The position numbers and the translations under genes are program-made. The notes beneath the pieces were generated by a model. The model worked only from the letters and a program-made list of their open reading frames with translations, ran no database searches and had not been told where the DNA came from. A stretch of 64,000 nt of DNA from a virus. Location: positions 51,692 to 115,691 of the IMG/VR virus record IMGVR_UViG_3300033075_001734; one strand, written 5' to 3'. This document shows positions 1 through 64,000 of the stretch, piece after piece. Numbering within the stretch: position 1 is the stretch's first letter; the number at the start of each line of letters is the position of its first letter.

Positions 1-140
1 TTAAACTTCTTAATGCAATTAAAGATTTATTAAGTGAACGTGAAGAACGAGTTGAAAAGCGTTCAGCTTTAAAAGAATCAATTGCGTTCCTGAAAAGATC
101 ATCATTAAATGAATCTTTTGACGAAACGAAAGATTCAGTA

Positions 141-458
141 TTGTCATTGTTAGAATCAAAAAAATCTTATTCATTTCAAGATAATTTTGAATCTCTATTT
201 TGCGTGAAATATTCAACACCTTCACAAAACGTAAAAAATTATATGTTATGTGAAAATTTAAATGACCTTGAACAGGTTCCTCACATTGCAAAATTACCTC
301 ATAATGAAGTGATTAGAGTGCATGATGAAAAAGCTATTAATGAATATTGTCGTTCTTGGAATAATACACAGAAACTCAAGGGAAACCATCTTACGCTCGA
401 ATGGAATATGAGTCCGAATAAAAGAAATTTAGTTTTATTTAAGGTTAACGTAAAATGA
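141..458 (+). CDS. hypothetical protein
   Basis: ORF of 105 aa with no recognisable motif. Stop/start overlap with the next ORF suggests a coupled operon. Confidence 0.3.
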   Translation: MSLLESKKSYSFQDNFESLFCVKYSTPSQNVKNYMLCENLNDLEQVPHIAKLPHNEVIRVHDEKAINEYCRSWNNTQKLKGNHLTLEWNMSPNKRNLVLFKVNVK

Positions 459-1000
459 AGCGCTTGATTGAAACACTTGAAATACAAATAGCAATGCCCG
501 ACCCGGGTTACGGTGTGCCCTTAGAAAATATGATGTCTGAATGGGGTGATATTCCATATTCACAATTAAGCATTATTCTCGTGCATCTTAAATTTCTTGC
601 ACAAGTTCATCAAACGCATCATTGGACATGCAAAGGTGATAGCTTTTACGGTAATCATCTTTTGTTCGAAAGACTTTACAACACGATTCCTAGTGAAATT
701 GATGACATTGCTGAAAAAGCAATTGGTTTAGGAAGTATTGATAACGTAGAACTTCAATTACAATTATCACAAGTTGCAAAACTTTCTCAAAAGTATGGAA
801 TGGCATCAACGATTCAACAACCAACTGAATTATCAAAAAGATCTTTGATTGCAGAAATTGGTTTTCTTAGATGTGTTGCACATTGTGTTAAATCACTTGA
901 ACAACAAGGACTGTTAACGCGAGGTCTTGATAATTTACTCGCGGGAATTGAAGATACGCATGAAGGTAATGTATATTTACTTAAACAGGTAATGAGATGA
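455..1000 (+). CDS. Dps/ferritin-like protein
   Basis: Segment LAQVHQTHHWTCKGDSFYGNHLLFERLYNTIPSEIDDIAEKAIGLG matches the Dps signature (HHWNVKG..F..LH..FEE.Y.....D.IAERI..LGG). Confidence 0.55.
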   Translation: MKRLIETLEIQIAMPDPGYGVPLENMMSEWGDIPYSQLSIILVHLKFLAQVHQTHHWTCKGDSFYGNHLLFERLYNTIPSEIDDIAEKAIGLGSIDNVELQLQLSQVAKLSQKYGMASTIQQPTELSKRSLIAEIGFLRCVAHCVKSLEQQGLLTRGLDNLLAGIEDTHEGNVYLLKQVMR

Positions 1001-1090
1001 AAATTTATCTTAACGAAGAAACTATTCGCGATTCAAATGGAAATACTTACGAAGGTGATCGCGATAAAATTGTAAAAACGCTGGTTCGTT

Positions 1091-1474
1091 TTGGTGCAAC
1101 GCAACAAGAACGTGAACATGTTCTTTCTGGGGGCATTGCCTATTTCTTCTGCTGCATTAACTGCACTGAAACGTGAAAAATCAGTTAAACAAATTATCGC
1201 ACTAAAACCTTCTCGTGAAGAAAAACCATTTGTTCCACCTTCAATTAAAGCTGAAAAAGCATTTCAAGCTGCAATAACTTCATATTGCAAAAATTGGAAA
1301 GGTTATGCTAACGATACGTCAGATATTGATCCTGAAACAATGGCATCTGATGCTGCGTTAGGATTTTTTCATGATTATCCTCAATGGAAAACATGGGCAT
1401 CTACGTTAATGATGACAAAAACAGAAATGCATGAAATTGTTACTGATAGTGTGTATGATGCAATGATTAAATAG
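1091..1474 (+). CDS. hypothetical protein
   Basis: ORF of 127 aa with no motif. The true start may lie upstream. Confidence 0.3.
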   Translation: MVQRNKNVNMFFLGALPISSAALTALKREKSVKQIIALKPSREEKPFVPPSIKAEKAFQAAITSYCKNWKGYANDTSDIDPETMASDAALGFFHDYPQWKTWASTLMMTKTEMHEIVTDSVYDAMIK

Positions 1475-1512
1475 TTTGTGTATTAGTGCTCAAATTTGTG
1501 TTATCATAAATT

Positions 1513-1821
1513 ATGAGTTTTCAAAATAAACGTGGAAAAAATGTTTCTTTAGGTGAAAGACTTGAAAAATTTTCGCAAGTTATTCATGAACTTGATCCGA
1601 TAATGTTAAAAAGTCCACATGACGATGAATATGAATATGAAGCATTATACATTATGTCACAATATTCATTTCTAACAAAAATTCCTAATTACAATTTGGC
1701 TTGTCGTGTTATTAACAATGTTTTTTCACATCAATTTTATGACGGGTGTATCACACATAAAGACGTTGATGTAATTGCACAACACTTGATGTACATACAT
1801 GAATCACGAAAAGCATATTGA
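1513..1821 (+). CDS. hypothetical protein
   Basis: ORF of 102 aa. It is followed in the same frame, after a single TGA, by the next ORF. Confidence 0.3.
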   Translation: MSFQNKRGKNVSLGERLEKFSQVIHELDPIMLKSPHDDEYEYEALYIMSQYSFLTKIPNYNLACRVINNVFSHQFYDGCITHKDVDVIAQHLMYIHESRKAY

Positions 1822-2148
1822 ATGAAAGTTCGTCAAGAAGGTATACGTACCGGTGAGTGTTTAAAACGCTTAATTGAAATTTTAGAACAAGTTGATCCTT
1901 GGAGACTTTCGAATCAACTTCATATTGAATATGATTTTATAGCAATTCATATATTGTCAGTTTATTTTCAGCAAGTTCTTTTTTATTCTTCGCAAGAGTA
2001 TAAGATGCTTGCAAAAAACGTGATCGAATCATATCTTCTTACACCAAGAGTTATCGTGCTTGACAATGACATTGAAAAAATTTCAAATTCATTGGTTAAA
2101 ATTTATGAACTTCATTGCTATAAAATGGTTGATACTTCTTTAAAATGA
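1822..2148 (+). CDS. hypothetical protein
   Basis: ORF of 108 aa, in the same frame as 1513-1821 and separated from it only by TGA. Confidence 0.3.
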   Translation: MKVRQEGIRTGECLKRLIEILEQVDPWRLSNQLHIEYDFIAIHILSVYFQQVLFYSSQEYKMLAKNVIESYLLTPRVIVLDNDIEKISNSLVKIYELHCYKMVDTSLK

Positions 2149-2166
2149 AGGGTTATTTTAGTTTAA

Positions 2167-3201
2167 ATGCGAATTTTAATTACTGGCGCGGCGGGATTTC
2201 TTGGTAGTCATTTGATGTTACGACACCTCATGTTAGGGGATGAAGTTCTTGGCATTGACAATTATTGTTCTTCTTCACCTCGTTCTTTACATGTGAAACG
2301 AATTCAATCATTATGTAAATCTACTGGACGAGGACTGTTGTTTAACGCAGATATAAATAAAGAAAAGTCTGACAATTATTCTCATAACACAGTTGATGAA
2401 GCATTAGATAATTTTTATACATTGGGTCACGGTGATAATCCGATAGATTTAATCTACAATTTCGCATGTCCCGCATCACCTCCTGTTTATCAACGAATGC
2501 CAATTGAAACGTTGATGACATGTACGTTTGGTGTCAAAAATATTCTTGATCTAGCAAGTGAACATAAGGCGAAAGTTGTTCATGCATCTACGTCAGAAAT
2601 TTATGGCGATCCTGAAATTTCACCTCAAATTGAATCGTATCGTGGAAGTGTAAATACATGGGGACCTCGAAGTAATTACGACGAAGGTAAACGTTGCGCC
2701 GAAGCATTGTGTTATGAATACTTGCAAAAAGGCGTTGATGTTAGAGTTGCTCGTATCTTTAATACGTATGGACCTCACTTAGATCCAAATGACGGGAGAG
2801 TTATTTCTAATTTCATAATGCAAGCAGGAAATAACAAACCAATTACGATTTACGGCAGCGGACTACAGACGCGTAGTTTTTGTTATGTTACTGATTTGAT
2901 TCGTGGTATTACGTCTCTTTCAGAAAGTGAAAATTTTCTAATGCCTATTAATATCGGAAATCCTACAGAGTTTACAATATTAGAATTGTCAAGTTTAATC
3001 TACAAAATGTTTCCAAATGCACCCGACCTAATTCCACAACAATTACCAGTTGATGATCCCACACGCCGGTGTCCAGATATATGGCTTGCAAAAGGAATTT
3101 TAAAGTGGGAACCTAAAGTAAGTTTAAGTGAAGGACTTTATAAGTTAGCGTCAGAATGGTTTGAGCAAGGTATTATTGTTGAAAGGCCAATTCAAATATG
3201 A
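2167..3201 (+). CDS. UDP-glucuronate decarboxylase (UDP-xylose synthase), SDR family
   Basis: Rossmann motif ILITGAAGFLGSHL at the N-terminus. The stretch ASTSEIYGDPE...YDEGKRCAE...VRVARIFNTYGP...DGRVISNF...YGSG.QTRSF.YV.DL is nearly co-linear with UXS1-type enzymes, including the catalytic YxxxK. Confidence 0.85.
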   Translation: MRILITGAAGFLGSHLMLRHLMLGDEVLGIDNYCSSSPRSLHVKRIQSLCKSTGRGLLFNADINKEKSDNYSHNTVDEALDNFYTLGHGDNPIDLIYNFACPASPPVYQRMPIETLMTCTFGVKNILDLASEHKAKVVHASTSEIYGDPEISPQIESYRGSVNTWGPRSNYDEGKRCAEALCYEYLQKGVDVRVARIFNTYGPHLDPNDGRVISNFIMQAGNNKPITIYGSGLQTRSFCYVTDLIRGITSLSESENFLMPINIGNPTEFTILELSSLIYKMFPNAPDLIPQQLPVDDPTRRCPDIWLAKGILKWEPKVSLSEGLYKLASEWFEQGIIVERPIQI

Positions 3202-3389
3202 TTTACACACCCAAAGTAAAAGATGTAATCATTTACGAGTCCAAAAAAACTGGATATCGTTTTAAATGTGAAGTAACTTCGATAGAAGGAAATTGGTTAA
3301 TGGGAAATCCACTTCCCTTTAATATGAATGAACCAGGATATTTAATTTTGGAAGTTTTTCGAGATAAAAAATCAATTTATAGATGGTAA
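3198..3389 (+). CDS. hypothetical protein
   Basis: Small 63-aa ORF with an ATGA overlap to the upstream gene. Confidence 0.25.
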   Translation: MIYTPKVKDVIIYESKKTGYRFKCEVTSIEGNWLMGNPLPFNMNEPGYLILEVFRDKKSIYRW

Positions 3390-3696
3390 GATAATGAATA
3401 AGGTATTCAATGAAATTAAAGATGATCTTAAACGATATACACGTAATGAGTTAAAACGCTTGTGTAAAATACACAATATTAATACATGGGGATTGAAAAA
3501 ACGCTTATTGAAATTTTGTTAGTGCCTGTTTTGTTTAAAGATTATTTTGAAGCAACACAACGAAAATATCGTGAACAGCAAATAAAAATTTTGAGTAAAC
3601 GTTTGAAATATGGCGGAAAAAAAGAAAAAATGCTGAGAAACGTTTATTGAAATTTGGAGTTGTTTATGATCATAAATTTATTTTGTACATTGGTGG

Positions 3697-4332
3697 GTGA
3701 AAGTTGTGGGAGGCAAAAACAGAAATACATTACGAGCTAAACAACAATTGCATCTTGATTCACTTAAAGATAAAATTATTTTTTGGTATATTGAAGAGAA
3801 ATATACAACTATTCAAATTCAAAAATTAATTTTAGATTTAGGATTTAATTATACGATTGGTCAAATTGGATTTGCAATAACGAGATTTGGTTTAAAACGA
3901 AATAGGGACACAAAAACAGAAACGTTTTTGAATGCGATAAAAAACAGAAAATACAAATTAAAAAATTGTAATCATTGCATAGAAAAATTTTTACCTACGT
4001 CAAACAGTCAACTTTTTTGTCAGAACTGTTCACCGTGTTCTACACATTCAAGAAGAATTAAGAGATACGGTGTTGGGAAACAAGAATTTGATAAAATGTA
4101 TTTTGCGCAAGATGCAAAATGTGGTATTTGTAAATTAGAATTAGATTTAATGAACACAGTAGTTGACCACGATCATATAACATTGTATATTCGTGGATTA
4201 TTGTGTCGCAAGTGTAATTTAAAATTATGCGTTATTGAAGAAAAACAATTTGTAATAAATGCACAAGAATATTTGTCCTTTTATGAAAAAAATCCAAATG
4301 AAAATTTACGTGCAACTTTAAAGAGTAAATAA
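3697..4332 (+). CDS. HNH-family (Endo VII-like) endonuclease, putative homing endonuclease
   Basis: C-terminal CGICK...VDHDHITLYIRGLLCRKCN is the HNH/EndoVII motif (DHDH...RGLLC..CN). It sits immediately upstream of the split dnaE. Confidence 0.65.
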   Translation: MKVVGGKNRNTLRAKQQLHLDSLKDKIIFWYIEEKYTTIQIQKLILDLGFNYTIGQIGFAITRFGLKRNRDTKTETFLNAIKNRKYKLKNCNHCIEKFLPTSNSQLFCQNCSPCSTHSRRIKRYGVGKQEFDKMYFAQDAKCGICKLELDLMNTVVDHDHITLYIRGLLCRKCNLKLCVIEEKQFVINAQEYLSFYEKNPNENLRATLKSK

Positions 4333-6410
4333 TGAGTGAAATAAAAAGTCCTAACACCTTTTTTGGTCTTCATAACCATACGACGTTCAGCACATATGAT
4401 GGACTCGGTTACCCAGATGATCATTTTAAATTCTGCATGGAAAATGGCCTTGATGGTCATGCGATTACAGATCATGGTCATCTCAACAGTTATGCTCATG
4501 CTCAACTTTGGGTTGAAGATTGGAACAAGAAAAACAAAGAGAAACCGTTCAAGTATATTCCTGGCGTTGAAGCGTATTTTCACCCCGATCTTGAACAATG
4601 GAAACGTGACAAAGAAGCATTTGATCAATCAAAAATTGATAAAAAGGCTGCGAATCTTTTAAAGACTAAACAGGAAAAACTTCAATCAAAGTTAATCGCA
4701 GTCACTGACGGTGATGATGAAACCGAAAGCATTGAAATGAGTAATGCTCTCACGGTTGAAGATGAAGAAGAATCAAAGTCTACAAAAAACTTTAATCCTG
4801 TTAACAGAAGACATCACTTAGTTATACTTCCGAAGTCACAGAAAGGCCTTCAGAAAATCTTTGCCGCCGTGAGTAAAGGTTATATGCAAGGGTTTTATCG
4901 ATTTCCTAGAATTGATTCTCGCGTCCTCAAGGAAGCAGGAAAAGATGGCGACTTGGTAGTTTTAAGCGCATGCATCGCTGGGAGTCCTGCTTTTGAAGTT
5001 TTTCAGCAGGTTCAACAAGTGAAATTTGATGAACTGAGTGAAAAACTTCTTGATGATCCTGTGTTACTTGAAAAATGTGTAACATCAATTGGGAACGTAT
5101 ATGACTTAATGACAAGTTGTGTAGGTCAAGGAAATTATTATCTTGAACTTCAATTCAATAAACTTCCTGCACAGAATCTTGTCAATCGTGCGATAATTGA
5201 ATTCGCAAAACGCAGTGGTCAAACAAAACAACTTGTTGTTACTTGCGATGCACACTATTACAATCCTGATGTTTGGCGTGAGCGAGAGATTTACAAGAAA
5301 ATTGGGTTCATGAATTACAAGGACGTAGATCCTAATTCAATTCCAAAATCTCGCGACGAACTAAAGTGTGAACTTTATCCTAAGAATGCAACACAGGTCT
5401 GGGATGAATATCATCGTTCGAAAGCTAATACGTCGTTTTATGATGATGAACTTATTCGTGATGCCATTGAAAGAACTCATGACATTGCTCATAAAGTTAT
5501 CGGCGAAACACCACCAGATAGAACTTCAAAACTTCCTAGCGAAAAATTAGTTCCCAAAGATGAAACTGCATTTCAACATCTTGTAAAACTTTGCAAAGAA
5601 GGAATTGTTAAACGTAATCTCCATAATGATATTCGTTATGTTGAACGTCTCAAAGAAGAACTTGGCGTCATCAAAAAAATGAAGAATGCTGAGTACTTTG
5701 TAACGTATCAAAAGGTTACTGAACTTGCAAGAAAAAGGGTTCTTCTCGGGTGCGGGAGAGGATCTGGTGGGGGATCTTTAATCAATTACGTTCTGTACAT
5801 TACAGATCTCGATCCAATCAAATGGGATCTTCCATTTTCACGCTTTATCTCAGTGTACCGGCAAGGGGCTCCGGATATCGACTGTGTTAACTTTGATCAT
5901 TTAGTCATAATGGCTGATGGGACACATAAATTTGCTGGTGAAATTATGATTGGTGATGAAGTTTTGGGTGGTGATAATAAACCTCACAAAGTTCTTGAAA
6001 CATGGATGCGAGGTTCAAAACATGGCGAATTCGCATTGGAAATTTTTGTAAAAGCAGACAATGAAATATATGGTTGTATTGACGTCGTGCCAAATCATAA
6101 ATTCATTACAAATAATGGTGATATCGTAAAAGCAAATGAACTTAAGGTCGGTGATAAATTGATGTCTTCGTCAGAAGTTGAAATCGTTGAAATTAGGTTT
6201 TCAGCAAAAACTGATCAATTGTATGTTGATATCACCGTCGAAGATGATCATCGATTTCATGTAATTCCGTTTAATTGTGTAGTAAATGAATTAGAAATAA
6301 TGAATACGTATTCATATTGTAATGAGATGATTCCAAATACGTTTATTATGTGTGGCGAAGGTGAGAATTATTGCAATGCATCGTGTGAATCAAAGAGGAA
6401 TATTTGGTGA
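4332..6410 (+). CDS. dnaE: DNA polymerase III alpha (DnaE) N-terminal fragment, comprising the PHP domain, the palm start and an intein N-part
   Basis: PHP motif FFGLHNHTTFSTYDGLGYPDDHFKFCMENGLDGHAITDHGHL. The catalytic motif SRFISVYRQGAPDID is interrupted after PDID by CVNFDHLVIMADGT...DDHRFHV, which looks like intein blocks A-F. Confidence 0.85.
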   Translation: MSEIKSPNTFFGLHNHTTFSTYDGLGYPDDHFKFCMENGLDGHAITDHGHLNSYAHAQLWVEDWNKKNKEKPFKYIPGVEAYFHPDLEQWKRDKEAFDQSKIDKKAANLLKTKQEKLQSKLIAVTDGDDETESIEMSNALTVEDEEESKSTKNFNPVNRRHHLVILPKSQKGLQKIFAAVSKGYMQGFYRFPRIDSRVLKEAGKDGDLVVLSACIAGSPAFEVFQQVQQVKFDELSEKLLDDPVLLEKCVTSIGNVYDLMTSCVGQGNYYLELQFNKLPAQNLVNRAIIEFAKRSGQTKQLVVTCDAHYYNPDVWREREIYKKIGFMNYKDVDPNSIPKSRDELKCELYPKNATQVWDEYHRSKANTSFYDDELIRDAIERTHDIAHKVIGETPPDRTSKLPSEKLVPKDETAFQHLVKLCKEGIVKRNLHNDIRYVERLKEELGVIKKMKNAEYFVTYQKVTELARKRVLLGCGRGSGGGSLINYVLYITDLDPIKWDLPFSRFISVYRQGAPDIDCVNFDHLVIMADGTHKFAGEIMIGDEVLGGDNKPHKVLETWMRGSKHGEFALEIFVKADNEIYGCIDVVPNHKFITNNGDIVKANELKVGDKLMSSSEVEIVEIRFSAKTDQLYVDITVEDDHRFHVIPFNCVVNELEIMNTYSYCNEMIPNTFIMCGEGENYCNASCESKRNIW
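5883..6410 (+). mobile_element. intein N-terminal portion (blocks A, B and F) inserted in the DnaE PDxD catalytic motif
   Basis: Begins with Cys directly after PDID. Contains the Hint-domain block F DITVEDDHRFHV. It lacks a canonical terminal HN and ends in a 45-aa Cys-rich tail. Confidence 0.55.
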
Positions 6411-6628
6411 TGAAAATTATATTTGAAACAGAAAAAGATTGGACTAAACGTGTCAAATGCACAAAATGCAATTGTTCTATAGAACTTGACGTTCATGATC
6501 TTGATTACATTTCAAATCGATGTGATGGTGCATCATATCAATGGCAATGTCCTAAATGTAAATATTATACATTTTTGAATGCAACAAAAATTCCCGCCAA
6601 TATAAGATGTATTATACGAGGCCTTTAA
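6404..6628 (+). CDS. small CxxC...CxxC zinc-ribbon protein
   Basis: Motif KCTKCNC...CPKCK. It is a tandem paralog of the next ORF. Confidence 0.4.
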   Translation: MVMKIIFETEKDWTKRVKCTKCNCSIELDVHDLDYISNRCDGASYQWQCPKCKYYTFLNATKIPANIRCIIRGL

Positions 6629-6862
6629 ATGAAAATTATTTCTACACCTAAACTTGAACAATGGTCAAAGCAATCTACGTGTACATCATGTAAAACTGTT
6701 GTTGAACTTGAATATCGTGATTTGCATAGTTTTTATAGCGATCAGCGCGATGGTTCATCATGTCAATGGACTTGTCCAACATGTAAACGAAGCGTATATG
6801 AAAATGCGGAAAACATTCCTTCATATGTAAAAATTGCTTATGCAGATGGGCGCTTGAAATAA
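6629..6862 (+). CDS. small CxxC...CxxC zinc-ribbon protein (paralog)
   Basis: CTSCKTVVELEYRDLH...CQWTCPTCK is co-linear with the previous ORF. Confidence 0.4.
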   Translation: MKIISTPKLEQWSKQSTCTSCKTVVELEYRDLHSFYSDQRDGSSCQWTCPTCKRSVYENAENIPSYVKIAYADGRLK

Positions 6863-6977
6863 TGAAACTTAAAACAATTAATAACATTTTAAGAAAATTT
6901 GGAATTGTGTTGGTAGTTGAAATAGGTGATAATTTTGAACCAATTGTTTTACGTATACAACAAGCGAGGTCATTTAA

Positions 6978-7274
6978 ATGAAACAACAAATGACATTAAT
7001 AAAAGTTACAGACGTAGAGCATCGAATGATTATGGATTTCCGAGAAGGAATGAAACAATATATTCATGATAAAACTGCATCATTTAAGAAATCTTATCAT
7101 GATTATCGATATGCGCATCACTATAAATACAAAAATAAATCATTTTGGATTTTAAGTGAATTTTATTCCAGCGACGAAAATTCCATTGAAATGGTTGACA
7201 ATAAGGAATGGGAACAAGAATATTTAGAAAATATCGTTGTTAACACTGATTATTCGTATTTGTGGAATAAATAA
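6978..7274 (+). CDS. hypothetical protein
   Basis: ORF of 98 aa. Confidence 0.3.
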   Translation: MKQQMTLIKVTDVEHRMIMDFREGMKQYIHDKTASFKKSYHDYRYAHHYKYKNKSFWILSEFYSSDENSIEMVDNKEWEQEYLENIVVNTDYSYLWNK

Positions 7275-7801
7275 TGGCACAGCGAATCATCATGTTGGTT
7301 GGACCAGATCGTTGTGGAAAAACCGAAATCGCCAAAGAGCTTTCAAAGCGAACTGGAATTCCAAGATTTAAAGCATCAACAGAACACGATACGTATCTTA
7401 ACGGATTAGGTGGGTTTTTGAATCAATTACTTTATGCCGATCCTCGTGCATTTGATCTTGCAAAACAAATTGGATTTAGCATGATTATGGACAGGGCATA
7501 TCCATGTGAAAAAGTTTATTCAAAAGTTTTCAACAGAAAAACTGATGAAATGGTTCTTGACATCATGGATAAACGTTGGGCATCGTTGGGAACTAAAATT
7601 GTTATTTGTTATCGATCTTCATACAAGGGAATTGTTGATGATTTGGATTCAAGTATTAATGAAACAGTTCTTGAAAAATTGTCACAGGAATATTTTAATT
7701 TTGCCGCGTGGACGAATTGCGATGTCATGATGTTAAATGTCGATGACGAAAATCTTGATCGTGAAGTAACTGAAATAATGAATTGGTTGGAAAGAGAATA
7801 A
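7274..7801 (+). CDS. P-loop nucleotide/nucleoside kinase-like protein
   Basis: Walker A motif MLVGPDRCGKTEIAKEL at the N-terminus, in the size range of dNMP/dN kinases. Confidence 0.45.
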   Translation: MAQRIIMLVGPDRCGKTEIAKELSKRTGIPRFKASTEHDTYLNGLGGFLNQLLYADPRAFDLAKQIGFSMIMDRAYPCEKVYSKVFNRKTDEMVLDIMDKRWASLGTKIVICYRSSYKGIVDDLDSSINETVLEKLSQEYFNFAAWTNCDVMMLNVDDENLDREVTEIMNWLERE

Positions 7802-8481
7802 TGGTTAAAATCACAAATTATGATGATGGGTTTTTTGATGATGGTCGAAAGTATTTTGCTCATGGACTTTTAGCATGGAAAACATTCGTTGAAAATGACT
7901 TAAAAGCAACATCATTAGCAGATTTCGGATGTGGTCAAGGTGATTGGCTTGAACCTCTCAAAAATCTTATTCCCGTTTGGGGTTGTGACGGATACGCCGA
8001 TCCGAATAATCTCAGAATTGATATTGCTGATTTTAGAAAAATTGACATAGGTACAGTTGATCCTAAGACGCTTGATGTCGGGAAACGTGATGTTGTAATG
8101 TCACTGGAAGCAATGGAGCACGTGTCAAACGACAAGGAATCAAATTTTCTCGATTGTCTATTAACGCCAGATCCTAGGCTTGTTGTCTTTGGTGTCGCTT
8201 CTGGTTATGGAATTTATGATCCTAATCAGGTAAAAATCAATCGTTTGGGTGAAGCCATTCCAGGTGGTCCAAAATGGCATGCTCAATTTGGTAGACATCA
8301 TGTTAATTGTCAACCTGTTGATGTTGTCGTTGATAAAATGTTAGCACGTGGTTATACGGTTGATATTCCACTATCTGCAAAATTTGCTTCATTGCGGGTG
8401 CCTTCTGGAAAAGGCATCCGAACAAAGTATGCATTTGCTGGGTTTTATAGAAAGAATACAAGGGTCTATAAAAAACTGTAA
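7783..8481 (+). CDS. class I SAM-dependent methyltransferase-like protein
   Basis: Motif I-like LADFGCGQGDWLEPL and a downstream acidic VVMSLEAMEHV motif. Confidence 0.4.
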   Translation: MVGKRIMVKITNYDDGFFDDGRKYFAHGLLAWKTFVENDLKATSLADFGCGQGDWLEPLKNLIPVWGCDGYADPNNLRIDIADFRKIDIGTVDPKTLDVGKRDVVMSLEAMEHVSNDKESNFLDCLLTPDPRLVVFGVASGYGIYDPNQVKINRLGEAIPGGPKWHAQFGRHHVNCQPVDVVVDKMLARGYTVDIPLSAKFASLRVPSGKGIRTKYAFAGFYRKNTRVYKKL

Positions 8482-8518
8482 CAGTGTAATTGTTAACGTA
8501 TTAAGACTAGAATAACTT

Positions 8519-9256
8519 ATGCTTCATTCTTTCCTAAATACAGGAAAGTCAGTTGTTGTTCATAACACTGACGTATCTGATCGCGATAAAGTCCTTGATG
8601 AATTGCGAGATTTCTTCGGGTATGAAAATGTAGTACCTATTTCAAATTTTAACTTAATGAAGGTAAAATCACTTCTTAAGGATCTTGCAAAGTTTTATGG
8701 CGTTCCTTATGAAGAAGTGAATCATGCAACGAGAACAGTTGAACAATCTGTTCGTTCTGCAACCATGAAACACGGTGATGACAAGAATTTATTTGTATTG
8801 ACATATGAAGAAGCATTAAAGTACGACAAACCGTTTAGTGACTTCATTGAAAAATACCCAGAAGTCGGTAAATCAATGTTGGTTTTGTTCAAACAAAACC
8901 GAAGTTTAAGTCGTCATGCGGGTGGAATTCTTGTATGTGATGACTTACCTAACAAAATGCCTTTAATTACGTCATGCGGTGAACCTCAAACACCGTGGGT
9001 CGAAGGTGTAAGTTCAAAACATCTTGAGAAAATTGGAAATTTTCTCAAGCTCGATATTTTAGGGTTAGAAACGCTTCGCCTTATTGAACGTACTATTGAA
9101 TTAATTATCAAAAAACAAGGTGGAATAATTCAGTTTGAAATTGACGGGAAAGTAAACAGAGTTGTTGGATCAAAAATGATCATGTTGAGTGATGGATCAA
9201 CAAAACGTGCCGATCAATTAAAGGAAAATGATGATATCATGTCCATTTTGCAATAG
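8519..9256 (+). CDS. dnaE: DnaE middle fragment, beginning with a short intein C-part (MLHSFLNTGKSVVVHN)
   Basis: SVVVHN|T is a canonical intein block G / +1 Thr junction. The sequence TDVSDRDKVLDELRDFFGYENVVPIS...GVPYEEV...HAGGILV...LKLDILGLETLRLIE that follows matches the DnaE palm, which would rejoin PDID. Confidence 0.8.
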   Translation: MLHSFLNTGKSVVVHNTDVSDRDKVLDELRDFFGYENVVPISNFNLMKVKSLLKDLAKFYGVPYEEVNHATRTVEQSVRSATMKHGDDKNLFVLTYEEALKYDKPFSDFIEKYPEVGKSMLVLFKQNRSLSRHAGGILVCDDLPNKMPLITSCGEPQTPWVEGVSSKHLEKIGNFLKLDILGLETLRLIERTIELIIKKQGGIIQFEIDGKVNRVVGSKMIMLSDGSTKRADQLKENDDIMSILQ

Positions 9257-10247
9257 AGAATTTAATAAATCACTTAAAAATCATTTAACAAAACATTTTG
9301 AAGGTGAAAATTCTATGATTCGAGCATATGAAAAACATATGAATAAATCTGTTGTTGATTTATATGTCAATTGTGGTAAAAGTGCCACTGAAATTGCGAA
9401 TTTAATTCGTAGCGAATGTAATTGGATTAAACCGTTAAAAGGACATGTTCTTAAATTTCTAGATGATAACAATGTTGTTCGTCGAAAAACGTCGGAAGCG
9501 ATGAAATCGTATTATACACAAAATGATGTATGGAATAAAGATAAAACAAAATATGATCATGAAAGTATAATGAAATATGCTAATTCACGTATGGGTGAAA
9601 ATAATCCAATACATAAAACAACGTTTGAACAACGATCATATTCAAACGCTTTCTCAAAACTTAAACGAGAAGGTCGTTTAGAAGAATTAGAAAAATTAAA
9701 AAGCGATATATCTGACGGGGTCACAAATTGGTTTTCTCAAGACCAAAATTATGAAAAATATATTGCGGCTTATGATGCGGCTCGGCCAAAACAATTAACT
9801 AATGTAAGATTGGGCGTACAAAATTATCACAAACGTTATGCTGACTTGGGATTACCATCGCCAAATAGAATCGCCTGGATTAGTAATCCTGAACTAATTG
9901 TTAAGAGTGCCCTCGAACAACTCAACCTGAAATTCCAGCATCAATGGTATTATGCTCGTGCGTGTTTTGATTTTTATCTTCATGATTACAAAACGATCAT
10001 TGAAGTCAACGGAACATATTGGCACGGTCACGAATCTGTTTTTGAAAATGATGAAATGATTCATCCGAACAAGAAAATTTCAATCAAAGATATTAAAGCT
10101 CGTGACGAACAGAAACGAGTGTATCTTATTGAAAACGGGTTTAAGTTAATAACATTGTGGGATAATGAGTTTAAAACAACAGAAGACGCTGTTAAAATTC
10201 TCGTTGAAAAATTAGAAATTAGTAATGTCGAAAATAACATCTCTTAA
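9228..10247 (+). CDS. endonuclease with an N-terminal zinc finger and a C-terminal Vsr/DUF559-like PD-(D/E)xK domain (putative homing endonuclease)
   Basis: N-terminal CPFCNREFNKSLKNHLTKHFE. C-terminal FDFYLHDYKTIIEVNGTYWHG...ARDEQKRVYLIENGFKLITLWDNEF resembles the Vsr-like fold. It interrupts dnaE. Confidence 0.5.
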   Translation: MMISCPFCNREFNKSLKNHLTKHFEGENSMIRAYEKHMNKSVVDLYVNCGKSATEIANLIRSECNWIKPLKGHVLKFLDDNNVVRRKTSEAMKSYYTQNDVWNKDKTKYDHESIMKYANSRMGENNPIHKTTFEQRSYSNAFSKLKREGRLEELEKLKSDISDGVTNWFSQDQNYEKYIAAYDAARPKQLTNVRLGVQNYHKRYADLGLPSPNRIAWISNPELIVKSALEQLNLKFQHQWYYARACFDFYLHDYKTIIEVNGTYWHGHESVFENDEMIHPNKKISIKDIKARDEQKRVYLIENGFKLITLWDNEFKTTEDAVKILVEKLEISNVENNIS

Positions 10248-11745
10248 AAAAGTTTCAACTACGTTTGAAGACATCAAATTGTGGTATGAACAAAACATGT
10301 CACCTGATGTCATAAACTTTGATGATCCTGAACCATTTAAAGTTTATTCTGATTCACGTTGGTGCGGCGTATTTCAACTAACCTCTGTGGGAGCTCAGAA
10401 GCTCTTTACAAAGGCAAGGCCAAAATCGATTATCGATATTGCAGCATTGACATCTGTTTATCGACCTGGGCCTTTGTCTGCAAACGTTGATAAACTTTGG
10501 TTGAAACATGAATTTGAATCTTATGATTGGGGTCATCCTCTTATCAATGAAACACTAAAAGAAACTCGAGGATTATGCGTGTTTCAGGAAAGCGTAATGT
10601 CTTTAGCTAATAAAGTTGCTGGATTCCCGCTTGATGAAACTGACGAGGTCCGTCGGGCAATTATGAAGCGTAGCATTTCAGGTGGTGCTGCTGCAATTCA
10701 GAAAATGAAAGAACTTGAAGACTCTTTCGTTAATGGTTGTATGAACAATGGTGTTCCTCAAAATACTGCAACCAAAGCTTATGAGACTATATGTCATTTC
10801 TCTGGATATGGGTTCAATAAAAGTCATGCAGTCGCCTATGCAATCTGTTCATATTGGTGTGCATGGCTTTTAACATATCACGAGGAAGAATGGGTAACTG
10901 CATATATTGAATCAATGTCAAATTCACCAGATAAAAAAGAAAAAGCATTTGGTGAAGTTAAACAATTAGGTTATGAAATTGTTCCCATTGATATCAATCA
11001 TGCCCAGATTGGTTGGACTGTTCTTCCCGGCAAAAAATTGATGCCAAGTCTTTTGACATGTAAAGGTATTGGCGAATCAGCAGCCGAAGAAGTTATTGCA
11101 AATAGACCTTATGAAAATATTGAGCAAGTTCTTTGGAACGAAGATGGAACTTGGAAACCATCAAAATTCAATAAACGTGGTCTTGAAGCATTAATAAAAG
11201 TGGGTGCATTTGCTTCACTTGATTGTGTTGGTGAAGATAAACTTTTTGAGAGTTATCGTCATATGTATGAGGTCATCATTGAAAACTCAAATGCCATTAA
11301 AAAATCATCTAAAAAAGATCCGAGTATTGGCCGTAAGACATTCTTCGAATTAACTCGGGCCCTTCGACCAATGCCTGAATGGTCTAGACGAGAGTTAGTT
11401 GAGGCATATGTTGACGTGTTTGGAAGTTTGGATGTTTCCAAACTGTTAGAACAGGATGTTCTTAAGAAACTTGAAGACAAGAACGTCATGTCAATTGACA
11501 ACTGGGAACAAAAGGGCTTTCACTGGTTTGTTGTTCAGAGTGTTGTAACAAAGAAAACAAAAACAGGAAAAGCGTACTTAATGATTAAGGGTCTTGGTCC
11601 GATGGGAAAGTCTTATAGAATTAATGTGTGGGGTTGGAAAGAAGAAAATGAACCGCTTGAAGAATTTGATGTTATTGTTGCTGAACTTGATAAAAATGAA
11701 TATGGATTTTCAACAACGTCATGGCGATGTAAGGTGATTGCATGA
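10225..11745 (+). CDS. dnaE: DnaE C-terminal fragment (fingers and OB-fold region)
   Basis: Motifs GVFQLTSVGAQKLF...ALTSVYRPGPL and GYGFNKSHAVAYAICSYWCAWLLTYH (the FNKSHA.AYA DnaE motif). Confidence 0.85.
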   Translation: MSKITSLKKVSTTFEDIKLWYEQNMSPDVINFDDPEPFKVYSDSRWCGVFQLTSVGAQKLFTKARPKSIIDIAALTSVYRPGPLSANVDKLWLKHEFESYDWGHPLINETLKETRGLCVFQESVMSLANKVAGFPLDETDEVRRAIMKRSISGGAAAIQKMKELEDSFVNGCMNNGVPQNTATKAYETICHFSGYGFNKSHAVAYAICSYWCAWLLTYHEEEWVTAYIESMSNSPDKKEKAFGEVKQLGYEIVPIDINHAQIGWTVLPGKKLMPSLLTCKGIGESAAEEVIANRPYENIEQVLWNEDGTWKPSKFNKRGLEALIKVGAFASLDCVGEDKLFESYRHMYEVIIENSNAIKKSSKKDPSIGRKTFFELTRALRPMPEWSRRELVEAYVDVFGSLDVSKLLEQDVLKKLEDKNVMSIDNWEQKGFHWFVVQSVVTKKTKTGKAYLMIKGLGPMGKSYRINVWGWKEENEPLEEFDVIVAELDKNEYGFSTTSWRCKVIA

Positions 11746-12254
11746 ATTCTCGACCAAAATTAGATGATGACAATGTAAGAAAGCTTGCCATTGAAAATCT
11801 TTTTGAAAAAAAACTTAAAGATTATTTCAAAGAATTTGACGGCGATCTTGATGAAGAATTCATAAAAGAAACTAAAAATGAATTATTTCTAGCAACTGAA
11901 TATGAACATGACGCGTATGATATATGCAAACGTCTTGAAAATAATTTTTTTTGGAACGTTGAAAGTGAACTGGTTCATTTGATGGAAACATATTTTTCTT
12001 ATCAATATAATGCTCACGACAAGATTGTCAAAGAATGGGTCAAAGAAAATAATATTCAATTGAAGTATTTTGAAGGTGATGAAGTAACGTATCAAAATAC
12101 ACGAAAACATCAAGAACATGGCAAAATAATTTCACGTGATCATAAAAAAGCAACATATACAATTTTTTCTAAACACCTTGGCCACGTTGAACAAGGCATT
12201 GGAACGCATGGAATAATTGTCAATTGCGAAGATATTATTGATTTGAAACTTTAA
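11742..12254 (+). CDS. hypothetical protein
   Basis: ORF of 170 aa with an ATGA overlap to dnaE-C. Confidence 0.35.
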   Translation: MNSRPKLDDDNVRKLAIENLFEKKLKDYFKEFDGDLDEEFIKETKNELFLATEYEHDAYDICKRLENNFFWNVESELVHLMETYFSYQYNAHDKIVKEWVKENNIQLKYFEGDEVTYQNTRKHQEHGKIISRDHKKATYTIFSKHLGHVEQGIGTHGIIVNCEDIIDLKL

Positions 12255-13189
12255 ATGATTTCAATGCTTGAAACAGTTATATCTTTAAGACCTATGACTT
12301 CATATTCAGTTTCGTATCCAACAAAAGGTTTAACTCTATAAAGCCCTTTGGGACCTGATATAAATTGTTTTTTATTTTTTTTCGTATACGCTGTTAAAAT
12401 TATAGAATACGTATTTTTATTTTTTGCATTTTTGAGCGCAAATTTTTCAGCAATTGTTTTTGATATGGACCACGAGCTAGCACCTTGTTTTGGTTTAAAG
12501 ATAAATTCTTTTTTAACAATCATCTTAGATGTGTTAACATCAAGTAATTTACTAATCCATTTTTCGGTTACACCCATTCCTCTATAAACAGCGTTGTGTT
12601 CAGGTTCATTAAATATATCATTATATTGATTTGCCAATAGAATTTTATGAATTGTATTGGCATTTTTCTTGTTTAACGGGTTTCCTCTAAAGTGTTGAAT
12701 AAGTGCTAAATAAATTTGTTGTTCAGCTTTTGTATTTTTTTCGAATGGAACTTTAGATGTTTCTATTCGATCTGCGGCAAAAGCATATTTGCCAAATATA
12801 TTTTTATTGTCGTTAGGAGCAAGCTTAATTTTATTAAGCGCCGTATCAAAACGACCTGACTCTTCGATTTTATTTAAATTTTGAAGACATTGTTTAAGTT
12901 GATAAAAAGTACTTTCTATATCAAAATAATCTGATTCATTGTCTTCCAAATATGCTTTAAATGAGCTCATATATTCAAACAGCGACTTATAATCATTTAT
13001 TGTTTTAGCAAACTCTTTCCATATAAAATACGTTGAGCAAGAAAGTAATATATTGACGAAGTATTCTTCGTCATTATGAGCTTTTTCAAGAAGCGATTTA
13101 AGTTTAAAAATTATCTTCTCATATAATGAAAGCGCTTTTTCTTTCATTTCGTTAAGTTCTAATTCACTATTTTCATCTATTGAAGGCAT
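12251..13189 (-). CDS. putative R-S-E type ADP-ribosyltransferase (Alt/Mod-like)
   Basis: C-terminal half carries VYRGMG (R motif), SSWSIS (STS-like motif) and YETEYEV (ExE motif) in the correct order. Confidence 0.4.
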   Translation of the reverse strand: MPSIDENSELELNEMKEKALSLYEKIIFKLKSLLEKAHNDEEYFVNILLSCSTYFIWKEFAKTINDYKSLFEYMSSFKAYLEDNESDYFDIESTFYQLKQCLQNLNKIEESGRFDTALNKIKLAPNDNKNIFGKYAFAADRIETSKVPFEKNTKAEQQIYLALIQHFRGNPLNKKNANTIHKILLANQYNDIFNEPEHNAVYRGMGVTEKWISKLLDVNTSKMIVKKEFIFKPKQGASSWSISKTIAEKFALKNAKNKNTYSIILTAYTKKNKKQFISGPKGLYRVKPFVGYETEYEVIGLKDITVSSIEII

Positions 13190-14207
13190 TTTTTACTCTT
13201 CTGTACTGTTCGTCGTTTAGTTTTAATAATTTTGCTTGTTTTTCAATTGTGAGGTCTTTTGAGATTTTTCTGTCAACGCTTTTTGTTAAACCTTTTCTAA
13301 AATTCTCTAAAATGGTTGATAGCATTTCCTGTTTATTATATGCTCGATTTAATTCAAGTGTATTTGAGAGACCCACAATACCGTTAGCAAGTTCATCAAT
13401 TGAAACAGAATCATGCTTAAGTCCTGGGAATTGTTTTAATTTTTTATCTATAACACAATTTTCGCCAAGTAAATAATAAGCGATATCAAGAAGGAATGTA
13501 TTGAAATTTGTGGAAATATTTGAAATACTAACGCCCATTCTTTCATTTCCTCCTACACGAACTCCATTTTTCATTCGAACCAGAACGCCTTCTGTTCCTA
13601 TTGCAAGATTCAAGAAATCACCAAGAGCCTTGTAAAGAGTTCCTGTTACATAACCTTTAATTCCTCTTTCTGGAACGTATCTGCCTTTCATCCAATTTGA
13701 ATATTTTGGGTGTGTTATTGTTGTATCAACTTGTACAAGCGTTCCATTTACATCAACGACAATTTGTAAAGCATTTCCCTTAAGTGTTAATGGGACATTA
13801 ACATTTTTGGGTGATTGTGTTTGAAGAAATCTTATCAATAAATTTGAATAATCCCGCTTTGATTTTGCATCAGATTTTCTCTGGTGATTTGTGTCATCTG
13901 AATCATAATTCACGGGAAACGAAACCAAATAATCAACGTCACCATATGTTGTATCAGGTTTTTCAATTGCGTCGAGTTCTGCATACGTTGAAGATCCCGA
14001 AGGGCCCACGAGAACAACGGGTTCAAACCCTTCGCGTTCAAGCCAGATATTCCAATCATCAATGAAATTTTCGTATAACTTACAAGCGTCTTTTACCAAT
14101 TGAGGTGTTAATTCAACGCGTTTTTCAATTGGAAGTTTTAAACCTCCTTCATTTAACATGTGATTAATCACATTACGTAACTGTTTAATAGAAATATGCA
14201 TCGTCAA
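13173..14207 (-). CDS. hypothetical protein with a capsid-targeting-like N-terminus; possible nucleotidyltransferase
   Basis: N-terminus ISIKQLRNVINHMLNEGG. GPSGSS...DVDYLV is weakly like Pol-beta-type GS...DxD. Confidence 0.3.
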   Translation of the reverse strand: MTMHISIKQLRNVINHMLNEGGLKLPIEKRVELTPQLVKDACKLYENFIDDWNIWLEREGFEPVVLVGPSGSSTYAELDAIEKPDTTYGDVDYLVSFPVNYDSDDTNHQRKSDAKSKRDYSNLLIRFLQTQSPKNVNVPLTLKGNALQIVVDVNGTLVQVDTTITHPKYSNWMKGRYVPERGIKGYVTGTLYKALGDFLNLAIGTEGVLVRMKNGVRVGGNERMGVSISNISTNFNTFLLDIAYYLLGENCVIDKKLKQFPGLKHDSVSIDELANGIVGLSNTLELNRAYNKQEMLSTILENFRKGLTKSVDRKISKDLTIEKQAKLLKLNDEQYRRVKNAFNR

Positions 14208-14257
14208 TAAGTAATTTGTTTTGTGAAACTGTGAAATTAAATTGATTATTATGAATT

Positions 14258-14764
14258 ATGAGTAATTGTTTGTTTTGTGACAATGAAACAATATCTGGGA
14301 CAAATTTTTGTGATTGGGATTGTCATGTTAAAATGGCACAAAAATTAGGCGGAAAAGACCATCGCCCAAATAAGTTGCCTGTTAATTGTATTATGGCAGA
14401 TGGGACAATGCTTGAATGTGAACATGGTGATCATCCAAGTTATAAATTTCCAATCATGGTTGAAATTCCTGAAAAAGATCGTAAAGCACATTTTATGTAC
14501 GAACAGTCAGACGGTCATACGTATGAACTTTCTGACGAAGACATTAAAAATGAATCAGTAAATGAGAGACACGCACTGATATTTTTTGATGATACGGTTG
14601 CGTTAACGTTGTTTGAACACGTGTATTATATGTGGTCATTAAGCAGTGGATATTGCATACGAGACCCTTTTGCATTTAAGGGTGAAAAATCGTATTGGAA
14701 AATTTGTGATAGTGATTTAGAAAAAATTCGTAATGAAACTTTCAAAGTACAATTTACATTATAA
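14258..14764 (+). CDS. hypothetical Cys-rich protein
   Basis: Motif CLFCDNE...CDWDCH at the N-terminus. Confidence 0.35.
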   Translation: MSNCLFCDNETISGTNFCDWDCHVKMAQKLGGKDHRPNKLPVNCIMADGTMLECEHGDHPSYKFPIMVEIPEKDRKAHFMYEQSDGHTYELSDEDIKNESVNERHALIFFDDTVALTLFEHVYYMWSLSSGYCIRDPFAFKGEKSYWKICDSDLEKIRNETFKVQFTL

Positions 14765-14896
14765 TTTGTGGGCTAAAAATTATTTTTTCAATAGGTTGGA
14801 TTTTATTTGTCCTGGTGAATTGATTGTTGATGATATCAGCGGTTATAACGAATATGGATTAGTAATCTCTAACATAAACAATGTCATCCAAATTCT

Positions 14897-15139
14897 TTGG
14901 GCAATCGTTTAATGATTTATCCTGGCAGTTTATGCATATCACGTAGATGTATTGTGTTATTGAAAAACAAAAGAATGGTGAATCAATATTTCGGAGTGAT
15001 TTCTGCTAAATCACCATTTTTTATTGTCAGCATTGAAGAATTAACTTTTGATCGGTATTCATTATATGTAATAACATCTTCAATGCAAAAAATGGGTTGG
15101 ATTTATGATCTAAGTTCTAGCTTTGATTTGGTGGTATGA
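14897..15139 (+). CDS. PGDL/GWI small-protein family member
   Basis: Carries YPGSLCI and GWIYDL. Confidence 0.4.
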   Translation: MGNRLMIYPGSLCISRRCIVLLKNKRMVNQYFGVISAKSPFFIVSIEELTFDRYSLYVITSSMQKMGWIYDLSSSFDLVV

Positions 15140-15178
15140 AAATGCGAACATTTGATAAGTTATTCACGATGAAAAAAC

Positions 15179-15430
15179 ATGATATATCCCGGTGATTTAT
15201 GTATTGTACGAAGATTTAATGGGTCTGATTCATTTATCCCAGTTTATGATAAAAATTTCATCTTTTCTAAGAATAAAGTATGCATAGGGGGCTTTAAACA
15301 TATGTGTCTTGTTATTTGTTCGTTAACAATTAAGGGTGATTCATATTCTTCGTATTATATCATATCAGATAATGGTCTAACAGGCTGGATTTACGAATCA
15401 AAGTTTTTGATGAATACAAAATCTGTGTAG
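15179..15430 (+). CDS. PGDL/GWI small-protein family member
   Basis: Carries YPGDLCIV and GWIYES. Confidence 0.45.
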   Translation: MIYPGDLCIVRRFNGSDSFIPVYDKNFIFSKNKVCIGGFKHMCLVICSLTIKGDSYSSYYIISDNGLTGWIYESKFLMNTKSV

Positions 15431-15477
15431 TTTAATAGTAATGTTATTATGCATTCTAGTGAATTAAAATAAAATAA

Positions 15478-15699
15478 ATGAAAATTTATCCCGGTATGTT
15501 GTGTAAAATTGTTGGAGCTTTTGAAAATGACATACACATAATGATGCTTGATTGCGAAGATTATACTGATGCTTTTTTAGTTAAAAAAAATTCTTTAGCA
15601 TTAATTTTAACACAACATGGAGATGGGATGTTAGTGTTGTTAACGTCAACAAAACAAATTGGAACTATACATAGTTGTGTTTGTGATATTATAGGTTGA
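15478..15699 (+). CDS. PGDL/GWI small-protein family member
   Basis: Carries YPGMLCKIV and IGTIH. Confidence 0.4.
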   Translation: MKIYPGMLCKIVGAFENDIHIMMLDCEDYTDAFLVKKNSLALILTQHGDGMLVLLTSTKQIGTIHSCVCDIIG

Positions 15700-17024
15700 A
15701 TATGAAAAAGAAATTATTGATTCAAACACAGTTATCAAATTATAACTCACAAGGAAAATTTGATCTTGCCTGTGATAGCGGCTGGAATATGATGATGGGA
15801 AGAGTTAGAGAAATGCTCAAACTTAATCCCGATCTTTACATTGATATCATGGGGCCATATTACGATTATGATGGTCAAAATCAACTTGTAGAAGAACCCT
15901 GGAAAGTTAACAAAGATATTTTTGATTCTGGTCGTGTGCTATACATTCAACATTGGGTCATTCCAAATGCGCTTATAACAAGATATGATTTTGACTATAA
16001 GAATACTGATTATCAATTAAGACTTGAAGAACACAAAAAAGACGTGAGTTTAAGATATGATGCCGTGTACATTAATGATCCAATGCATCTTCGTAACTTT
16101 AAAGCATTGTTTTATTCATCTGGTGGGTATCGTCCAAAATTTTATGTTCATTCACACTTCGTAGATAATCCAACTTGTCCAAAATTTCCACTTGAATCTT
16201 CGTTATGGTTAGGACAATGCGAAGCAGCAATTCGCGCCGACTATAATTTTTGGCAATGTGAATCTGCGATGAACGTATTTTTTGATGAGATGAAAGATTT
16301 CTACAGAGAAGAACTTGTTGAATACACAAAATTGAAATCAATTCCTTGGGATGATGGTTATTCATCTACTGAAATTTCATCCGTAGTTGATGTAAATAAT
16401 CTACGATATCATAATATGATTGATGAATTCAATGTTAAAACATCTGATAAATGTGTTATTTTTGTTCCTAATCGTATTGGAGGAAAAGGAAGATCAAGTG
16501 ATTATACGAATTGTGGAAAATTCATGTTTGAAATTTTGCCAGAATTACGAAAGTTACGTGATGATTTTGTTGTGATTGCAGGAAATCCAAGTCAAAGATT
16601 TGTGAATGATGAACTTGAAACACTTTGTGGTGAAAATGGGTATATAAAGTTAGTCCCAGAAACTTTTAATAGAGATGAATATAAGTACATTGTTTCAAGG
16701 TGTGATATTGTCGCAGGTCTTTATGATCAAGATAGCTATGGTTCGACCGCCTCGAGAGAATGCGTTGATTTAGGTTGTGTACCTTTATGGATAGATAACT
16801 TTGAATATTCTGTGCTTTCACGAGAAGCAGGATATACAGAATATTTGGCAAAGCCTGATTTTTCTGATATTGTGAGTAAGACAAGTCGATTAATTGATTT
16901 GGTAAAAGCACGCGATCCAAAATTGTTTGTCACTAAAAAACACTTACAGCGTGTCATTAGAGAAAAGTGTTCATATGAAAGTACAACACCTAAAATGATG
17001 CAAATAATGAATTTGATGCCTTGA
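15696..17024 (+). CDS. putative GT-B glycosyltransferase
   Basis: C-terminal domain VIFVPNRIGGKG...VIAGNP...STASRECVDLGCVPL resembles GT1/GT4 donor-binding motifs. It lies between sugar-nucleotide enzymes. Confidence 0.4.
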   Translation: MNMKKKLLIQTQLSNYNSQGKFDLACDSGWNMMMGRVREMLKLNPDLYIDIMGPYYDYDGQNQLVEEPWKVNKDIFDSGRVLYIQHWVIPNALITRYDFDYKNTDYQLRLEEHKKDVSLRYDAVYINDPMHLRNFKALFYSSGGYRPKFYVHSHFVDNPTCPKFPLESSLWLGQCEAAIRADYNFWQCESAMNVFFDEMKDFYREELVEYTKLKSIPWDDGYSSTEISSVVDVNNLRYHNMIDEFNVKTSDKCVIFVPNRIGGKGRSSDYTNCGKFMFEILPELRKLRDDFVVIAGNPSQRFVNDELETLCGENGYIKLVPETFNRDEYKYIVSRCDIVAGLYDQDSYGSTASRECVDLGCVPLWIDNFEYSVLSREAGYTEYLAKPDFSDIVSKTSRLIDLVKARDPKLFVTKKHLQRVIREKCSYESTTPKMMQIMNLMP

Positions 17025-17071
17025 TGAAAATTCATATGAATAATTTTTACTTTTGAATTATGATACTTTAA

Positions 17072-18034
17072 ATGGCAACTATACTTGTGACAGGTGCAGC
17101 GGGATTTATTGGAAGTAATCTGTGTTCAACGTTAATTCATACAAATGAACATAACGTTGTAGGTGTTGATGACATGTCAAATGGTCATTTTCCCTTTATT
17201 CCCAAAGGATTAAGATTTTGGGAGAAATGCTTTTCAAGCAATAAAATTCTTGATAAAATTGAATCAGGATATTTTGATTATGTTGTGCATCTTGCGGCAA
17301 TACCACGCGTGAGTTATTCTGTTAAGTTTCCTGTAAAAACAAATAGTGTTAATGTATCAAAAACTCTTAAATTAATGGATTCATGTGTAAGAGGAAAAGT
17401 TAAAAGATTTGTTTTTGCAAGTTCATCATCTGTATACGGTGGTTTAGCGTTAAGACCTACAAAAGAGGATTCACGCAAATTTCCTCAATCACCTTATGCA
17501 TTGCAGAAAAGTATAATTGAAGATTATTTGAAAATGTATAATACGTTTTACGAATTTGAATCTGTATGTTTGCGTTTTTTTAATGTATTTGGACCAAATG
17601 CACTTGGTTCAAGTCCGTATGCAACCGCCCTTGCATCTTGGTTAACGTCAATTAACAAAGGTGAGAAAATGAGATCAGATGGTAATGGTCTACAAAGTAG
17701 GGATTTGTGTCATGTCGACAATGTTGTTTCGGCGATAATAAAATCAATTGAAACCCAAAAAGTTTTGGGTGCCAATTGTTATAATGTAGCAAGCGGCGTA
17801 AGTGTAACAAATAAGGAAATAATTGATTTTCTCTTAAAAAGATATCCGTCAGCAAATTACTATTCTGTTCCTGATCGTCTTGGTGACGTTAAACATACGT
17901 TGGCAAATATAGAAAAATCTAAAAGTGATTTAGGTTATGAACCAATTGTAAAAACTTGGGAAGGAATTGAAAAAACTTGCGACTGGTATGATGCAAATTG
18001 GAATTGGATTTCGAAGATGAAACAGGTAATCTGA
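17072..18034 (+). CDS. NAD-dependent epimerase/dehydratase (extended SDR)
   Basis: ILVTGAAGFIGSNL plus the catalytic YALQKS (YxxxK). Confidence 0.8.
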   Translation: MATILVTGAAGFIGSNLCSTLIHTNEHNVVGVDDMSNGHFPFIPKGLRFWEKCFSSNKILDKIESGYFDYVVHLAAIPRVSYSVKFPVKTNSVNVSKTLKLMDSCVRGKVKRFVFASSSSVYGGLALRPTKEDSRKFPQSPYALQKSIIEDYLKMYNTFYEFESVCLRFFNVFGPNALGSSPYATALASWLTSINKGEKMRSDGNGLQSRDLCHVDNVVSAIIKSIETQKVLGANCYNVASGVSVTNKEIIDFLLKRYPSANYYSVPDRLGDVKHTLANIEKSKSDLGYEPIVKTWEGIEKTCDWYDANWNWISKMKQVI

Positions 18035-18849
18035 TGAAAGTTTATAACGACAAAGAAATATTTCGTGATATTTTTGCTAGATTTGATGCGAAGGCAAATA
18101 TGGTTCGACCTCGTGGACAACTTGTTCGTGAAGTTGAGAATTTTTCATATGAATTGCCTCCTTATGTTAGATTTCAAAATTTTGCTTCAAGGAAAATGAA
18201 TCTTTCATACTTTAAGCGTGAAATGCTTTGGTATTTAAAAGGAGAAAGATTCGATACAAGCATATGTGATCATGCTAAAATTTGGAAAGATGTCGTTAAT
18301 AAAGACGGGTCCATTAATTCAAATTATGGGCAGTATATTTTTTCACGTAAGAATGATGATACGTCACAATTTGATAATGTCATCAATATTTTATGTGCAG
18401 ATAAAGATTCCCGCCGCGCAAGTATTACGATATTGAATAGTGATCATTTGCTATCTGATACAAATGATGTACCATGTACGTATGCTCTAAATTTTAGAAT
18501 AAGACATAATGAGCTTAACATGTCAGTTCATATGAGATCACAAGATGCAATTTTTGGCATGGGATCTGATGCACCTGCATTTAGTGTTATTCATGAAATG
18601 GTTTTAGAAGCATTAAGAATAAAATACCTATCATTGAAAATGGGTTATTATTTTCATTCTGTTGATTCGTTTCACGTTTATGAACGTCATTGGGGAATGC
18701 TTGAAAAAATAATTGAAGGTGATGATTTTGAAAAAATAGAGTGTCCTAAAATTTCTGGGCCTCAAGAAGTTGAATATATGATGAAGAGAATTCATGATAA
18801 AAATCATAAATCAAATTATGAATTTTCAAATTGGTTGTTAGACGTTTAA
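17998..18849 (+). CDS. thymidylate-synthase-family enzyme, probably a dCMP hydroxymethylase
   Basis: DSRRASITILNSDHL (RRxI..WN-like), catalytic Cys in VPCTYALNF, MRSQDAIFGMGSDAPAF and FHVYERH. Asp sits at the position of ThyA Asn177, as in T4 gp42. Confidence 0.6.
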   Translation: MELDFEDETGNLMKVYNDKEIFRDIFARFDAKANMVRPRGQLVREVENFSYELPPYVRFQNFASRKMNLSYFKREMLWYLKGERFDTSICDHAKIWKDVVNKDGSINSNYGQYIFSRKNDDTSQFDNVINILCADKDSRRASITILNSDHLLSDTNDVPCTYALNFRIRHNELNMSVHMRSQDAIFGMGSDAPAFSVIHEMVLEALRIKYLSLKMGYYFHSVDSFHVYERHWGMLEKIIEGDDFEKIECPKISGPQEVEYMMKRIHDKNHKSNYEFSNWLLDV

Positions 18850-18862
18850 GAAAGGTTTTTAT

Positions 18863-19423
18863 ATGACTTGTATACTTGGTTTAGTTGATGGTAAAACAGT
18901 TTATGTTGGTGGTGATAGTGCAGGAACTTCAGGTGATTTATCGCAAAGAATAATTGGTGATAAGAAAGTTTTTAAACGTGATGCCGTTGTTTTTGGTGTG
19001 TGTGGTTCACCAAAAGTCATGGATGCGCTTATGCATGTTTTAGTTGTTCCCAAACGTAAAACAGGTCAAGATGTTGGTGAATACGTAAGAAGAGATTTAG
19101 TTCCTTCACTAAAAAAAGTTCTTGCAGAAACTGGGTGTGTTTCTAATAATGAACAACATAATGAATTATTTGAAGGTGCAATCATGGTAGGTTGTCATGG
19201 AAAACTCTTTGTAATTGAAAGTAATTTTCAAGTGATTACAAATGCTTATGGATTTGATTCTGTTGGTTCGGGTTCTGATATAGCAATAGGTTCGATGCAT
19301 GCATCAATGAAAGAACGTAATGCTAAAAAACGCATGTTGATGGCTCTTGAAGCATCGTCAATAAATAATGCAGGTGTTCGTCCTCCGTTTACAATTGTTT
19401 CAACATCAAAAGGTCTGTTCTGA
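18863..19423 (+). CDS. HslV/proteasome-beta-like Ntn hydrolase
   Basis: MTCILGLVDGKTVYVGGDSAGT resembles HslV [21 protein letters not shown], with Thr2 as nucleophile. GSGSDIAIGS resembles IGSGG. Confidence 0.55.
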   Translation: MTCILGLVDGKTVYVGGDSAGTSGDLSQRIIGDKKVFKRDAVVFGVCGSPKVMDALMHVLVVPKRKTGQDVGEYVRRDLVPSLKKVLAETGCVSNNEQHNELFEGAIMVGCHGKLFVIESNFQVITNAYGFDSVGSGSDIAIGSMHASMKERNAKKRMLMALEASSINNAGVRPPFTIVSTSKGLF

Positions 19424-19974
19424 TGACATGTATTGTCGGTGTTAATCACAATGGTAATATATACATTGGAGGCGACAGTGCAGGTGTTGCAGGTTTACAA
19501 CTTCAAATAAGATCAGATGAAAAAGTATTCTTAACGGGTGATTTTATCATGGGGTTTACGACCTCATTTAGAATGGGTCAATTATTGAGATATGCTTTCT
19601 CACCTCCGGAACACTCGCAAAAAAAAGATGATATGACATATCTTGTCACAGATTTTGTTGATTCTGTGCGTGATTGTTTTAGGGACAATGGATATTTAAC
19701 AAGAGAGTCTGACGTAGAATCTGGTGGCTCGTTTTTATTTGGATATAGAAATAATTTGTATTCAATGGAAGATGATTTTCAAATTGCAAAATCACAAGCT
19801 AATTTTGCAGCATGTGGATGTGGTGCTCAAGTCGCATTAGGCGCAATGGCCGCGAGTCGAACTCTGGGGTTAACACCAGAAAAAAGAATAGAATTGTCAT
19901 TGCTCGCCGCAGAAGAATTTAGCGCAGGAGTGAGGGGACCATTTACAATTTTAATGTTGCCTAAGGCGGAATAA
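19423..19974 (+). CDS. HslV/proteasome-beta-like Ntn hydrolase (tandem paralog)
   Basis: MTCIVGVNHNGNIYIGGDSAGVAG and CGCGAQVALGAM. ATGA overlap with the previous gene. Confidence 0.55.
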   Translation: MTCIVGVNHNGNIYIGGDSAGVAGLQLQIRSDEKVFLTGDFIMGFTTSFRMGQLLRYAFSPPEHSQKKDDMTYLVTDFVDSVRDCFRDNGYLTRESDVESGGSFLFGYRNNLYSMEDDFQIAKSQANFAACGCGAQVALGAMAASRTLGLTPEKRIELSLLAAEEFSAGVRGPFTILMLPKAE

Positions 19975-20004
19975 ATACGTACAAAAGTAACAAGGAGTCA
20001 ATAT

Positions 20005-20583
20005 ATGCTATCTCAAAACCCAACGTTTAAAGTCATAACAGGTCCAATGTTTGCGTCAAAAACCACGCGTGTGCTCATGATGTTAAATAGACTTAAATAT
20101 CAGGGTAAAAAAACTGTGCTATTCAAGCCAGATATTGACAACAGGTATAGTGATACCGCAGTTGTAACGCACGATGGAACATCTGCACCAGCGTATGTTG
20201 TCAAAACCGGAGCTGACATTATTGAGTGCATATCAAATTTAGATGATACCAATATTGACACCGTTGTTATAGATGAAGCGTTTATGATTTCAGGCGTTTC
20301 TGAAGCTTCATTATTTCTCTATAAAAACGGAATTAACGTGATTATATCAACGCTTGATATATCTGCCTCAGGGAAGTCATTTAAAGAAATTGAAAAGATA
20401 TTACCTTGGGCGACACATATTGAAAAGTGTACAGCAATATGTGTCATTTGTGGTTCGAATGCACCATATACATATAAAAAACTTGTGAACGAAGATTCTG
20501 AAGAAATTCAAATTGGTGGTGACGAACTTTATGAACCTCGATGTTTAACACATCATCCTATCATTAACGAACAAGTAAAATGA
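20005..20583 (+). CDS. tdk: thymidine kinase (TK1 type)
   Basis: GPMFASKTT P-loop and a C-terminal zinc ribbon CVICG...EPRC. An AAGGAG Shine-Dalgarno lies 8 nt upstream. Confidence 0.85.
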   Translation: MLSQNPTFKVITGPMFASKTTRVLMMLNRLKYQGKKTVLFKPDIDNRYSDTAVVTHDGTSAPAYVVKTGADIIECISNLDDTNIDTVVIDEAFMISGVSEASLFLYKNGINVIISTLDISASGKSFKEIEKILPWATHIEKCTAICVICGSNAPYTYKKLVNEDSEEIQIGGDELYEPRCLTHHPIINEQVK

Positions 20584-21107
20584 TTGCAACAAAAAGAAAA
20601 CACATATATGATTCTCATACACATCGTTGTATTAACTGTGGAACAAAAAGATATCAACCTGTAGGTTCACCCGAGATTAATTGTCGCCCAACTTGGCATG
20701 AAGTTTGGATGAACGTTGCGATTAATATTTCTAGTAGGTCGTATGACCCAAGGTTAAAAGTTGGGTGTGTAATTGTTACAGATGATAACACACAGGTTTT
20801 GAGTGTCGGTTACAACGGAAATTATAAAGGCGGGCAAAATTATCCAGAATCATTAGAACCTGGAAAGTCAGGTTTTTTGCATGCAGAACTTAATTCATTG
20901 ATAAAATGTGATTATCATTATCCCAAAAAAAAATATATGTATGTAACGCATAGTCCCTGTGTTGATTGTGCGCGAATTATTTTGAATTCTTCGATTTCAA
21001 AAGTTATTTATAATGAGGAATATCGCAATCTTCAAGGTATTGAATTATTGCGCAATAATGGTATAAAGATTTCTTCGTTACACGATGCGATAATTGAAGA
21101 ACTATAA
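20580..21107 (+). CDS. dCMP deaminase
   Basis: HAELNSL...SPCVDCAR (the HAE/PCxxC zinc motif). Confidence 0.8.
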   Translation: MIATKRKHIYDSHTHRCINCGTKRYQPVGSPEINCRPTWHEVWMNVAINISSRSYDPRLKVGCVIVTDDNTQVLSVGYNGNYKGGQNYPESLEPGKSGFLHAELNSLIKCDYHYPKKKYMYVTHSPCVDCARIILNSSISKVIYNEEYRNLQGIELLRNNGIKISSLHDAIIEEL

Positions 21108-21122
21108 TGTATATTTACTTGT

Positions 21123-21404
21123 ATGAAAACACTTAAAGAAAAAGATGTAATTCGTATTATACGTGAAGAATGGGAAAAGAAAGTTTTTAAGATTGCTGAA
21201 ACAGCGGGCATTGCATTTGATGCAAAAATTAATGGCGAGAAAATGCCATTGATATCGCCTGAATTAAAGGTTATGCATACAAAATCTGGAATACGTTACA
21301 CCGTTGATTCAGTGGGTCCAAGAGATGTAATTCTTCGCACGCCAGAAAATGAAACCTTTCTCGTTGATAAAGACACGCTCGAAAAAGAATATCACTTAGA
21401 TTAA
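21123..21404 (+). CDS. hypothetical protein
   Basis: ORF of 93 aa. Confidence 0.35.
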   Translation: MKTLKEKDVIRIIREEWEKKVFKIAETAGIAFDAKINGEKMPLISPELKVMHTKSGIRYTVDSVGPRDVILRTPENETFLVDKDTLEKEYHLD

Positions 21405-21442
21405 ATTTGAACGTCCTATTTATCTATTAAAGGTTAAATTTA

Positions 21443-22153
21443 ATGTCTACACAGAAAAACTCATTTATTGCTGGCGTTGATATTGCATCAATCGTAAAGA
21501 AAAGTATACGTGAAAATGATACTGGGAAATTACTAGATGAATCATATGTTGCAGAACCAAAATCATATAAACAAGTAAGTGAACTTGTTTCGCAGAAAAC
21601 AAAAACTGCGCACACTGCGCTATACAAGTCTTATATTGAATCGCTTAATGATGTGTCAAATATGATTGACACAGCAGATCGTTCAAAAGCTGATTCAAAA
21701 CATTCAAGTTACAGATCACTTAAACTTGATGAGATTTACAATTTGAATGCAGTTTGGTTGCATGAATTGTATTTCGCAAATTGTTTTGATCCACATTCTG
21801 AAATAACAATGAACACGAAGTCTTATATGAGACTTGAGCGTGATTTTGGTACGTTCGACGATTGGCAGAAAGACTTTATTGCTTGTGCGCTTTCAGCTGG
21901 GAACGGTTGGGCAGTATGCGGCTATAACATTTACTTAAGACGTTTTGTAAATACACTAGTGTCAAATCACAGTCAAGATGTGATGTTGGGCCTCTACCCA
22001 GTAATTGTTGTTGACATGCATGAACACTCATATTCACGTGATTATTCAACAGATAAAAAATCGTATTTGATTGCACAAATGCGCGAATTTCATTGGGACG
22101 TAATAGAAGAGAGATTTGTAAGGGCGGAATCACTTAATGAGGTGTTAAAATGA
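21443..22153 (+). CDS. Fe/Mn superoxide dismutase family protein
   Basis: LERDFGTFDDW...GNGWAV resembles ERDFGS...GSGWAWL, and GLYPVIVVDMHEHSY resembles GLDVWEHAYY. Candidate ligands H(TAHTALY), H(LHELY), D and H are retained. Confidence 0.7.
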   Translation: MSTQKNSFIAGVDIASIVKKSIRENDTGKLLDESYVAEPKSYKQVSELVSQKTKTAHTALYKSYIESLNDVSNMIDTADRSKADSKHSSYRSLKLDEIYNLNAVWLHELYFANCFDPHSEITMNTKSYMRLERDFGTFDDWQKDFIACALSAGNGWAVCGYNIYLRRFVNTLVSNHSQDVMLGLYPVIVVDMHEHSYSRDYSTDKKSYLIAQMREFHWDVIEERFVRAESLNEVLK

Positions 22154-23142
22154 AAATACGTTTAGGTGATTTAAAGAAAATTATTGAAAATGCCTCATTA
22201 AACGAGGTTTCTTATAAGGTTTCTTATACTGAAAAAAATGGAAAACAAGGTTCATCAATTTTTCCAAGTGAAAAATTGGCGCAAATGTATGCAAAAACAG
22301 TAAAAAATGGTCAAGTTGAATTAATTGATTTGAACGCAGGCGAAGATATCACAGTTAAACAAATGCCCCCAGCGAGTTTAGACGATTTGAAAAAAGCGTC
22401 AAAAACTTTTTATGATAATCATCAAAGTAAATACGTAAAACAAAAACCAGCGTCAGGAGACGATTCTGAAGAAGAGCGTTCATATGAACAAGAGCGTGAA
22501 TTATTTGGAGCGCACCGAGCCGCAGGAACTTCATTGGATGATTTTTACAGTGATTTAGATGACATGAAGTCAAATAGACGTAAATCAGAATCAATATATC
22601 GAAAATATGTGAATCGTCTTTTAGAAGAAAAAGACGATCAGGAAAAATTGAATCATGAAGAAAATGATTCCCTGGATACACAAGTTGATCGTTTCTTAGG
22701 TCAATATGAAAGTGAAGCGAAGTCTGTAAAAACAGAAGGTTTAAATTTTCGGTCAATGACACGCCGTTTTTTAAATGAAGCAGAGGATGAAGACAAGTCT
22801 GATGACAAAGAAGACGAAAAAGATGATTCTAAAAATGAAGAACCAGAAGAACCTGAGAAATTAACGTTGGAAGACATAGACATTGCTTCATTCGCAAATG
22901 ATGTTGCAAGATTGGTTGACAATTATGATTCTTTACTTGAAGTTCGTAATACGATTGTACGAAGAGCAAAGAATTTTCTGAATAAATCATATGATGTTGA
23001 TGTGTTAAGTTCGTTTGAAAATTCAATGCAAAATGATCATGATATATCAACAGAAAAATCAAAATATGATTTAGATGATGAACACGTGGCTCCCGATGCA
23101 GAACGTGCAGGTAATGGCGGCGGTGGTGGAGGAAGTGTATAA
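22150..23142 (+). CDS. acidic low-complexity protein with a capsid-targeting-like N-terminus
   Basis: N-terminus MKIRLGDLKKIIENASL, D/E/K-rich, poly-Gly C-terminus. Confidence 0.4.
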   Translation: MKIRLGDLKKIIENASLNEVSYKVSYTEKNGKQGSSIFPSEKLAQMYAKTVKNGQVELIDLNAGEDITVKQMPPASLDDLKKASKTFYDNHQSKYVKQKPASGDDSEEERSYEQERELFGAHRAAGTSLDDFYSDLDDMKSNRRKSESIYRKYVNRLLEEKDDQEKLNHEENDSLDTQVDRFLGQYESEAKSVKTEGLNFRSMTRRFLNEAEDEDKSDDKEDEKDDSKNEEPEEPEKLTLEDIDIASFANDVARLVDNYDSLLEVRNTIVRRAKNFLNKSYDVDVLSSFENSMQNDHDISTEKSKYDLDDEHVAPDAERAGNGGGGGGSV

Positions 23143-23759
23143 TGAAATTAACATTGGGTGAATTAAAGTGTTTAATCAACGAATCACTTAATGGTGGAAT
23201 TCATTTAGTTCGTGTTGGTGGGTTAAGTCCTGTTAAACAATCAAAAGAATCTGCGCCTGAACGATATGGTGTTTGGGCATTTGTTTATCCATATATTGAA
23301 CCTTATTTGTTAGGTGGCACAAACCCTGAAGGACTTTACAAAAAAGGTGATCATGAACGTGAAAATACACGCGCTCATCAAATGAAACGTGAAGGGTTTA
23401 AGCACTTTAATCATAAAGGTGTTTTATACACGCGTATTGCAATTCCTGGTGTTAAAGAAGTTGATGGATGGTTTAAAACAGATGGTATTACTCTGAATGA
23501 TTACATGGGAAAACATTATGCTCAAACGTGGGCAGCTTTACGTAAACCTAAAAGTTGGCAATTAGAAGATCCAAATTTTGTTCAAAAACCTAATCAAAAA
23601 CCCTCATATCCGTTTGGCGCAAATCCTTGGAAGATATATTCAAAAGATGAATTTGAAGTATTCGTTCCTAATCCAGATGAGACAAATCCAAATAAACAAC
23701 GCAGATTAAATGACAAAGGTCATAGAAATGATTTAGATTTTGATAATGACAGCTTTTAA
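23142..23759 (+). CDS. hypothetical protein with a capsid-targeting-like N-terminus
   Basis: N-terminus MKLTLGELKCLINESL. Confidence 0.4.
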   Translation: MKLTLGELKCLINESLNGGIHLVRVGGLSPVKQSKESAPERYGVWAFVYPYIEPYLLGGTNPEGLYKKGDHERENTRAHQMKREGFKHFNHKGVLYTRIAIPGVKEVDGWFKTDGITLNDYMGKHYAQTWAALRKPKSWQLEDPNFVQKPNQKPSYPFGANPWKIYSKDEFEVFVPNPDETNPNKQRRLNDKGHRNDLDFDNDSF

Positions 23760-24081
23760 AGCAAGAACAGATTTATTCCAAGACAGAAAAGGAATTCACG
23801 TAAAAATCAGCAAAACAATTCATGCTGAATTACGTGCTCGTTTGTTTCAACATAACATATCAATGCAAAATGTTTTTGATGAATTTGCCAGACTTATTAT
23901 TACAGATGATATTCGTGCAAATAAGATTATTGAACAACTTGTCATGAGAAAATTAAAAGAATCTTGTGAAGGCCCATCAAAGGCTAAAAAGAGAAAAAGT
24001 ATTCCAATAGATGATCTTGATCACGATGCATTGTATAATATGATTGAGAATGGAGTAGATGATAATGATGACAACTCTTGA
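23740..24081 (+). CDS. hypothetical protein
   Basis: ORF of 113 aa. Confidence 0.3.
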   Translation: MIMTAFKARTDLFQDRKGIHVKISKTIHAELRARLFQHNISMQNVFDEFARLIITDDIRANKIIEQLVMRKLKESCEGPSKAKKRKSIPIDDLDHDALYNMIENGVDDNDDNS

Positions 24082-24319
24082 AAAAATGTTTAAAAGTTTG
24101 ACAACTATTAAGGGACTTGAAAAAATTAAAAGTGACATTGAACATATTGCAACCGCCGTTGTTCATCTTTCATCAGCTATTCAGATGCAAGCTGAGGCAA
24201 TACGTGAATTGTACGCAATTACAGATGCAATCAAAAGACCCGCGCAGCCACAGACAACGTCTTCAGCGCTTGATCTTAAGTTAAACACAGATAAAAAGAA
24301 AAACGTTAAGCCAAATTAA
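24059..24319 (+). CDS. hypothetical protein
   Basis: ORF of 86 aa. Confidence 0.3.
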   Translation: MIMMTTLEKMFKSLTTIKGLEKIKSDIEHIATAVVHLSSAIQMQAEAIRELYAITDAIKRPAQPQTTSSALDLKLNTDKKKNVKPN

Positions 24320-24320
24320 T

Positions 24321-24707
24321 ATGATATTTTTACGAAAAATTTTGACGTTTGTAAAAACGTATTGGAAATACTTTCTTGTAGGGATGGGAGTATTAGTAGG
24401 GTTTGTTTTTTTAGGCAAAAAGAATTTTGATCCAAACGCGATTCAAAAAATTAATGATGCTCATGAAAATGAATTGAAAAAAATTAAAGAACTTCATGAA
24501 AAAGAACGTTTAGAAAATGCTGCAAATTTGAAAAAAATGCAGGATACACTTAACGAAGTTCAAAGACAATATGACATTGAGAATAAAAAACTCGATGATA
24601 AAAAGCGCAAAGAAATTGAAGTTTTAATAAAAGAGCACGGGAACGATCCTGATATGCTTGCAAAAAAACTATCAGAAGCAACTGGATTTGATATCTTTAA
24701 ATTATGA
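24321..24707 (+). CDS. membrane-anchored coiled-coil protein
   Basis: N-terminal TM segment (YFLVGMGVLVGFVFLG) followed by a charged coiled coil. Confidence 0.35.
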   Translation: MIFLRKILTFVKTYWKYFLVGMGVLVGFVFLGKKNFDPNAIQKINDAHENELKKIKELHEKERLENAANLKKMQDTLNEVQRQYDIENKKLDDKKRKEIEVLIKEHGNDPDMLAKKLSEATGFDIFKL

Positions 24708-25279
24708 TATTGTTTATGAAAAATGATGTGTTATATTTTAGTATGATAAAAAAATCAATTGAGAAATTAATCTTGAATGTGTTATTGATAATAACGTCGT
24801 TGTCAACATCAACACTTTCATATGCTGATTTGCCAACACAAATATTACCCGATCCTCCAAGACTTCAACTTACAGAACCAATTATAGGTGAAGTAATTAC
24901 ACCGATAAAGATTGGACAGGAAGCACCTTATACTGGCGTGTTGTTATCACCTAAAGCGGTGGCATCATTAACAGTTCGTTTGAATAATATTCAAGAACAA
25001 ATAAAACTTGAAGTTGATAAAACAAATGGTGAAGCAAACGCAAGATGTGTTTTTAAGTTAGATTCTGCAAAAAATGTTTTTGATACTGAAATAGGTGTTC
25101 TTCAGGTTAAACTTGAAACAAGTGATGCAAAAATTAAAATTCTTAACGAAGAACTTGCAAAACAAAACAATAAACAACCAACTTCGTTTTGGTTTGGTGT
25201 TGGTGTTACAGTAGGTGTTGTAGGTGGTATTTTATTAACATCGTTTGCCGTCTATGCAGTAAATCAAGCTTCGAGATGA
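24704..25279 (+). CDS. membrane protein (N-terminal signal/anchor and C-terminal TM)
   Basis: Hydrophobic N-terminus and C-terminal WFGVGVTVGVVGGILLTSFAVYAV. Confidence 0.35.
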   Translation: MILFMKNDVLYFSMIKKSIEKLILNVLLIITSLSTSTLSYADLPTQILPDPPRLQLTEPIIGEVITPIKIGQEAPYTGVLLSPKAVASLTVRLNNIQEQIKLEVDKTNGEANARCVFKLDSAKNVFDTEIGVLQVKLETSDAKIKILNEELAKQNNKQPTSFWFGVGVTVGVVGGILLTSFAVYAVNQASR

Positions 25280-25354
25280 CGCTTGATTAATTCATCATCA
25301 TCTTTTGGTAGATTTCCTGTAGTACGATTATAAATAGTCTAGAGGGTTATTACC

Positions 25355-25672
25355 ATGTCAGAAGATGAAAAATCAGTTAAGGAAAAGGTTAAATCAACAA
25401 GAGAAGTTGATGTAACAAAAGTGAAAGATTCGTGGCTTTGGATTAAAGACACTAGGGGACATGGATCTGTTACCGTGACATTTGTCACAATTGCATTTTG
25501 GGTAACAACTATTGCATATGTGTTGTCTCTTGTTGAAAAAATTGGTCCGGTTGCAATTAGGCCGTTTGATGTTGGTGCATGTTCTGCATATTTTATTCCA
25601 TTATTGACGCTGTATTTTGGCAGAAAATTCACTGATGCTAAATTTGATATATTGTTAAAGGGCGACAAGTAA
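25355..25672 (+). CDS. small membrane protein
   Basis: Two predicted TM helices. Confidence 0.35.
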   Translation: MSEDEKSVKEKVKSTREVDVTKVKDSWLWIKDTRGHGSVTVTFVTIAFWVTTIAYVLSLVEKIGPVAIRPFDVGACSAYFIPLLTLYFGRKFTDAKFDILLKGDK

Positions 25673-25675
25673 ATC

Positions 25676-26524
25676 ATGAAACAAATTACGGTAAGTGAAA
25701 AAGCAATAAGAGATCTTGTACGTGAAGCTTTAGAAGGGGACGTTGTTATTGATGTCAATGATGTCATTGATCCATCTGCCGCACAAACAAATCCGATCAA
25801 CGCCGAATTTGTTCCTACAACTAGACCCGAACTTGACGTAGCTGTTAAACAGTTAACAAAAGATATCCCGGGTGATAGAATTTCGCCCGCGTATAAATCA
25901 ATTAAAGATGCTATTAAAGCTGACGAAGTTCAGCGTGAAAAGGATGACAAAATGAAAGCAGATGATAAAAAGAAAGCAGTTGAAGAAACTGTTCGCCGCG
26001 CCGTTAGAAAAACATTAAGTGAAATTAATCCTCGATTTGATACGTCATATTCAGGCATGGATTACAGTTCTGGTGATGATGATGATGATGAAGATGATCT
26101 TGATTCTGATAAACCGAAACGAACGTATAAAGCGACAGCCTTAGGAAATATGGCAGACGTTGATGGTGCCTCATTTGAAGAGATTGCAACAGAATTAGGG
26201 TTCTCAGTTGCAGGGGCGAAACAGGCTGTAGATAAGGCGCTAGAAAAAGCCCAATTCATTGCAGCAACTGACTCAGATGAAATGGAAATTATTGTTCTTA
26301 CTACAATGTCAGATTATATCAAAATGCTTGCAAAGACAGGCGAATTGTCATCTGCTGATGTGACACTTTTGAAAGATCACCCAGCGATTGTTCGTGAACT
26401 TGACGGATTCCGTGATTATCTTCATAATTCAATTCGCAGAGCACGAAAAGCAACTGCGGTTGTTAATCCTTTGGGAGAAGCGAAAATGCCTCGCCGAAGT
26501 GGTAAACAGTTACCACGTTCATGA
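25676..26524 (+). CDS. acidic protein with a capsid-targeting-like N-terminus
   Basis: N-terminus MKQITVSEKAIRDLVREALEG and a DDDDDEDDLDSD stretch. Confidence 0.4.
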   Translation: MKQITVSEKAIRDLVREALEGDVVIDVNDVIDPSAAQTNPINAEFVPTTRPELDVAVKQLTKDIPGDRISPAYKSIKDAIKADEVQREKDDKMKADDKKKAVEETVRRAVRKTLSEINPRFDTSYSGMDYSSGDDDDDEDDLDSDKPKRTYKATALGNMADVDGASFEEIATELGFSVAGAKQAVDKALEKAQFIAATDSDEMEIIVLTTMSDYIKMLAKTGELSSADVTLLKDHPAIVRELDGFRDYLHNSIRRARKATAVVNPLGEAKMPRRSGKQLPRS

Positions 26525-26530
26525 TAATTT

Positions 26531-27256
26531 ATGCACGTCGTTTATTGTCACACCAACCTGATTAACGGGAAGTGTTATGTTGGTGTGACACCTATGACTG
26601 CAAAAATTGTTCCTGAAAATGTAAGTGAACAAGAGTTTGCAATTGATTTGATGAACAAACGTTTTGCTCGTCATGTTTATGATGCAACGTCCAGAAATCT
26701 TCCTTATGCTTTTCATTCAGCGATAAGACTTCACGGGAAAGATAGTTTTACGCATAAAATTTTAGAAATTTGTGATTCTCTTGAAGATGCATTCAAAAAA
26801 GAAATTCAGTTTATCATTGATCTAAAGTCACGAACAACAGAAAATGGTTATAACATAAAACCCGGCGGTGAAGGTTGTGCTCCGAGTGTAAGTGCAAATA
26901 AGCGAAAAAGTGAAGGTTTGAAAAAGCGTTGGGCAGTTTTAGGTGCAAAAGAAAAACATAGTCAAGTTATGAAATCAGTTGCAAAAAGATTAGGCTCAAA
27001 AGAAAAGCTCTCAGATATCATGAAAGTCGTTTCTAATCGACCTGAAGAAAAGGCTCGAAGATCTGTAATCGCCAGGACAAAATTTTCGAAATCTGTAATT
27101 CAAATTTGTGCAAAAACAAATCAAGAAATCAAAAAGTTTTCTTCATTAAAAGAAGCAAGTGAACATACGTCAATACGTTCTGTTTATATATCAAGGTGTG
27201 CTCGTGAAATAATTCATGAAATTAATGGATTTAAGTGGAAGTTTGTGAATAATTAA
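26531..27256 (+). CDS. GIY-YIG homing endonuclease (Seg/I-TevI-like)
   Basis: VVYCHTNLINGKCYVGVT (GIY...YIG), NUMOD-like K/R repeats, and a C-terminal GFKWKFVNN resembling the I-TevI DNA-binding tail. Confidence 0.8.
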   Translation: MHVVYCHTNLINGKCYVGVTPMTAKIVPENVSEQEFAIDLMNKRFARHVYDATSRNLPYAFHSAIRLHGKDSFTHKILEICDSLEDAFKKEIQFIIDLKSRTTENGYNIKPGGEGCAPSVSANKRKSEGLKKRWAVLGAKEKHSQVMKSVAKRLGSKEKLSDIMKVVSNRPEEKARRSVIARTKFSKSVIQICAKTNQEIKKFSSLKEASEHTSIRSVYISRCAREIIHEINGFKWKFVNN

Positions 27257-27282
27257 AATTACGAAAGAATCAGAATCAGAAT

Positions 27283-27720
27283 ATGAAATTAACATTGTCT
27301 CAATTAAGAAAATTAATTAACGAAGCTGTTCGTGTTGCACGTGTCGTTGTTGAAATTTCCACCGGACCTAACGGTCTTCCGACGATTACAAAAGAAGCAC
27401 TAGGGAAAATTGCGCCAGAAGCTCTGACTGCTCCAATGAACTCGGGAGAAAATCAAGAAGAACTTGATAAGAATCTCGAGATGATCTGGTTAATTACTAG
27501 CAGGCCAAAGAAGGTTCGCGATCCCGATGCCGACCCCGACGATGACGATGACGATGAGGTAACCTACACGGGTACAAATGAACCTGAATTAGGGGAATGG
27601 ATTGCCGATGCGTGGAAAGATTACGCCGTTACAATTAATGGTAAAAAATGGTTGTCCTATGTGGGTCGTGGGATGATGAATATGGATACATTTGGGACAA
27701 TACAAAAAAACAATGGATAA
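27283..27720 (+). CDS. hypothetical protein with a capsid-targeting-like N-terminus
   Basis: N-terminus MKLTLSQLRKLINEAV and an acidic PDADPDDDDDDE stretch. Confidence 0.4.
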   Translation: MKLTLSQLRKLINEAVRVARVVVEISTGPNGLPTITKEALGKIAPEALTAPMNSGENQEELDKNLEMIWLITSRPKKVRDPDADPDDDDDDEVTYTGTNEPELGEWIADAWKDYAVTINGKKWLSYVGRGMMNMDTFGTIQKNNG

Positions 27721-27755
27721 ATTATGCTTTTTAACAATTACGAAAGAATCAGAAT

Positions 27756-28127
27756 ATGAAATTAACATTACCTCAATTAAGAAAACTTGTCGAATCAACA
27801 GTAAAAGATGTCATGAAATCAAAGAGATCTTTGAGAGAAACTTTCGGCGATGAAACCGATGATCCAAATCATCCAATGCATGATTACGAATCAAACCTAG
27901 AAGGACAAGAATGTCCTGATTGTGGTGGAACAAATACTGTTTCGAATGAAAGCGTTCCATCGATGATGGGTTATGGAACTGATGATTCGTCTCATTGTAA
28001 TGATTGTGATTCTGATTTTTCATTTGATCCATTTTCAGGTCGTCCAAATTCTTCAAAAACAGGCGGTATGAAAGCATCTCTTGATCGTCACGTTAAAGAA
28101 TCAAGAATGAGAACACGTAGACGCTAA
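27756..28127 (+). CDS. zinc-ribbon protein with conserved N- and C-terminal cassettes
   Basis: MKLTLPQLRKLVESTVKDVMKSK...CPDCGG...CNDCDS...TGGMKASLDRHVKESRMRTRRR. Confidence 0.45.
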   Translation: MKLTLPQLRKLVESTVKDVMKSKRSLRETFGDETDDPNHPMHDYESNLEGQECPDCGGTNTVSNESVPSMMGYGTDDSSHCNDCDSDFSFDPFSGRPNSSKTGGMKASLDRHVKESRMRTRRR

Positions 28128-28283
28128 ATGTTTTATCAATCAGCACCCATTGAATGGGTGCTGAATGGAAAAAATAGTTATTATGTGTGGTTCATATGAC
28201 GATGAATATGGTATTATATTGGGATAATACTGAAAAACAATGGATAAATTATACTTTTTAACAATTACGAAAGAATCAAGAAT

Positions 28284-28586
28284 ATGAAATTAACATTACC
28301 TCAATTAAGAAAACTTGTCGAATCAACAGTAAAAGATGTCATGAAATCAAAGAAGAAATCTTTGAGAGAGGATTTTAGTTTAGTAGATGTAACTTGTCCT
28401 GAATGCGATAGTTACAACGTTGGTTATTCTAACCAACCTGGCGTTTGTGAATGTGAAGATTGTGGTGCTGAGTTTGATTATGAAAATGAAGAATATGAAA
28501 ACGAAACTCATTCTGAAACAGGCGGTATGAAAGCATCTCTTGATCGTCACGTTAAAGAATCAAGAATGAGAACACGTAGACGCTAA
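28284..28586 (+). CDS. zinc-ribbon protein paralog (identical N- and C-terminal 22 aa, different core)
   Basis: Same termini as 27756-28127. Core CPECDS...CECEDCG. Confidence 0.45.
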   Translation: MKLTLPQLRKLVESTVKDVMKSKKKSLREDFSLVDVTCPECDSYNVGYSNQPGVCECEDCGAEFDYENEEYENETHSETGGMKASLDRHVKESRMRTRRR

Positions 28587-29378
28587 ATGTTTTATCAGTC
28601 GGCACCCGTTGTTGCTTCTGTTCAATTTGCACCTGAATTATTAAACGTGCAAAAGAATATGACTGTTGCGCTTCAAATGTGTTTTGAGGCTGCAGCAAAG
28701 GGTGCTCGTGTGATTGTTCTTCCTGAACTTTGTTTAAGTGGTTATGTTCTAAGAACACCTCGAGAAGCATTAGAGTGTGCTCAAGAAAAAGACGGGTATC
28801 AATCTGAGGCATTTATTCCGATTGCAAGACGATTTAATTGCCATATTGTTTTTGGGTATGTTGAACTTTGTGAAGGGAAACTTTATAACTCTGCTGTCGT
28901 CATTGGACCTAACGGTGTTGTCGGGAACTTCCAAAAACACAATGGATATGGCAGTGACTTTTTGTGGTTCACTGCATCTGAACAATATCCAGCACGAGTC
29001 GTAACTGACGTTGGTAGGTTAGGTGTTCTTATTTGTCGTGATGCAATGAATGAATATCGTCAAAGTTATAAGTTTAACCATGATGAAAAGTTTTATCGTA
29101 AAGGTGATATTGATGTTCTTGCTCTGCTAACAAATTGGGGGAATTCATATGGATTCCCAGATGCAACATGGGTTGAACTCGCAGAAGAACTTGATACAAA
29201 TGTCATTGTGTCAAATCGAATTGGAAAAGAACGTGATATGAAATGGAAAGGTGGATCTTGTATAATCACAAGAGATCTTAAAGTTCAGTCATATGGAAGT
29301 TCATTTACAGAACCCACTGTTGTGGGAGGAATAATTCATGAAATTAATGGATTTAAGTGGAAGTTTGTGAATAATTAA
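28587..29378 (+). CDS. carbon-nitrogen hydrolase (nitrilase superfamily)
   Basis: RVIVLPELCLSGY (catalytic Glu) and GVLICRDAMNE (catalytic Cys). Confidence 0.75.
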   Translation: MFYQSAPVVASVQFAPELLNVQKNMTVALQMCFEAAAKGARVIVLPELCLSGYVLRTPREALECAQEKDGYQSEAFIPIARRFNCHIVFGYVELCEGKLYNSAVVIGPNGVVGNFQKHNGYGSDFLWFTASEQYPARVVTDVGRLGVLICRDAMNEYRQSYKFNHDEKFYRKGDIDVLALLTNWGNSYGFPDATWVELAEELDTNVIVSNRIGKERDMKWKGGSCIITRDLKVQSYGSSFTEPTVVGGIIHEINGFKWKFVNN

Positions 29379-29399
29379 AATTACGAAAGAATCAAGAAT

Positions 29400-29755
29400 A
29401 TGAAATTAACGTTGCCTTAATTAAGAAAACTTGTCGAATCAACAGTAAAAGACGTCATGAAATCAAAGAAGAAATCTTTGAGAAAATCAAAGAAAGTTGT
29501 ATGTCCTGAATGTGGAAGTGATGAAATTGAATTTGACTTAATAGATGTGAAAAATAAACGTGAATTTAATGAATGTCAAGATTGTGGAACTGAATTTGTT
29601 GATAGTAAAGATGATGGATCTGTTTACACGTGAATGATGACTACCTGAACGATGATCTCTCTGCATGTCCTGAATGTGGAAGTGAAGATGTAGATTTAGA
29701 TGCTACACAACATTCAAAATTTATCGTTTGTAATGATTGTGGAAATGAATATTAA
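29400..29755 (+). pseudogene. degenerate third copy of the MKLTLPQLRKLVESTVKDVMKSK zinc-ribbon gene
   Basis: Same 5' cassette, but codon 7 is TAA (CAA>TAA). Two zinc-ribbon modules follow, separated by TGA and a frame change (29631-29633). Confidence 0.45.
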
Positions 29756-30592
29756 ATGAACTTTGCATTACTTAAAAAATACATTCAGTTTGTTGTTAAT
29801 GAATCTTTGTTCAGAAAAACTTTTACAAAGATAACGCCCGAAGATCAAAGATCACCTGATGATATCAAACGAAATGCAAAACCCAATACGTGGCGTGATA
29901 ATCGTGAAGATGCATTTGATGATAATATTGATGAAATGATTAAACAACCTGAATTCAAAGACGTTGATTCATTTGTCAATTATAAACTTGATAATGAAGA
30001 ATTTGAATTTTCAACGCAAGAGCTTCAGGCACTTGTACATAACACAGAAAAAAAACGTTTAGGATATAATGTAAGTTCAGTATCTTCAGGCGCAACATCA
30101 AATTTAAGATCAATTCTTGTTAATGACTATGGATTTAAGTTTGTTCCAAGAGCGCCTGTAAAATTTTCTCGAGGTGGAATGGCTTCTTCACATGGTACTA
30201 ATCCTTATGCAGGTATGGGCGGCGGTGGTTCAGGTGCAGGAAGTGAAATGTCAAAACATGTCGGCGGGTTTCATGGAATGGGCGGCGGACCAGGTGCTAT
30301 GGGTGGGGGTTATAACTGGGACAAAGATGATAAACGAAATTTGCCCATGGGCGCAGCAAAGAAAAAATTAAAAGAATCATATCAATTTAAGAATGCAGAT
30401 GAATTAATTGACAACGTACTAAAACATTGGAAACAGATTTCCAATACACCTAAAAGTAGAATTTTTAATGATTCAGGATGGCCAGAAATTGTAGGAAAGT
30501 ATTTACAAGAATGTGGAATCAATGAAGATGATTTTTTTTCTGCCTGGGAAAAAAGATTTGGCACACATCCAGGATTTATTTCTGATGAATAA
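29756..30592 (+). CDS. Gly-rich protein with a capsid-targeting-like N-terminus
   Basis: N-terminus MNFALLKKYIQFVVNESL and a GMGGGGSGAG...GMGGGPGAMGGG stretch. Confidence 0.4.
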   Translation: MNFALLKKYIQFVVNESLFRKTFTKITPEDQRSPDDIKRNAKPNTWRDNREDAFDDNIDEMIKQPEFKDVDSFVNYKLDNEEFEFSTQELQALVHNTEKKRLGYNVSSVSSGATSNLRSILVNDYGFKFVPRAPVKFSRGGMASSHGTNPYAGMGGGGSGAGSEMSKHVGGFHGMGGGPGAMGGGYNWDKDDKRNLPMGAAKKKLKESYQFKNADELIDNVLKHWKQISNTPKSRIFNDSGWPEIVGKYLQECGINEDDFFSAWEKRFGTHPGFISDE

Positions 30593-30593
30593 T

Positions 30594-30977
30594 ATGAATC
30601 TTAAAAAACTACACGAACAATTTATTAATAATGCGAATCGTCAAATGACGTTTGACAATTTACCTGTTAATGTAAAAAAACAGAATACACCCATTGTTGT
30701 CACGAACAAGTGGGAAGTCAATGAAAAAGTTCTTTCAAAAACATTTCAGTTTCAACGTAAAGGCGATAAAGACAAATTTGTTATTGCGTTACTTGAATAT
30801 GAAGCAGAAACAGAACACAACGCGATCATTACAATAAATGGTGAAAATGTAACGCTTGAATTATTCACAAAAGATCTTGATAAAGTTACAGAAATCGATA
30901 AAACATATGCTAAATTTGCAGATGTCCTTTTCAAGGACATAGTGTATAATCCTGGATATGAGCAATTTAAATTCTAA
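30594..30977 (+). CDS. hypothetical protein
   Basis: Starts at MNLKKLHEQF. The track ORF 30513-30977 overlaps the upstream gene. Confidence 0.35.
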   Translation: MNLKKLHEQFINNANRQMTFDNLPVNVKKQNTPIVVTNKWEVNEKVLSKTFQFQRKGDKDKFVIALLEYEAETEHNAIITINGENVTLELFTKDLDKVTEIDKTYAKFADVLFKDIVYNPGYEQFKF

Positions 30978-31347
30978 TAATCAGATTATGATGAGTGATT
31001 CACTGAAGAGTCAAGTTGGTGACATTGATTCACAAATGATGGATCAATTGAACGATCAATATGTTCATGTTATTGCTGATAGAACAATTGGCGGTCATCA
31101 AGAACCTTTAATAGGTTTGTTACGAAGTATATTATTAGACGTCGAACCAGAAATTGAATTTAAAGTTGAGCTTTTCGAAGCAATGAAAACCATTAAATCA
31201 AACGATCTTGGTTTTTTGAAATTTGAACTTCACCATGGTGAAGACATTGTAACAATCCCAGGACCTTTTAAAGTAAAAGCTGCACGAATTCAAGACATTG
31301 AACCAAAAACGCAAATGTGTATTATAGCACTACATTTGCAACGTTAA
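30958..31347 (+). CDS. hypothetical protein
   Basis: ORF of 129 aa. Confidence 0.35.
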   Translation: MSNLNSNNQIMMSDSLKSQVGDIDSQMMDQLNDQYVHVIADRTIGGHQEPLIGLLRSILLDVEPEIEFKVELFEAMKTIKSNDLGFLKFELHHGEDIVTIPGPFKVKAARIQDIEPKTQMCIIALHLQR

Positions 31348-31382
31348 AGTTTAGATAAGAACCTATCTATAAAAGGTGTAAT

Positions 31383-31664
31383 ATGTCAAATTTTGATAAT
31401 CAAGACGACGTTTGTCAATCGTGCGGCGCTGATGGTGAATTGCATGAAACAGATGAAGGCGAATATTTATGTGATGATTGTGGTTCTTATTCGGGCGATA
31501 AGGTTAATGAATCCAAAGAAGGAATATCATTTGACAAATTCATGGATAGAATTCTGTTAAGTGAAAATAATAGATCAAAAATGAAAGTCTCTGAAAATCC
31601 AAATAGAGCTCGTGCTGCAACACACCAAGACCGCCCACTTAACAGAATTCGTTACGGAAAATAA
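31383..31664 (+). CDS. small zinc-ribbon protein
   Basis: Motif CQSCG...CDDCG. Confidence 0.35.
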   Translation: MSNFDNQDDVCQSCGADGELHETDEGEYLCDDCGSYSGDKVNESKEGISFDKFMDRILLSENNRSKMKVSENPNRARAATHQDRPLNRIRYGK

Positions 31665-31668
31665 TCAT

Positions 31669-32277
31669 ATGACAAAAATTAAAACAGGATCAGGTCTTGC
31701 GTCATATCTTGACAGTGTTATTCAAGAAACAGTGAAATCATCATTGCAACAACGCGCTCTTAAGGAAAGAGAGAAACAAGATTCAACACAGGGTTCAAAA
31801 AAATCAAACAACTCTTCAGGCAATAACCAATCAAAAGTAGATGAAGATAATTCTGGGGACACTGTCGCGTCCAAGACAATGGACGATGAAACAGACAAAC
31901 TGAAAACCGGTGAATCAATTAAAGCTGATGATATTGTTTCTCGTTTAAATACAATTCGAGGCGGCCATTCATTTAAAGATGAGCATGTTGCAGCTGCAAT
32001 GGAAGAATACGTGGAAAGTTTGACAAACGCTGAAAAAACAGCGTTGTTAGCCTTTCTTAAGGGAATTTCACAGATTGTAACTGGCGAAATTTCGGGTGAT
32101 GATGCGACTGATCCCAAAACACATCCTGCAGATGTTAAAATGAAAAAAGACAATGAAATTTATCAGCAGAAAAAACACATCGATCCAAACGTTATTAAAA
32201 CCGCTCAGGATAAGAAACCTAAAAAAGATGGAAAAGAAGATACATCTGGTCCTGTTCCAATAACTCCAAAGAAATGA
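31669..32277 (+). CDS. hypothetical K/E-rich protein
   Basis: The internal Met MTKIKTG avoids overlap with the upstream ORF. Confidence 0.35.
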   Translation: MTKIKTGSGLASYLDSVIQETVKSSLQQRALKEREKQDSTQGSKKSNNSSGNNQSKVDEDNSGDTVASKTMDDETDKLKTGESIKADDIVSRLNTIRGGHSFKDEHVAAAMEEYVESLTNAEKTALLAFLKGISQIVTGEISGDDATDPKTHPADVKMKKDNEIYQQKKHIDPNVIKTAQDKKPKKDGKEDTSGPVPITPKK

Positions 32278-32280
32278 ATT

Positions 32281-32469
32281 ATGTTGAACAGCGAAATTAG
32301 AAAAATCAATCTTCCAAAAGGTGAAGTTCTTGAGGTTCAAACTTCAGAAGAATTTTATGTTCGAATAAGAAAACACTTTGGTTTAAAAATTAATGAATAT
32401 GTCAGTGATGACTATGTTCGAATGTTTATTTATGGTTCTGTCAAAACTGCGCTTGACAAAGTAGGTTAA
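32281..32469 (+). CDS. hypothetical protein
   Basis: ORF of 62 aa. Confidence 0.3.
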   Translation: MLNSEIRKINLPKGEVLEVQTSEEFYVRIRKHFGLKINEYVSDDYVRMFIYGSVKTALDKVG

Positions 32470-32470
32470 A

Positions 32471-32734
32471 ATGAATAAAGATATATTGGCACAATACATT
32501 AAACTTGTCGTTGAACAGCGTATACGTGAAGCCGATATATCTGATGGTACAAAAGTTGAACATGGTTCTGATAAACACATATCAGATCTTAAAATTCGAA
32601 TTGAAGATTTAATAAAATGGCGTGATAAACAACGTAAAGGTTCAGAAGCACGTGCAAATTACGCTCGATTAATAAATTCACTTAAAGCGCAATTGGCAAG
32701 TGCTCTTCGCGCCGCGGCAAAAAAGAAAAAATGA
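32471..32734 (+). CDS. small basic protein with a capsid-targeting-like N-terminus
   Basis: N-terminus MNKDILAQYIKLVVEQRIREA. Confidence 0.35.
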   Translation: MNKDILAQYIKLVVEQRIREADISDGTKVEHGSDKHISDLKIRIEDLIKWRDKQRKGSEARANYARLINSLKAQLASALRAAAKKKK

Positions 32735-34857
32735 ATAAACTTCACGAGGGAGGTGCTGCAGGTCATCTTCGTTATATTTCTGATAATCTTGCCCTCACCT
32801 TTGGTGAGATAAAAGAAGTAATTCAAAATTCGTGCGAAGGAAAACTTGAACGTGTCTCTGAAAAACTTGACGGAATTAATAACTGCTTTACATACGATAT
32901 TTCAACAAAACAGATAAAAGTTGCACGTACAGGCAATGACATTAAGAATGGTGGAATGGATGCTAAAGCGCTTGCAAAGAAATTTTTTGGTCGTGGCAAC
33001 GTAGAAGAAGCATTTAACAAATCATTTAAAGTTCTTGAAGATTCAATGAATGGACTTACGCTTGCCCAACAGAGAAAAATCTTTGGTCCTCGTGCAAATA
33101 AATGGTATTCAATGGAAATCATATATGCTGCGTCTCCAAATACCGTGAGTTACGATAGTAATAATATTGTGTTTCACGGGTGGCCGATATTTGAAATTAA
33201 GTCTAACGGATCTGTTGAACAAATAGACGACGATTCTGGCGTGGGGATTTTATCAAAAAATATAAATCAGATGCAAAAAGCAGTGAGCATGAAAGATTGG
33301 CAAGTTCGCGGTCCGTCTTTGCTTTCACTTAAGAAAATATCTGATGGTTCGTTGGTGTCATCATTGTTATCTGATCTTGATCAGATCATGCAAGAAGGTA
33401 ACGTTACCGAAAATGATTCAATGTATGAATATCTTCGCAACATGTTGAGTGAAAGCGTCGCCAATTTAGGATTACCAAGAAAAATTTCAAACCTCGTTAT
33501 TTCTCGTGCAATTGAAGAACCAGGTTCACCGGGACTCCCTGAGATTAAAAAAATAGCACCTAAAGAATATCATTCAACGATATCACAATTCATTAAAGAT
33601 TCAGAAGCGTTGAAAAAACAATTCATGATTCCAATTGAGAAACTTTTAAATCAATTGGCTCTTGAAGTTTTAAGAGGTTTACATTCAACACTAATAGATG
33701 ATTCAGATGCTGAAGTTCGAAGAATTAAATCACAATTAACTAAAGCAATAAGCGCAATAAATTCAAGTGGTAATGATGTTGCTATGAACATATTACAAAC
33801 TGAATTACAACGACTAGGAAATATTGAAAATGTTGTTGCTGCAATGGAAGGCATTGTGTTTTTCTTTAAAGGGCAAGCGTATAAATTTACGGGAAATTTT
33901 GCTCCCGCACATCAAATTTTGAGTTTGTTCAAATATGGACGAAAAGGAGTTCCACCAATGAGTATGGGTGAAGCCCTATTGTCACGTTCAATTGAACAAT
34001 TATTGAATGAAGGTGGGCATGCTTTTTCTAATGTTTTACCCATTTCACTCGAAGACTTTAGAGTAACGTGGCCTCATATTTTAGATGACTTAAGAACATT
34101 AGGTTGCACAAAAATTGAACCCATAGGAAGTACTGGCAAAAAACAAATAATGGGTGACATTGACATTGCAGCTGAATTTCCCGGAACAACATCTGAATTA
34201 TTTGAATTGGCGTCTGACATGTTTGGAATCAATTCTGTGCGTAAAGTAGGCGGAAACACCGTAACGATAAGTTATCCAGTTTATGTTGCAAAAGGTGGAC
34301 AAACAGGTAATCACGTTCAAGTCGATGTAATGTTAGGAAAAGTAAGTTATTTATCTTGGTCACGTTTTGGTACATCTCCTCATGAAGAGCATATTGATTA
34401 TTCTCCGTTGAAGGGTGTGGCACGAAATATACTTTTAGGCGTCGTTAGTCGATATTTATCAAAACAACAATTTGATACAAACGATTTAGACAGAACGCGA
34501 TACAATATTGATTTTGACAACGGATTGTATAAAGTTGTTCAAACTCGTCGTAATAAAACGTCAACAAAACCACCGACAAAAAATTGGCGAATTTTATCAA
34601 GAGAATTGTTATCTGATGACCCTGATTTGATATCACAAGCCATATTCGGTCAAAATTTTAAAGCAAATGATTTAAGAAAATTTGAAGATGTTGTCAGGGT
34701 GATTAAAACATCTCCAAAAACAAAAACGTTGGCGACTGAAATTTTGAATTCATTTAATGACGAAATTAAAGATATTGTACTTAAAATGCCACACGTACTA
34801 GGCGATAACCTTGAACGCTCTTTATCATACATAGAAACTGTAATCAATAATAATTAA
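32731..34857 (+). CDS. large protein with nucleotidyltransferase-like motifs
   Basis: Contains EKLDGIN (KxDG-like) and IGSTGKKQIMGDIDIA, a Pol-beta-superfamily GS-x9-DxD motif. Confidence 0.4.
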   Translation: MNKLHEGGAAGHLRYISDNLALTFGEIKEVIQNSCEGKLERVSEKLDGINNCFTYDISTKQIKVARTGNDIKNGGMDAKALAKKFFGRGNVEEAFNKSFKVLEDSMNGLTLAQQRKIFGPRANKWYSMEIIYAASPNTVSYDSNNIVFHGWPIFEIKSNGSVEQIDDDSGVGILSKNINQMQKAVSMKDWQVRGPSLLSLKKISDGSLVSSLLSDLDQIMQEGNVTENDSMYEYLRNMLSESVANLGLPRKISNLVISRAIEEPGSPGLPEIKKIAPKEYHSTISQFIKDSEALKKQFMIPIEKLLNQLALEVLRGLHSTLIDDSDAEVRRIKSQLTKAISAINSSGNDVAMNILQTELQRLGNIENVVAAMEGIVFFFKGQAYKFTGNFAPAHQILSLFKYGRKGVPPMSMGEALLSRSIEQLLNEGGHAFSNVLPISLEDFRVTWPHILDDLRTLGCTKIEPIGSTGKKQIMGDIDIAAEFPGTTSELFELASDMFGINSVRKVGGNTVTISYPVYVAKGGQTGNHVQVDVMLGKVSYLSWSRFGTSPHEEHIDYSPLKGVARNILLGVVSRYLSKQQFDTNDLDRTRYNIDFDNGLYKVVQTRRNKTSTKPPTKNWRILSRELLSDDPDLISQAIFGQNFKANDLRKFEDVVRVIKTSPKTKTLATEILNSFNDEIKDIVLKMPHVLGDNLERSLSYIETVINNN

Positions 34858-34861
34858 AATC

Positions 34862-35782
34862 ATGTCAAATAATCTTAAAATACTTCTATCTGAATTTGTT
34901 AAACATGTTATTGCTGAAGGAAAAGGTCTTGATATGTCAGGGAATTGGGTTTCTTGGCCCCCTGCGTCAAAACGTATTAGTTATCAACCTACAATAAAAG
35001 GTGTTGGTCCCGGTGAAGAACGTTTGGCAAAAATGATGAATGGACAAGTTATGGGAGGCGGCGTATCACATGATATCGAAGGTCCAGATGGTTCATCTTG
35101 GGAAGTTAAAGAACCTGTCGGCGGAAAAATTCGTGCTGGTATTGAAGGAACTACAGCTTCGATAAAAATGAGAACTGAAATTGACAATGTGGTCAACATA
35201 ATTGTGAATGCATATTCTGGATCTAGAACAAAACAAGGATTTAAGTCGTTGTTTCGTAAACAACAACTTGATTTAATCAGACACTTCATTGTCAATGAAG
35301 TTCCGATGATCAGAAAAGCAGAAATTTCTGGTGGACGAATGATGTTAATGTTGGACGTTCTTAATCTAATTAATCAAGCAATATACGGCAATAACGCTCT
35401 AGATTCTACGGAAAATTCGATTGAAAATGATGAACAAAAGTTCGTTGAACTTGGTGATGAAAAGAAAACCGTAAAAAAAGATATTGATACAGCAACATTT
35501 GTTAAAATTGGTCAGGAGCTTGGATTACCAAATGAAGAATTGAATATCACAGAAAAAGATATTTTTAAATCAATATTTTCAAATATGGCGTTTACTGACC
35601 CAGACAAATGGTTTAAAATGTATTGGACAAAAGGTGCTTCTGCGTCAGATGTTTTTGGTCATTGTACAGGTGTTATATTGGTTTCAGAAGATGGATACAA
35701 AGTTGTTAATCACAATCGATTAAATCGTGAAATTGTCTTTTTCTCTATAAGTCAATCAAGAACACAGTTCAAAGTTTCTTAA
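34862..35782 (+). CDS. hypothetical protein with a capsid-targeting-like N-terminus
   Basis: N-terminus MSNNLKILLSEFVKHVIAEG. Confidence 0.4.
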   Translation: MSNNLKILLSEFVKHVIAEGKGLDMSGNWVSWPPASKRISYQPTIKGVGPGEERLAKMMNGQVMGGGVSHDIEGPDGSSWEVKEPVGGKIRAGIEGTTASIKMRTEIDNVVNIIVNAYSGSRTKQGFKSLFRKQQLDLIRHFIVNEVPMIRKAEISGGRMMLMLDVLNLINQAIYGNNALDSTENSIENDEQKFVELGDEKKTVKKDIDTATFVKIGQELGLPNEELNITEKDIFKSIFSNMAFTDPDKWFKMYWTKGASASDVFGHCTGVILVSEDGYKVVNHNRLNREIVFFSISQSRTQFKVS

Positions 35783-36395
35783 TTGTTAAAAGAACATATT
35801 CTCTTATTAATGATTCTAATTTTGGTTTCGCCCATTTAGGAGTTTTGATTTTTATTTCCTTTTCAACGGGTTTAGTTGATGTCAGAGTGTTCCAATATTT
35901 GTTTCCGTCAATGTTTTTAGGCAAGAATTTTTTAAATGATTCTTTATCGTTATTCAATAGAAATTGACGCATTTTTGTTCCACTGACGTTAACCGTTGAT
36001 GTTCGTTCAACACCACGTGTTATAACTTTTCCATTATCATATAAGTTTTTTGCATATTTCTGTAATGATTTGTCTGAAAAATTTTCTGCTGCGTCAACTG
36101 GATCAGAATATATTGTGAAATTGTCTTGTGAATTTGATTCACTTGCTGTGCCAATTTCTAAGTAAACATTTCGTACAGGTGATCCACCGTATATTATTTT
36201 TACGTTCGAAGGTAGAATGTCTTCAATTTGATCTTTCCAAATTGTTTGCATTGCTTTTCCACTTATAATATCTCTGTCACTTAATGACACAAATAATTTC
36301 ACAATATCATTTTCTTTTGCAGCGATCTGTATTAGTCCAAAGTGTCCTGCATGAAATGGCTTCGCAGCCATTGGAATTAATCCTATTGTTGTCAT
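35769..36395 (-). CDS. HxGH-motif nucleotidyltransferase (cytidylyl-/adenylyltransferase-like)
   Basis: N-terminal PMAAKPFHAGHFGLI is the (T/H)xGH motif of Rossmann-like nucleotidylyltransferases. Confidence 0.5.
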   Translation of the reverse strand: MTTIGLIPMAAKPFHAGHFGLIQIAAKENDIVKLFVSLSDRDIISGKAMQTIWKDQIEDILPSNVKIIYGGSPVRNVYLEIGTASESNSQDNFTIYSDPVDAAENFSDKSLQKYAKNLYDNGKVITRGVERTSTVNVSGTKMRQFLLNNDKESFKKFLPKNIDGNKYWNTLTSTKPVEKEIKIKTPKWAKPKLESLIREYVLLTIKKL

Positions 36396-36399
36396 ATTC

Positions 36400-36906
36400 G
36401 TGTCAATCCTAACATTGTCGTGGTATAATAATTACAATATGATGGGTAAAAAATATTCAAATGAAGAGATTATTTCTTGTGGTGCAATAACTTGGCGTTT
36501 AAAACAAGGATTGATTGAAATTCTTCTTATAAAACAATTTCATGATAAGGAACTTTGGGGAATTCCTAAGGGACATATCAACAAGGAAGAATCAATTGAT
36601 ACATGTGCTATACGAGAAGTATTTGAAGAAACTGGTGTGTTAGTTGAATTAGGAGTGAGATTAAGTGATTGTTTAATACGACAAAAAGTTAAGCAGAAAA
36701 AAGTTATATCATTTTTAGCTATACCGTTAAGTCATGATGAACCAAATCACAATGGTTATGATAGTGAAGTTGCTGATGCAAAGTGGTTCAATATTAAAAA
36801 TTTGCCAAATTTAGTTTCATATCAGCAAGTTTTAATTAAAGAAGCTTGCGATTTAATTGCAATTCATGTTATGAAATTATCAGATCACATAAAATTAATG
36901 AAATGA
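36400..36906 (+). CDS. Nudix hydrolase
   Basis: Nudix box GIPKGHINKEESIDTCAIREVFEETGV. Confidence 0.7.
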   Translation: MSILTLSWYNNYNMMGKKYSNEEIISCGAITWRLKQGLIEILLIKQFHDKELWGIPKGHINKEESIDTCAIREVFEETGVLVELGVRLSDCLIRQKVKQKKVISFLAIPLSHDEPNHNGYDSEVADAKWFNIKNLPNLVSYQQVLIKEACDLIAIHVMKLSDHIKLMK

Positions 36907-37172
36907 GTATTGAACAAGACACAGCGACACGTATTCTTGATGCACTGAATTATGTATATTCGTATGCTGACGGTGTTGATGATTGGATTACAATAAAAAA
37001 GGAACTTTTAAAAATCTTGACTGCAAAAGATAGAACGTTATTTTCTACTAGACACCCCATAACAAAAAAACAACAAACAAATGACTTTGAAAGATCTGTT
37101 GCTAAACGATGGTCAATATTAACTGGTCGTTCTGTTATATTTAGTACAAATGAACAACAAGAAATTGAATGA
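36903..37172 (+). CDS. hypothetical protein
   Basis: Internal start MSIEQD within track ORF 36846-37172. Confidence 0.3.
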   Translation: MSIEQDTATRILDALNYVYSYADGVDDWITIKKELLKILTAKDRTLFSTRHPITKKQQTNDFERSVAKRWSILTGRSVIFSTNEQQEIE

Positions 37173-38163
37173 ACAGCTGATTAGAAGACACGTGCGCAAA
37201 ATCATTCTTGAAGACGATGGTGGTGCGTATGGAGGTTGGGGCGACGCGGGCGCCGGGGGTGCATATGGAATGCATTATGCTAGTAAAGATCAACTTTATA
37301 ACATTTTCATAAAACCATTTGTTGACGTAGTACAAGTTGGCGCGGGAAAAGCAAAAGAACTTTCTATAAAGACACAAACTCTTGTTAAAACAGTGTTTGA
37401 TGTCGCCGCAACTACAATCTTGCCCGGTCTGTCACAAAATTATTCTGAAATTTATGAAAAAGAAAAAAACGCGCTTGATAAAATACGCTCGCAATATTCA
37501 AGTGTATATGGTGCAACATGGGATGCATTTAAAGAAGCCGATGTAATGATTGCAGCATTCATGTTTCGCCCAGATTTAATCTTGACAACGCAATTTGTAA
37601 GAAAAACTCCTAAAGTTGCAGCTAAATTATTAAGCGTGTTGTCAGGTGGCAAATTAGATGACGTGCTTGGAAAACTATTACATAGTGAAAAAAGTAAATC
37701 AACTTTTGAATCTGTATTACACGAAAAAGATGACAAAAAGAATAAAAATAATGATGACGCTGAAAAATTAATTGCCCTTGTTAAAAACGACAAAGTTAAA
37801 AAACTACTTGCAAATAGTGATGAAGTTCAAAAATTATCAAGGATTGGGAAAGAAATAGTTTTAGGCACGTTAAAAGATGTTATTAAAAGCGCAAATTTAG
37901 TTTTAAGTGCAACGAATGTTAAACAACTTGAAAAACCTTTGGGCAAAAAAATTCCTGAACTTAATCAATTGTCTAAAGTTCCTGATAGTGAAAAACAGGC
38001 AGCTGAGAAACAATTGTTAAAAACAATTAAACTATCAATGAAAGAGTTTTACATTAAACAATTAGAGGCACAGATTAAAAGCGTAGTGTCTGCGGGATTG
38101 TCGCAAGATCATCCATACGTAAAAAGTTATTTAATTGCAATCTCAAAAATTAAGTCTTTTTAA
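37150..38163 (+). CDS. Gly-rich protein with a capsid-targeting-like N-terminus
   Basis: N-terminus LNEQLIRRHVRKIILEDDGG, then GAYGGWGDAGAGGAYG. Confidence 0.4.
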   Translation: MNNKKLNEQLIRRHVRKIILEDDGGAYGGWGDAGAGGAYGMHYASKDQLYNIFIKPFVDVVQVGAGKAKELSIKTQTLVKTVFDVAATTILPGLSQNYSEIYEKEKNALDKIRSQYSSVYGATWDAFKEADVMIAAFMFRPDLILTTQFVRKTPKVAAKLLSVLSGGKLDDVLGKLLHSEKSKSTFESVLHEKDDKKNKNNDDAEKLIALVKNDKVKKLLANSDEVQKLSRIGKEIVLGTLKDVIKSANLVLSATNVKQLEKPLGKKIPELNQLSKVPDSEKQAAEKQLLKTIKLSMKEFYIKQLEAQIKSVVSAGLSQDHPYVKSYLIAISKIKSF

Positions 38164-38200
38164 GACAAAACATTCTTGCATAAGTTGTTATAATAAATTT

Positions 38201-38482
38201 ATGAAGAATTCACAGAAACAATATAACGTAGCTGATATGCAACCTGATGAGATTAATGCTTTGCGTTCTTTAGTTAAAGAATTTATGACGAAAGTTTCAA
38301 GTATTGATAACGAAGTTGAACTTCTTAAAACAGACCGCAAAGAACTTATTGAAGAATATTCATCAAAACTTGATATGAAAACATTAACTGCCGCATTACG
38401 TGTGTTAAAAATTCAGCAAGGCGTTCAACATAAAGATACGTATGATCTTTTTCTTACTGCCTTGGAAGGTGAAAATCTATGA
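38201..38482 (+). CDS. hypothetical protein
   Basis: Internal start MKNSQKQ within track ORF 38135-38482. Confidence 0.3.
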   Translation: MKNSQKQYNVADMQPDEINALRSLVKEFMTKVSSIDNEVELLKTDRKELIEEYSSKLDMKTLTAALRVLKIQQGVQHKDTYDLFLTALEGENL

Positions 38483-38868
38483 GTGTTGTTGTTTTGAAAA
38501 AAACAAAACTTACGCATGTGAAACTTTCAAAATTTGAACTTATTCATTTACGTGATTTATTTTCACTCCTTACGCCTCCCGAGATGAAAGAAACGATAAG
38601 TCAAAAATTAGCATTGTTACAAAACAGGCCATTAATTGAAGCAAAATTATGGCAAAAGATCGTTAGAGCATGTGAAGAATGTGAAATACCTCTTGGTGAT
38701 GAAGCACCTGACTTTGTTGTATCATTAGCATCAACACCCAGTATTGGCGTTTATGAATTATCCCATGATGAAAATCAAGAACAAAGTGAGACATCTATTT
38801 TTGACTCAGACGAATCATCAGATGAAGATGATGACAATGACGAAGATGAAGATGAAGAGGATGAATGA
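38479..38868 (+). CDS. hypothetical protein with an acidic tail
   Basis: C-terminus SDESSDEDDDNDEDEDEEDE. A GGTGA Shine-Dalgarno lies upstream. Confidence 0.35.
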   Translation: MSVVVLKKTKLTHVKLSKFELIHLRDLFSLLTPPEMKETISQKLALLQNRPLIEAKLWQKIVRACEECEIPLGDEAPDFVVSLASTPSIGVYELSHDENQEQSETSIFDSDESSDEDDDNDEDEDEEDE

Positions 38869-39287
38869 GCACATATAATATTGGACAAGTTGTATATGGC
38901 ATTTTTAAGAAAAATATGTCAGTTCAACCATTTCAAGTAGTTGAAGTAATCACTAAAAAAAACCTTCAAGGTGAATCAACGTCATATGTTCTTCGAACGT
39001 TTTATAATGACAAAGAATATACTGAAATTGATTCAAAAATAGATGCTGAATTTTTTGCATCTGCTGAGGTAGCACGAACAACATTAGTTTTACGAGCTGA
39101 AGCGTCTATTAAAAAAATAGTTGATTTAGCAACAGAAAATGCGGAAAAGTTCTTTCAACTAGAAGAACACCTGACAAAAGAATCAATTGAACATGTCATA
39201 GACAATCAACTAGAAGCAGATTCGTCAACTGTTGAAACAATAATTGAAGGAAAACGCGTTAAAGTTCGTCTTCCAAAGACTCAATAG
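38865..39287 (+). CDS. hypothetical protein
   Basis: ORF of 140 aa with an ATGA overlap. Confidence 0.35.
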   Translation: MSTYNIGQVVYGIFKKNMSVQPFQVVEVITKKNLQGESTSYVLRTFYNDKEYTEIDSKIDAEFFASAEVARTTLVLRAEASIKKIVDLATENAEKFFQLEEHLTKESIEHVIDNQLEADSSTVETIIEGKRVKVRLPKTQ

Positions 39288-39300
39288 AATACGTATAGAT

Positions 39301-39561
39301 ATGTCGCTATTAACATTAGAATCATTACGTAAATTAATCATCAAAGTAATTAAAGAAGCAAAAATAAAAGCTTCTCCAGAGTATATGGCAAAGGAAGTTG
39401 TTAGAAATGAACTTCAACAATTAATTTTGAGTCATATAAATTCAGGTGATGTTACAGATGAAAAGCAATTAAAAATGCTACTTTCAAATATTGATTTATC
39501 TTTAATTGCACTTAAAATGATCCCATTTGATGTTTGGAAAAAACTAAAGACAACAAAGTGA
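39301..39561 (+). CDS. small protein with a capsid-targeting-like N-terminus
   Basis: N-terminus MSLLTLESLRKLIIKVIKEA. Confidence 0.35.
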   Translation: MSLLTLESLRKLIIKVIKEAKIKASPEYMAKEVVRNELQQLILSHINSGDVTDEKQLKMLLSNIDLSLIALKMIPFDVWKKLKTTK

Positions 39562-40064
39562 TATTTGTTAACATGATAAGAGTGTTAATGTCTGTTGTTT
39601 TGACGTACTGTTTAACGTCATTTTTGGGATATGTTATTCATCGTCTTATTCACAAACCGTGGATGAGATCTTTATATCGTGCACATCAAACGCATCATGT
39701 TAAATTGTATCCCCCGGGTAAATTAATTTCTGATGATTATCTCAGCGCGGGCAAACAAAGTTCTGTATACACATTCATAATTGCATTTACACCATTCTTA
39801 ATTACACCAGTAATTTTAACGTGTTTAGACGTCATAACAATATGTGACATGATTTCATCGATGATTACAATGATAATTGTTGGATTAATTCATGACGTTG
39901 TACATGATTCGTTTCACGTTAAAAAACACTTTTTGTCTCGTGTTATACCTACATACGAAATTATGCGGCGATATCATTTCATACATCATGTTAATATGAA
40001 GAAAAATTTTGGTATATACAGTTTTGTTTGGGATAGAATTTTTCAAACATTTAAGTCAAATTAA
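39534..40064 (+). CDS. fatty acid hydroxylase / sterol desaturase superfamily membrane di-iron protein
   Basis: HRLIHKPWMRSLYRAHQTHH (HxxxH...HxxHH box), HDVVHDSFH and HFIHH histidine boxes, with TM helices. Confidence 0.6.
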   Translation: MEKTKDNKVIFVNMIRVLMSVVLTYCLTSFLGYVIHRLIHKPWMRSLYRAHQTHHVKLYPPGKLISDDYLSAGKQSSVYTFIIAFTPFLITPVILTCLDVITICDMISSMITMIIVGLIHDVVHDSFHVKKHFLSRVIPTYEIMRRYHFIHHVNMKKNFGIYSFVWDRIFQTFKSN

Positions 40065-40099
40065 GTGTAATATAATTTGTGAATGTATTATCATGATTC

Positions 40100-41116
40100 A
40101 TGAGTAAGTTTTGGCCAAGTATTGAGAATTTTCACACCCTTCGCAAAGGAACACAAAAATATCCACACCTTTTAGGATCTTCACCAAAAGTAACGTATAA
40201 AGCAAAGGTGAAATTGCACGGAACAAACGCAGGTATTGAACTTTTTGATTGTATCAATGGCCCAACTGTTCGTGCGCTATCACGAACGCAAATTATTTCA
40301 CCAGGAAATGATAATGCTGGGTTTGCTGCGTGGGTATGGGGAAATAAAGAAAAATTTGTTTCGCTTTGTCATCCTGGTCGAACCATTGTGATTAATGGCG
40401 AATGGGTTGGTCCTGGAATTATGAAAGGAACAGCTGTGAATAAACTTGATTCAAAGAAATTCATGGTGTTTGCTGTCACAATTTATCAAGACGATGATGT
40501 TATTGGATTTATTGTGGATCCTGAAGATCTTGGTAGTTTGCTTGAACCTGTTTCAGATATCGTTCATGTTATTCCTTGGTATGACTCTGGGAAAGAATAC
40601 GAAATCGATTTTGAAAAATCAGGTGAAGAATTACAATGTCTTGTTGAAGATATCAACAAAGAAGTACTTCAAGTTGAAGCATGTGATCCTTTCATGAAAT
40701 CACAATTTCAACTTGAGGGAATTGGTGAAGGTCTTGTGTTTTACCCTATCGATGAAGAGCATAGTGATTATGAATCATTTTCAAATCTTTGTTTTAAGGC
40801 CAAGGGTGAAAAACACCAAAGTGTTGCACACACAAAACCTGCTCAAATTGATCCGTCTATAGCAAATAGTTTAACAGAATTTGCTCATCTCGTCTTACCT
40901 GTTTCACGCCTCGAACAAGGTGTATATGCAGTTAACAATGGTGTTCTTGAATTTGATAACAAGAAAATCGGACTTTTTCTAAAATGGATCAATGAAGACT
41001 TGTTTAAAGAAACACAAGGTGAACTTGAAGTAAGCGGTCTTAATTCAAAAGATGCATATCGAAAATGTAGTGAAGTTGCTAGAACTTGGTATCTTTCACA
41101 AATGAAAAAACTATGA
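40100..41116 (+). CDS. RNA ligase 2 (Rnl2)-like nucleotidyltransferase
   Basis: YKAKVKLHGTNAGI matches T4 Rnl2 REKIHGTNFS, including the KxHGTN lysine-adenylate motif. Confidence 0.55.
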   Translation: MSKFWPSIENFHTLRKGTQKYPHLLGSSPKVTYKAKVKLHGTNAGIELFDCINGPTVRALSRTQIISPGNDNAGFAAWVWGNKEKFVSLCHPGRTIVINGEWVGPGIMKGTAVNKLDSKKFMVFAVTIYQDDDVIGFIVDPEDLGSLLEPVSDIVHVIPWYDSGKEYEIDFEKSGEELQCLVEDINKEVLQVEACDPFMKSQFQLEGIGEGLVFYPIDEEHSDYESFSNLCFKAKGEKHQSVAHTKPAQIDPSIANSLTEFAHLVLPVSRLEQGVYAVNNGVLEFDNKKIGLFLKWINEDLFKETQGELEVSGLNSKDAYRKCSEVARTWYLSQMKKL

Positions 41117-41451
41117 TTGAATCAGTAACAAATTGGGTGTGTAAGTCATGCGGTAATCCCGTGGAATGGTGGACAGATAAAACGACGTGTTGTAAATCTT
41201 TTGTAACAATAGCATATTCAGATATACCTTGCATTTGTAGCGATCAAATTGACCATCCACAAGGATTTCTTACGTATACAGACGGATATACGAGATTATG
41301 TGGGTGTGGATTTGGAAGCGGGGGAACCCATCCTAGATTGCCGAATCCAAATAAATTAATTGGTTTAACTGCATTGTTTTTTTCTACAGTGTTACATGAT
41401 TTATTTGGTAAATCATTTCTTGCACCCACTTTCTTAAAAAGACAATTATGA
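41086..41451 (+). CDS. Cys-rich hypothetical protein
   Basis: Multiple CxxC motifs. Confidence 0.3.
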   Translation: MVSFTNEKTMIESVTNWVCKSCGNPVEWWTDKTTCCKSFVTIAYSDIPCICSDQIDHPQGFLTYTDGYTRLCGCGFGSGGTHPRLPNPNKLIGLTALFFSTVLHDLFGKSFLAPTFLKRQL

Positions 41452-42302
41452 AAATACTTATTATTGATGGGATGAATTTTCTTCATCGTGCTCGTTCGGG
41501 ATTTATGGCAGGCGAGAACCCTGTTGTATTTAATTCATTTCGAAATCTTCGTGCGCTTGTCGGCATACATACACCCGATCGTGTATATTTTGTTTTGGAA
41601 GGACATCCCAAACAACGTATTGATATGTTGCCTACATACAAAGCCAATAGAATAATTGAGACTGTTGGTGACGGGGAAACTCCAAATCCTGAATTAGAGA
41701 AAAAACTCGTTGATCGTGAATCATTTTATCGGCAAGTTAACCTTGTTTTGGAACTATTGCAGAATAATTTTCCAATTCATGTTGTGAAACATCCTGATTA
41801 TGAGTGCGATGATACGATTTATAACTTAATCAAGACGCAATCAAGTGACACAGAATGTGTTGTGGCAAGTAATGACTCTGATTTTATCCAACTTCTTGAT
41901 GAATTTGATAACGTTAAAGTATACAATCCAATGTTGAAATCATACATGCAAAAACCTGATTTTGATTACGTTATTTGGAAATCCCTAAGAGGTGATGGAT
42001 CTGATAATATCAAAGGTCTTCCCGGGATTGGTGATAAAACTGCTGCAAAAATCATGGATGACCCTGATAAATTGATGACCTTATTTGAGAATTCAGAATT
42101 TAAAGAAAAGTTTAATCAGAATTATTCATTAATTAAGTTCATTGATTTTCTTGATGAAGATGATTTCAACAAAATGGAAAAATCATCTCCAATTAAAAAC
42201 TGGGACGCAGTTAATGAACATTTTCAAAAGTGGGATTTTCAATCGATTTTGAAAGAAAAATCTTGGGAAAAATTTATTCAAACTTTTGATTCATTAATCT
42301 AA
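41448..42302 (+). CDS. 5'-3' exonuclease / flap endonuclease (T4 RNase H-like)
   Basis: LIIDGMNFLHRA, HPDYECDDTIYNL, ASNDSDFIQLL, and the H3TH motif GLPGIGDKTAAKIM. Confidence 0.8.
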   Translation: MKILIIDGMNFLHRARSGFMAGENPVVFNSFRNLRALVGIHTPDRVYFVLEGHPKQRIDMLPTYKANRIIETVGDGETPNPELEKKLVDRESFYRQVNLVLELLQNNFPIHVVKHPDYECDDTIYNLIKTQSSDTECVVASNDSDFIQLLDEFDNVKVYNPMLKSYMQKPDFDYVIWKSLRGDGSDNIKGLPGIGDKTAAKIMDDPDKLMTLFENSEFKEKFNQNYSLIKFIDFLDEDDFNKMEKSSPIKNWDAVNEHFQKWDFQSILKEKSWEKFIQTFDSLI

Positions 42303-42423
42303 TATATAAATCATGCCTGGATTTTCACCACCAATGAAACTTAAAACAAATCCTGAACAGTAACTTAAAAAGTGTTTAAAAACTTATCAATTAAGTCATA
42401 TTTTTGATGATGTTGTAGGATGG

Positions 42424-42663
42424 TTGGATACTGGCGCCTTTGGGCCAGCATCACTTAAAAAGCTCTTTATTGATTCTTTTTATATCCCTGATGAACATTC
42501 AACGCACACATATTTCGGTGATATTGATTTGTCAGATCCTGTTTCTTGGGGTGAAGAAGATCCTAATTTGCCTATGCCAAGTGATCAATTTTTCTTAGAT
42601 CTTTCAAAAGCAATTAAAGCCGATGAAAAACGAAATGCAAAAAGATCATCATACGAATTTTAA
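42424..42663 (+). CDS. hypothetical protein
   Basis: ORF of 79 aa. Confidence 0.3.
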   Translation: MDTGAFGPASLKKLFIDSFYIPDEHSTHTYFGDIDLSDPVSWGEEDPNLPMPSDQFFLDLSKAIKADEKRNAKRSSYEF

Positions 42664-42691
42664 TTGAATACTTAACGTTTGAGGTATTGAT

Positions 42692-43162
42692 ATGTCAAAC
42701 GTAAAAAGAATTGTTGGTTTCATTTGGGCTTCGCCTTTAACTGCGCTGGCCTTTTGTTACGTTTTGTTATTTCAATTGATGTCGTATTATACTTACCAAG
42801 GCGTTCATGGTGATGCAATAGTTTGGCGTGTCAATATTGACAATTCACCGAACTGGTTAAATTCATTGTGGAAATCATGGGGAGGTCATGCGTTTGGAAA
42901 TATTGTTGTTTTACGTAATGACCTGTCAGATTCAAGAACACAAATTATTCTTAGACACGAACAAGAACATGTTAGACAGTGCATGATTCTTGGTGTATTT
43001 CAACCCATTCTTTATGGGTTGTCTTGGTTAACTATTAAGATCGCATGTAAAAACAGTGATCCTTATTATTCAAATGTATTTGAAATAGATGCACGAAGGG
43101 CTGCAGGACAAGTTGTCGATGTTGAAGGTGTTGCTAAAAAATTAGCAGCAACGCAAAAATAA
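42692..43162 (+). CDS. membrane protein with an HExxH motif
   Basis: N-terminal TM segment and HEQEHV. Confidence 0.3.
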   Translation: MSNVKRIVGFIWASPLTALAFCYVLLFQLMSYYTYQGVHGDAIVWRVNIDNSPNWLNSLWKSWGGHAFGNIVVLRNDLSDSRTQIILRHEQEHVRQCMILGVFQPILYGLSWLTIKIACKNSDPYYSNVFEIDARRAAGQVVDVEGVAKKLAATQK

Positions 43163-43178
43163 CAACCTATTTAATGTT

Positions 43179-44075
43179 ATGCATACGTCAGTTAAAGAAG
43201 CTTTTTACGGATTTACTGAAAAATTTGAAGGTGCAGTTCCTTGGATGTATCTTGATATCAAAGGCCTTGTCACAGTCGCGGTAGGAAATCTTATTGATCC
43301 TGTTTCTCTTGCTGTGAATTTACCTTTTATCAATATGAAAACGTTGTCACCTGCAACAAAAAGTGAAATTGTTGCAGAGTGGAATTTGATTAAATCAAAC
43401 GTTCAATTAGCTAAAAAGGGACATAAAGCTGCTGAAAAAATAGCAAAATTACGAATGACAATTGACGGGATGTCAAATCTTGTTAACTATCGATTATTAC
43501 AAAATGAATCTTATTTAAGAAAACGATTTCCAAAATTAGATGAATGGCCTGCAGATGCTCAGCTTGCATTATTTTCAATGGCGTGGGCAATGGGTCCTGC
43601 ATTTAAATTTGCAACGCTTGAAAAAGCATTAAATGCAGGGAAGTTTGATGTATATGACGTTAACGGTCGTCATCTTTGTTGGATGAATGACAAAAACAAT
43701 CCTGGTCTTCGACCACGCAATATTGCGAATGTTAAATTGTTTGAAAATGCTGCCAAGGTTGTTAAAAACAATCTTGACATTTCTGTTTTGTATTATCCTT
43801 CTCCTGTCAAAATCGCCGAAGAAACAAAATCAACGCCAGCCGTAGATACACAAGTACCCGAAGTTAAGCCTGTTATTCTTGAACAACAAGAGCCTGAAGA
43901 GCCATTTCCACTGCCCACAGTTGAAGCACCAATTATTCAAGCTCCAGAAATTAAGAAGCCAACCATAAAAACAACGAATAAACCTGATAAAAGTTTGGCA
44001 TTTTTGTTGTTTATGATTTTTGGTACTGTTGGTTGGTTATTTAAGACGATTTTCTTGTATTTTAAAGGTGAATAA
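43179..44075 (+). CDS. GH24 (T4 e-type) lysozyme with a Pro-rich linker and C-terminal TM
   Basis: FEGAVPWMYLDIKGLVTVAVGNLI resembles the T4 lysozyme E11/D20/T26 region. The C-terminus LAFLLFMIFGTVGWLF is hydrophobic. Confidence 0.65.
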   Translation: MHTSVKEAFYGFTEKFEGAVPWMYLDIKGLVTVAVGNLIDPVSLAVNLPFINMKTLSPATKSEIVAEWNLIKSNVQLAKKGHKAAEKIAKLRMTIDGMSNLVNYRLLQNESYLRKRFPKLDEWPADAQLALFSMAWAMGPAFKFATLEKALNAGKFDVYDVNGRHLCWMNDKNNPGLRPRNIANVKLFENAAKVVKNNLDISVLYYPSPVKIAEETKSTPAVDTQVPEVKPVILEQQEPEEPFPLPTVEAPIIQAPEIKKPTIKTTNKPDKSLAFLLFMIFGTVGWLFKTIFLYFKGE

Positions 44076-44830
44076 TGTTTACTCCTAAACTTGGTGGATG
44101 GCGAAAAGACGAAGAATCAATTAAAGATTTAAAATTTGATGACTTGAAATTTAAATTGAGCGCGAATGCAGATTATGTCGATTTGCGAAGAATGTGTTCG
44201 CCAATTGAAAAACAGTTGCAGTTATCATCATGCGTTGCAAATGCTGTAGTTGGTGGTCTTGAATTATTGTTACGCGAGCGCTCTGGCGACAACACAGATC
44301 TTTCGAGGCTTTTCATATATTACAATTCGAGGCTTATGAATGGCGAACAGGATAAAGATGAAGGAACATATAATCATCTTGCAATGGGGGTATTGTCATC
44401 ATTGGGTTCATGTCCAGAAGAGCTTTGCAAATATGAAGTTGAAAATGTTTTCACTAGACCTTCATGGAAAGCATATAGACATGCTCATGTAAATAGAGTT
44501 GATAAATATTATCGTATAAGTTCAACCGGCACAGCACGTATTCAAGATATTAAAATCGCATTAACAGCACATTTCCCAGTTGTTTTTGGTTGTATTGTTG
44601 ATGATGAGTTTGTAAAAACAAATTCTTCTGGTTTTGTTAATATGCCTATTGAACCACGAACGGGAACGGGTGGGCATGCAATGTTAATCGTTGGATTTAA
44701 TCAAACACATTTTATCGTGAGAAATTCTTGGGGTGAACTTTGGGGTGACAATGGTTATTGTTATATTCCCTTTGATTATCTTGATGCTACAAATGCAAAT
44801 GATTTTTGGGTTATGACAGGTGTTAAATGA
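44075..44830 (+). CDS. papain-like (C1) cysteine peptidase
   Basis: QLSSCVANAV (Cys) and GGHAMLIVGF...RNSWGELWGDNGY (His/Asn/Trp block). Confidence 0.75.
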   Translation: MFTPKLGGWRKDEESIKDLKFDDLKFKLSANADYVDLRRMCSPIEKQLQLSSCVANAVVGGLELLLRERSGDNTDLSRLFIYYNSRLMNGEQDKDEGTYNHLAMGVLSSLGSCPEELCKYEVENVFTRPSWKAYRHAHVNRVDKYYRISSTGTARIQDIKIALTAHFPVVFGCIVDDEFVKTNSSGFVNMPIEPRTGTGGHAMLIVGFNQTHFIVRNSWGELWGDNGYCYIPFDYLDATNANDFWVMTGVK

Positions 44831-45165
44831 AAAAAATTGTGACATTTTTGTGTGCAGTATTGTTAATTTTTTCGTGCGTTCCTCAAGCGAATGTTCCCAA
44901 CGTTAACATTCAAGATGTTAGTAATTGTGAAAAAGCATGTGTTACATTGACACAATTGAATTGCGATGAATCAAAACCAATTGAACTTGAAGTGAAGTGC
45001 ACAACACCAGCAGATTGTTTACCAATGCAATCATGTGTTTTAGGTCATTGTAATGTTACATGTTTATCATTTTGCGTGTACACGCAAAATGCAGGTGTTG
45101 ATTTAGGTCTGACTTGTGTTGCAAGCATTAGAACATGCGAACAAATCGAAAGCTGTCAACCATAA
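44827..45165 (+). CDS. secreted Cys-rich small protein
   Basis: Signal peptide and a repeated C...C pattern. Confidence 0.35.
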   Translation: MKKIVTFLCAVLLIFSCVPQANVPNVNIQDVSNCEKACVTLTQLNCDESKPIELEVKCTTPADCLPMQSCVLGHCNVTCLSFCVYTQNAGVDLGLTCVASIRTCEQIESCQP

Positions 45166-45674
45166 TGTCCTTAAGTCTTCTTAGGGAATATATTCTTGAG
45201 GTTTTAGGTGGAAATCTTACGCACGGCATACCTACTACGGGTCACACAGGTTCAAATATTTTGGATGATGAAGAACAAGATAACGAATTAAATGAACTTG
45301 ATTCGCAAAAATTGCAAGCTGCTATATGTTTAATCATGTCAGATGACGGCATGATTTTAGCCGTGTCAAGAAAAGATAACCCTACAGATTTTGGACTACC
45401 TGGCGGCAAAATAGATTTCGCCGAAACGGCTGAAGAAGCTGCAAAAAGAGAACTCTGGGAAGAAACTGGTTTGACTGCATCATCATTGATTAAAGTCTTT
45501 GTTCATACTGACGCAGATGGTTATGAAACAACAACTTTTCTTTGTGATGCTGAAGGTGAAATCAAAACAGATGAAAGTGGTGTAATTCGTTGGGTTAAAC
45601 CCAATGTTTTATTACAAGGTTGTTTTGCATCATACAACAAAAAACTGTTTAAACATTTGAATATTTTGTATTAA
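45165..45674 (+). CDS. Nudix hydrolase (second copy)
   Basis: Nudix box GLPGGKIDFAETAEEAAKRELWEETGL. Confidence 0.7.
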   Translation: MSLSLLREYILEVLGGNLTHGIPTTGHTGSNILDDEEQDNELNELDSQKLQAAICLIMSDDGMILAVSRKDNPTDFGLPGGKIDFAETAEEAAKRELWEETGLTASSLIKVFVHTDADGYETTTFLCDAEGEIKTDESGVIRWVKPNVLLQGCFASYNKKLFKHLNILY

Positions 45675-45684
45675 GGTACATTTA

Positions 45685-46155
45685 ATGAATATTTTTGTTC
45701 TTGACACAGATCCAAAATTGGCTGCACAAGCGTTATGCAACAAACACATACCTAAGATGATCGTTGAAAGTGCTCAAATGCTTAGCACTGCGTTTCCTAA
45801 AGCGATTGCACCTTATAAACATACGCACGTAAATCATCCTTGTTCAAAGTGGGTTCGTGATTCACAGTCTAATTACGATTGGCTTGTTGAACATGCACTT
45901 GAAATGTGTAATGAATATACGTTACGCTATAAAAAGATTCATAAAACACAAAAAGTTATTGAATTCTGCAAAAACAACCCGCCATCATTACCTAAAGTTG
46001 GTTTAACTCCTTTTGCAATTGCTATAAAGGATCCAGTCTATCATGACGTGGATCCCGTTATATCATATAAAGCGTATTACATTGGTGATAAATCACGTTT
46101 TGCAAAGTGGGCACCAAAATCACGGCCACCTTCTTGGTGGCCGTTTGAAGAGTGA
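45685..46155 (+). CDS. hypothetical protein
   Basis: ORF of 156 aa. Confidence 0.35.
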   Translation: MNIFVLDTDPKLAAQALCNKHIPKMIVESAQMLSTAFPKAIAPYKHTHVNHPCSKWVRDSQSNYDWLVEHALEMCNEYTLRYKKIHKTQKVIEFCKNNPPSLPKVGLTPFAIAIKDPVYHDVDPVISYKAYYIGDKSRFAKWAPKSRPPSWWPFEE

Positions 46156-46157
46156 AC

Positions 46158-46991
46158 TTATCTTGAAAGAAACGTTTTAATACTTTGGACGTGAACAAAG
46201 AAGCATTCATTTGGCGCTGGAATCATGAATGAAGCGATGCCAACTAATTCGCCTCGATCGTTAAATGCGCCGCCGCCCGAATTTCCCTTAAAAACCTCAC
46301 CAGCAACTTGCATATAAGGTCCTCTTTTCCCATCACTTTCAACCGGACGGAAGTTTTCTTCTCTGTACGCAGACACTAGACCTTGTGTATAAGTCCATGT
46401 CATTCCAACAACATGTCCGTAAATGCTCAATTTTTCTCCGATTAATGGCGCAGAAGCTGCGATTGGGGCGACATGATGATTTGGGACATCTTCTACTTTA
46501 TTTACTTTGAGCAACGCTAAATCATGTGCTTGATCGTGTTTTAAGACGGTTGCATCATGAACCGTCGTTGGTTCTCTGTAAGTCCCTCTGTCTTCTTCAC
46601 TGACGATAAAATTGATAGTGAAGCCGTCAGTCATTTTATTGACGATGTCGTTTATTTCAGATTCAGATTCTTTCCCTGTTGCTAGTTTTTCAACAACTTC
46701 TTCAACCATGTGATGAACACAGTGATTTGCTGTTAAAATTTTATCTTGCGTAACCCAAACACCTGCACAATATGCAGCAACATCATCATCTTCATCACGA
46801 TGAACTAAGGCGACCGTGTCTGACCTTAATTCATTTATATATGCAGTTCCTGAACCTGGTGCTCGAACACCCGATTGAGCGCCAGAATGAATGCAACATC
46901 CCGTTAATATACAAACAAGCACAAATAAAAATAATGGGAAAATATGTTTCATAACAACCTCGTTAAAATAGAGTATATGAACGCATAACAC
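46158..46991 (-). CDS. secreted trypsin-like serine protease
   Basis: Signal peptide, LTANHCV (His) and GNSGGGAF (Ser). Confidence 0.75.
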   Translation of the reverse strand: MLCVHILYFNEVVMKHIFPLFLFVLVCILTGCCIHSGAQSGVRAPGSGTAYINELRSDTVALVHRDEDDDVAAYCAGVWVTQDKILTANHCVHHMVEEVVEKLATGKESESEINDIVNKMTDGFTINFIVSEEDRGTYREPTTVHDATVLKHDQAHDLALLKVNKVEDVPNHHVAPIAASAPLIGEKLSIYGHVVGMTWTYTQGLVSAYREENFRPVESDGKRGPYMQVAGEVFKGNSGGGAFNDRGELVGIASFMIPAPNECFFVHVQSIKTFLSR

Positions 46992-47060
46992 TAGTTTCCA
47001 TATTGTAAAAAAAAAGTGAATTAAGTTTCATTAAAACAATAGATTGTTATCAGATGTAAC

Positions 47061-57576: not shown

Positions 57577-57789
57577 TTACACTACAGAAATGTCTTTAAG
57601 ACGTAACAAACCGATCCAACCTGTAAAATCATCATTAATGATGTATAATGAAACATCTGTCGTTGCTATAACGAATGCAATTGAATTAACTTTCCAAATT
57701 GTATGAATCGATCGTATTAAAAACGGATCTTCATACACACTCTTATTTACGTCCGATATAATCAAAGTACCAGGCAAAATCTCACTCAT
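57577..57789 (-). CDS. PGDL/GWI family member
   Basis: Contains ILPGTLII and GWIGLL. Confidence 0.4.
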   Translation of the reverse strand: MSEILPGTLIISDVNKSVYEDPFLIRSIHTIWKVNSIAFVIATTDVSLYIINDDFTGWIGLLRLKDISVV

Positions 57790-57997
57790 AAATATCAGCG
57801 TTATTTTTATGGATCCAACCAGAATTCTTTTCATTAAGAACGAATAGTGAATCATCAACTACGGATATTACATAGAAAATCATATTAGCGGAGGCGGCGT
57901 CGCTATCGAAGATCATAAACTCATCATATAATTTCACATCATTATAAATGAACATTAACGATGTAGAAATCACAAGATCTCCCGGTAGAATTTTCAT
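57782..57997 (-). CDS. PGDL/GWI family member
   Basis: Contains ILPGDLVI and GWIHK. Confidence 0.45.
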   Translation of the reverse strand: MKILPGDLVISTSLMFIYNDVKLYDEFMIFDSDAASANMIFYVISVVDDSLFVLNEKNSGWIHKNNADIYE

Positions 57998-58004
57998 AAT
58001 TTTT

Positions 58005-58247
58005 CTAGTAATTCAAAAACATGTGGTTATAATCTGCGTAGCCAAACGTTATCCAACCCGTACCGTTTGATTGAATAATAAATAAACTCATATGATTTCG
58101 CCAGTGAATAACAGAAACAATTAACCCATATGTATTGTATTTCCATATACATGATAGTTTCTGTTTTGGATTTATTTCTCCATTTTTATTAACGTATATA
58201 CCCAGTGATAACGTTTGTTTTGTTTTGCAAAAAAGTCCTGGTTTCAT
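58005..58247 (-). CDS. PGDL/GWI family member
   Basis: Contains GWITFG; the N-terminal motif is degenerate. Confidence 0.35.
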   Translation of the reverse strand: MKPGLFCKTKQTLSLGIYVNKNGEINPKQKLSCIWKYNTYGLIVSVIHWRNHMSLFIIQSNGTGWITFGYADYNHMFLNY

Positions 58248-58268
58248 ATGATGTCATCACGCAACATG

Positions 58269-58520
58269 TTAAATATTCAACTTTGAAAAAGCACTTTCAT
58301 TTGTCAAATCAATCCACCCAATACCATATTTTGCAATAATCATACACGTTTGTGTCTTCAAGCCAAGGATTTTCTGATTATCACAATAGACAATGAAGAT
58401 TAAATCATTTGCATGTAAATGAAATTTTATAAAGGCATGAATATTATAACTTTCCCAAACTATTTTATTCACATTTAAAGTGTAATATTCACCCGGCAAC
58501 ATTGGTATACTGCGTATCAT
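58269..58520 (-). CDS. PGDL/GWI family member
   Basis: Contains MLPGEYY and GWIDL. Confidence 0.4.
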   Translation of the reverse strand: MIRSIPMLPGEYYTLNVNKIVWESYNIHAFIKFHLHANDLIFIVYCDNQKILGLKTQTCMIIAKYGIGWIDLTNESAFSKLNI

Positions 58521-58755
58521 CCATATATGAAATCCATCCTATTCTAGAATCTGATGTTAGCACTGATAATGCAAAAAATGTACCCAACTTTTTTTTAGCA
58601 ATAATAAAAACAATTGAATTTGCTAATATACTGTGTTCATAATGAACAGGATTTAATTCGTAACGTAACCAGGCATGCGCATACGATTCATCCAAATATC
58701 TTAGATATTTTAATCTAATCAAAGTTCCAGGCCCTACTTGCACAATATTATCCAA
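58489..58755 (-). CDS. PGDL/GWI family member
   Basis: Contains VGPGTLI and GWISY. Confidence 0.4.
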   Translation of the reverse strand: MDNIVQVGPGTLIRLKYLRYLDESYAHAWLRYELNPVHYEHSILANSIVFIIAKKKLGTFFALSVLTSDSRIGWISYMDDTQYTNVAG

Positions 58756-58988
58756 TCATTAATCATAAATGATATGTCATCGCTTAAATAAAGAATACCA
58801 ATTCCATATTCAGGGTTTATTATAATTACGTTGATTTCTTCACTCTTATTATCGTGAATTTTAGAAATGACAAAAAAATTGTTTCCTTTAAGGAAACAAT
58901 TCGAATTGTCTAAAGTGTCAAACCATATTCCATATTCTCCCTTCACTGATATTAATGCGCCTGGATTAATGTCTTTAAATGTGAACAT
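58734..58988 (-). CDS. PGDL/GWI family member (variant)
   Basis: Contains INPGALIS and GIGILY. Confidence 0.35.
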   Translation of the reverse strand: MFTFKDINPGALISVKGEYGIWFDTLDNSNCFLKGNNFFVISKIHDNKSEEINVIIINPEYGIGILYLSDDISFMINDWIILCK

Positions 58989-58998
58989 TATTCAATAC

Positions 58999-59247
58999 TT
59001 ACACGCGCACAAAATCTGTAACATATGCCCAACCAAAACTTTTTTCTGAAAAAACATATATCATAACGCGATTATCAAATGTTGAAATTTTCGCTATAAC
59101 CAGATAATAATTTAATATGTCTGAAAAAACATATTCACATTCTAGAAACGCATTAGAATTAAAAGAAACATTAGTTGGATTAATCAATCCTGAATATCTT
59201 CTGTAAACTAGATCGCCTATGCAAATGTCACCCGAGTACTTTTTCAT
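58999..59247 (-). CDS. PGDL/GWI family member
   Basis: Contains CIGDLVY and GWAYV. Confidence 0.4.
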   Translation of the reverse strand: MKKYSGDICIGDLVYRRYSGLINPTNVSFNSNAFLECEYVFSDILNYYLVIAKISTFDNRVMIYVFSEKSFGWAYVTDFVRV

Positions 59248-59525
59248 TAAACATAAGTAAATTCATAAAGCTTCATATTCATCAATATACAGATGAACCC
59301 AACCTAATTCACCACGTGATGTCATAATAAACACTTTATTTAAAGTATTGCTCGTTTTATATGATGAAATTATTAAAAAAAGAGAACTTAGTTCTAATTT
59401 TCCCCTTAAATGCGTATAAGAAAAAAATTGATATCATCAAATAATTGCAATTCAATAGATGACGTGAATTTACATATTGAACCTGGCCACATGAGTATAC
59501 AATCTACGTTAAAGTGACGGAAACT

Positions 59526-59834
59526 TTAATTTAAATTTTTGAAATCGCCAATATCTAACTGATCAATCCAGCCAAGCCCAAATTTTGTTAACACTAAATA
59601 TGTGTTAAAGCCATCTATCATAGATGATTTGTTGATAATCAAAAATATGTCATTAGCATTTATAATAAATTTAGGTCGATTATTGATTTCTAAGGCTAAA
59701 GAATTCCAAACACTCGTTGTTCTATTTGACATGCAAATATCACCTGGTAAAAACACTTTCTTATTTGTCACTGTACTTCCAACGGGATAAAAACGGGAGC
59801 CACTAAAATGTATAATTGAGGAACAATTCTCCAT
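59526..59834 (-). CDS. PGDL/GWI family member
   Basis: Contains FLPGDICM and GWIDQL. Confidence 0.4.
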   Translation of the reverse strand: MENCSSIIHFSGSRFYPVGSTVTNKKVFLPGDICMSNRTTSVWNSLALEINNRPKFIINANDIFLIINKSSMIDGFNTYLVLTKFGLGWIDQLDIGDFKNLN

Positions 59835-60040
59835 GCATTGTGCGCAGAGCCTAGTGCTGTTGAAAATTTATCAAATGTAACATCATACATTTGTCCATTT
59901 GAAGATAATAATTTGATGAATTTTTCTTCTATGTGCGCAACAACAAAAAAATTTGACCCATGATATGTGAATATCATCCCAGGTTCAATGGCTTGACTTT
60001 TTTTGAAATAAACAGTACTATGTAATATCAAATTATTCAT
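59768..60040 (-). CDS. PGDL/GWI family member (divergent)
   Basis: Contains IEPGMIFTY. The C-terminus is divergent and overlaps its neighbour. Confidence 0.3.
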   Translation of the reverse strand: MNNLILHSTVYFKKSQAIEPGMIFTYHGSNFFVVAHIEEKFIKLLSSNGQMYDVTFDKFSTALGSAHNAWRIVPQLYILVAPVFIPLEVQ

Positions 60041-60272
60041 TGTGAATTAAAATTTCATATTCATCTTCAAGAAGGTCTATCCAACCAATGTTATTACGTG
60101 ATGTAACAACTAAAACTTTTTCTACGAGATCTTGTGCAATAGTTTTTGATATCACTAAAAATAAATCATCGTATGTTAATTTGCCCATTAAGTTAACAAC
60201 TTCTTTAGGATGAGGCGATAAATACAGTGCATAACGCTTTTTGTATTTATGCAAAAAGCCAATTTTTAACAT
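60033..60272 (-). CDS. PGDL/GWI family member
   Basis: Contains DDLFLVIS and GWIDLL. Confidence 0.4.
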   Translation of the reverse strand: MLKIGFLHKYKKRYALYLSPHPKEVVNLMGKLTYDDLFLVISKTIAQDLVEKVLVVTSRNNIGWIDLLEDEYEILIHNE

Positions 60273-60478
60273 GAAATAATCTCATATTCACTTGTCAACA
60301 AGTGAATCCAACCTATATTATTTTTCATCGTAATGATAAAAATTTTCTCTTTTTGATTTTTATAGGTCGTTATCACTAAAAATAAATCATCGGGCTCCAA
60401 GGTTACTGATTCATTTATAGGGTAATAAATGTCAACGAATTGTGATAACTGCAATCGATTTTTTTTGTGAATTTGCAC
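60266..60478 (-). CDS. PGDL/GWI family member
   Basis: Contains DDLFLVIT and GWIHLL; it is the closest paralog of the previous ORF. Confidence 0.4.
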   Translation of the reverse strand: MQIHKKNRLQLSQFVDIYYPINESVTLEPDDLFLVITTYKNQKEKIFIITMKNNIGWIHLLTSEYEIISC

Positions 60479-60497
60479 AGAAAACCTGGTTGCAACA

Positions 60498-60776
60498 TCA
60501 AATTATCCGATATTCATAGGAATACAATTTAATCCAACCCAATTTACACTTTGATGTGATGATAAAAAACATTTTATGTTCTGTCTCTTCAATTAATCGT
60601 GGGCGTCTTTTAATTTGATTGGTGCTATCTTCAGTTATCGAAATAATGAAAAACAAATCACCTGTATAAACACAGAAGGCGTTATGAATCAATGGAATTT
60701 CTGTGACGAATGATGATAAACGTAACGGATAGTTGGCCATGTAAACACATAAAGATCCGATTTCTGGCTTAGGCAT
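60498..60776 (-). CDS. PGDL/GWI family member
   Basis: Contains YTGDLFFI and GWIKL. Confidence 0.4.
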   Translation of the reverse strand: MPKPEIGSLCVYMANYPLRLSSFVTEIPLIHNAFCVYTGDLFFIISITEDSTNQIKRRPRLIEETEHKMFFIITSKCKLGWIKLYSYEYRII

Positions 60777-60951
60777 GTGGGGAACTCAATTTAGAAAAAC
60801 ATATCGTATAATCCAGAACAAAAACGAAAGTATTGTAATCAAGTTCAATCCAATACGTTTCAACAAACAATGATATATCTGATGTTGTTATAAGAAGATC
60901 GCCTGGAAACAGGTGCAAATATGACGTGTCGGGAACCAAAATTAAACCTTC

Positions 60952-61260
60952 TTAAACACGTAATATGTCTAGAGCTCGCATGTCTAGAGCTCGCATGATG
61001 ACATCAATGGAATAGATAATGAAGCCATATTCATGCGCGGTCATAACAAATAGCCAAGTTGAATATCTTTCAAGACGATAATTGCTAGGAATAACGGAAA
61101 TAACAAGTGCAAATTCATTTTTGTTGTTGCGAAAAGTATATTCACCATTCACATTTAATTGTGCATAAACACACTTCGTTTCCAAGATTTGAATCAAATC
61201 CCCAGGTACTATATCACACTTTTTCAAAATACATTTCATAACTCCAACACAATTTAGCAT
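60952..61260 (-). CDS. PGDL/GWI family member with a C-terminal MRALD tandem duplication
   Basis: Contains IVPGDLIQI. The 3' end contains a 16-bp tandem duplication (CATGCGAGCTCTAGAC x2). Confidence 0.4.
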   Translation of the reverse strand: MLNCVGVMKCILKKCDIVPGDLIQILETKCVYAQLNVNGEYTFRNNKNEFALVISVIPSNYRLERYSTWLFVMTAHEYGFIIYSIDVIMRALDMRALDILRV

Positions 61261-61507
61261 CAGGTGTTAATAGAAACACACAGGAATAATCTAACACATT
61301 ATCTTTTTGAGGTATACATGATATGACGACAAATATTCTCGTGTCTTTAAAGTAAAACAGTTTCTGTGCGGCGTTTAATTCATCTAAGGTTTTTAACTCT
61401 GAATCAAACACAAAATCATTGTTATGGTAACTGTAACACCATGCTGCTACTGTTTTAAGCAAATCACCAGGATAAAAAATCTGATTCATATCATTATGTA
61501 AAGACAA
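61214..61507 (-). CDS. PGDL/GWI family member
   Basis: Contains FYPGDLLK and CWSYE. Confidence 0.4.
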   Translation of the reverse strand: MSLHNDMNQIFYPGDLLKTVAAWCYSYHNNDFVFDSELKTLDELNAAQKLFYFKDTRIFVVISCIPQKDNVLDYSCVFLLTPDAKLCWSYEMYFEKV

Positions 61508-61540
61508 AGTTAAATGACAACATCGTGTCGGGACCCAATT

Positions 61541-61789
61541 TCAAATTTTCCTAAACACAGAAATGTAAGAATCTGAATTGTAAAATTTATTACATGTAAT
61601 TCCAAGCTTTGTGATAAAGAAGAATTCAACAATAAGATATTTTGATCTAGGATTGGTAACCCTCCTAAAAATCAAAAAGAAAATATCCCCTTTGCTAAAA
61701 AGGGCTAAATCATTTCGCCAAACCTCAACATTAGGATTAAAGACTAATAAATCCCCAGGAAATAATTGTGAAAAAATTGCATTATTCAT
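61541..61789 (-). CDS. PGDL/GWI family member
   Basis: Contains LFPGDLLVF. Confidence 0.4.
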   Translation of the reverse strand: MNNAIFSQLFPGDLLVFNPNVEVWRNDLALFSKGDIFFLIFRRVTNPRSKYLIVEFFFITKLGITCNKFYNSDSYISVFRKI

Positions 61790-62051
61790 GTAATTTGCAC
61801 AGACTAGTGGATATTCACAGCTGACACGGGATGGGACTAAGACAGAAAATAAAAGACAAAAGTATTATGGTGATACGACATGAGGAAAAGAGTGGGACGG
61901 GGGAAAGGGACGTATTACTGCATAAAGTTATGGCAAAAACAAAACAGCGTAATACACAAAGGCTTTTCCATATATTGATTTTTTGCTTATTTTATGCGTC
62001 ATTTCATCAGTGAACTGTTACGCGCAATTCTTTGACTCGTACCCCTAGCAA

Positions 62052-62106
62052 AATGATAACATTGTTCGCTAAGCTATTACACTTTAAGCGAACAATGTTA
62101 TCATGC
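62052..62106. repeat. 18-bp perfect inverted repeat (ATGATAACATTGTTCGCT ... AGCGAACAATGTTATCAT) with a 17-nt spacer
   Basis: Seen in the sequence. The half-site AAAATGATAACATT recurs at about 62182 (direct) and about 63097 (inverted). Confidence 0.7.
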
Positions 62107-62217
62107 TCAATTATAAAACATTATTGAATTCAACAATGAAAATCAACAATAATATTTCTTGTTTTTTCGCGTTTCCCTCTAGCAAAATGATAACATTTTA
62201 TCACAAATCATCACAGT

Positions 62218-62988
62218 TTAACGCCGTTTGGCTGCCTTGATTTTGATGCGCTCAAGTTTCTCTGCTCTAATGACTTCCTTGGGGCGATTCTTACTACCAG
62301 CTGGGCGACCTCGCCCGCGCTTCTTTTCGACAATTCCATTTTCTTTGTTGAATTGAGCTTTTTGCTTTGCAGCAAGTTCCTTGCGAGCTTTTGCTGGATT
62401 AAATGGATCTCCCCTGCCGGGAACCAATTTAACATTTTGGCCGGGATGTTTGAATCCAATATTCGCTAGCGTTCCGTGCTCTTCATCAATACACTTCACA
62501 ACGCCAGTATCATCATCAATTTCTCGCACCCTGTAGATCTTGGTATCTAGCCAATAGTTAAGAGACCAAGACAAGAATCTTTCTACGACGATTCTATCAC
62601 CAGCAGCAAATAGTGGAAGAATCAACCCGTCTTCCAGGGTTACAGTTCCATTTTCAAGATGTTCAATGCTAGGCCTACGAGCAAGTCTGCGTTGCTCTCT
62701 AACGTTATCAGGAAGAGTTGCTTCCTCCATGTCTTCATCTGATTCAACAGAGATCTTTGCAGTTAGAGATTTTTCGTTTTGTGTCACCGCGTTCTCAATT
62801 ACAGAGTCAGCGCCACTGAACAAACCAGAAATGTTATCATTTTTGCAAGGGACAGACGCGTCTTTTTCAGTCATTTGATTTCCCATATTACTGTCAGTGA
62901 CACTCGATTTACTCGAGTTTTTTTGCGCCACCTTGGAAGTCCTAACCATGGTCTTAATATAACCCAATTTTCTGTGCACTTTCATCAC
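62218..62988 (-). CDS. AT-hook DNA-binding protein
   Basis: C-terminal KKRGRGRPAGSKNRPK and PGRGDPFNP (AT-hook GRP cores) plus a basic tail. It lies in a region of higher GC content. Confidence 0.5.
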   Translation of the reverse strand: MMKVHRKLGYIKTMVRTSKVAQKNSSKSSVTDSNMGNQMTEKDASVPCKNDNISGLFSGADSVIENAVTQNEKSLTAKISVESDEDMEEATLPDNVREQRRLARRPSIEHLENGTVTLEDGLILPLFAAGDRIVVERFLSWSLNYWLDTKIYRVREIDDDTGVVKCIDEEHGTLANIGFKHPGQNVKLVPGRGDPFNPAKARKELAAKQKAQFNKENGIVEKKRGRGRPAGSKNRPKEVIRAEKLERIKIKAAKRR

Positions 62989-63339
62989 TTGTCTAAAAAA
63001 GAATCATGGCGTAAATCTGTGTTTTTGCTCAATTCAACGGCGAATTCAAGACAAAAATTGCAGGTTCACACCACGCTTTGCATGATGAATTTTGACTAAA
63101 ATGTTATCATTTTCTCGATAGAAAATCGTTTTCTATTTTTAGTTTCACACCTTTTCGATGTTAAACTTGTCTGTCTCTGACAAAAATTTCAACAACTGTT
63201 CATACAATGCAAATTCAATTTTTGCTCGACGTAAGCGCCAATAAGGATTATGAAGAGGATCAATCTCGTCATCATAAGTTCCGTATTTGAAAAAAACATT
63301 TTCGCAAGATTCTTGTTTTTTTCAAGATGATCTGCAACT

Positions 63340-64000
63340 TTATGATTGCACAAATATAGCGTTTTCACTTCGAATTCTTTCCTGACCCAGACCAAAACCT
63401 AGACCCAGACGCAGACCAAGATCCAGACCTAGGCCAAGGCCAAGATCCAGATGTAAACCCAGACCCAAACCCAGACCTAGACCTAAACCCAGACCTAGAC
63501 CCAGACAAAGACCCAGATTTAGACCCATGCCCATGTAGTTTCTTGTACTTAAGTTTTGTCATTGCGAATTCTTTCCAGACCTAGACCAAAACCTAGACCC
63601 AGACGCAGACCAAGATCCAGACCTAGGCCAAGGCCAAGATCCAGATGTAAACCCAGACCCAAACCCAGACCTAGACCTAAACCCAGACCTAGACCCAGAC
63701 AAAGACCCAGATTTAGACCCATGCCCATGTAGTTTCTTGTACTTAAGTTTTGTCATTGCGAATTCTTTCCAGACCTAGACCAAGACACAGGCCCAGACAT
63801 AGACCACCTAGACCAAGACCTAGGCCAAGATCCAGATGTAAACCCAGACCCAAACCCAGACCCAGACCTAGATCCAGACCAAAACCCAGACACAGACCCA
63901 GACCTAGATCCAGACCAAGATCCAGACCCAGACAAAGACCAAAACCCAGACACAGACCTAGACCTAGACCAAAACCCAGACACAGACCTAGACCTAGACC
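63340..64000. repeat. 6-bp minisatellite (CCAGAC/CTAGAC/CAAGAC variants) organised in higher-order repeats of about 194 bp; it runs to the window end
   Basis: Seen in the sequence. Track ORFs 63365-63562 and 63559-63756 are near-identical because they read through successive repeat units. The element ATGCCCATGTAGTTTCTTGTACTTAAGTTTTGTCATTGCGAATTCTTTCC recurs at about 63525 and 63719. Confidence 0.85.

What the first reader, a model, noticed from the sequence alone, without database searches (positions are those of the whole stretch)
27213..29755. Recent tandem duplication cassette with chimeric gene ends and a decaying third copy
A roughly 530-bp unit is tandemly duplicated (27690-28220 and 28220-28750). 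It comprises an intergenic TTAACAATTACGAAAGAATCA(G/A)AATATG leader, a conserved 22-aa N-terminus, a variable zinc-ribbon core, a conserved 22-aa C-terminus (TGGMKASLDRHVKESRMRTRRR) and the first 8 codons of the downstream nitrilase gene (MFYQSAPI..., a truncated remnant at 28128). A third copy at 29400 carries a CAA>TAA nonsense at codon 7 and an internal frameshift. The last 12 codons of the GIY-YIG endonuclease (EIIHEINGFKWKFVNN) are identical to the last 12 codons of the nitrilase gene (29335-29378). So the repeat has fused the same 3' end onto two unrelated genes. This looks like active cassette shuffling, possibly promoted by the adjacent GIY-YIG endonuclease.
Basis: seen in the sequence. 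Interest (0 to 1): 0.65.

Follow-up and report, generated by a model that had tools for sequence, protein, structure and literature searches.

The report
Recombining zinc-ribbon gene cassettes in phage
A large uncultivated phage carries a small island of zinc-ribbon genes that share the same start and end sequences, and recombination at those shared ends duplicates, deletes and swaps the genes, next to a homing endonuclease whose tail got pasted onto a neighbouring enzyme gene; this is a natural example of a kind of phage genome plasticity already known from T4-type phages.

Summary
Four genes (A 27283, B 27756, C 28284, D 29400) share a leader plus an N-terminal module. B and C also share an identical C-terminal module abutting the nitrilase start. 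The unit [A 3' end, leader, Zn gene, nitrilase 5' stub] is tandemly repeated with a period of about 527 nt. A 65-nt exact repeat puts the endonuclease's last 15 codons onto the nitrilase.

Relatives give the polarity. Sister phages have one Zn gene, a 251-aa nitrilase ending VVGGRI[LI]*, and an intact 173-aa D. So the endonuclease tail, the second Zn unit and the D pseudogene are all derived.

The Zn gene is a true cassette. Its ends are 84-100% identical between alleles, while its cores are no more alike than shuffled sequence.

Contigs more than 98% identical, from other samples, differ in structure exactly at the repeats. D carries a 164-nt deletion or lacks it, the stub varies, C occupies both slots, C plus the nitrilase is deleted, and the nitrilase joins A.

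The best explanation is repeat-mediated unequal recombination, an "accordion", in a hyperplastic island. Endonuclease involvement is plausible, with SegB of T6 as precedent, but it is not shown here. This is a new member of a known kind and of moderate interest.

The parts
26531..27256 (+). Free-standing GIY-YIG homing endonuclease (241 aa). Its C-terminal NUMOD1-like DNA-binding tail ends ...REIIHEINGFKWKFVNN*.
   Evidence: PHROG 314 'homing endonuclease' E 2.9e-26, aligned to residue 240 of 241. Weak Pfam matches below the curated cut-offs: GIY-YIG (19.8 bits vs 22.6) and NUMOD1 (20.6 bits vs 22.8). Present with the same tail in sister phages L123-L126 and absent in L127.
27208..27272 (+). 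Copy 1 of the 65-nt exact repeat: the last 15-16 endonuclease codons, the stop, and the leader AATTACGAAAGAATCA.
   Evidence: 100% identical to 29330-29394.
27283..27720 (+). Gene A (145 aa here). It shares the leader and the first 11 codons (MKLTLSQLRKL) with the Zn genes. The window allele is frameshifted by -1 in a poly-A run near 27641-27646; the ancestral stop is at 27733-27735.
   Evidence: All other contigs encode 150 aa. The L127 ortholog ends ...CGTYDDEYGYIWNNTGKEWISYAF*.
27637..28163 (+). Tandem unit 1: A 3' end, leader (27736-27755), Zn-ribbon gene B (27756-28127, 123 aa), and the nitrilase 5' stub.
   Evidence: Self-BLAST blocks 27643-27838 ~ 28169-28369 and 28052-28152 ~ 28511-28611.
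28128..28164 (+). Truncated nitrilase start (MFYQSAPI) running into an 11-bp hairpin (28140-28164). This is the junction of the tandem units.
   Evidence: dG -22.3 kcal/mol, z -5.6; there is no such fold at the real nitrilase start. Polymorphic: +12 nt in L005 and L014, hybrid in L018, a stem mismatch in L013.
28164..28262 (+). Relic of gene A's ancestral C-terminus (…CGSYDDEYGIIWDNTEKQWINYTF*), carried along in unit 2.
   Evidence: (88% to 27643-27735) and comparison with L127 A.
28263..28586 (+). Leader plus Zn-ribbon gene C (28284-28586, 100 aa). It has the same N-module (75-nt exact match to B) and the same 22-aa C-module as B, but an unrelated core.
   Evidence: Ortholog P0124 sits in sister phage L126.
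28587..29378 (+). Nitrilase-superfamily (CN_hydrolase) gene, complete through ...VVGG-II. After that it carries 13 foreign residues (HEINGFKWKFVNN) from the endonuclease tail (29340-29378); the exact repeat runs from 29330 and also covers its two Ile codons.
   Evidence: Pfam PF00795 E 2.9e-23. 120 homologs end VVGG + 3-4 aa at 250-256 aa. Sister phages end VVGGRI[LI]*. E47, K117 and C150 are present.
29330..29394 (+). Copy 2 of the 65-nt exact repeat. It is part of a 159-nt ectopic copy (29328-29486) of [endonuclease tail + leader + Zn-type N-module]. The left junction GGAGGA|ATAATT has at most 4 nt of microhomology.
29400..29755 (+). Gene D, a pseudogene in this window. It has TAA at codon 7 (29418-29420) and a frameshift near 29627-29632. 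Its 3' half is orthologous to the last two ribbons of a 173-aa gene in sister phages.
29498..29685 (+). Direct repeats (29498-29521 and 29662-29685, CPECGS-coding) that bound a 164-nt deletion polymorphism. The short form restores the reading frame.
   Evidence: Short form in L001, L002, L004, L008, L014, L116, L118. Long form in the window, L003, L006, L011, L115, L119.

Best explanation
**What it is.** The region is a hyperplastic accessory-gene island lying between two core genes of a large uncultivated phage. Its small genes carry portable homology modules, and ordinary phage recombination at those modules keeps rearranging the island.

**The modules**
- A translation leader plus an N-terminal-helix coding module: AATTACGAAAGAATCA..ATG MKLTL.QLRKL..., 25-75 nt exact between copies.
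- For the Zn-ribbon subfamily, a C-terminal module fused to the nitrilase start (82 nt exact).

**How it works.** Recombination between these modules, within one genome or between co-infecting relatives, has three outcomes:
- It exchanges the unrelated Zn-ribbon cores as cassettes.
- It places two alleles (B and C) in tandem through an unequal crossover. That crossover's illegitimate joint is the nitrilase stub | A-tail junction at 28153-28164.
- It deletes or converts units.

**The endonuclease tail on the nitrilase.** A separate illegitimate, microhomology-level joint copied the endonuclease's last 15 codons, the leader and the Zn N-module onto the nitrilase/D boundary. This lengthened the nitrilase by 13 residues and overwrote the 5' part of D, which then decayed. 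The resulting 65-nt exact repeat now brackets a 2122-nt segment (A-B-C-nitrilase). That segment can itself expand, contract or circularise, like an accordion.

**Shown:** the anatomy, the polarity of every chimera, the cassette pattern, and structural polymorphism at the repeats.

**Inferred:** the order of events, the recombination mechanism, and any role of double-strand breaks made by the adjacent GIY-YIG endonuclease. I put that role at about 0.35.
For: **Repeats and anatomy.**

**Ancestral state.**
- Sister phages at 82-93% nt identity (L123-L126) show p282 - endonuclease - one Zn gene - 251-aa nitrilase - 173-aa D - p278.
- L127 shows p282 - (no endonuclease) - A - one Zn gene - nitrilase.
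- Across 80 more distant loci the core order is p282 - nitrilase - pterin-4a dehydratase, with gaps of 0-2 kb at both junctions.

**Cassette pattern.** Between alleles the N-module is 84-96% identical and the C-module 86-100%. Cores are 42-53% identical, against 44.1 +/- 1.7 for shuffled sequence. The flanking genes are 92-94% identical. Seven distinct cores are known in all.

**Polymorphism among contigs more than 98% identical.**
- D long versus short, a 164-nt difference, inside contigs of 13-47 kb from many samples.
- Three stub variants, including a hybrid whose switch point lies in only 6 shared nt, which an assembler cannot create.
- C core in both slots (L018).
- C plus nitrilase deleted (L014).
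- Nitrilase joined to A (L005).

**The repeats are real.** Five k=31 (Logan) contigs from five runs stop at 27237, inside the 65-nt repeat, and three contigs from three other runs start at 29423, inside D's N-module, as expected for real repeats.

**Precedents.** PeSL-mediated shuffling and mini-circles (PMC2839356). SegB-dependent tandem amplification with a microhomology joint in the segB 3' region (PMC13096335).
Against: - No read-level or long-read data were available.
- Several variant contigs are short (1-2 kb). They pass through exact repeats of 32-82 nt without private SNPs (L007, L011, L012, L121, and partly L005 and L014), so they could be graph chimeras.
- The order of events cannot be reconstructed uniquely.
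- The donor configuration for the 159-nt copy (endonuclease tail directly before a Zn-type N-module) does not exist in the present window genome. It exists only in sister phages, so at least two steps or an inter-phage exchange are needed.
- No endonuclease-free version of this exact strain was found, and the endonuclease's cleavage site is unknown.
Confidence: 0.75

Rival explanations
1. **Endonuclease-driven segmental amplification and collapse (SegB-like).** The GIY-YIG enzyme cuts near the leader/N-module sites. Repair by recombination creates tandem repeats, with one joint in the enzyme's own 3' end. Later collapse leaves the endonuclease-tail scar on the nitrilase and the B-C tandem.
For: - The endonuclease sits directly upstream of a leader in every lineage that has it. 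In the window that leader precedes A, and in L123-L126 it precedes the Zn gene. A tail relic lies before D.
- The illegitimate joint lies in the endonuclease's 3' region, with microhomology only. This matches the T6 segB repeat unit (PMC13096335).
- Contig L005 shows the nitrilase -> tail -> leader -> A junction expected of a tandem repeat of the 2122-nt unit.
- A distant relative (L022) has a different GIY-YIG gene inserted in the nitrilase 3' end. The nitrilase tail is duplicated there and recoded at every wobble position.
Against: - There is no evidence of cleavage specificity.
- Every rearrangement is equally explained by recombination at repeats without a site-specific break.
- The B/C tandem joint (stub | A tail) is not in or next to the endonuclease gene.
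- L127 lacks the endonuclease yet belongs to the same cassette system, with a different core.
Confidence: 0.35
2. **Plain intragenomic tandem duplication followed by rapid divergence.** Under diversifying selection or hypermutation of the core, B and C would be true recent paralogs.
For: - The flanks of the two units are 88-100% identical.
- Both cores are CxxC...CxxC zinc ribbons.
Against: - The cores are at shuffled-sequence identity, while synonymous sites of the flanking modules are intact.
- C has an 85%-identical ortholog in sister phage L126, whose flanks are only 92-95% identical. C is therefore an old allele, not a new copy of B.
- No reverse transcriptase or other diversity-generating element was seen near the locus.
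Confidence: 0.1
3. **Assembly artefact.** The repeats would cause expansion, collapse or chimeric joins in a metagenome assembly.
For: - Short-read assemblies were used.
- Exact repeats of 65-82 nt are present.
- Some variant contigs are clearly flawed: L012 has a snap-back end, L106 a foreign tail, L011 has Ns.
Against: - The window arrangement is reproduced in independent assemblies, made with three assemblers, from at least 7 other samples. These include contigs of 22-47 kb.
- The two units have different cores, so they cannot arise by expansion of one copy.
- Sister phages independently carry the same modules.
Confidence: 0.03

Closest known systems
PeSL-mediated modular shuffling in T4-type phages (Arbiol et al. 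2010, PMC2839356; Comeau et al. 2014, PMC4122927)
   Same: - Short conserved sequences are repeated between small non-essential genes of a hyperplastic region.
- These sequences serve as recombination sites for insertion, deletion, replacement and excision of circles.
- Closely related phages differ at exactly these sites.
   Different: - Here the repeated module is a translation leader plus coding N- and C-terminal modules, not a promoter plus terminator stem-loop.
- No sigma-70-like promoter is found in the leader, and the leaders are unstructured.
- The phage is unrelated to T4: it has a DnaE-type polymerase, and no DNA match to any cultured phage.
SegB (GIY-YIG) dependent segmental amplification in phage T6 (Chihara et al. 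2026, PMC13096335)
   Same: - A free-standing GIY-YIG endonuclease lies next to the amplified or rearranged segment.
- The repeat joint has only microhomology and lies in the 3' region of the endonuclease gene.
- Copy number is unstable, in accordion fashion.
   Different: - In T6 the unit contains most of segB, and nuclease dependence was shown experimentally. Here only the last 15 codons are repeated, and nothing is known about cleavage.
- The tandem B/C joint is elsewhere.
- The cargo is Zn-ribbon ORFans and a nitrilase, not a tRNA.
Polymorphic internal-protein genes of T-even phages, which share only a capsid targeting sequence (reviewed in PMC3012670)
   Same: - A set of highly diverse small proteins share only a short conserved N-terminal sequence.
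- Alleles differ between close relatives.
- In T4 these proteins are injected anti-restriction proteins.
   Different: Packaging and proteolytic removal of the N-module are untested here. There is no sequence similarity to the T4 CTS. The Zn subfamily also has a conserved C-terminal module.
Free-standing homing endonucleases inserted in or beside genes, with duplication or recoding of the target gene's end (T4-type phages, reviewed in PMC2988022)
   Same: - In relative L022 a GIY-YIG gene sits in the nitrilase 3' end and ends with a recoded copy of the nitrilase C-terminus.
- In the window the reciprocal chimera exists: the nitrilase ends with the endonuclease tail.
   Different: The window chimera is not an insertion of an endonuclease gene. 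It is a 159-nt partial ectopic copy. The window enzyme and the L022 enzyme are only 33% identical over their N-terminal domains.

Membership tests
GIY-YIG free-standing homing endonuclease | GIY-YIG catalytic domain at the N-terminus | tested here: met
   PHROG 314 and 5123 'homing endonuclease (GIY-YIG)', E 2.9e-26 and 6e-07. The Pfam GIY-YIG match is weak (19.8 bits against a cut-off of 22.6). Motif residues VVY...CYVG are visible.
GIY-YIG free-standing homing endonuclease | C-terminal DNA-binding module (NUMOD/IENR-type helix-turn-helix) | tested here: met
   NUMOD1 at residues 198-224 (20.6 bits, just below the 22.8 cut-off). PHROG 3855 HTH at 188-237.
GIY-YIG free-standing homing endonuclease | Presence/absence polymorphism at the same site among relatives | tested here: met
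   Present between p282 and the next gene in the window and in L123-L126. Absent in L127, which has a 110-nt intergenic stretch (183 nt from the start of the contig to A's ATG) there instead.
GIY-YIG free-standing homing endonuclease | Site-specific cleavage of the endonuclease-less allele and unidirectional gene conversion | not testable with these tools
   Needs purified protein or co-infection crosses.
Nitrilase superfamily (CN_hydrolase, PF00795) | Profile match and Glu-Lys-Cys catalytic triad | tested here: met
   PF00795 E 2.9e-23. E47, K117 and C150 are invariant in the alignment with 10 homologs.
PeSL regulatory cassette | Strong sigma-70-type early promoter next to a terminator stem-loop in each repeat | tested here: not met
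   No promoter-like site lies in any of the four leaders. The leaders have no stable fold. The only strong hairpin (28140-28164) occurs once and lacks a T-run.
Homing-endonuclease-driven segmental amplification (SegB type) | Tandem repeat unit with a joint of microhomology in the endonuclease 3' region | tested here: inconclusive
   The joint GGAGGA|ATAATT lies 15 codons before the endonuclease stop. Only one short contig (L005) shows the nitrilase->A junction of an actual tandem repeat.
Homing-endonuclease-driven segmental amplification (SegB type) | Dependence on the nuclease activity and on phage recombination proteins | not testable with these tools
   Requires genetics in a cultured phage-host pair.
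Capsid-targeting-sequence (T4 internal protein-like) proteins | Short conserved N-terminal peptide shared by otherwise unrelated proteins, ending in a protease site (T4: [LI]xE) | tested here: inconclusive
   A motif h[KRQ]xhh(x)E occurs within the first 22 residues of 16 of 108 ORFs, against 2.6 expected. The motif was defined post hoc. Examples include LVE|S and INE|A. There is no similarity to the T4 CTS itself.
Capsid-targeting-sequence (T4 internal protein-like) proteins | Presence in virions and cleavage of the N-terminal peptide | not testable with these tools
   Needs virion proteomics.
Zinc-ribbon proteins | Two CxxC (or CxxC/CxxH) knuckles about 10-25 residues apart | tested here: met
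   B has CPDC...CNDC, C has CPEC...CEDC, and D has CPEC...CQDC plus CPEC...CNDC. Pfam zinc-ribbon matches are weak and all but one are below the cut-offs. The AF2 model is low-confidence (pLDDT 56).

The most novel reading that the evidence does not exclude
The shared N-terminal helix (MKLTL.QLRKLhxE and its looser versions on about 13-16 proteins across the window, including a NUDIX hydrolase and a sigma-region-4-like protein) would be a targeting tag. It could be a capsid-targeting or propeptide signal cleaved after the Glu. The hypervariable Zn-ribbon proteins would then be virion-delivered anti-defence effectors. Their cores would be swapped, and their dosage changed, by an endonuclease-assisted genomic accordion. 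That would make this a natural, non-T4 counterpart of both the T4 internal-protein system and SegB-driven amplification.
Probability: 0.15. Interest if true: 0.7.

Novelty: new member of a known kind. Interest (0 to 1): 0.45.

Why it matters
- **A natural-population view.** The locus shows short conserved gene ends acting as recombination handles in a phage lineage with no cultured relative. Allelic cassette exchange, tandem stacking of two alleles, deletions that restore a reading frame, and gene-end chimeras are all visible between genomes that are otherwise more than 98% identical.
- **Support for a laboratory finding.** It gives field support to the recent T6 result that loci next to free-standing GIY-YIG endonucleases expand and contract.
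- **Candidate host-interaction genes.** It marks a small family of hypervariable Zn-ribbon proteins and a widespread N-terminal tag as candidates for host-interaction functions.
- **An annotation warning.** The 13 C-terminal residues of this nitrilase and the 'intergenic' DNA at 28128-28262 are scars of recombination, not native features.

Tried and rejected
1. **PeSL-type promoter/terminator in the repeats.** No promoter-like site lies in the leaders, and they are unstructured.
2. **Relatives in cultured phages or IMG/VR.** There was no DNA hit in INPHARED. There was no exact leader match and no p278 relative in IMG/VR.
3. **A '267-aa nitrilase' in L011 as a native-tail allele.** The extra residues come from Ns in a scaffold.
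4. **The 220-aa versus 241-aa endonuclease as a disrupted allele.** The DNA is identical, and only the gene caller's start choice differs.
5. **The L012 3' end and the L106 'B variant'.** One is a snap-back and the other a foreign tail. Both are assembly flaws and were ignored.
6. **An apparent similarity between the A tail and the endonuclease tail.** I dismissed it once L127 showed that the A tail is a conserved coding C-terminus.
7. **The intact 63-aa D in L121.** It comes from a k=31 contig that crosses a 34-nt exact repeat. L014 at the same junction still has the TAA, so an intact D allele is not established.
8. **Structure prediction of B.** Mean pLDDT was 56, so no fold search was run.
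9. **Wider family search.** Only about 8 clusters turned up among 1.8 billion representatives, so the Zn family is confined to this phage clade.
10. **Rfam and tRNA scans of the window.** Neither found anything.


Full report
**1. What is in the sequence**

The window is AT-rich (34% GC). It encodes a large phage-like gene set:
- a DnaE-type polymerase in pieces
- GroEL
- thymidine kinase
- dCMP deaminase
- superoxide dismutase
- NUDIX enzymes
- RNA ligase

. It has no DNA match to any cultured phage.

Between 26.5 and 29.8 kb all genes are on the + strand:

| Gene | Coordinates | Product |
|---|---|---|
| GIY-YIG homing endonuclease | 26531-27256 | 241 aa |
| A | 27283-27720 | 145 aa |
| B | 27756-28127 | 123 aa, Zn ribbon |
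| C | 28284-28586 | 100 aa, Zn ribbon |
| Nitrilase-superfamily gene | 28587-29378 | 263 aa |
| D | 29400-29755 | broken gene |

.

Self-comparison gives the following repeats:
- A 65-nt exact repeat, 27208-27272 = 29330-29394. It holds the last 15 codons of the endonuclease, the stop, and AATTACGAAAGAATCA.
- The leader plus N-terminal coding module, present four times before A, B, C and D. The longest exact runs are B/C 75 nt, C/D 34 nt and A/B 25 nt.
- A block 27643-27838 ~ 28169-28369 (88%).
- A block 28052-28152 ~ 28511-28611 (95%, 82 nt exact). This holds the 22-aa C-terminus of B and C plus the first 8 nitrilase codons.

The 16-nt leader core occurs only at these four places in 64 kb.

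**2. Polarity of the chimeric ends**

The tail ...IIHEINGFKWKFVNN belongs to the endonuclease:
- The homing-endonuclease profile PHROG 314 aligns to residue 240 of 241.
- HTH and NUMOD1 profiles cover residues 188-237.
- Sister phages carry the same enzyme with the same tail.

The tail is foreign to the nitrilase:
- The 120 best-scoring homologs listed (of 523 found) are nearly all 246-261 aa long, and the ten that were aligned end 3-4 residues after an invariant VVGG.
- The three closest relatives end VVGGRII* or VVGGRIL*. Their stop overlaps the start of the next gene.
- The window nitrilase is otherwise complete and keeps its Glu47-Lys117-Cys150 triad.

The joint is GGAGGA|ATAATT. The parental sequences share at most GGAA there, so this is an illegitimate, microhomology-level junction.

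**3. The ancestral arrangement, from relatives**

Eighty metagenomic loci encode nitrilases 59-75% identical in protein. They share the core order p282 - nitrilase - pterin-4a dehydratase. Between 0 and 2 kb of variable DNA lies at each of the two junctions. The window's extra genes therefore lie in two hyperplastic junctions.

Closer relatives at 82-93% nt identity show:
- **L123-L126:** p282 - endonuclease - leader - one Zn-ribbon gene - 251-aa nitrilase - a 173-aa four-ribbon gene (MKITIKQLKKLVEST...) - p278.
- **L127:** p282 - about 110 nt of non-coding DNA in place of the endonuclease - A (147 aa) - one Zn gene - nitrilase.

Several conclusions follow:
- The second Zn unit, the endonuclease tail on the nitrilase and the state of D are all derived in the window's lineage.
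- D is not a third copy of the unit. Its 3' half (from 29607) is orthologous to the last two ribbons of the 173-aa gene.
- The 5' part of D was overwritten by a 159-nt copy (29328-29486) of [endonuclease tail + leader + Zn-type N-module]. That copy is 92-94% identical to the endonuclease-Zn junction of L123 and L126.
- The 'intergenic' stretch 28164-28262 reads ...CGSYDDEYGIIWDNTEKQWINYTF*. That is the ancestral C-terminus of A, as the L127 A shows.
- The window's own A has a -1 frameshift in a poly-A run. All other contigs encode 150 aa.

**4. The Zn-ribbon gene is a cassette**

Five alleles differ in their cores: B, C, P0123, P0125 and P0126. P0124 is a close variant of C. All begin MKLTLPQLRKLVESTVKDVMKSK... 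and end GGMKA[SA]LDRHVKE[ST][RK]MR[TS]RRR.

| Segment | Nucleotide identity between alleles |
|---|---|
| N-module | 84-96% |
| C-module | 86-100% |
| Flanking endonuclease and nitrilase | 92-94% |
| Cores | 42-53% |
| Shuffled-sequence control for cores | 44.1 +/- 1.7% |

. The one exception is C against its L126 ortholog, at 85%.

Point mutation cannot erase the core while leaving the synonymous sites of the ends intact. The cores must therefore be exchanged by recombination within the conserved ends.

The family is tiny. About 8 clusters were found among 1.8 billion representatives, two of them (P0130, P0131) with the N-module only.

Because B and C are different alleles, the tandem is most simply explained by an unequal crossover. 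The crossover would be between two genomes, or two sister duplexes after an allele swap. It joined nitrilase codon 8-13 of one partner to a point about 31 codons before the end of A in the other.

**5. Structural polymorphism in near-identical genomes**

Exact-protein look-ups returned contigs 98-100% identical to the window. They come from more than 20 samples and three assemblers. I mapped them back to the window.

*Robust differences*
- **D long versus short.** The difference is a 164-nt deletion between the repeats 29498-29521 and 29662-29685. Both forms lie inside long contigs. The short form cancels the frameshift.
- **Three versions of the stub.**
  - The short form makes a perfect hairpin at 28140-28164.
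  - A +12-nt form occurs in L005 and L014.
  - A hybrid in L018 switches from nitrilase-type to stub-type within 6 shared nt. A de Bruijn graph cannot fabricate that.
- **L018.** It carries the C core in both slots.
- **A and its leader.** A is 145 aa here and 150 aa elsewhere. The window's A leader also carries a private 6-nt duplication.

*Tentative differences.* These come from short contigs that pass through exact repeats without private SNPs:
- B joined directly to the full nitrilase (L007, L011, L012)
- loss of C plus the nitrilase (L014)
- nitrilase -> tail -> leader -> A -> B (L005)

L005 shows the junction expected of a tandem repeat, or of an excised circle, of the 2122-nt segment bracketed by the 65-nt repeat.

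Five Logan k=31 contigs (five runs) stop at 27237, inside the 65-nt repeat, and three from other runs start at 29423, inside D's N-module. So the repeats are real in those runs.

The B-C tandem itself is assembled in at least 7 other samples, including contigs of 22-47 kb.

**6. Mechanism and the role of the endonuclease**

What is shown is repeat-bounded rearrangement. What is inferred is homologous or unequal recombination, plus two illegitimate joints: stub | A tail, and nitrilase | endonuclease tail.

A causal role for the endonuclease is suggested by several observations:
- It lies immediately upstream of a leader in every lineage that has it.
- The illegitimate joint lies within its 3' end.
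- A distant relative (L022) has a different GIY-YIG gene sitting in the nitrilase 3' end. That gene ends with a second copy of the nitrilase C-terminus (NFTEAAVVGGIV) that differs at every wobble position. This is the classic look of an endonuclease insertion with a recoded target.
- In T6, SegB was shown experimentally to drive unstable tandem amplification. The joint of that amplification is a microhomology in the segB 3' region (PMC13096335).

None of this demonstrates cleavage here. The B/C joint is not at the endonuclease, and L127 takes part in cassette exchange without having the enzyme. I therefore rank 'recombination at portable homology modules' first (0.75). I treat endonuclease initiation as a plausible add-on (about 0.35).

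**7. Comparison with known systems**

- **PeSL shuffling in T4-type phages** (PMC2839356). The logic is the same, but the defining promoter plus terminator is absent.
- **T-even internal-protein genes.** These are diverse anti-restriction proteins that share only a capsid-targeting sequence (PMC3012670). The resemblance extends beyond this locus. A motif h[KRQ]xhh(x)E lies within the first 22 residues of 16 of 108 ORFs in the window, against 2.6 expected at the internal rate. The motif was defined after seeing the data, so the P-value is optimistic. Bearers include p282, p278, A, B, C and a NUDIX hydrolase with an N-terminal extension. Orthologs in distant relatives keep the motif. Whether it is a targeting or propeptide tag is untested.

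**8. Verdict**

This is a real, well-defined and polymorphic recombination hot spot. It is a new member of a known kind: modular shuffling or a genomic accordion in a phage hyperplastic region, next to a homing endonuclease. It is of moderate interest, mainly as a natural-population example and as a pointer to a hypervariable Zn-ribbon family and an N-terminal tag worth testing.

Noticed in passing
window, N-termini of ORFs at 455, 1822, 22150, 23142, 25676, 27283, 27756, 28284, 29756, 32471, 34862, 37150, 38201, 45135, 51417 (+ strand): Many otherwise unrelated proteins start with an amphipathic motif such as MKLTLGELKCLINE, MKIRLGDLKKIIEN, MRITIRQLRKFIKE or ..LLREYILE. It occurs in 16 of 108 ORFs against 2.6 expected (motif defined post hoc). 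One bearer is a NUDIX hydrolase whose catalytic domain starts only at residue 61. It may be a targeting or propeptide tag.
   Followed up: partly
window 54861-57500 (- strand): An 879-aa protein matches the Major Vault Protein shoulder domain (PF11978, E 4.9e-31) and Vault repeats. An MVP-like protein in a phage-like genome is unusual.
   Followed up: no
window 4332-11745: The DnaE-type DNA polymerase III alpha is encoded in at least three pieces: 4332-6410, 8519-9256 and 10225-11745. Other genes lie between them. These include two tandem small Zn-ribbon ORFs (6410-6862) and a 339-aa protein with a Vsr/DUF559-type endonuclease domain (9228-10247). It looks like a 'genes-in-pieces' polymerase split by mobile elements.
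   Followed up: partly
L022 5721-5768 and 6473-6523: In a distant relative a 252-aa GIY-YIG endonuclease gene is inserted in the 3' end of the nitrilase. It terminates with a second copy of the nitrilase C-terminal peptide that differs at every third codon position, that is, a recoded target duplication.
   Followed up: yes
window 26493-26530, compared with L124 5105-5255: The p282 protein of the window (282 aa) lacks the 40-50-aa Cys-rich C-terminal extension present in sister phages (321-331 aa). So the DNA just upstream of the endonuclease start has also been rearranged.
   Followed up: partly
window 27257-27282 and 27641-27646: This contig has two private changes not seen in any other near-identical contig. 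One is a 6-nt duplication (GAATCA) in the leader of A. The other is a -1 frameshift in a poly-A run that shortens A from 150 to 145 aa. It may be a real allele or a homopolymer error.
   Followed up: partly
L123 2066-2755: In one sister phage the endonuclease is 229 aa and its C-terminal tail is frameshifted (…SVYIYIKVCSWNN*). The enzyme is therefore decaying in some lineages.
   Followed up: no
window 14912-15699 and 18863-19974: There are further tandem paralogs. Three small ORFs start MIYPGSLC, MIYPGDLC and MKIYPGMLC. Two ORFs of about 185 aa start MTCILGLVDGK and MTCIVGVNHNG.
   Followed up: no
window 44075-44830, 47369-48292, 49739-51403: Papain-family cysteine protease (PF00112), ADP-ribosylglycohydrolase (PF03747) and a GroEL chaperonin are all encoded in the same genome.
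   Followed up: no

Follow-up and report, generated by a model that had tools for sequence, protein, structure and literature searches.

A diversified tandem array of genes for predicted SH3-like mini-proteins in a huge bacteriophage

Seventeen small gene slots, arranged head-to-tail on the minus strand at positions 57577-61789, were recognized in the window (the whole 64-kb stretch of DNA analysed here) of the huge bacteriophage record IMGVR_UViG_3300033075_001734, and they represent a previously undescribed family of SH3-like mini-proteins (Table 1). We consider it reasonably likely that these genes form an operon whose products, members of a lineage-specific family, are cytoplasmic SH3-like binding modules that stand alone and diversify rapidly. 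The ORFs lie where an earlier note on this DNA had placed them, but its count of at least 15 copies needs correction, as only 13 of the slots are intact canonical members, the other four being a copy without the first strand, a copy with an 88-bp deletion, a frameshifted copy and a non-canonical ORF (59768-60040). Three further members, proposed in the same note for the plus strand, were recovered by profile search at 14912-15699.

Table 1. Positions of the array slots, the second locus, related short ORFs and neighbouring features in the window
Feature	Position	Strand	Length and start	Profile (HMM) match or remark
Slot 1, family member	61541..61789	-	82 aa	E 1.2e-15
Slot 2, family member	61214..61489	-	91 aa from ATG	E 3.5e-17
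Slot 3, family member	60952..61260	-	102 aa	E 8.9e-20
Slot 4, truncated member, N-terminal half only	60769..60939	-		Covers profile positions 6-45 only
Slot 5, family member	60498..60776	-	92 aa	E 1.2e-19
Slot 6, member without first beta-strand	60266..60478	-		Covers profile positions 16-76 only
Slot 7, family member	60033..60272	-	79 aa	E 1.8e-18
Slot 8, non-canonical ORF	59768..60040	-	90 aa	E only 0.0016-0.047
Slot 9, family member	59526..59771	-	81 aa from GTG; longest ORF to 59834	
Slot 10, frameshifted pseudogene	59266..59525	-		C-terminal half matches, N-terminal motif out of frame
Slot 11, family member	58999..59247	-	82 aa	E 3.3e-15
Slot 12, family member	58734..58988	-	84 aa	E 3.4e-18
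Slot 13, family member	58489..58755	-	88 aa, TTG start	E 3.4e-20
Slot 14, family member	58269..58502	-	77 aa from ATG; longest ORF to 58520	E 1e-21
Slot 15, family member	58005..58247	-	80 aa	E 7.3e-19
Slot 16, family member	57782..57997	-	71 aa	E 2.1e-19
Slot 17, family member	57577..57789	-	70 aa from ATG; longest ORF to 57858	E 8.5e-14
Second-locus family member	14912..15139	+	75 aa	E 2.5e-20; identical to P0002
Second-locus family member	15179..15430	+	83 aa	E 5.3e-15
Second-locus family member	15478..15699	+	73 aa	E 9.5e-14
Short PGxL...VLW ORF	14733..14912	+	59 aa	Grouped with 53764-53946 and P0034-P0041 in alignment A8
Short PGxL...VLW protein	53764..53946	-	60 aa	Small family of 14733-14912; identical to P0038
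YPGDL...FVMIVSS...LWWCP protein	53955..54203	-	82 aa	70-90% identity in L006, L008, L019
Conserved non-coding leader	61788..61985	-		Directly upstream of first array gene
Upstream neighbour with C-terminal AT-hook-like RGRP motif	62218..62988	-	256 aa	Conserved
Major vault protein (MVP) homologue	54861..57500	-	879 aa	Pfam MVP_shoulder 4.9e-31, Vault_3 1.8e-8, Vault 2.3e-5

That the copies form one paralogous family was borne out by a profile (A1) of 17 window copies, against which the ORFs in all six frames of the window were scored. Fourteen array ORFs and the three plus-strand ORFs matched it with E-values of 1e-13 to 1e-23, and a fragment on which it had not been trained (59266-59433) was detected as well (E = 1e-7 to 9e-9). 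Three doubtful ORFs gave weak matches only; apart from these and the broken-copy fragment, the best match elsewhere in the 64 kb had an E-value of 0.024. By all-against-all BLASTP, 10 of 20 ORFs found a paralogue at E < 1e-4. The window-only profile also finds members in other phages, and when 1.84 billion representative proteins were searched exhaustively by profile, there were 27 matches, all but one of which (26) are small proteins of the same kind. The family is thus rare and lineage-restricted; Pfam, PHROGs, NCBIfam and PADLOC contained no match to it, including, in PADLOC, any known defence or anti-defence family.

The array genes all lie on one strand with junctions of -47 to +51 nt, and sigma-70-like sites show no surplus. 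Several ORFs were given starts downstream of the longest-ORF start because their metagenome orthologues begin there: the longest ORF of slot 2 reaches 61507 and its orthologue P0016 begins MNQIFYPGD, the GTG of slot 9 is like that of P0001, and the start of slot 17, the final gene before the MVP homologue, was taken from P0019. DNA-level repeats in the array are at most about 34 nt long (68-74% identity); in the absence of longer ones the duplications are old, so that the array is no recent amplification. The closest paralogue of slot 7 is slot 6 (50% identity, BLASTP E = 4e-13), and the C-terminus of slot 3 is lengthened by a 15-nt tandem duplication (60965-60997). Damage takes several forms. 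At slot 4, 88 bp present in strains L008-L011 are missing from the window; slot 6 has a full 77-aa form (P0015) in the strains, relative to which a 1-nt gap in the window has cost it the N-terminal strand, and its N-terminal remnant is found in another frame at 60418-60513. The N-terminal motif of slot 10 also lies in another frame (59409-59525), and this copy is broken in all strains, while strains L009 and L011 carry a truncated counterpart of slot 14. Slot 8, because of its low profile score, is not a significant family member, and is possibly a very divergent short-loop one; it has no counterpart in three sister species and no Pfam match, and is 82% (amino acid) and about 90% (nucleotide) identical to its form in strain L008.

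In three sister phages (L006, L017 and L019) the module is likewise present, with 16-18 slots in 4.1-4.4 kb, and its order is unchanged: AT-hook protein, conserved leader, family slots and MVP homologue. The view of a diversified multigene family holds well here, since the array diverges far faster than its surroundings: its members are 27-59% identical between species, versus 86-94.5% for the flanking proteins, and blastn finds no similarity within the array, versus 76-82% identity in the flanks. Positional counterparts of slot 1 in the three phages are 36-39% identical to it, slots 2 and 13 share 52% and 59% identity with slots 9 and 11 of L019, respectively, and slot 15 belongs to the best-conserved orthogroup (48-54% across species); several members have no sister-species match at E < 1e-3. 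The slot 11 protein is exactly P0004, which occurs on at least 23 contigs. Between species, dN is 0.26-0.50 in the array versus 0.036-0.08 in the flanks (about 7-10 times higher), omega is about 0.15-0.4 versus 0.05-0.14, and dS is 1.0-2.5 versus 0.6-0.7, so that paralogues or old alleles may have been compared in some of the "orthologue" pairs. The strains show a pN/pS of 0.58-0.78 versus 0.19-0.28, which is raised yet not above 1 and therefore does not demonstrate positive selection; relaxed constraint would explain the rates of the array equally well. Near-identical strains carry mosaic alleles at 77%, 90% and 96.5% nucleotide identity (slot 5 is a divergent allele, 77% identical to L008-L011, versus 96-100% for most other array genes), and some copies are broken only in some strains.

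A mostly dispensable array, in which duplicated small ORFs drift under weak constraint and individual copies lack a specific function, would account for a pN/pS of 0.6-0.8, near neutrality (1.0 in one strain comparison with few counts), for the three of 17 window slots that are broken or truncated, with others broken in some strains, and for the many copies lacking an orthologue in sister species. However, this explanation is unlikely: ORFs of 70-100 codons persist in four species in a stretch of only 30-32% G+C, the array keeps its length and its number of slots, the leader is conserved, and omega between species is well short of 1. The scaffold residues and the confidently predicted fold are retained as well, even in a 62% G+C relative with seven copies. 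The scaffold is old, and since both ORFs and scaffold have been kept in the four species and in this relative, the array is not a decaying repeat. Several broken copies nevertheless fit a partial dispensability of the array.

The earlier note guessed at an SH3-like or Tudor-like beta-barrel, and structure prediction gives an SH3-like fold with confidence: the modelled copy (slot 9), based on a 17-sequence alignment, is predicted to be an SH3-like beta-barrel. All copies (70-100 aa, typically about 75 residues) share a minimal scaffold of four elements: the PG(D)L strand at the N-terminus, two hydrophobic strands, the first of them "FFVIS", and the G-W-I turn-strand at the C-terminus. Only about 10 columns of the family alignment are conserved, and loops, surface residues and net charge vary (pI 4.2-9.6 across copies). 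The best structural matches of the model are GW modules and the SH3b domains of lysostaphin, endolysins and NlpC/P60 peptidases. Bacterial SH3b domains of such enzymes and of autolysins fall in Pfam clan SH3 (SH3_3, SH3_4, SH3_5 and GW), whereas no copy matches a Pfam SH3 model at the sequence level (17 copies, E up to 1). The copies also differ in standing alone, with neither a catalytic partner domain nor a secretion signal, and in being encoded by 16-18 tandem genes instead of forming domains of one protein. Because no signal peptide was found in them, the copies are presumably cytoplasmic; given the orthologue-supported starts, only about 0-17 residues precede the PGxL strand, too few for a signal peptide or membrane anchor. 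Matches in BFVD were to lysins and to uncharacterised proteins, among them stand-alone phage proteins 70-120 aa long whose predicted fold is similar (Bacillus phage PM1 M4ZRZ6, PhiPA3 gp246 and Bacillus phage G gp40), but these matches are weak (E no better than 1.5e-3) and show no sequence relation.

As binding modules, a role suggested by the predicted fold and the evolutionary pattern, the copies would form a repertoire in which each is directed to a different, fast-changing partner in the infected cell, such as host defence proteins, toxin proteins or proteins of competing phages. The genes would be transcribed together from the conserved leader. The array turns over in a birth-and-death manner, through old duplications, the decay of copies into pseudogenes and the replacement of alleles, while its slot number stays at 16-18. 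Fast evolution of this kind is the pattern expected of a binding-module repertoire in an arms race, and from the sequence data we infer that the array may act in anti-defence or host takeover. Large phages possess hyperplastic loci, such as the internal-protein loci of T4-type phages, and large DNA viruses possess multigene families or "gene accordions"; in these, small fast-turnover genes occupy a fixed site between conserved genes, and their rapid divergence is attributed to host-virus conflict. The array is like them in its fixed position and fast-turnover small genes, and unlike them in that all of its genes share a single family and fold, with old duplications and a stable slot number. 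Divergent small-domain paralogues are also arranged head-to-tail in polymorphic-toxin and "polyimmunity" loci, in tandem arrays of immunity proteins such as the SUKH superfamily, which are read as protection against diverse non-self toxins; genomes differ in how many and which types they carry, and this is taken to reflect selection for diversity against varied partners (PMC3113570). Unlike SUKH, the array proteins have a different fold, no sequence relation and no adjacent toxin gene, and are encoded by a phage, not a bacterial chromosome, in 16-18 copies versus up to about six per array.

The copies might instead be proteins of the virion or internal head that are packaged along with the DNA and enter the cell with it on injection. 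The array, in which abundant small paralogues are hypervariable while their locus is conserved, resembles the polymorphic internal-protein loci of T4-type phages and could have diversified like them; packaging is equally compatible with a cytoplasmic localisation. Nevertheless, this is improbable, as the surrounding region of the window serves non-structural functions (replication, nucleotide metabolism, chaperonin and IF1), the copies share no N-terminal targeting or cleavage motif beyond the first strand of the fold itself, and the BFVD matches are weak ones to uncharacterised proteins and lysins.

The array is bounded by well-conserved features. Across the four sister species, identity within the leader is 87-95% over its proximal 84 nt (61788-61871), and the whole leader probably comprises the promoter and 5' UTR of the array; it has no Rfam match, its consensus fold is weak (-7.5 kcal/mol), and the frame of an opposite-strand ORF is not conserved. 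The AT-hook protein, which has no Pfam match, is always found upstream of the array (86-89% identity in sister species, about 40% in high-G+C relatives), and the MVP homologue downstream is 93-94.5% identical in sister species. This last neighbour raises the idea that the mini-proteins are interchangeable cargo or adaptors docking into or onto a phage-made vault-like shell. Array and MVP gene share a strand, with 76 nt between them; four low-G+C species and the 62% G+C contig L015 all retain the order of AT-hook protein, family members and MVP; and members were found near MVP genes only in the clade with at least 60% MVP identity (L015, L023-L026), whereas the 10 kb around MVP at 22 loci of the approximately 40% clade yielded none. 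However, shared ancestry alone may account for the conserved order, the three second-locus members lie far from MVP, a weak SLT-like gene (Pfam SLT E = 0.0099, below the cut-off) separates array and MVP in the three sister species, and an MVP conserved at 93% beside a hypervariable array is unusual for co-evolving partners, so that we give the idea little credence. We give still less to cell-wall-binding SH3b-type modules acting in lysis or entry, for example by guiding a separate murein hydrolase to peptidoglycan variants: the top structural matches and the SLT-like gene immediately after the array in sister species would suit them, but this gene is entirely absent from the window and its strains, the N-terminal strand, the missing catalytic fusions and the lack of Pfam SH3 matches speak against them, and sixteen wall-binding modules per phage would be unprecedented.

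At the second locus, GTIH replaces GWI in the copy at 15478-15699, which is 65% identical to its sister-species counterpart, versus 90-93% for the flanking proteins. Two other claims were not sustained. The supposed start-less remnant at about 14766-14890 is part of an ATG-started ORF (14733-14912) of a separate short family (family HMM not significant, E = 0.012-0.12). The supposed degenerate copies at 53764-54203 also belong to separate small-protein families, neither significant with the family HMM (E of 0.1 or worse, 0.1-0.2 for 53955-54203), whose link to the main family would be remote at most: pairwise hhalign against the family gave E = 6.5e-5 over 32 columns for 53764-53946, and E = 1e-3 (probability 22%, in register, 66 columns) for 53955-54203. 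The model of the short protein at 53764-53946 resembles generic small beta-barrels, not SH3. Both families have orthologues or paralogues in sister phages, and one of them is well conserved.

The array preceding the major vault protein (MVP) gene consists of 17 slots, 13 of which are intact. The ORF positions in the earlier note agree with the ORFs found here; its description of a tandem family array stands, whereas its count of at least 15 copies has to be corrected. The alignment of 17 window copies (A1) follows one pattern: a PG(D)L motif close to the N-terminus is followed by 15-40 variable residues, the hydrophobic strand 'd-l-F-F-V-I-S', another hydrophobic strand, then G-W-I and a short tail. 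When every six-frame ORF of the window was searched with the A1 profile, 14 array ORFs and three plus-strand ORFs scored E 1e-13 to 1e-23, and fragment 59266-59433, which was outside the training set, scored 1e-7 to 1e-9; beyond this broken-copy fragment (1e-7) and three doubtful ORFs with weak scores, the best other match was at E 0.024. With starts as in the metagenome orthologues, neighbouring genes are separated by -47 to +51 nt, mostly -22 to +21, and are packed in an operon-like manner behind a conserved leader. At the DNA level the paralogues share no more than about 34 nt (68-74% identity), which makes the duplications old, and neither recent duplications nor recombination repeats were found in a DNA repeat search. 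A sigma-70 promoter scan gave no excess of sites; terminator-like hairpins are slightly above expectation, and those on the minus strand of the array fall within coding sequence.

Features of the window and of related contigs (window positions unless a contig is named; nt identities are to the near-identical strains)
Feature	Position	Strand	Remark
DNA polymerase III alpha pieces	4332-6410; 8519-11745		one with Hint/intein-like domain
Vsr-like endonuclease ORF	9228-10247		parts polymerase pieces 8519-9256 and 10225-11745
Unbroken polymerase ORF	L002 3063-5171		702 aa, at the place split in the window
ADP-ribosylglycohydrolase	47369-48292	+	near array
GroEL-type chaperonin	49739-51403	+	near array
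IF1 homologue	51559-51855	+	near array
213-aa ORF	54213-54854	-	just downstream of MVP
MVP homologue	54861-57500	-	879 aa, full-length
Array	57577-61789	-	family slots
Array gene	58269-58520	-	counterpart truncated in two strains
Array slot	59266-59525	-	frameshifted
Array gene	59526-59834	-	96.5% nt identity
Array slot	59768-60040	-	below family significance (E 0.002-0.05); without counterpart in sister species; about 90% nt identity
Array slot	60266-60478	-	first strand lost through a 1-nt indel; sister strains encode the full 77-aa protein
Array gene	60498-60776	-	77% nt identity
Array slot	60769-60939	-	shortened by 88-bp deletion relative to strains
Remaining array genes		-	96-100% nt identity, mostly 99.6% or more
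Proximal leader	61788-61871	-	84 nt before first gene
AATGTTATCATTTTGC sites	within 62048-62197; 62830-62845; 63100-63115		around AT-hook-like protein gene
Inverted repeat	62053-62070 / 62087-62104		perfect, 18 nt
AT-hook-like protein	62218-62988	-	256 aa
Tandem repeats	63371-64000		period 194 x 2.8
SLT-like gene	L006 10476-10925		149 aa
SLT-like gene	L017 11252-11701		149 aa
SLT-like gene	L019 11906-12355		149 aa

AlphaFold2, run on array gene 59526-59834 with alignment A1, predicted seven strands and no helix at pLDDT 83, with a core above 90 and low scores for the disordered N-terminal extension of this long ORF. The predicted structure is of the small SH3b/SH3-like beta-barrel class, whose barrels have five to seven strands, and can be superposed on solved SH3b or SH3 domains, so that the SH3-like fold guessed in the earlier note is confirmed as a prediction. 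The pI of the copies runs from 4.2 to 9.6, and their alignment has about ten conserved columns in all. Among the 17 copies, hmmscan against Pfam found nothing meaningful and recognized none of the SH3-clan families (SH3_3, SH3_4, SH3_5, GW and others) at E up to 1; the sole profile match in PDB sequences was the Pex13 SH3 domain (E 0.25), and Foldseek found only weak matches in BFVD structures. For the same copies, PADLOC gave single-copy matches at chance level only (best E 0.0014, in one member), PHROGs none below E 0.045 and NCBIfam none of relevance, so that no model in these three libraries places them in a known defence or anti-defence family.

The order of AT-hook-like protein, non-coding leader, family slots, SLT-like gene and MVP is kept in the sister species (L005/L006, L017 and L019), whose arrays hold 16-18 family slots in 4.1-4.4 kb. 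The copies form a single family whose minimal scaffold is conserved, and the slot number is stable. The gene between array and MVP in three sister species is weakly SLT-like (Pfam SLT E 0.0099), and tblastn found no match to it in the window and its strains. Between species, MVP is 93-94.5% identical, the 256-aa protein 86-89% and flanking DNA 76-82%. Inside the array, blastn detected zero similarity across species, and the best matches of the array proteins are 27-59% identical, several copies having no match, in a roughly collinear order. By the Nei-Gojobori method, comparison with sister species L019 gave dN 0.26-0.50 and dS 1.0-2.5 for six positional array orthologues (gene-wide omega about 0.15-0.4, where dS nears saturation) versus dN 0.036-0.08, dS 0.6-0.7 and omega 0.05-0.14 for the flanks. 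The raised dS of the array suggests old alleles, paralogue exchange, or recombination with diverged lineages. Copies at the second, plus-strand locus (14.9-15.7 kb) are 30-65% identical to those of a sister species, and their flanking proteins 90-93%. Divergence is mosaic along the array even among the strains L008-L011, which share about 98% identity with the window. Strains and sister species were seen in JGI 3300033121, 3300045313/16/72 and 3300075940/41 and in SRA DRR685536, SRR15221276/7, SRR31616087 and SRR32380201. The family is therefore diversified, as had been claimed: divergence lies far above that of the flanks, protein change running at about ten times the rate of the neighbours, and is accompanied by turnover and allele replacement, seen as orthologue-less copies, strain-specific pseudogenes and mosaic alleles. 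A decaying repeat was rejected as the main explanation, since the scaffold ORFs are kept in four species and in a relative of 62% G+C.

When 1.84 billion cluster representatives were searched exhaustively with the profile, 27 matched at E <=1e-3. One, of low complexity, is a false positive; the remaining 26 proteins, 40-102 aa long, share the motif pattern, and every encoding contig that was examined belongs to this phage lineage. Homologue searches by word index, run with A1 and a 47-sequence alignment (A2), gave 7-8 matches each, all of the same lineage, and broader alignments brought almost no further members. The 62% G+C viral contig (L015), whose MVP is 61% identical, carries at least seven members, four between the AT-hook protein and MVP and three farther upstream; four other contigs of its clade have one or two each. 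None of 22 loci with an MVP of only about 40% identity showed a member within 10 kb of that gene. The family is therefore an old one in a single clade of huge phages that encode MVP, and the large array is an expansion in the low-G+C lineage. The MVP homologue itself (MVP_shoulder E 4.9e-31, plus Vault repeats) has relatives on 30 viral contigs of IMG/VR, the longest of 482 kb (loci L012-L050), which split into clades of about 40% and at least 60% identity; a 2023 preprint reported only two viral MVPs, from human-gut phages (10.1101/2023.11.10.566534).

The family is new and restricted to one lineage; its fold (predicted SH3-like) is a known one and its genomic arrangement unusual. The SH3-like fold and fast-evolving paralogue clusters in large viruses are already known, and no description of the two combined was found in the libraries and literature searched. 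The family is unusual in having no Pfam, PHROGs, NCBIfam or PADLOC entry, in being very rare in public sequence data, and in its fixed locus, where one huge-phage lineage has 16-18 stand-alone domains in tandem, with a conserved leader before and MVP after.

On the most probable reading, the copies would be cytoplasmic binding modules, whose variable loops and surfaces may bind different, fast-changing partners; the likeliest of these would be defence or toxin proteins of the host, or proteins from competing phages. The proposed repertoire would resemble the paralogous immunity proteins that stand in tandem arrays in polymorphic toxin systems (PMC3113570). It is improbable that the copies are in near-neutral drift, a reading to be set beside the between-species omega and a pN/pS among strains of 0.58-0.78 in the array versus 0.19-0.28 in the flanks. 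Slightly less probable are internal proteins packaged in the particle. Adaptors linked to the MVP, whose gene adjoins the array, are more doubtful still. At the foot of the scale stands the specific proposal that the mini-proteins are exchangeable, genome-encoded adaptors or cargo of a vault-like shell built by that MVP, each recruiting or sequestering another host or rival-phage protein; were it true, AT-hook protein, array and MVP would be one functional unit in this huge-phage clade. Equally unlikely are wall-binding modules with putative peptidoglycan or teichoic acid binding: the PGxL strand starts about 0-17 residues from the N-terminus at orthologue-supported starts, so the copies seem to have no signal peptide or anchor, and neither an export signal nor fusion to an enzyme or any other domain was found in any copy. 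If the copies are instead binders of variable host or competitor proteins, they would constitute a natural library of minimal beta-barrel scaffolds and a clue to the host systems that huge phages must neutralise. Population-genetic and experimental tests would then be feasible, since allele swapping and gene loss are already visible in the near-identical strains and the sister species.

The proximal leader is 87-95% identical among four species, and thus more conserved than the coding flanks; over 170 nt, identity between species is 76-90%. It holds no conserved ORF, Rfam gave no match in the array or leader, and the leader consensus RNA fold is weak, with no covariation and no convincing structure. 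We infer that the leader is the array promoter, operator or 5' UTR. Farther upstream, motif AATGTTATCATTTTGC has two exact copies and two with 2 mismatches (four found versus 0.5 expected), one copy sitting in the inverted repeat; motif or repeat may be an operator or terminator. All relatives examined, high-G+C ones among them, keep the AT-hook-like protein upstream of the array; it has a C-terminal RGRP motif and no Pfam match, and possibly contains an SH3/Tudor-like core (AGDRIVVERF...IYRVREIDDDTGVVKC).

The suggestion that degenerate copies lie at 53764-54203 did not hold. The ORF at 53955-54203 encodes a separate protein of 82 aa, with 70-90% conservation across species (hhalign against the family: E 1e-3, probability 22%). 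ORFs at 53764-54203 and 14733-14912 score E 0.01-0.2 or worse with the family HMM, and in hhalign E 6.5e-5 over 32 columns or 1e-3 over 66; the model of the separate short family of 'PGxL...VLW' proteins (pLDDT 77) resembles generic small barrels, not SH3. Decayed copies were rejected on cross-species conservation, hhalign and the short-family model, and a remote common origin of these small ORFs with the family is possible. The 213-aa ORF beside them has no Pfam match and is fast-evolving, being 50-54% identical between species, with 94.5-95.3% nt identity among strains.

The window, part of a huge-phage genome, has about 33% G+C and 0 tRNA genes. It encodes a DNA polymerase III alpha with a Hint (intein) domain, split by the Vsr-like endonuclease ORF, as well as thymidylate synthase, thymidine kinase, dCMP deaminase and RNA ligase. 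Megablast of the 54-64 kb region found no match in 50,697 GenBank phages, and in tblastn its MVP gene shares 41-42% identity with LR756500, LR756501 and LR756503, all uncultured huge phages. Since the polymerase ORF is unbroken in related contig L002, its splitting is a mobile-element insertion polymorphism. The tandem repeats at the window's end, with CCAGAC-type hexamers and 42% G+C, yield overlapping low-complexity ORFs (GLGLGL / GSGSRS).
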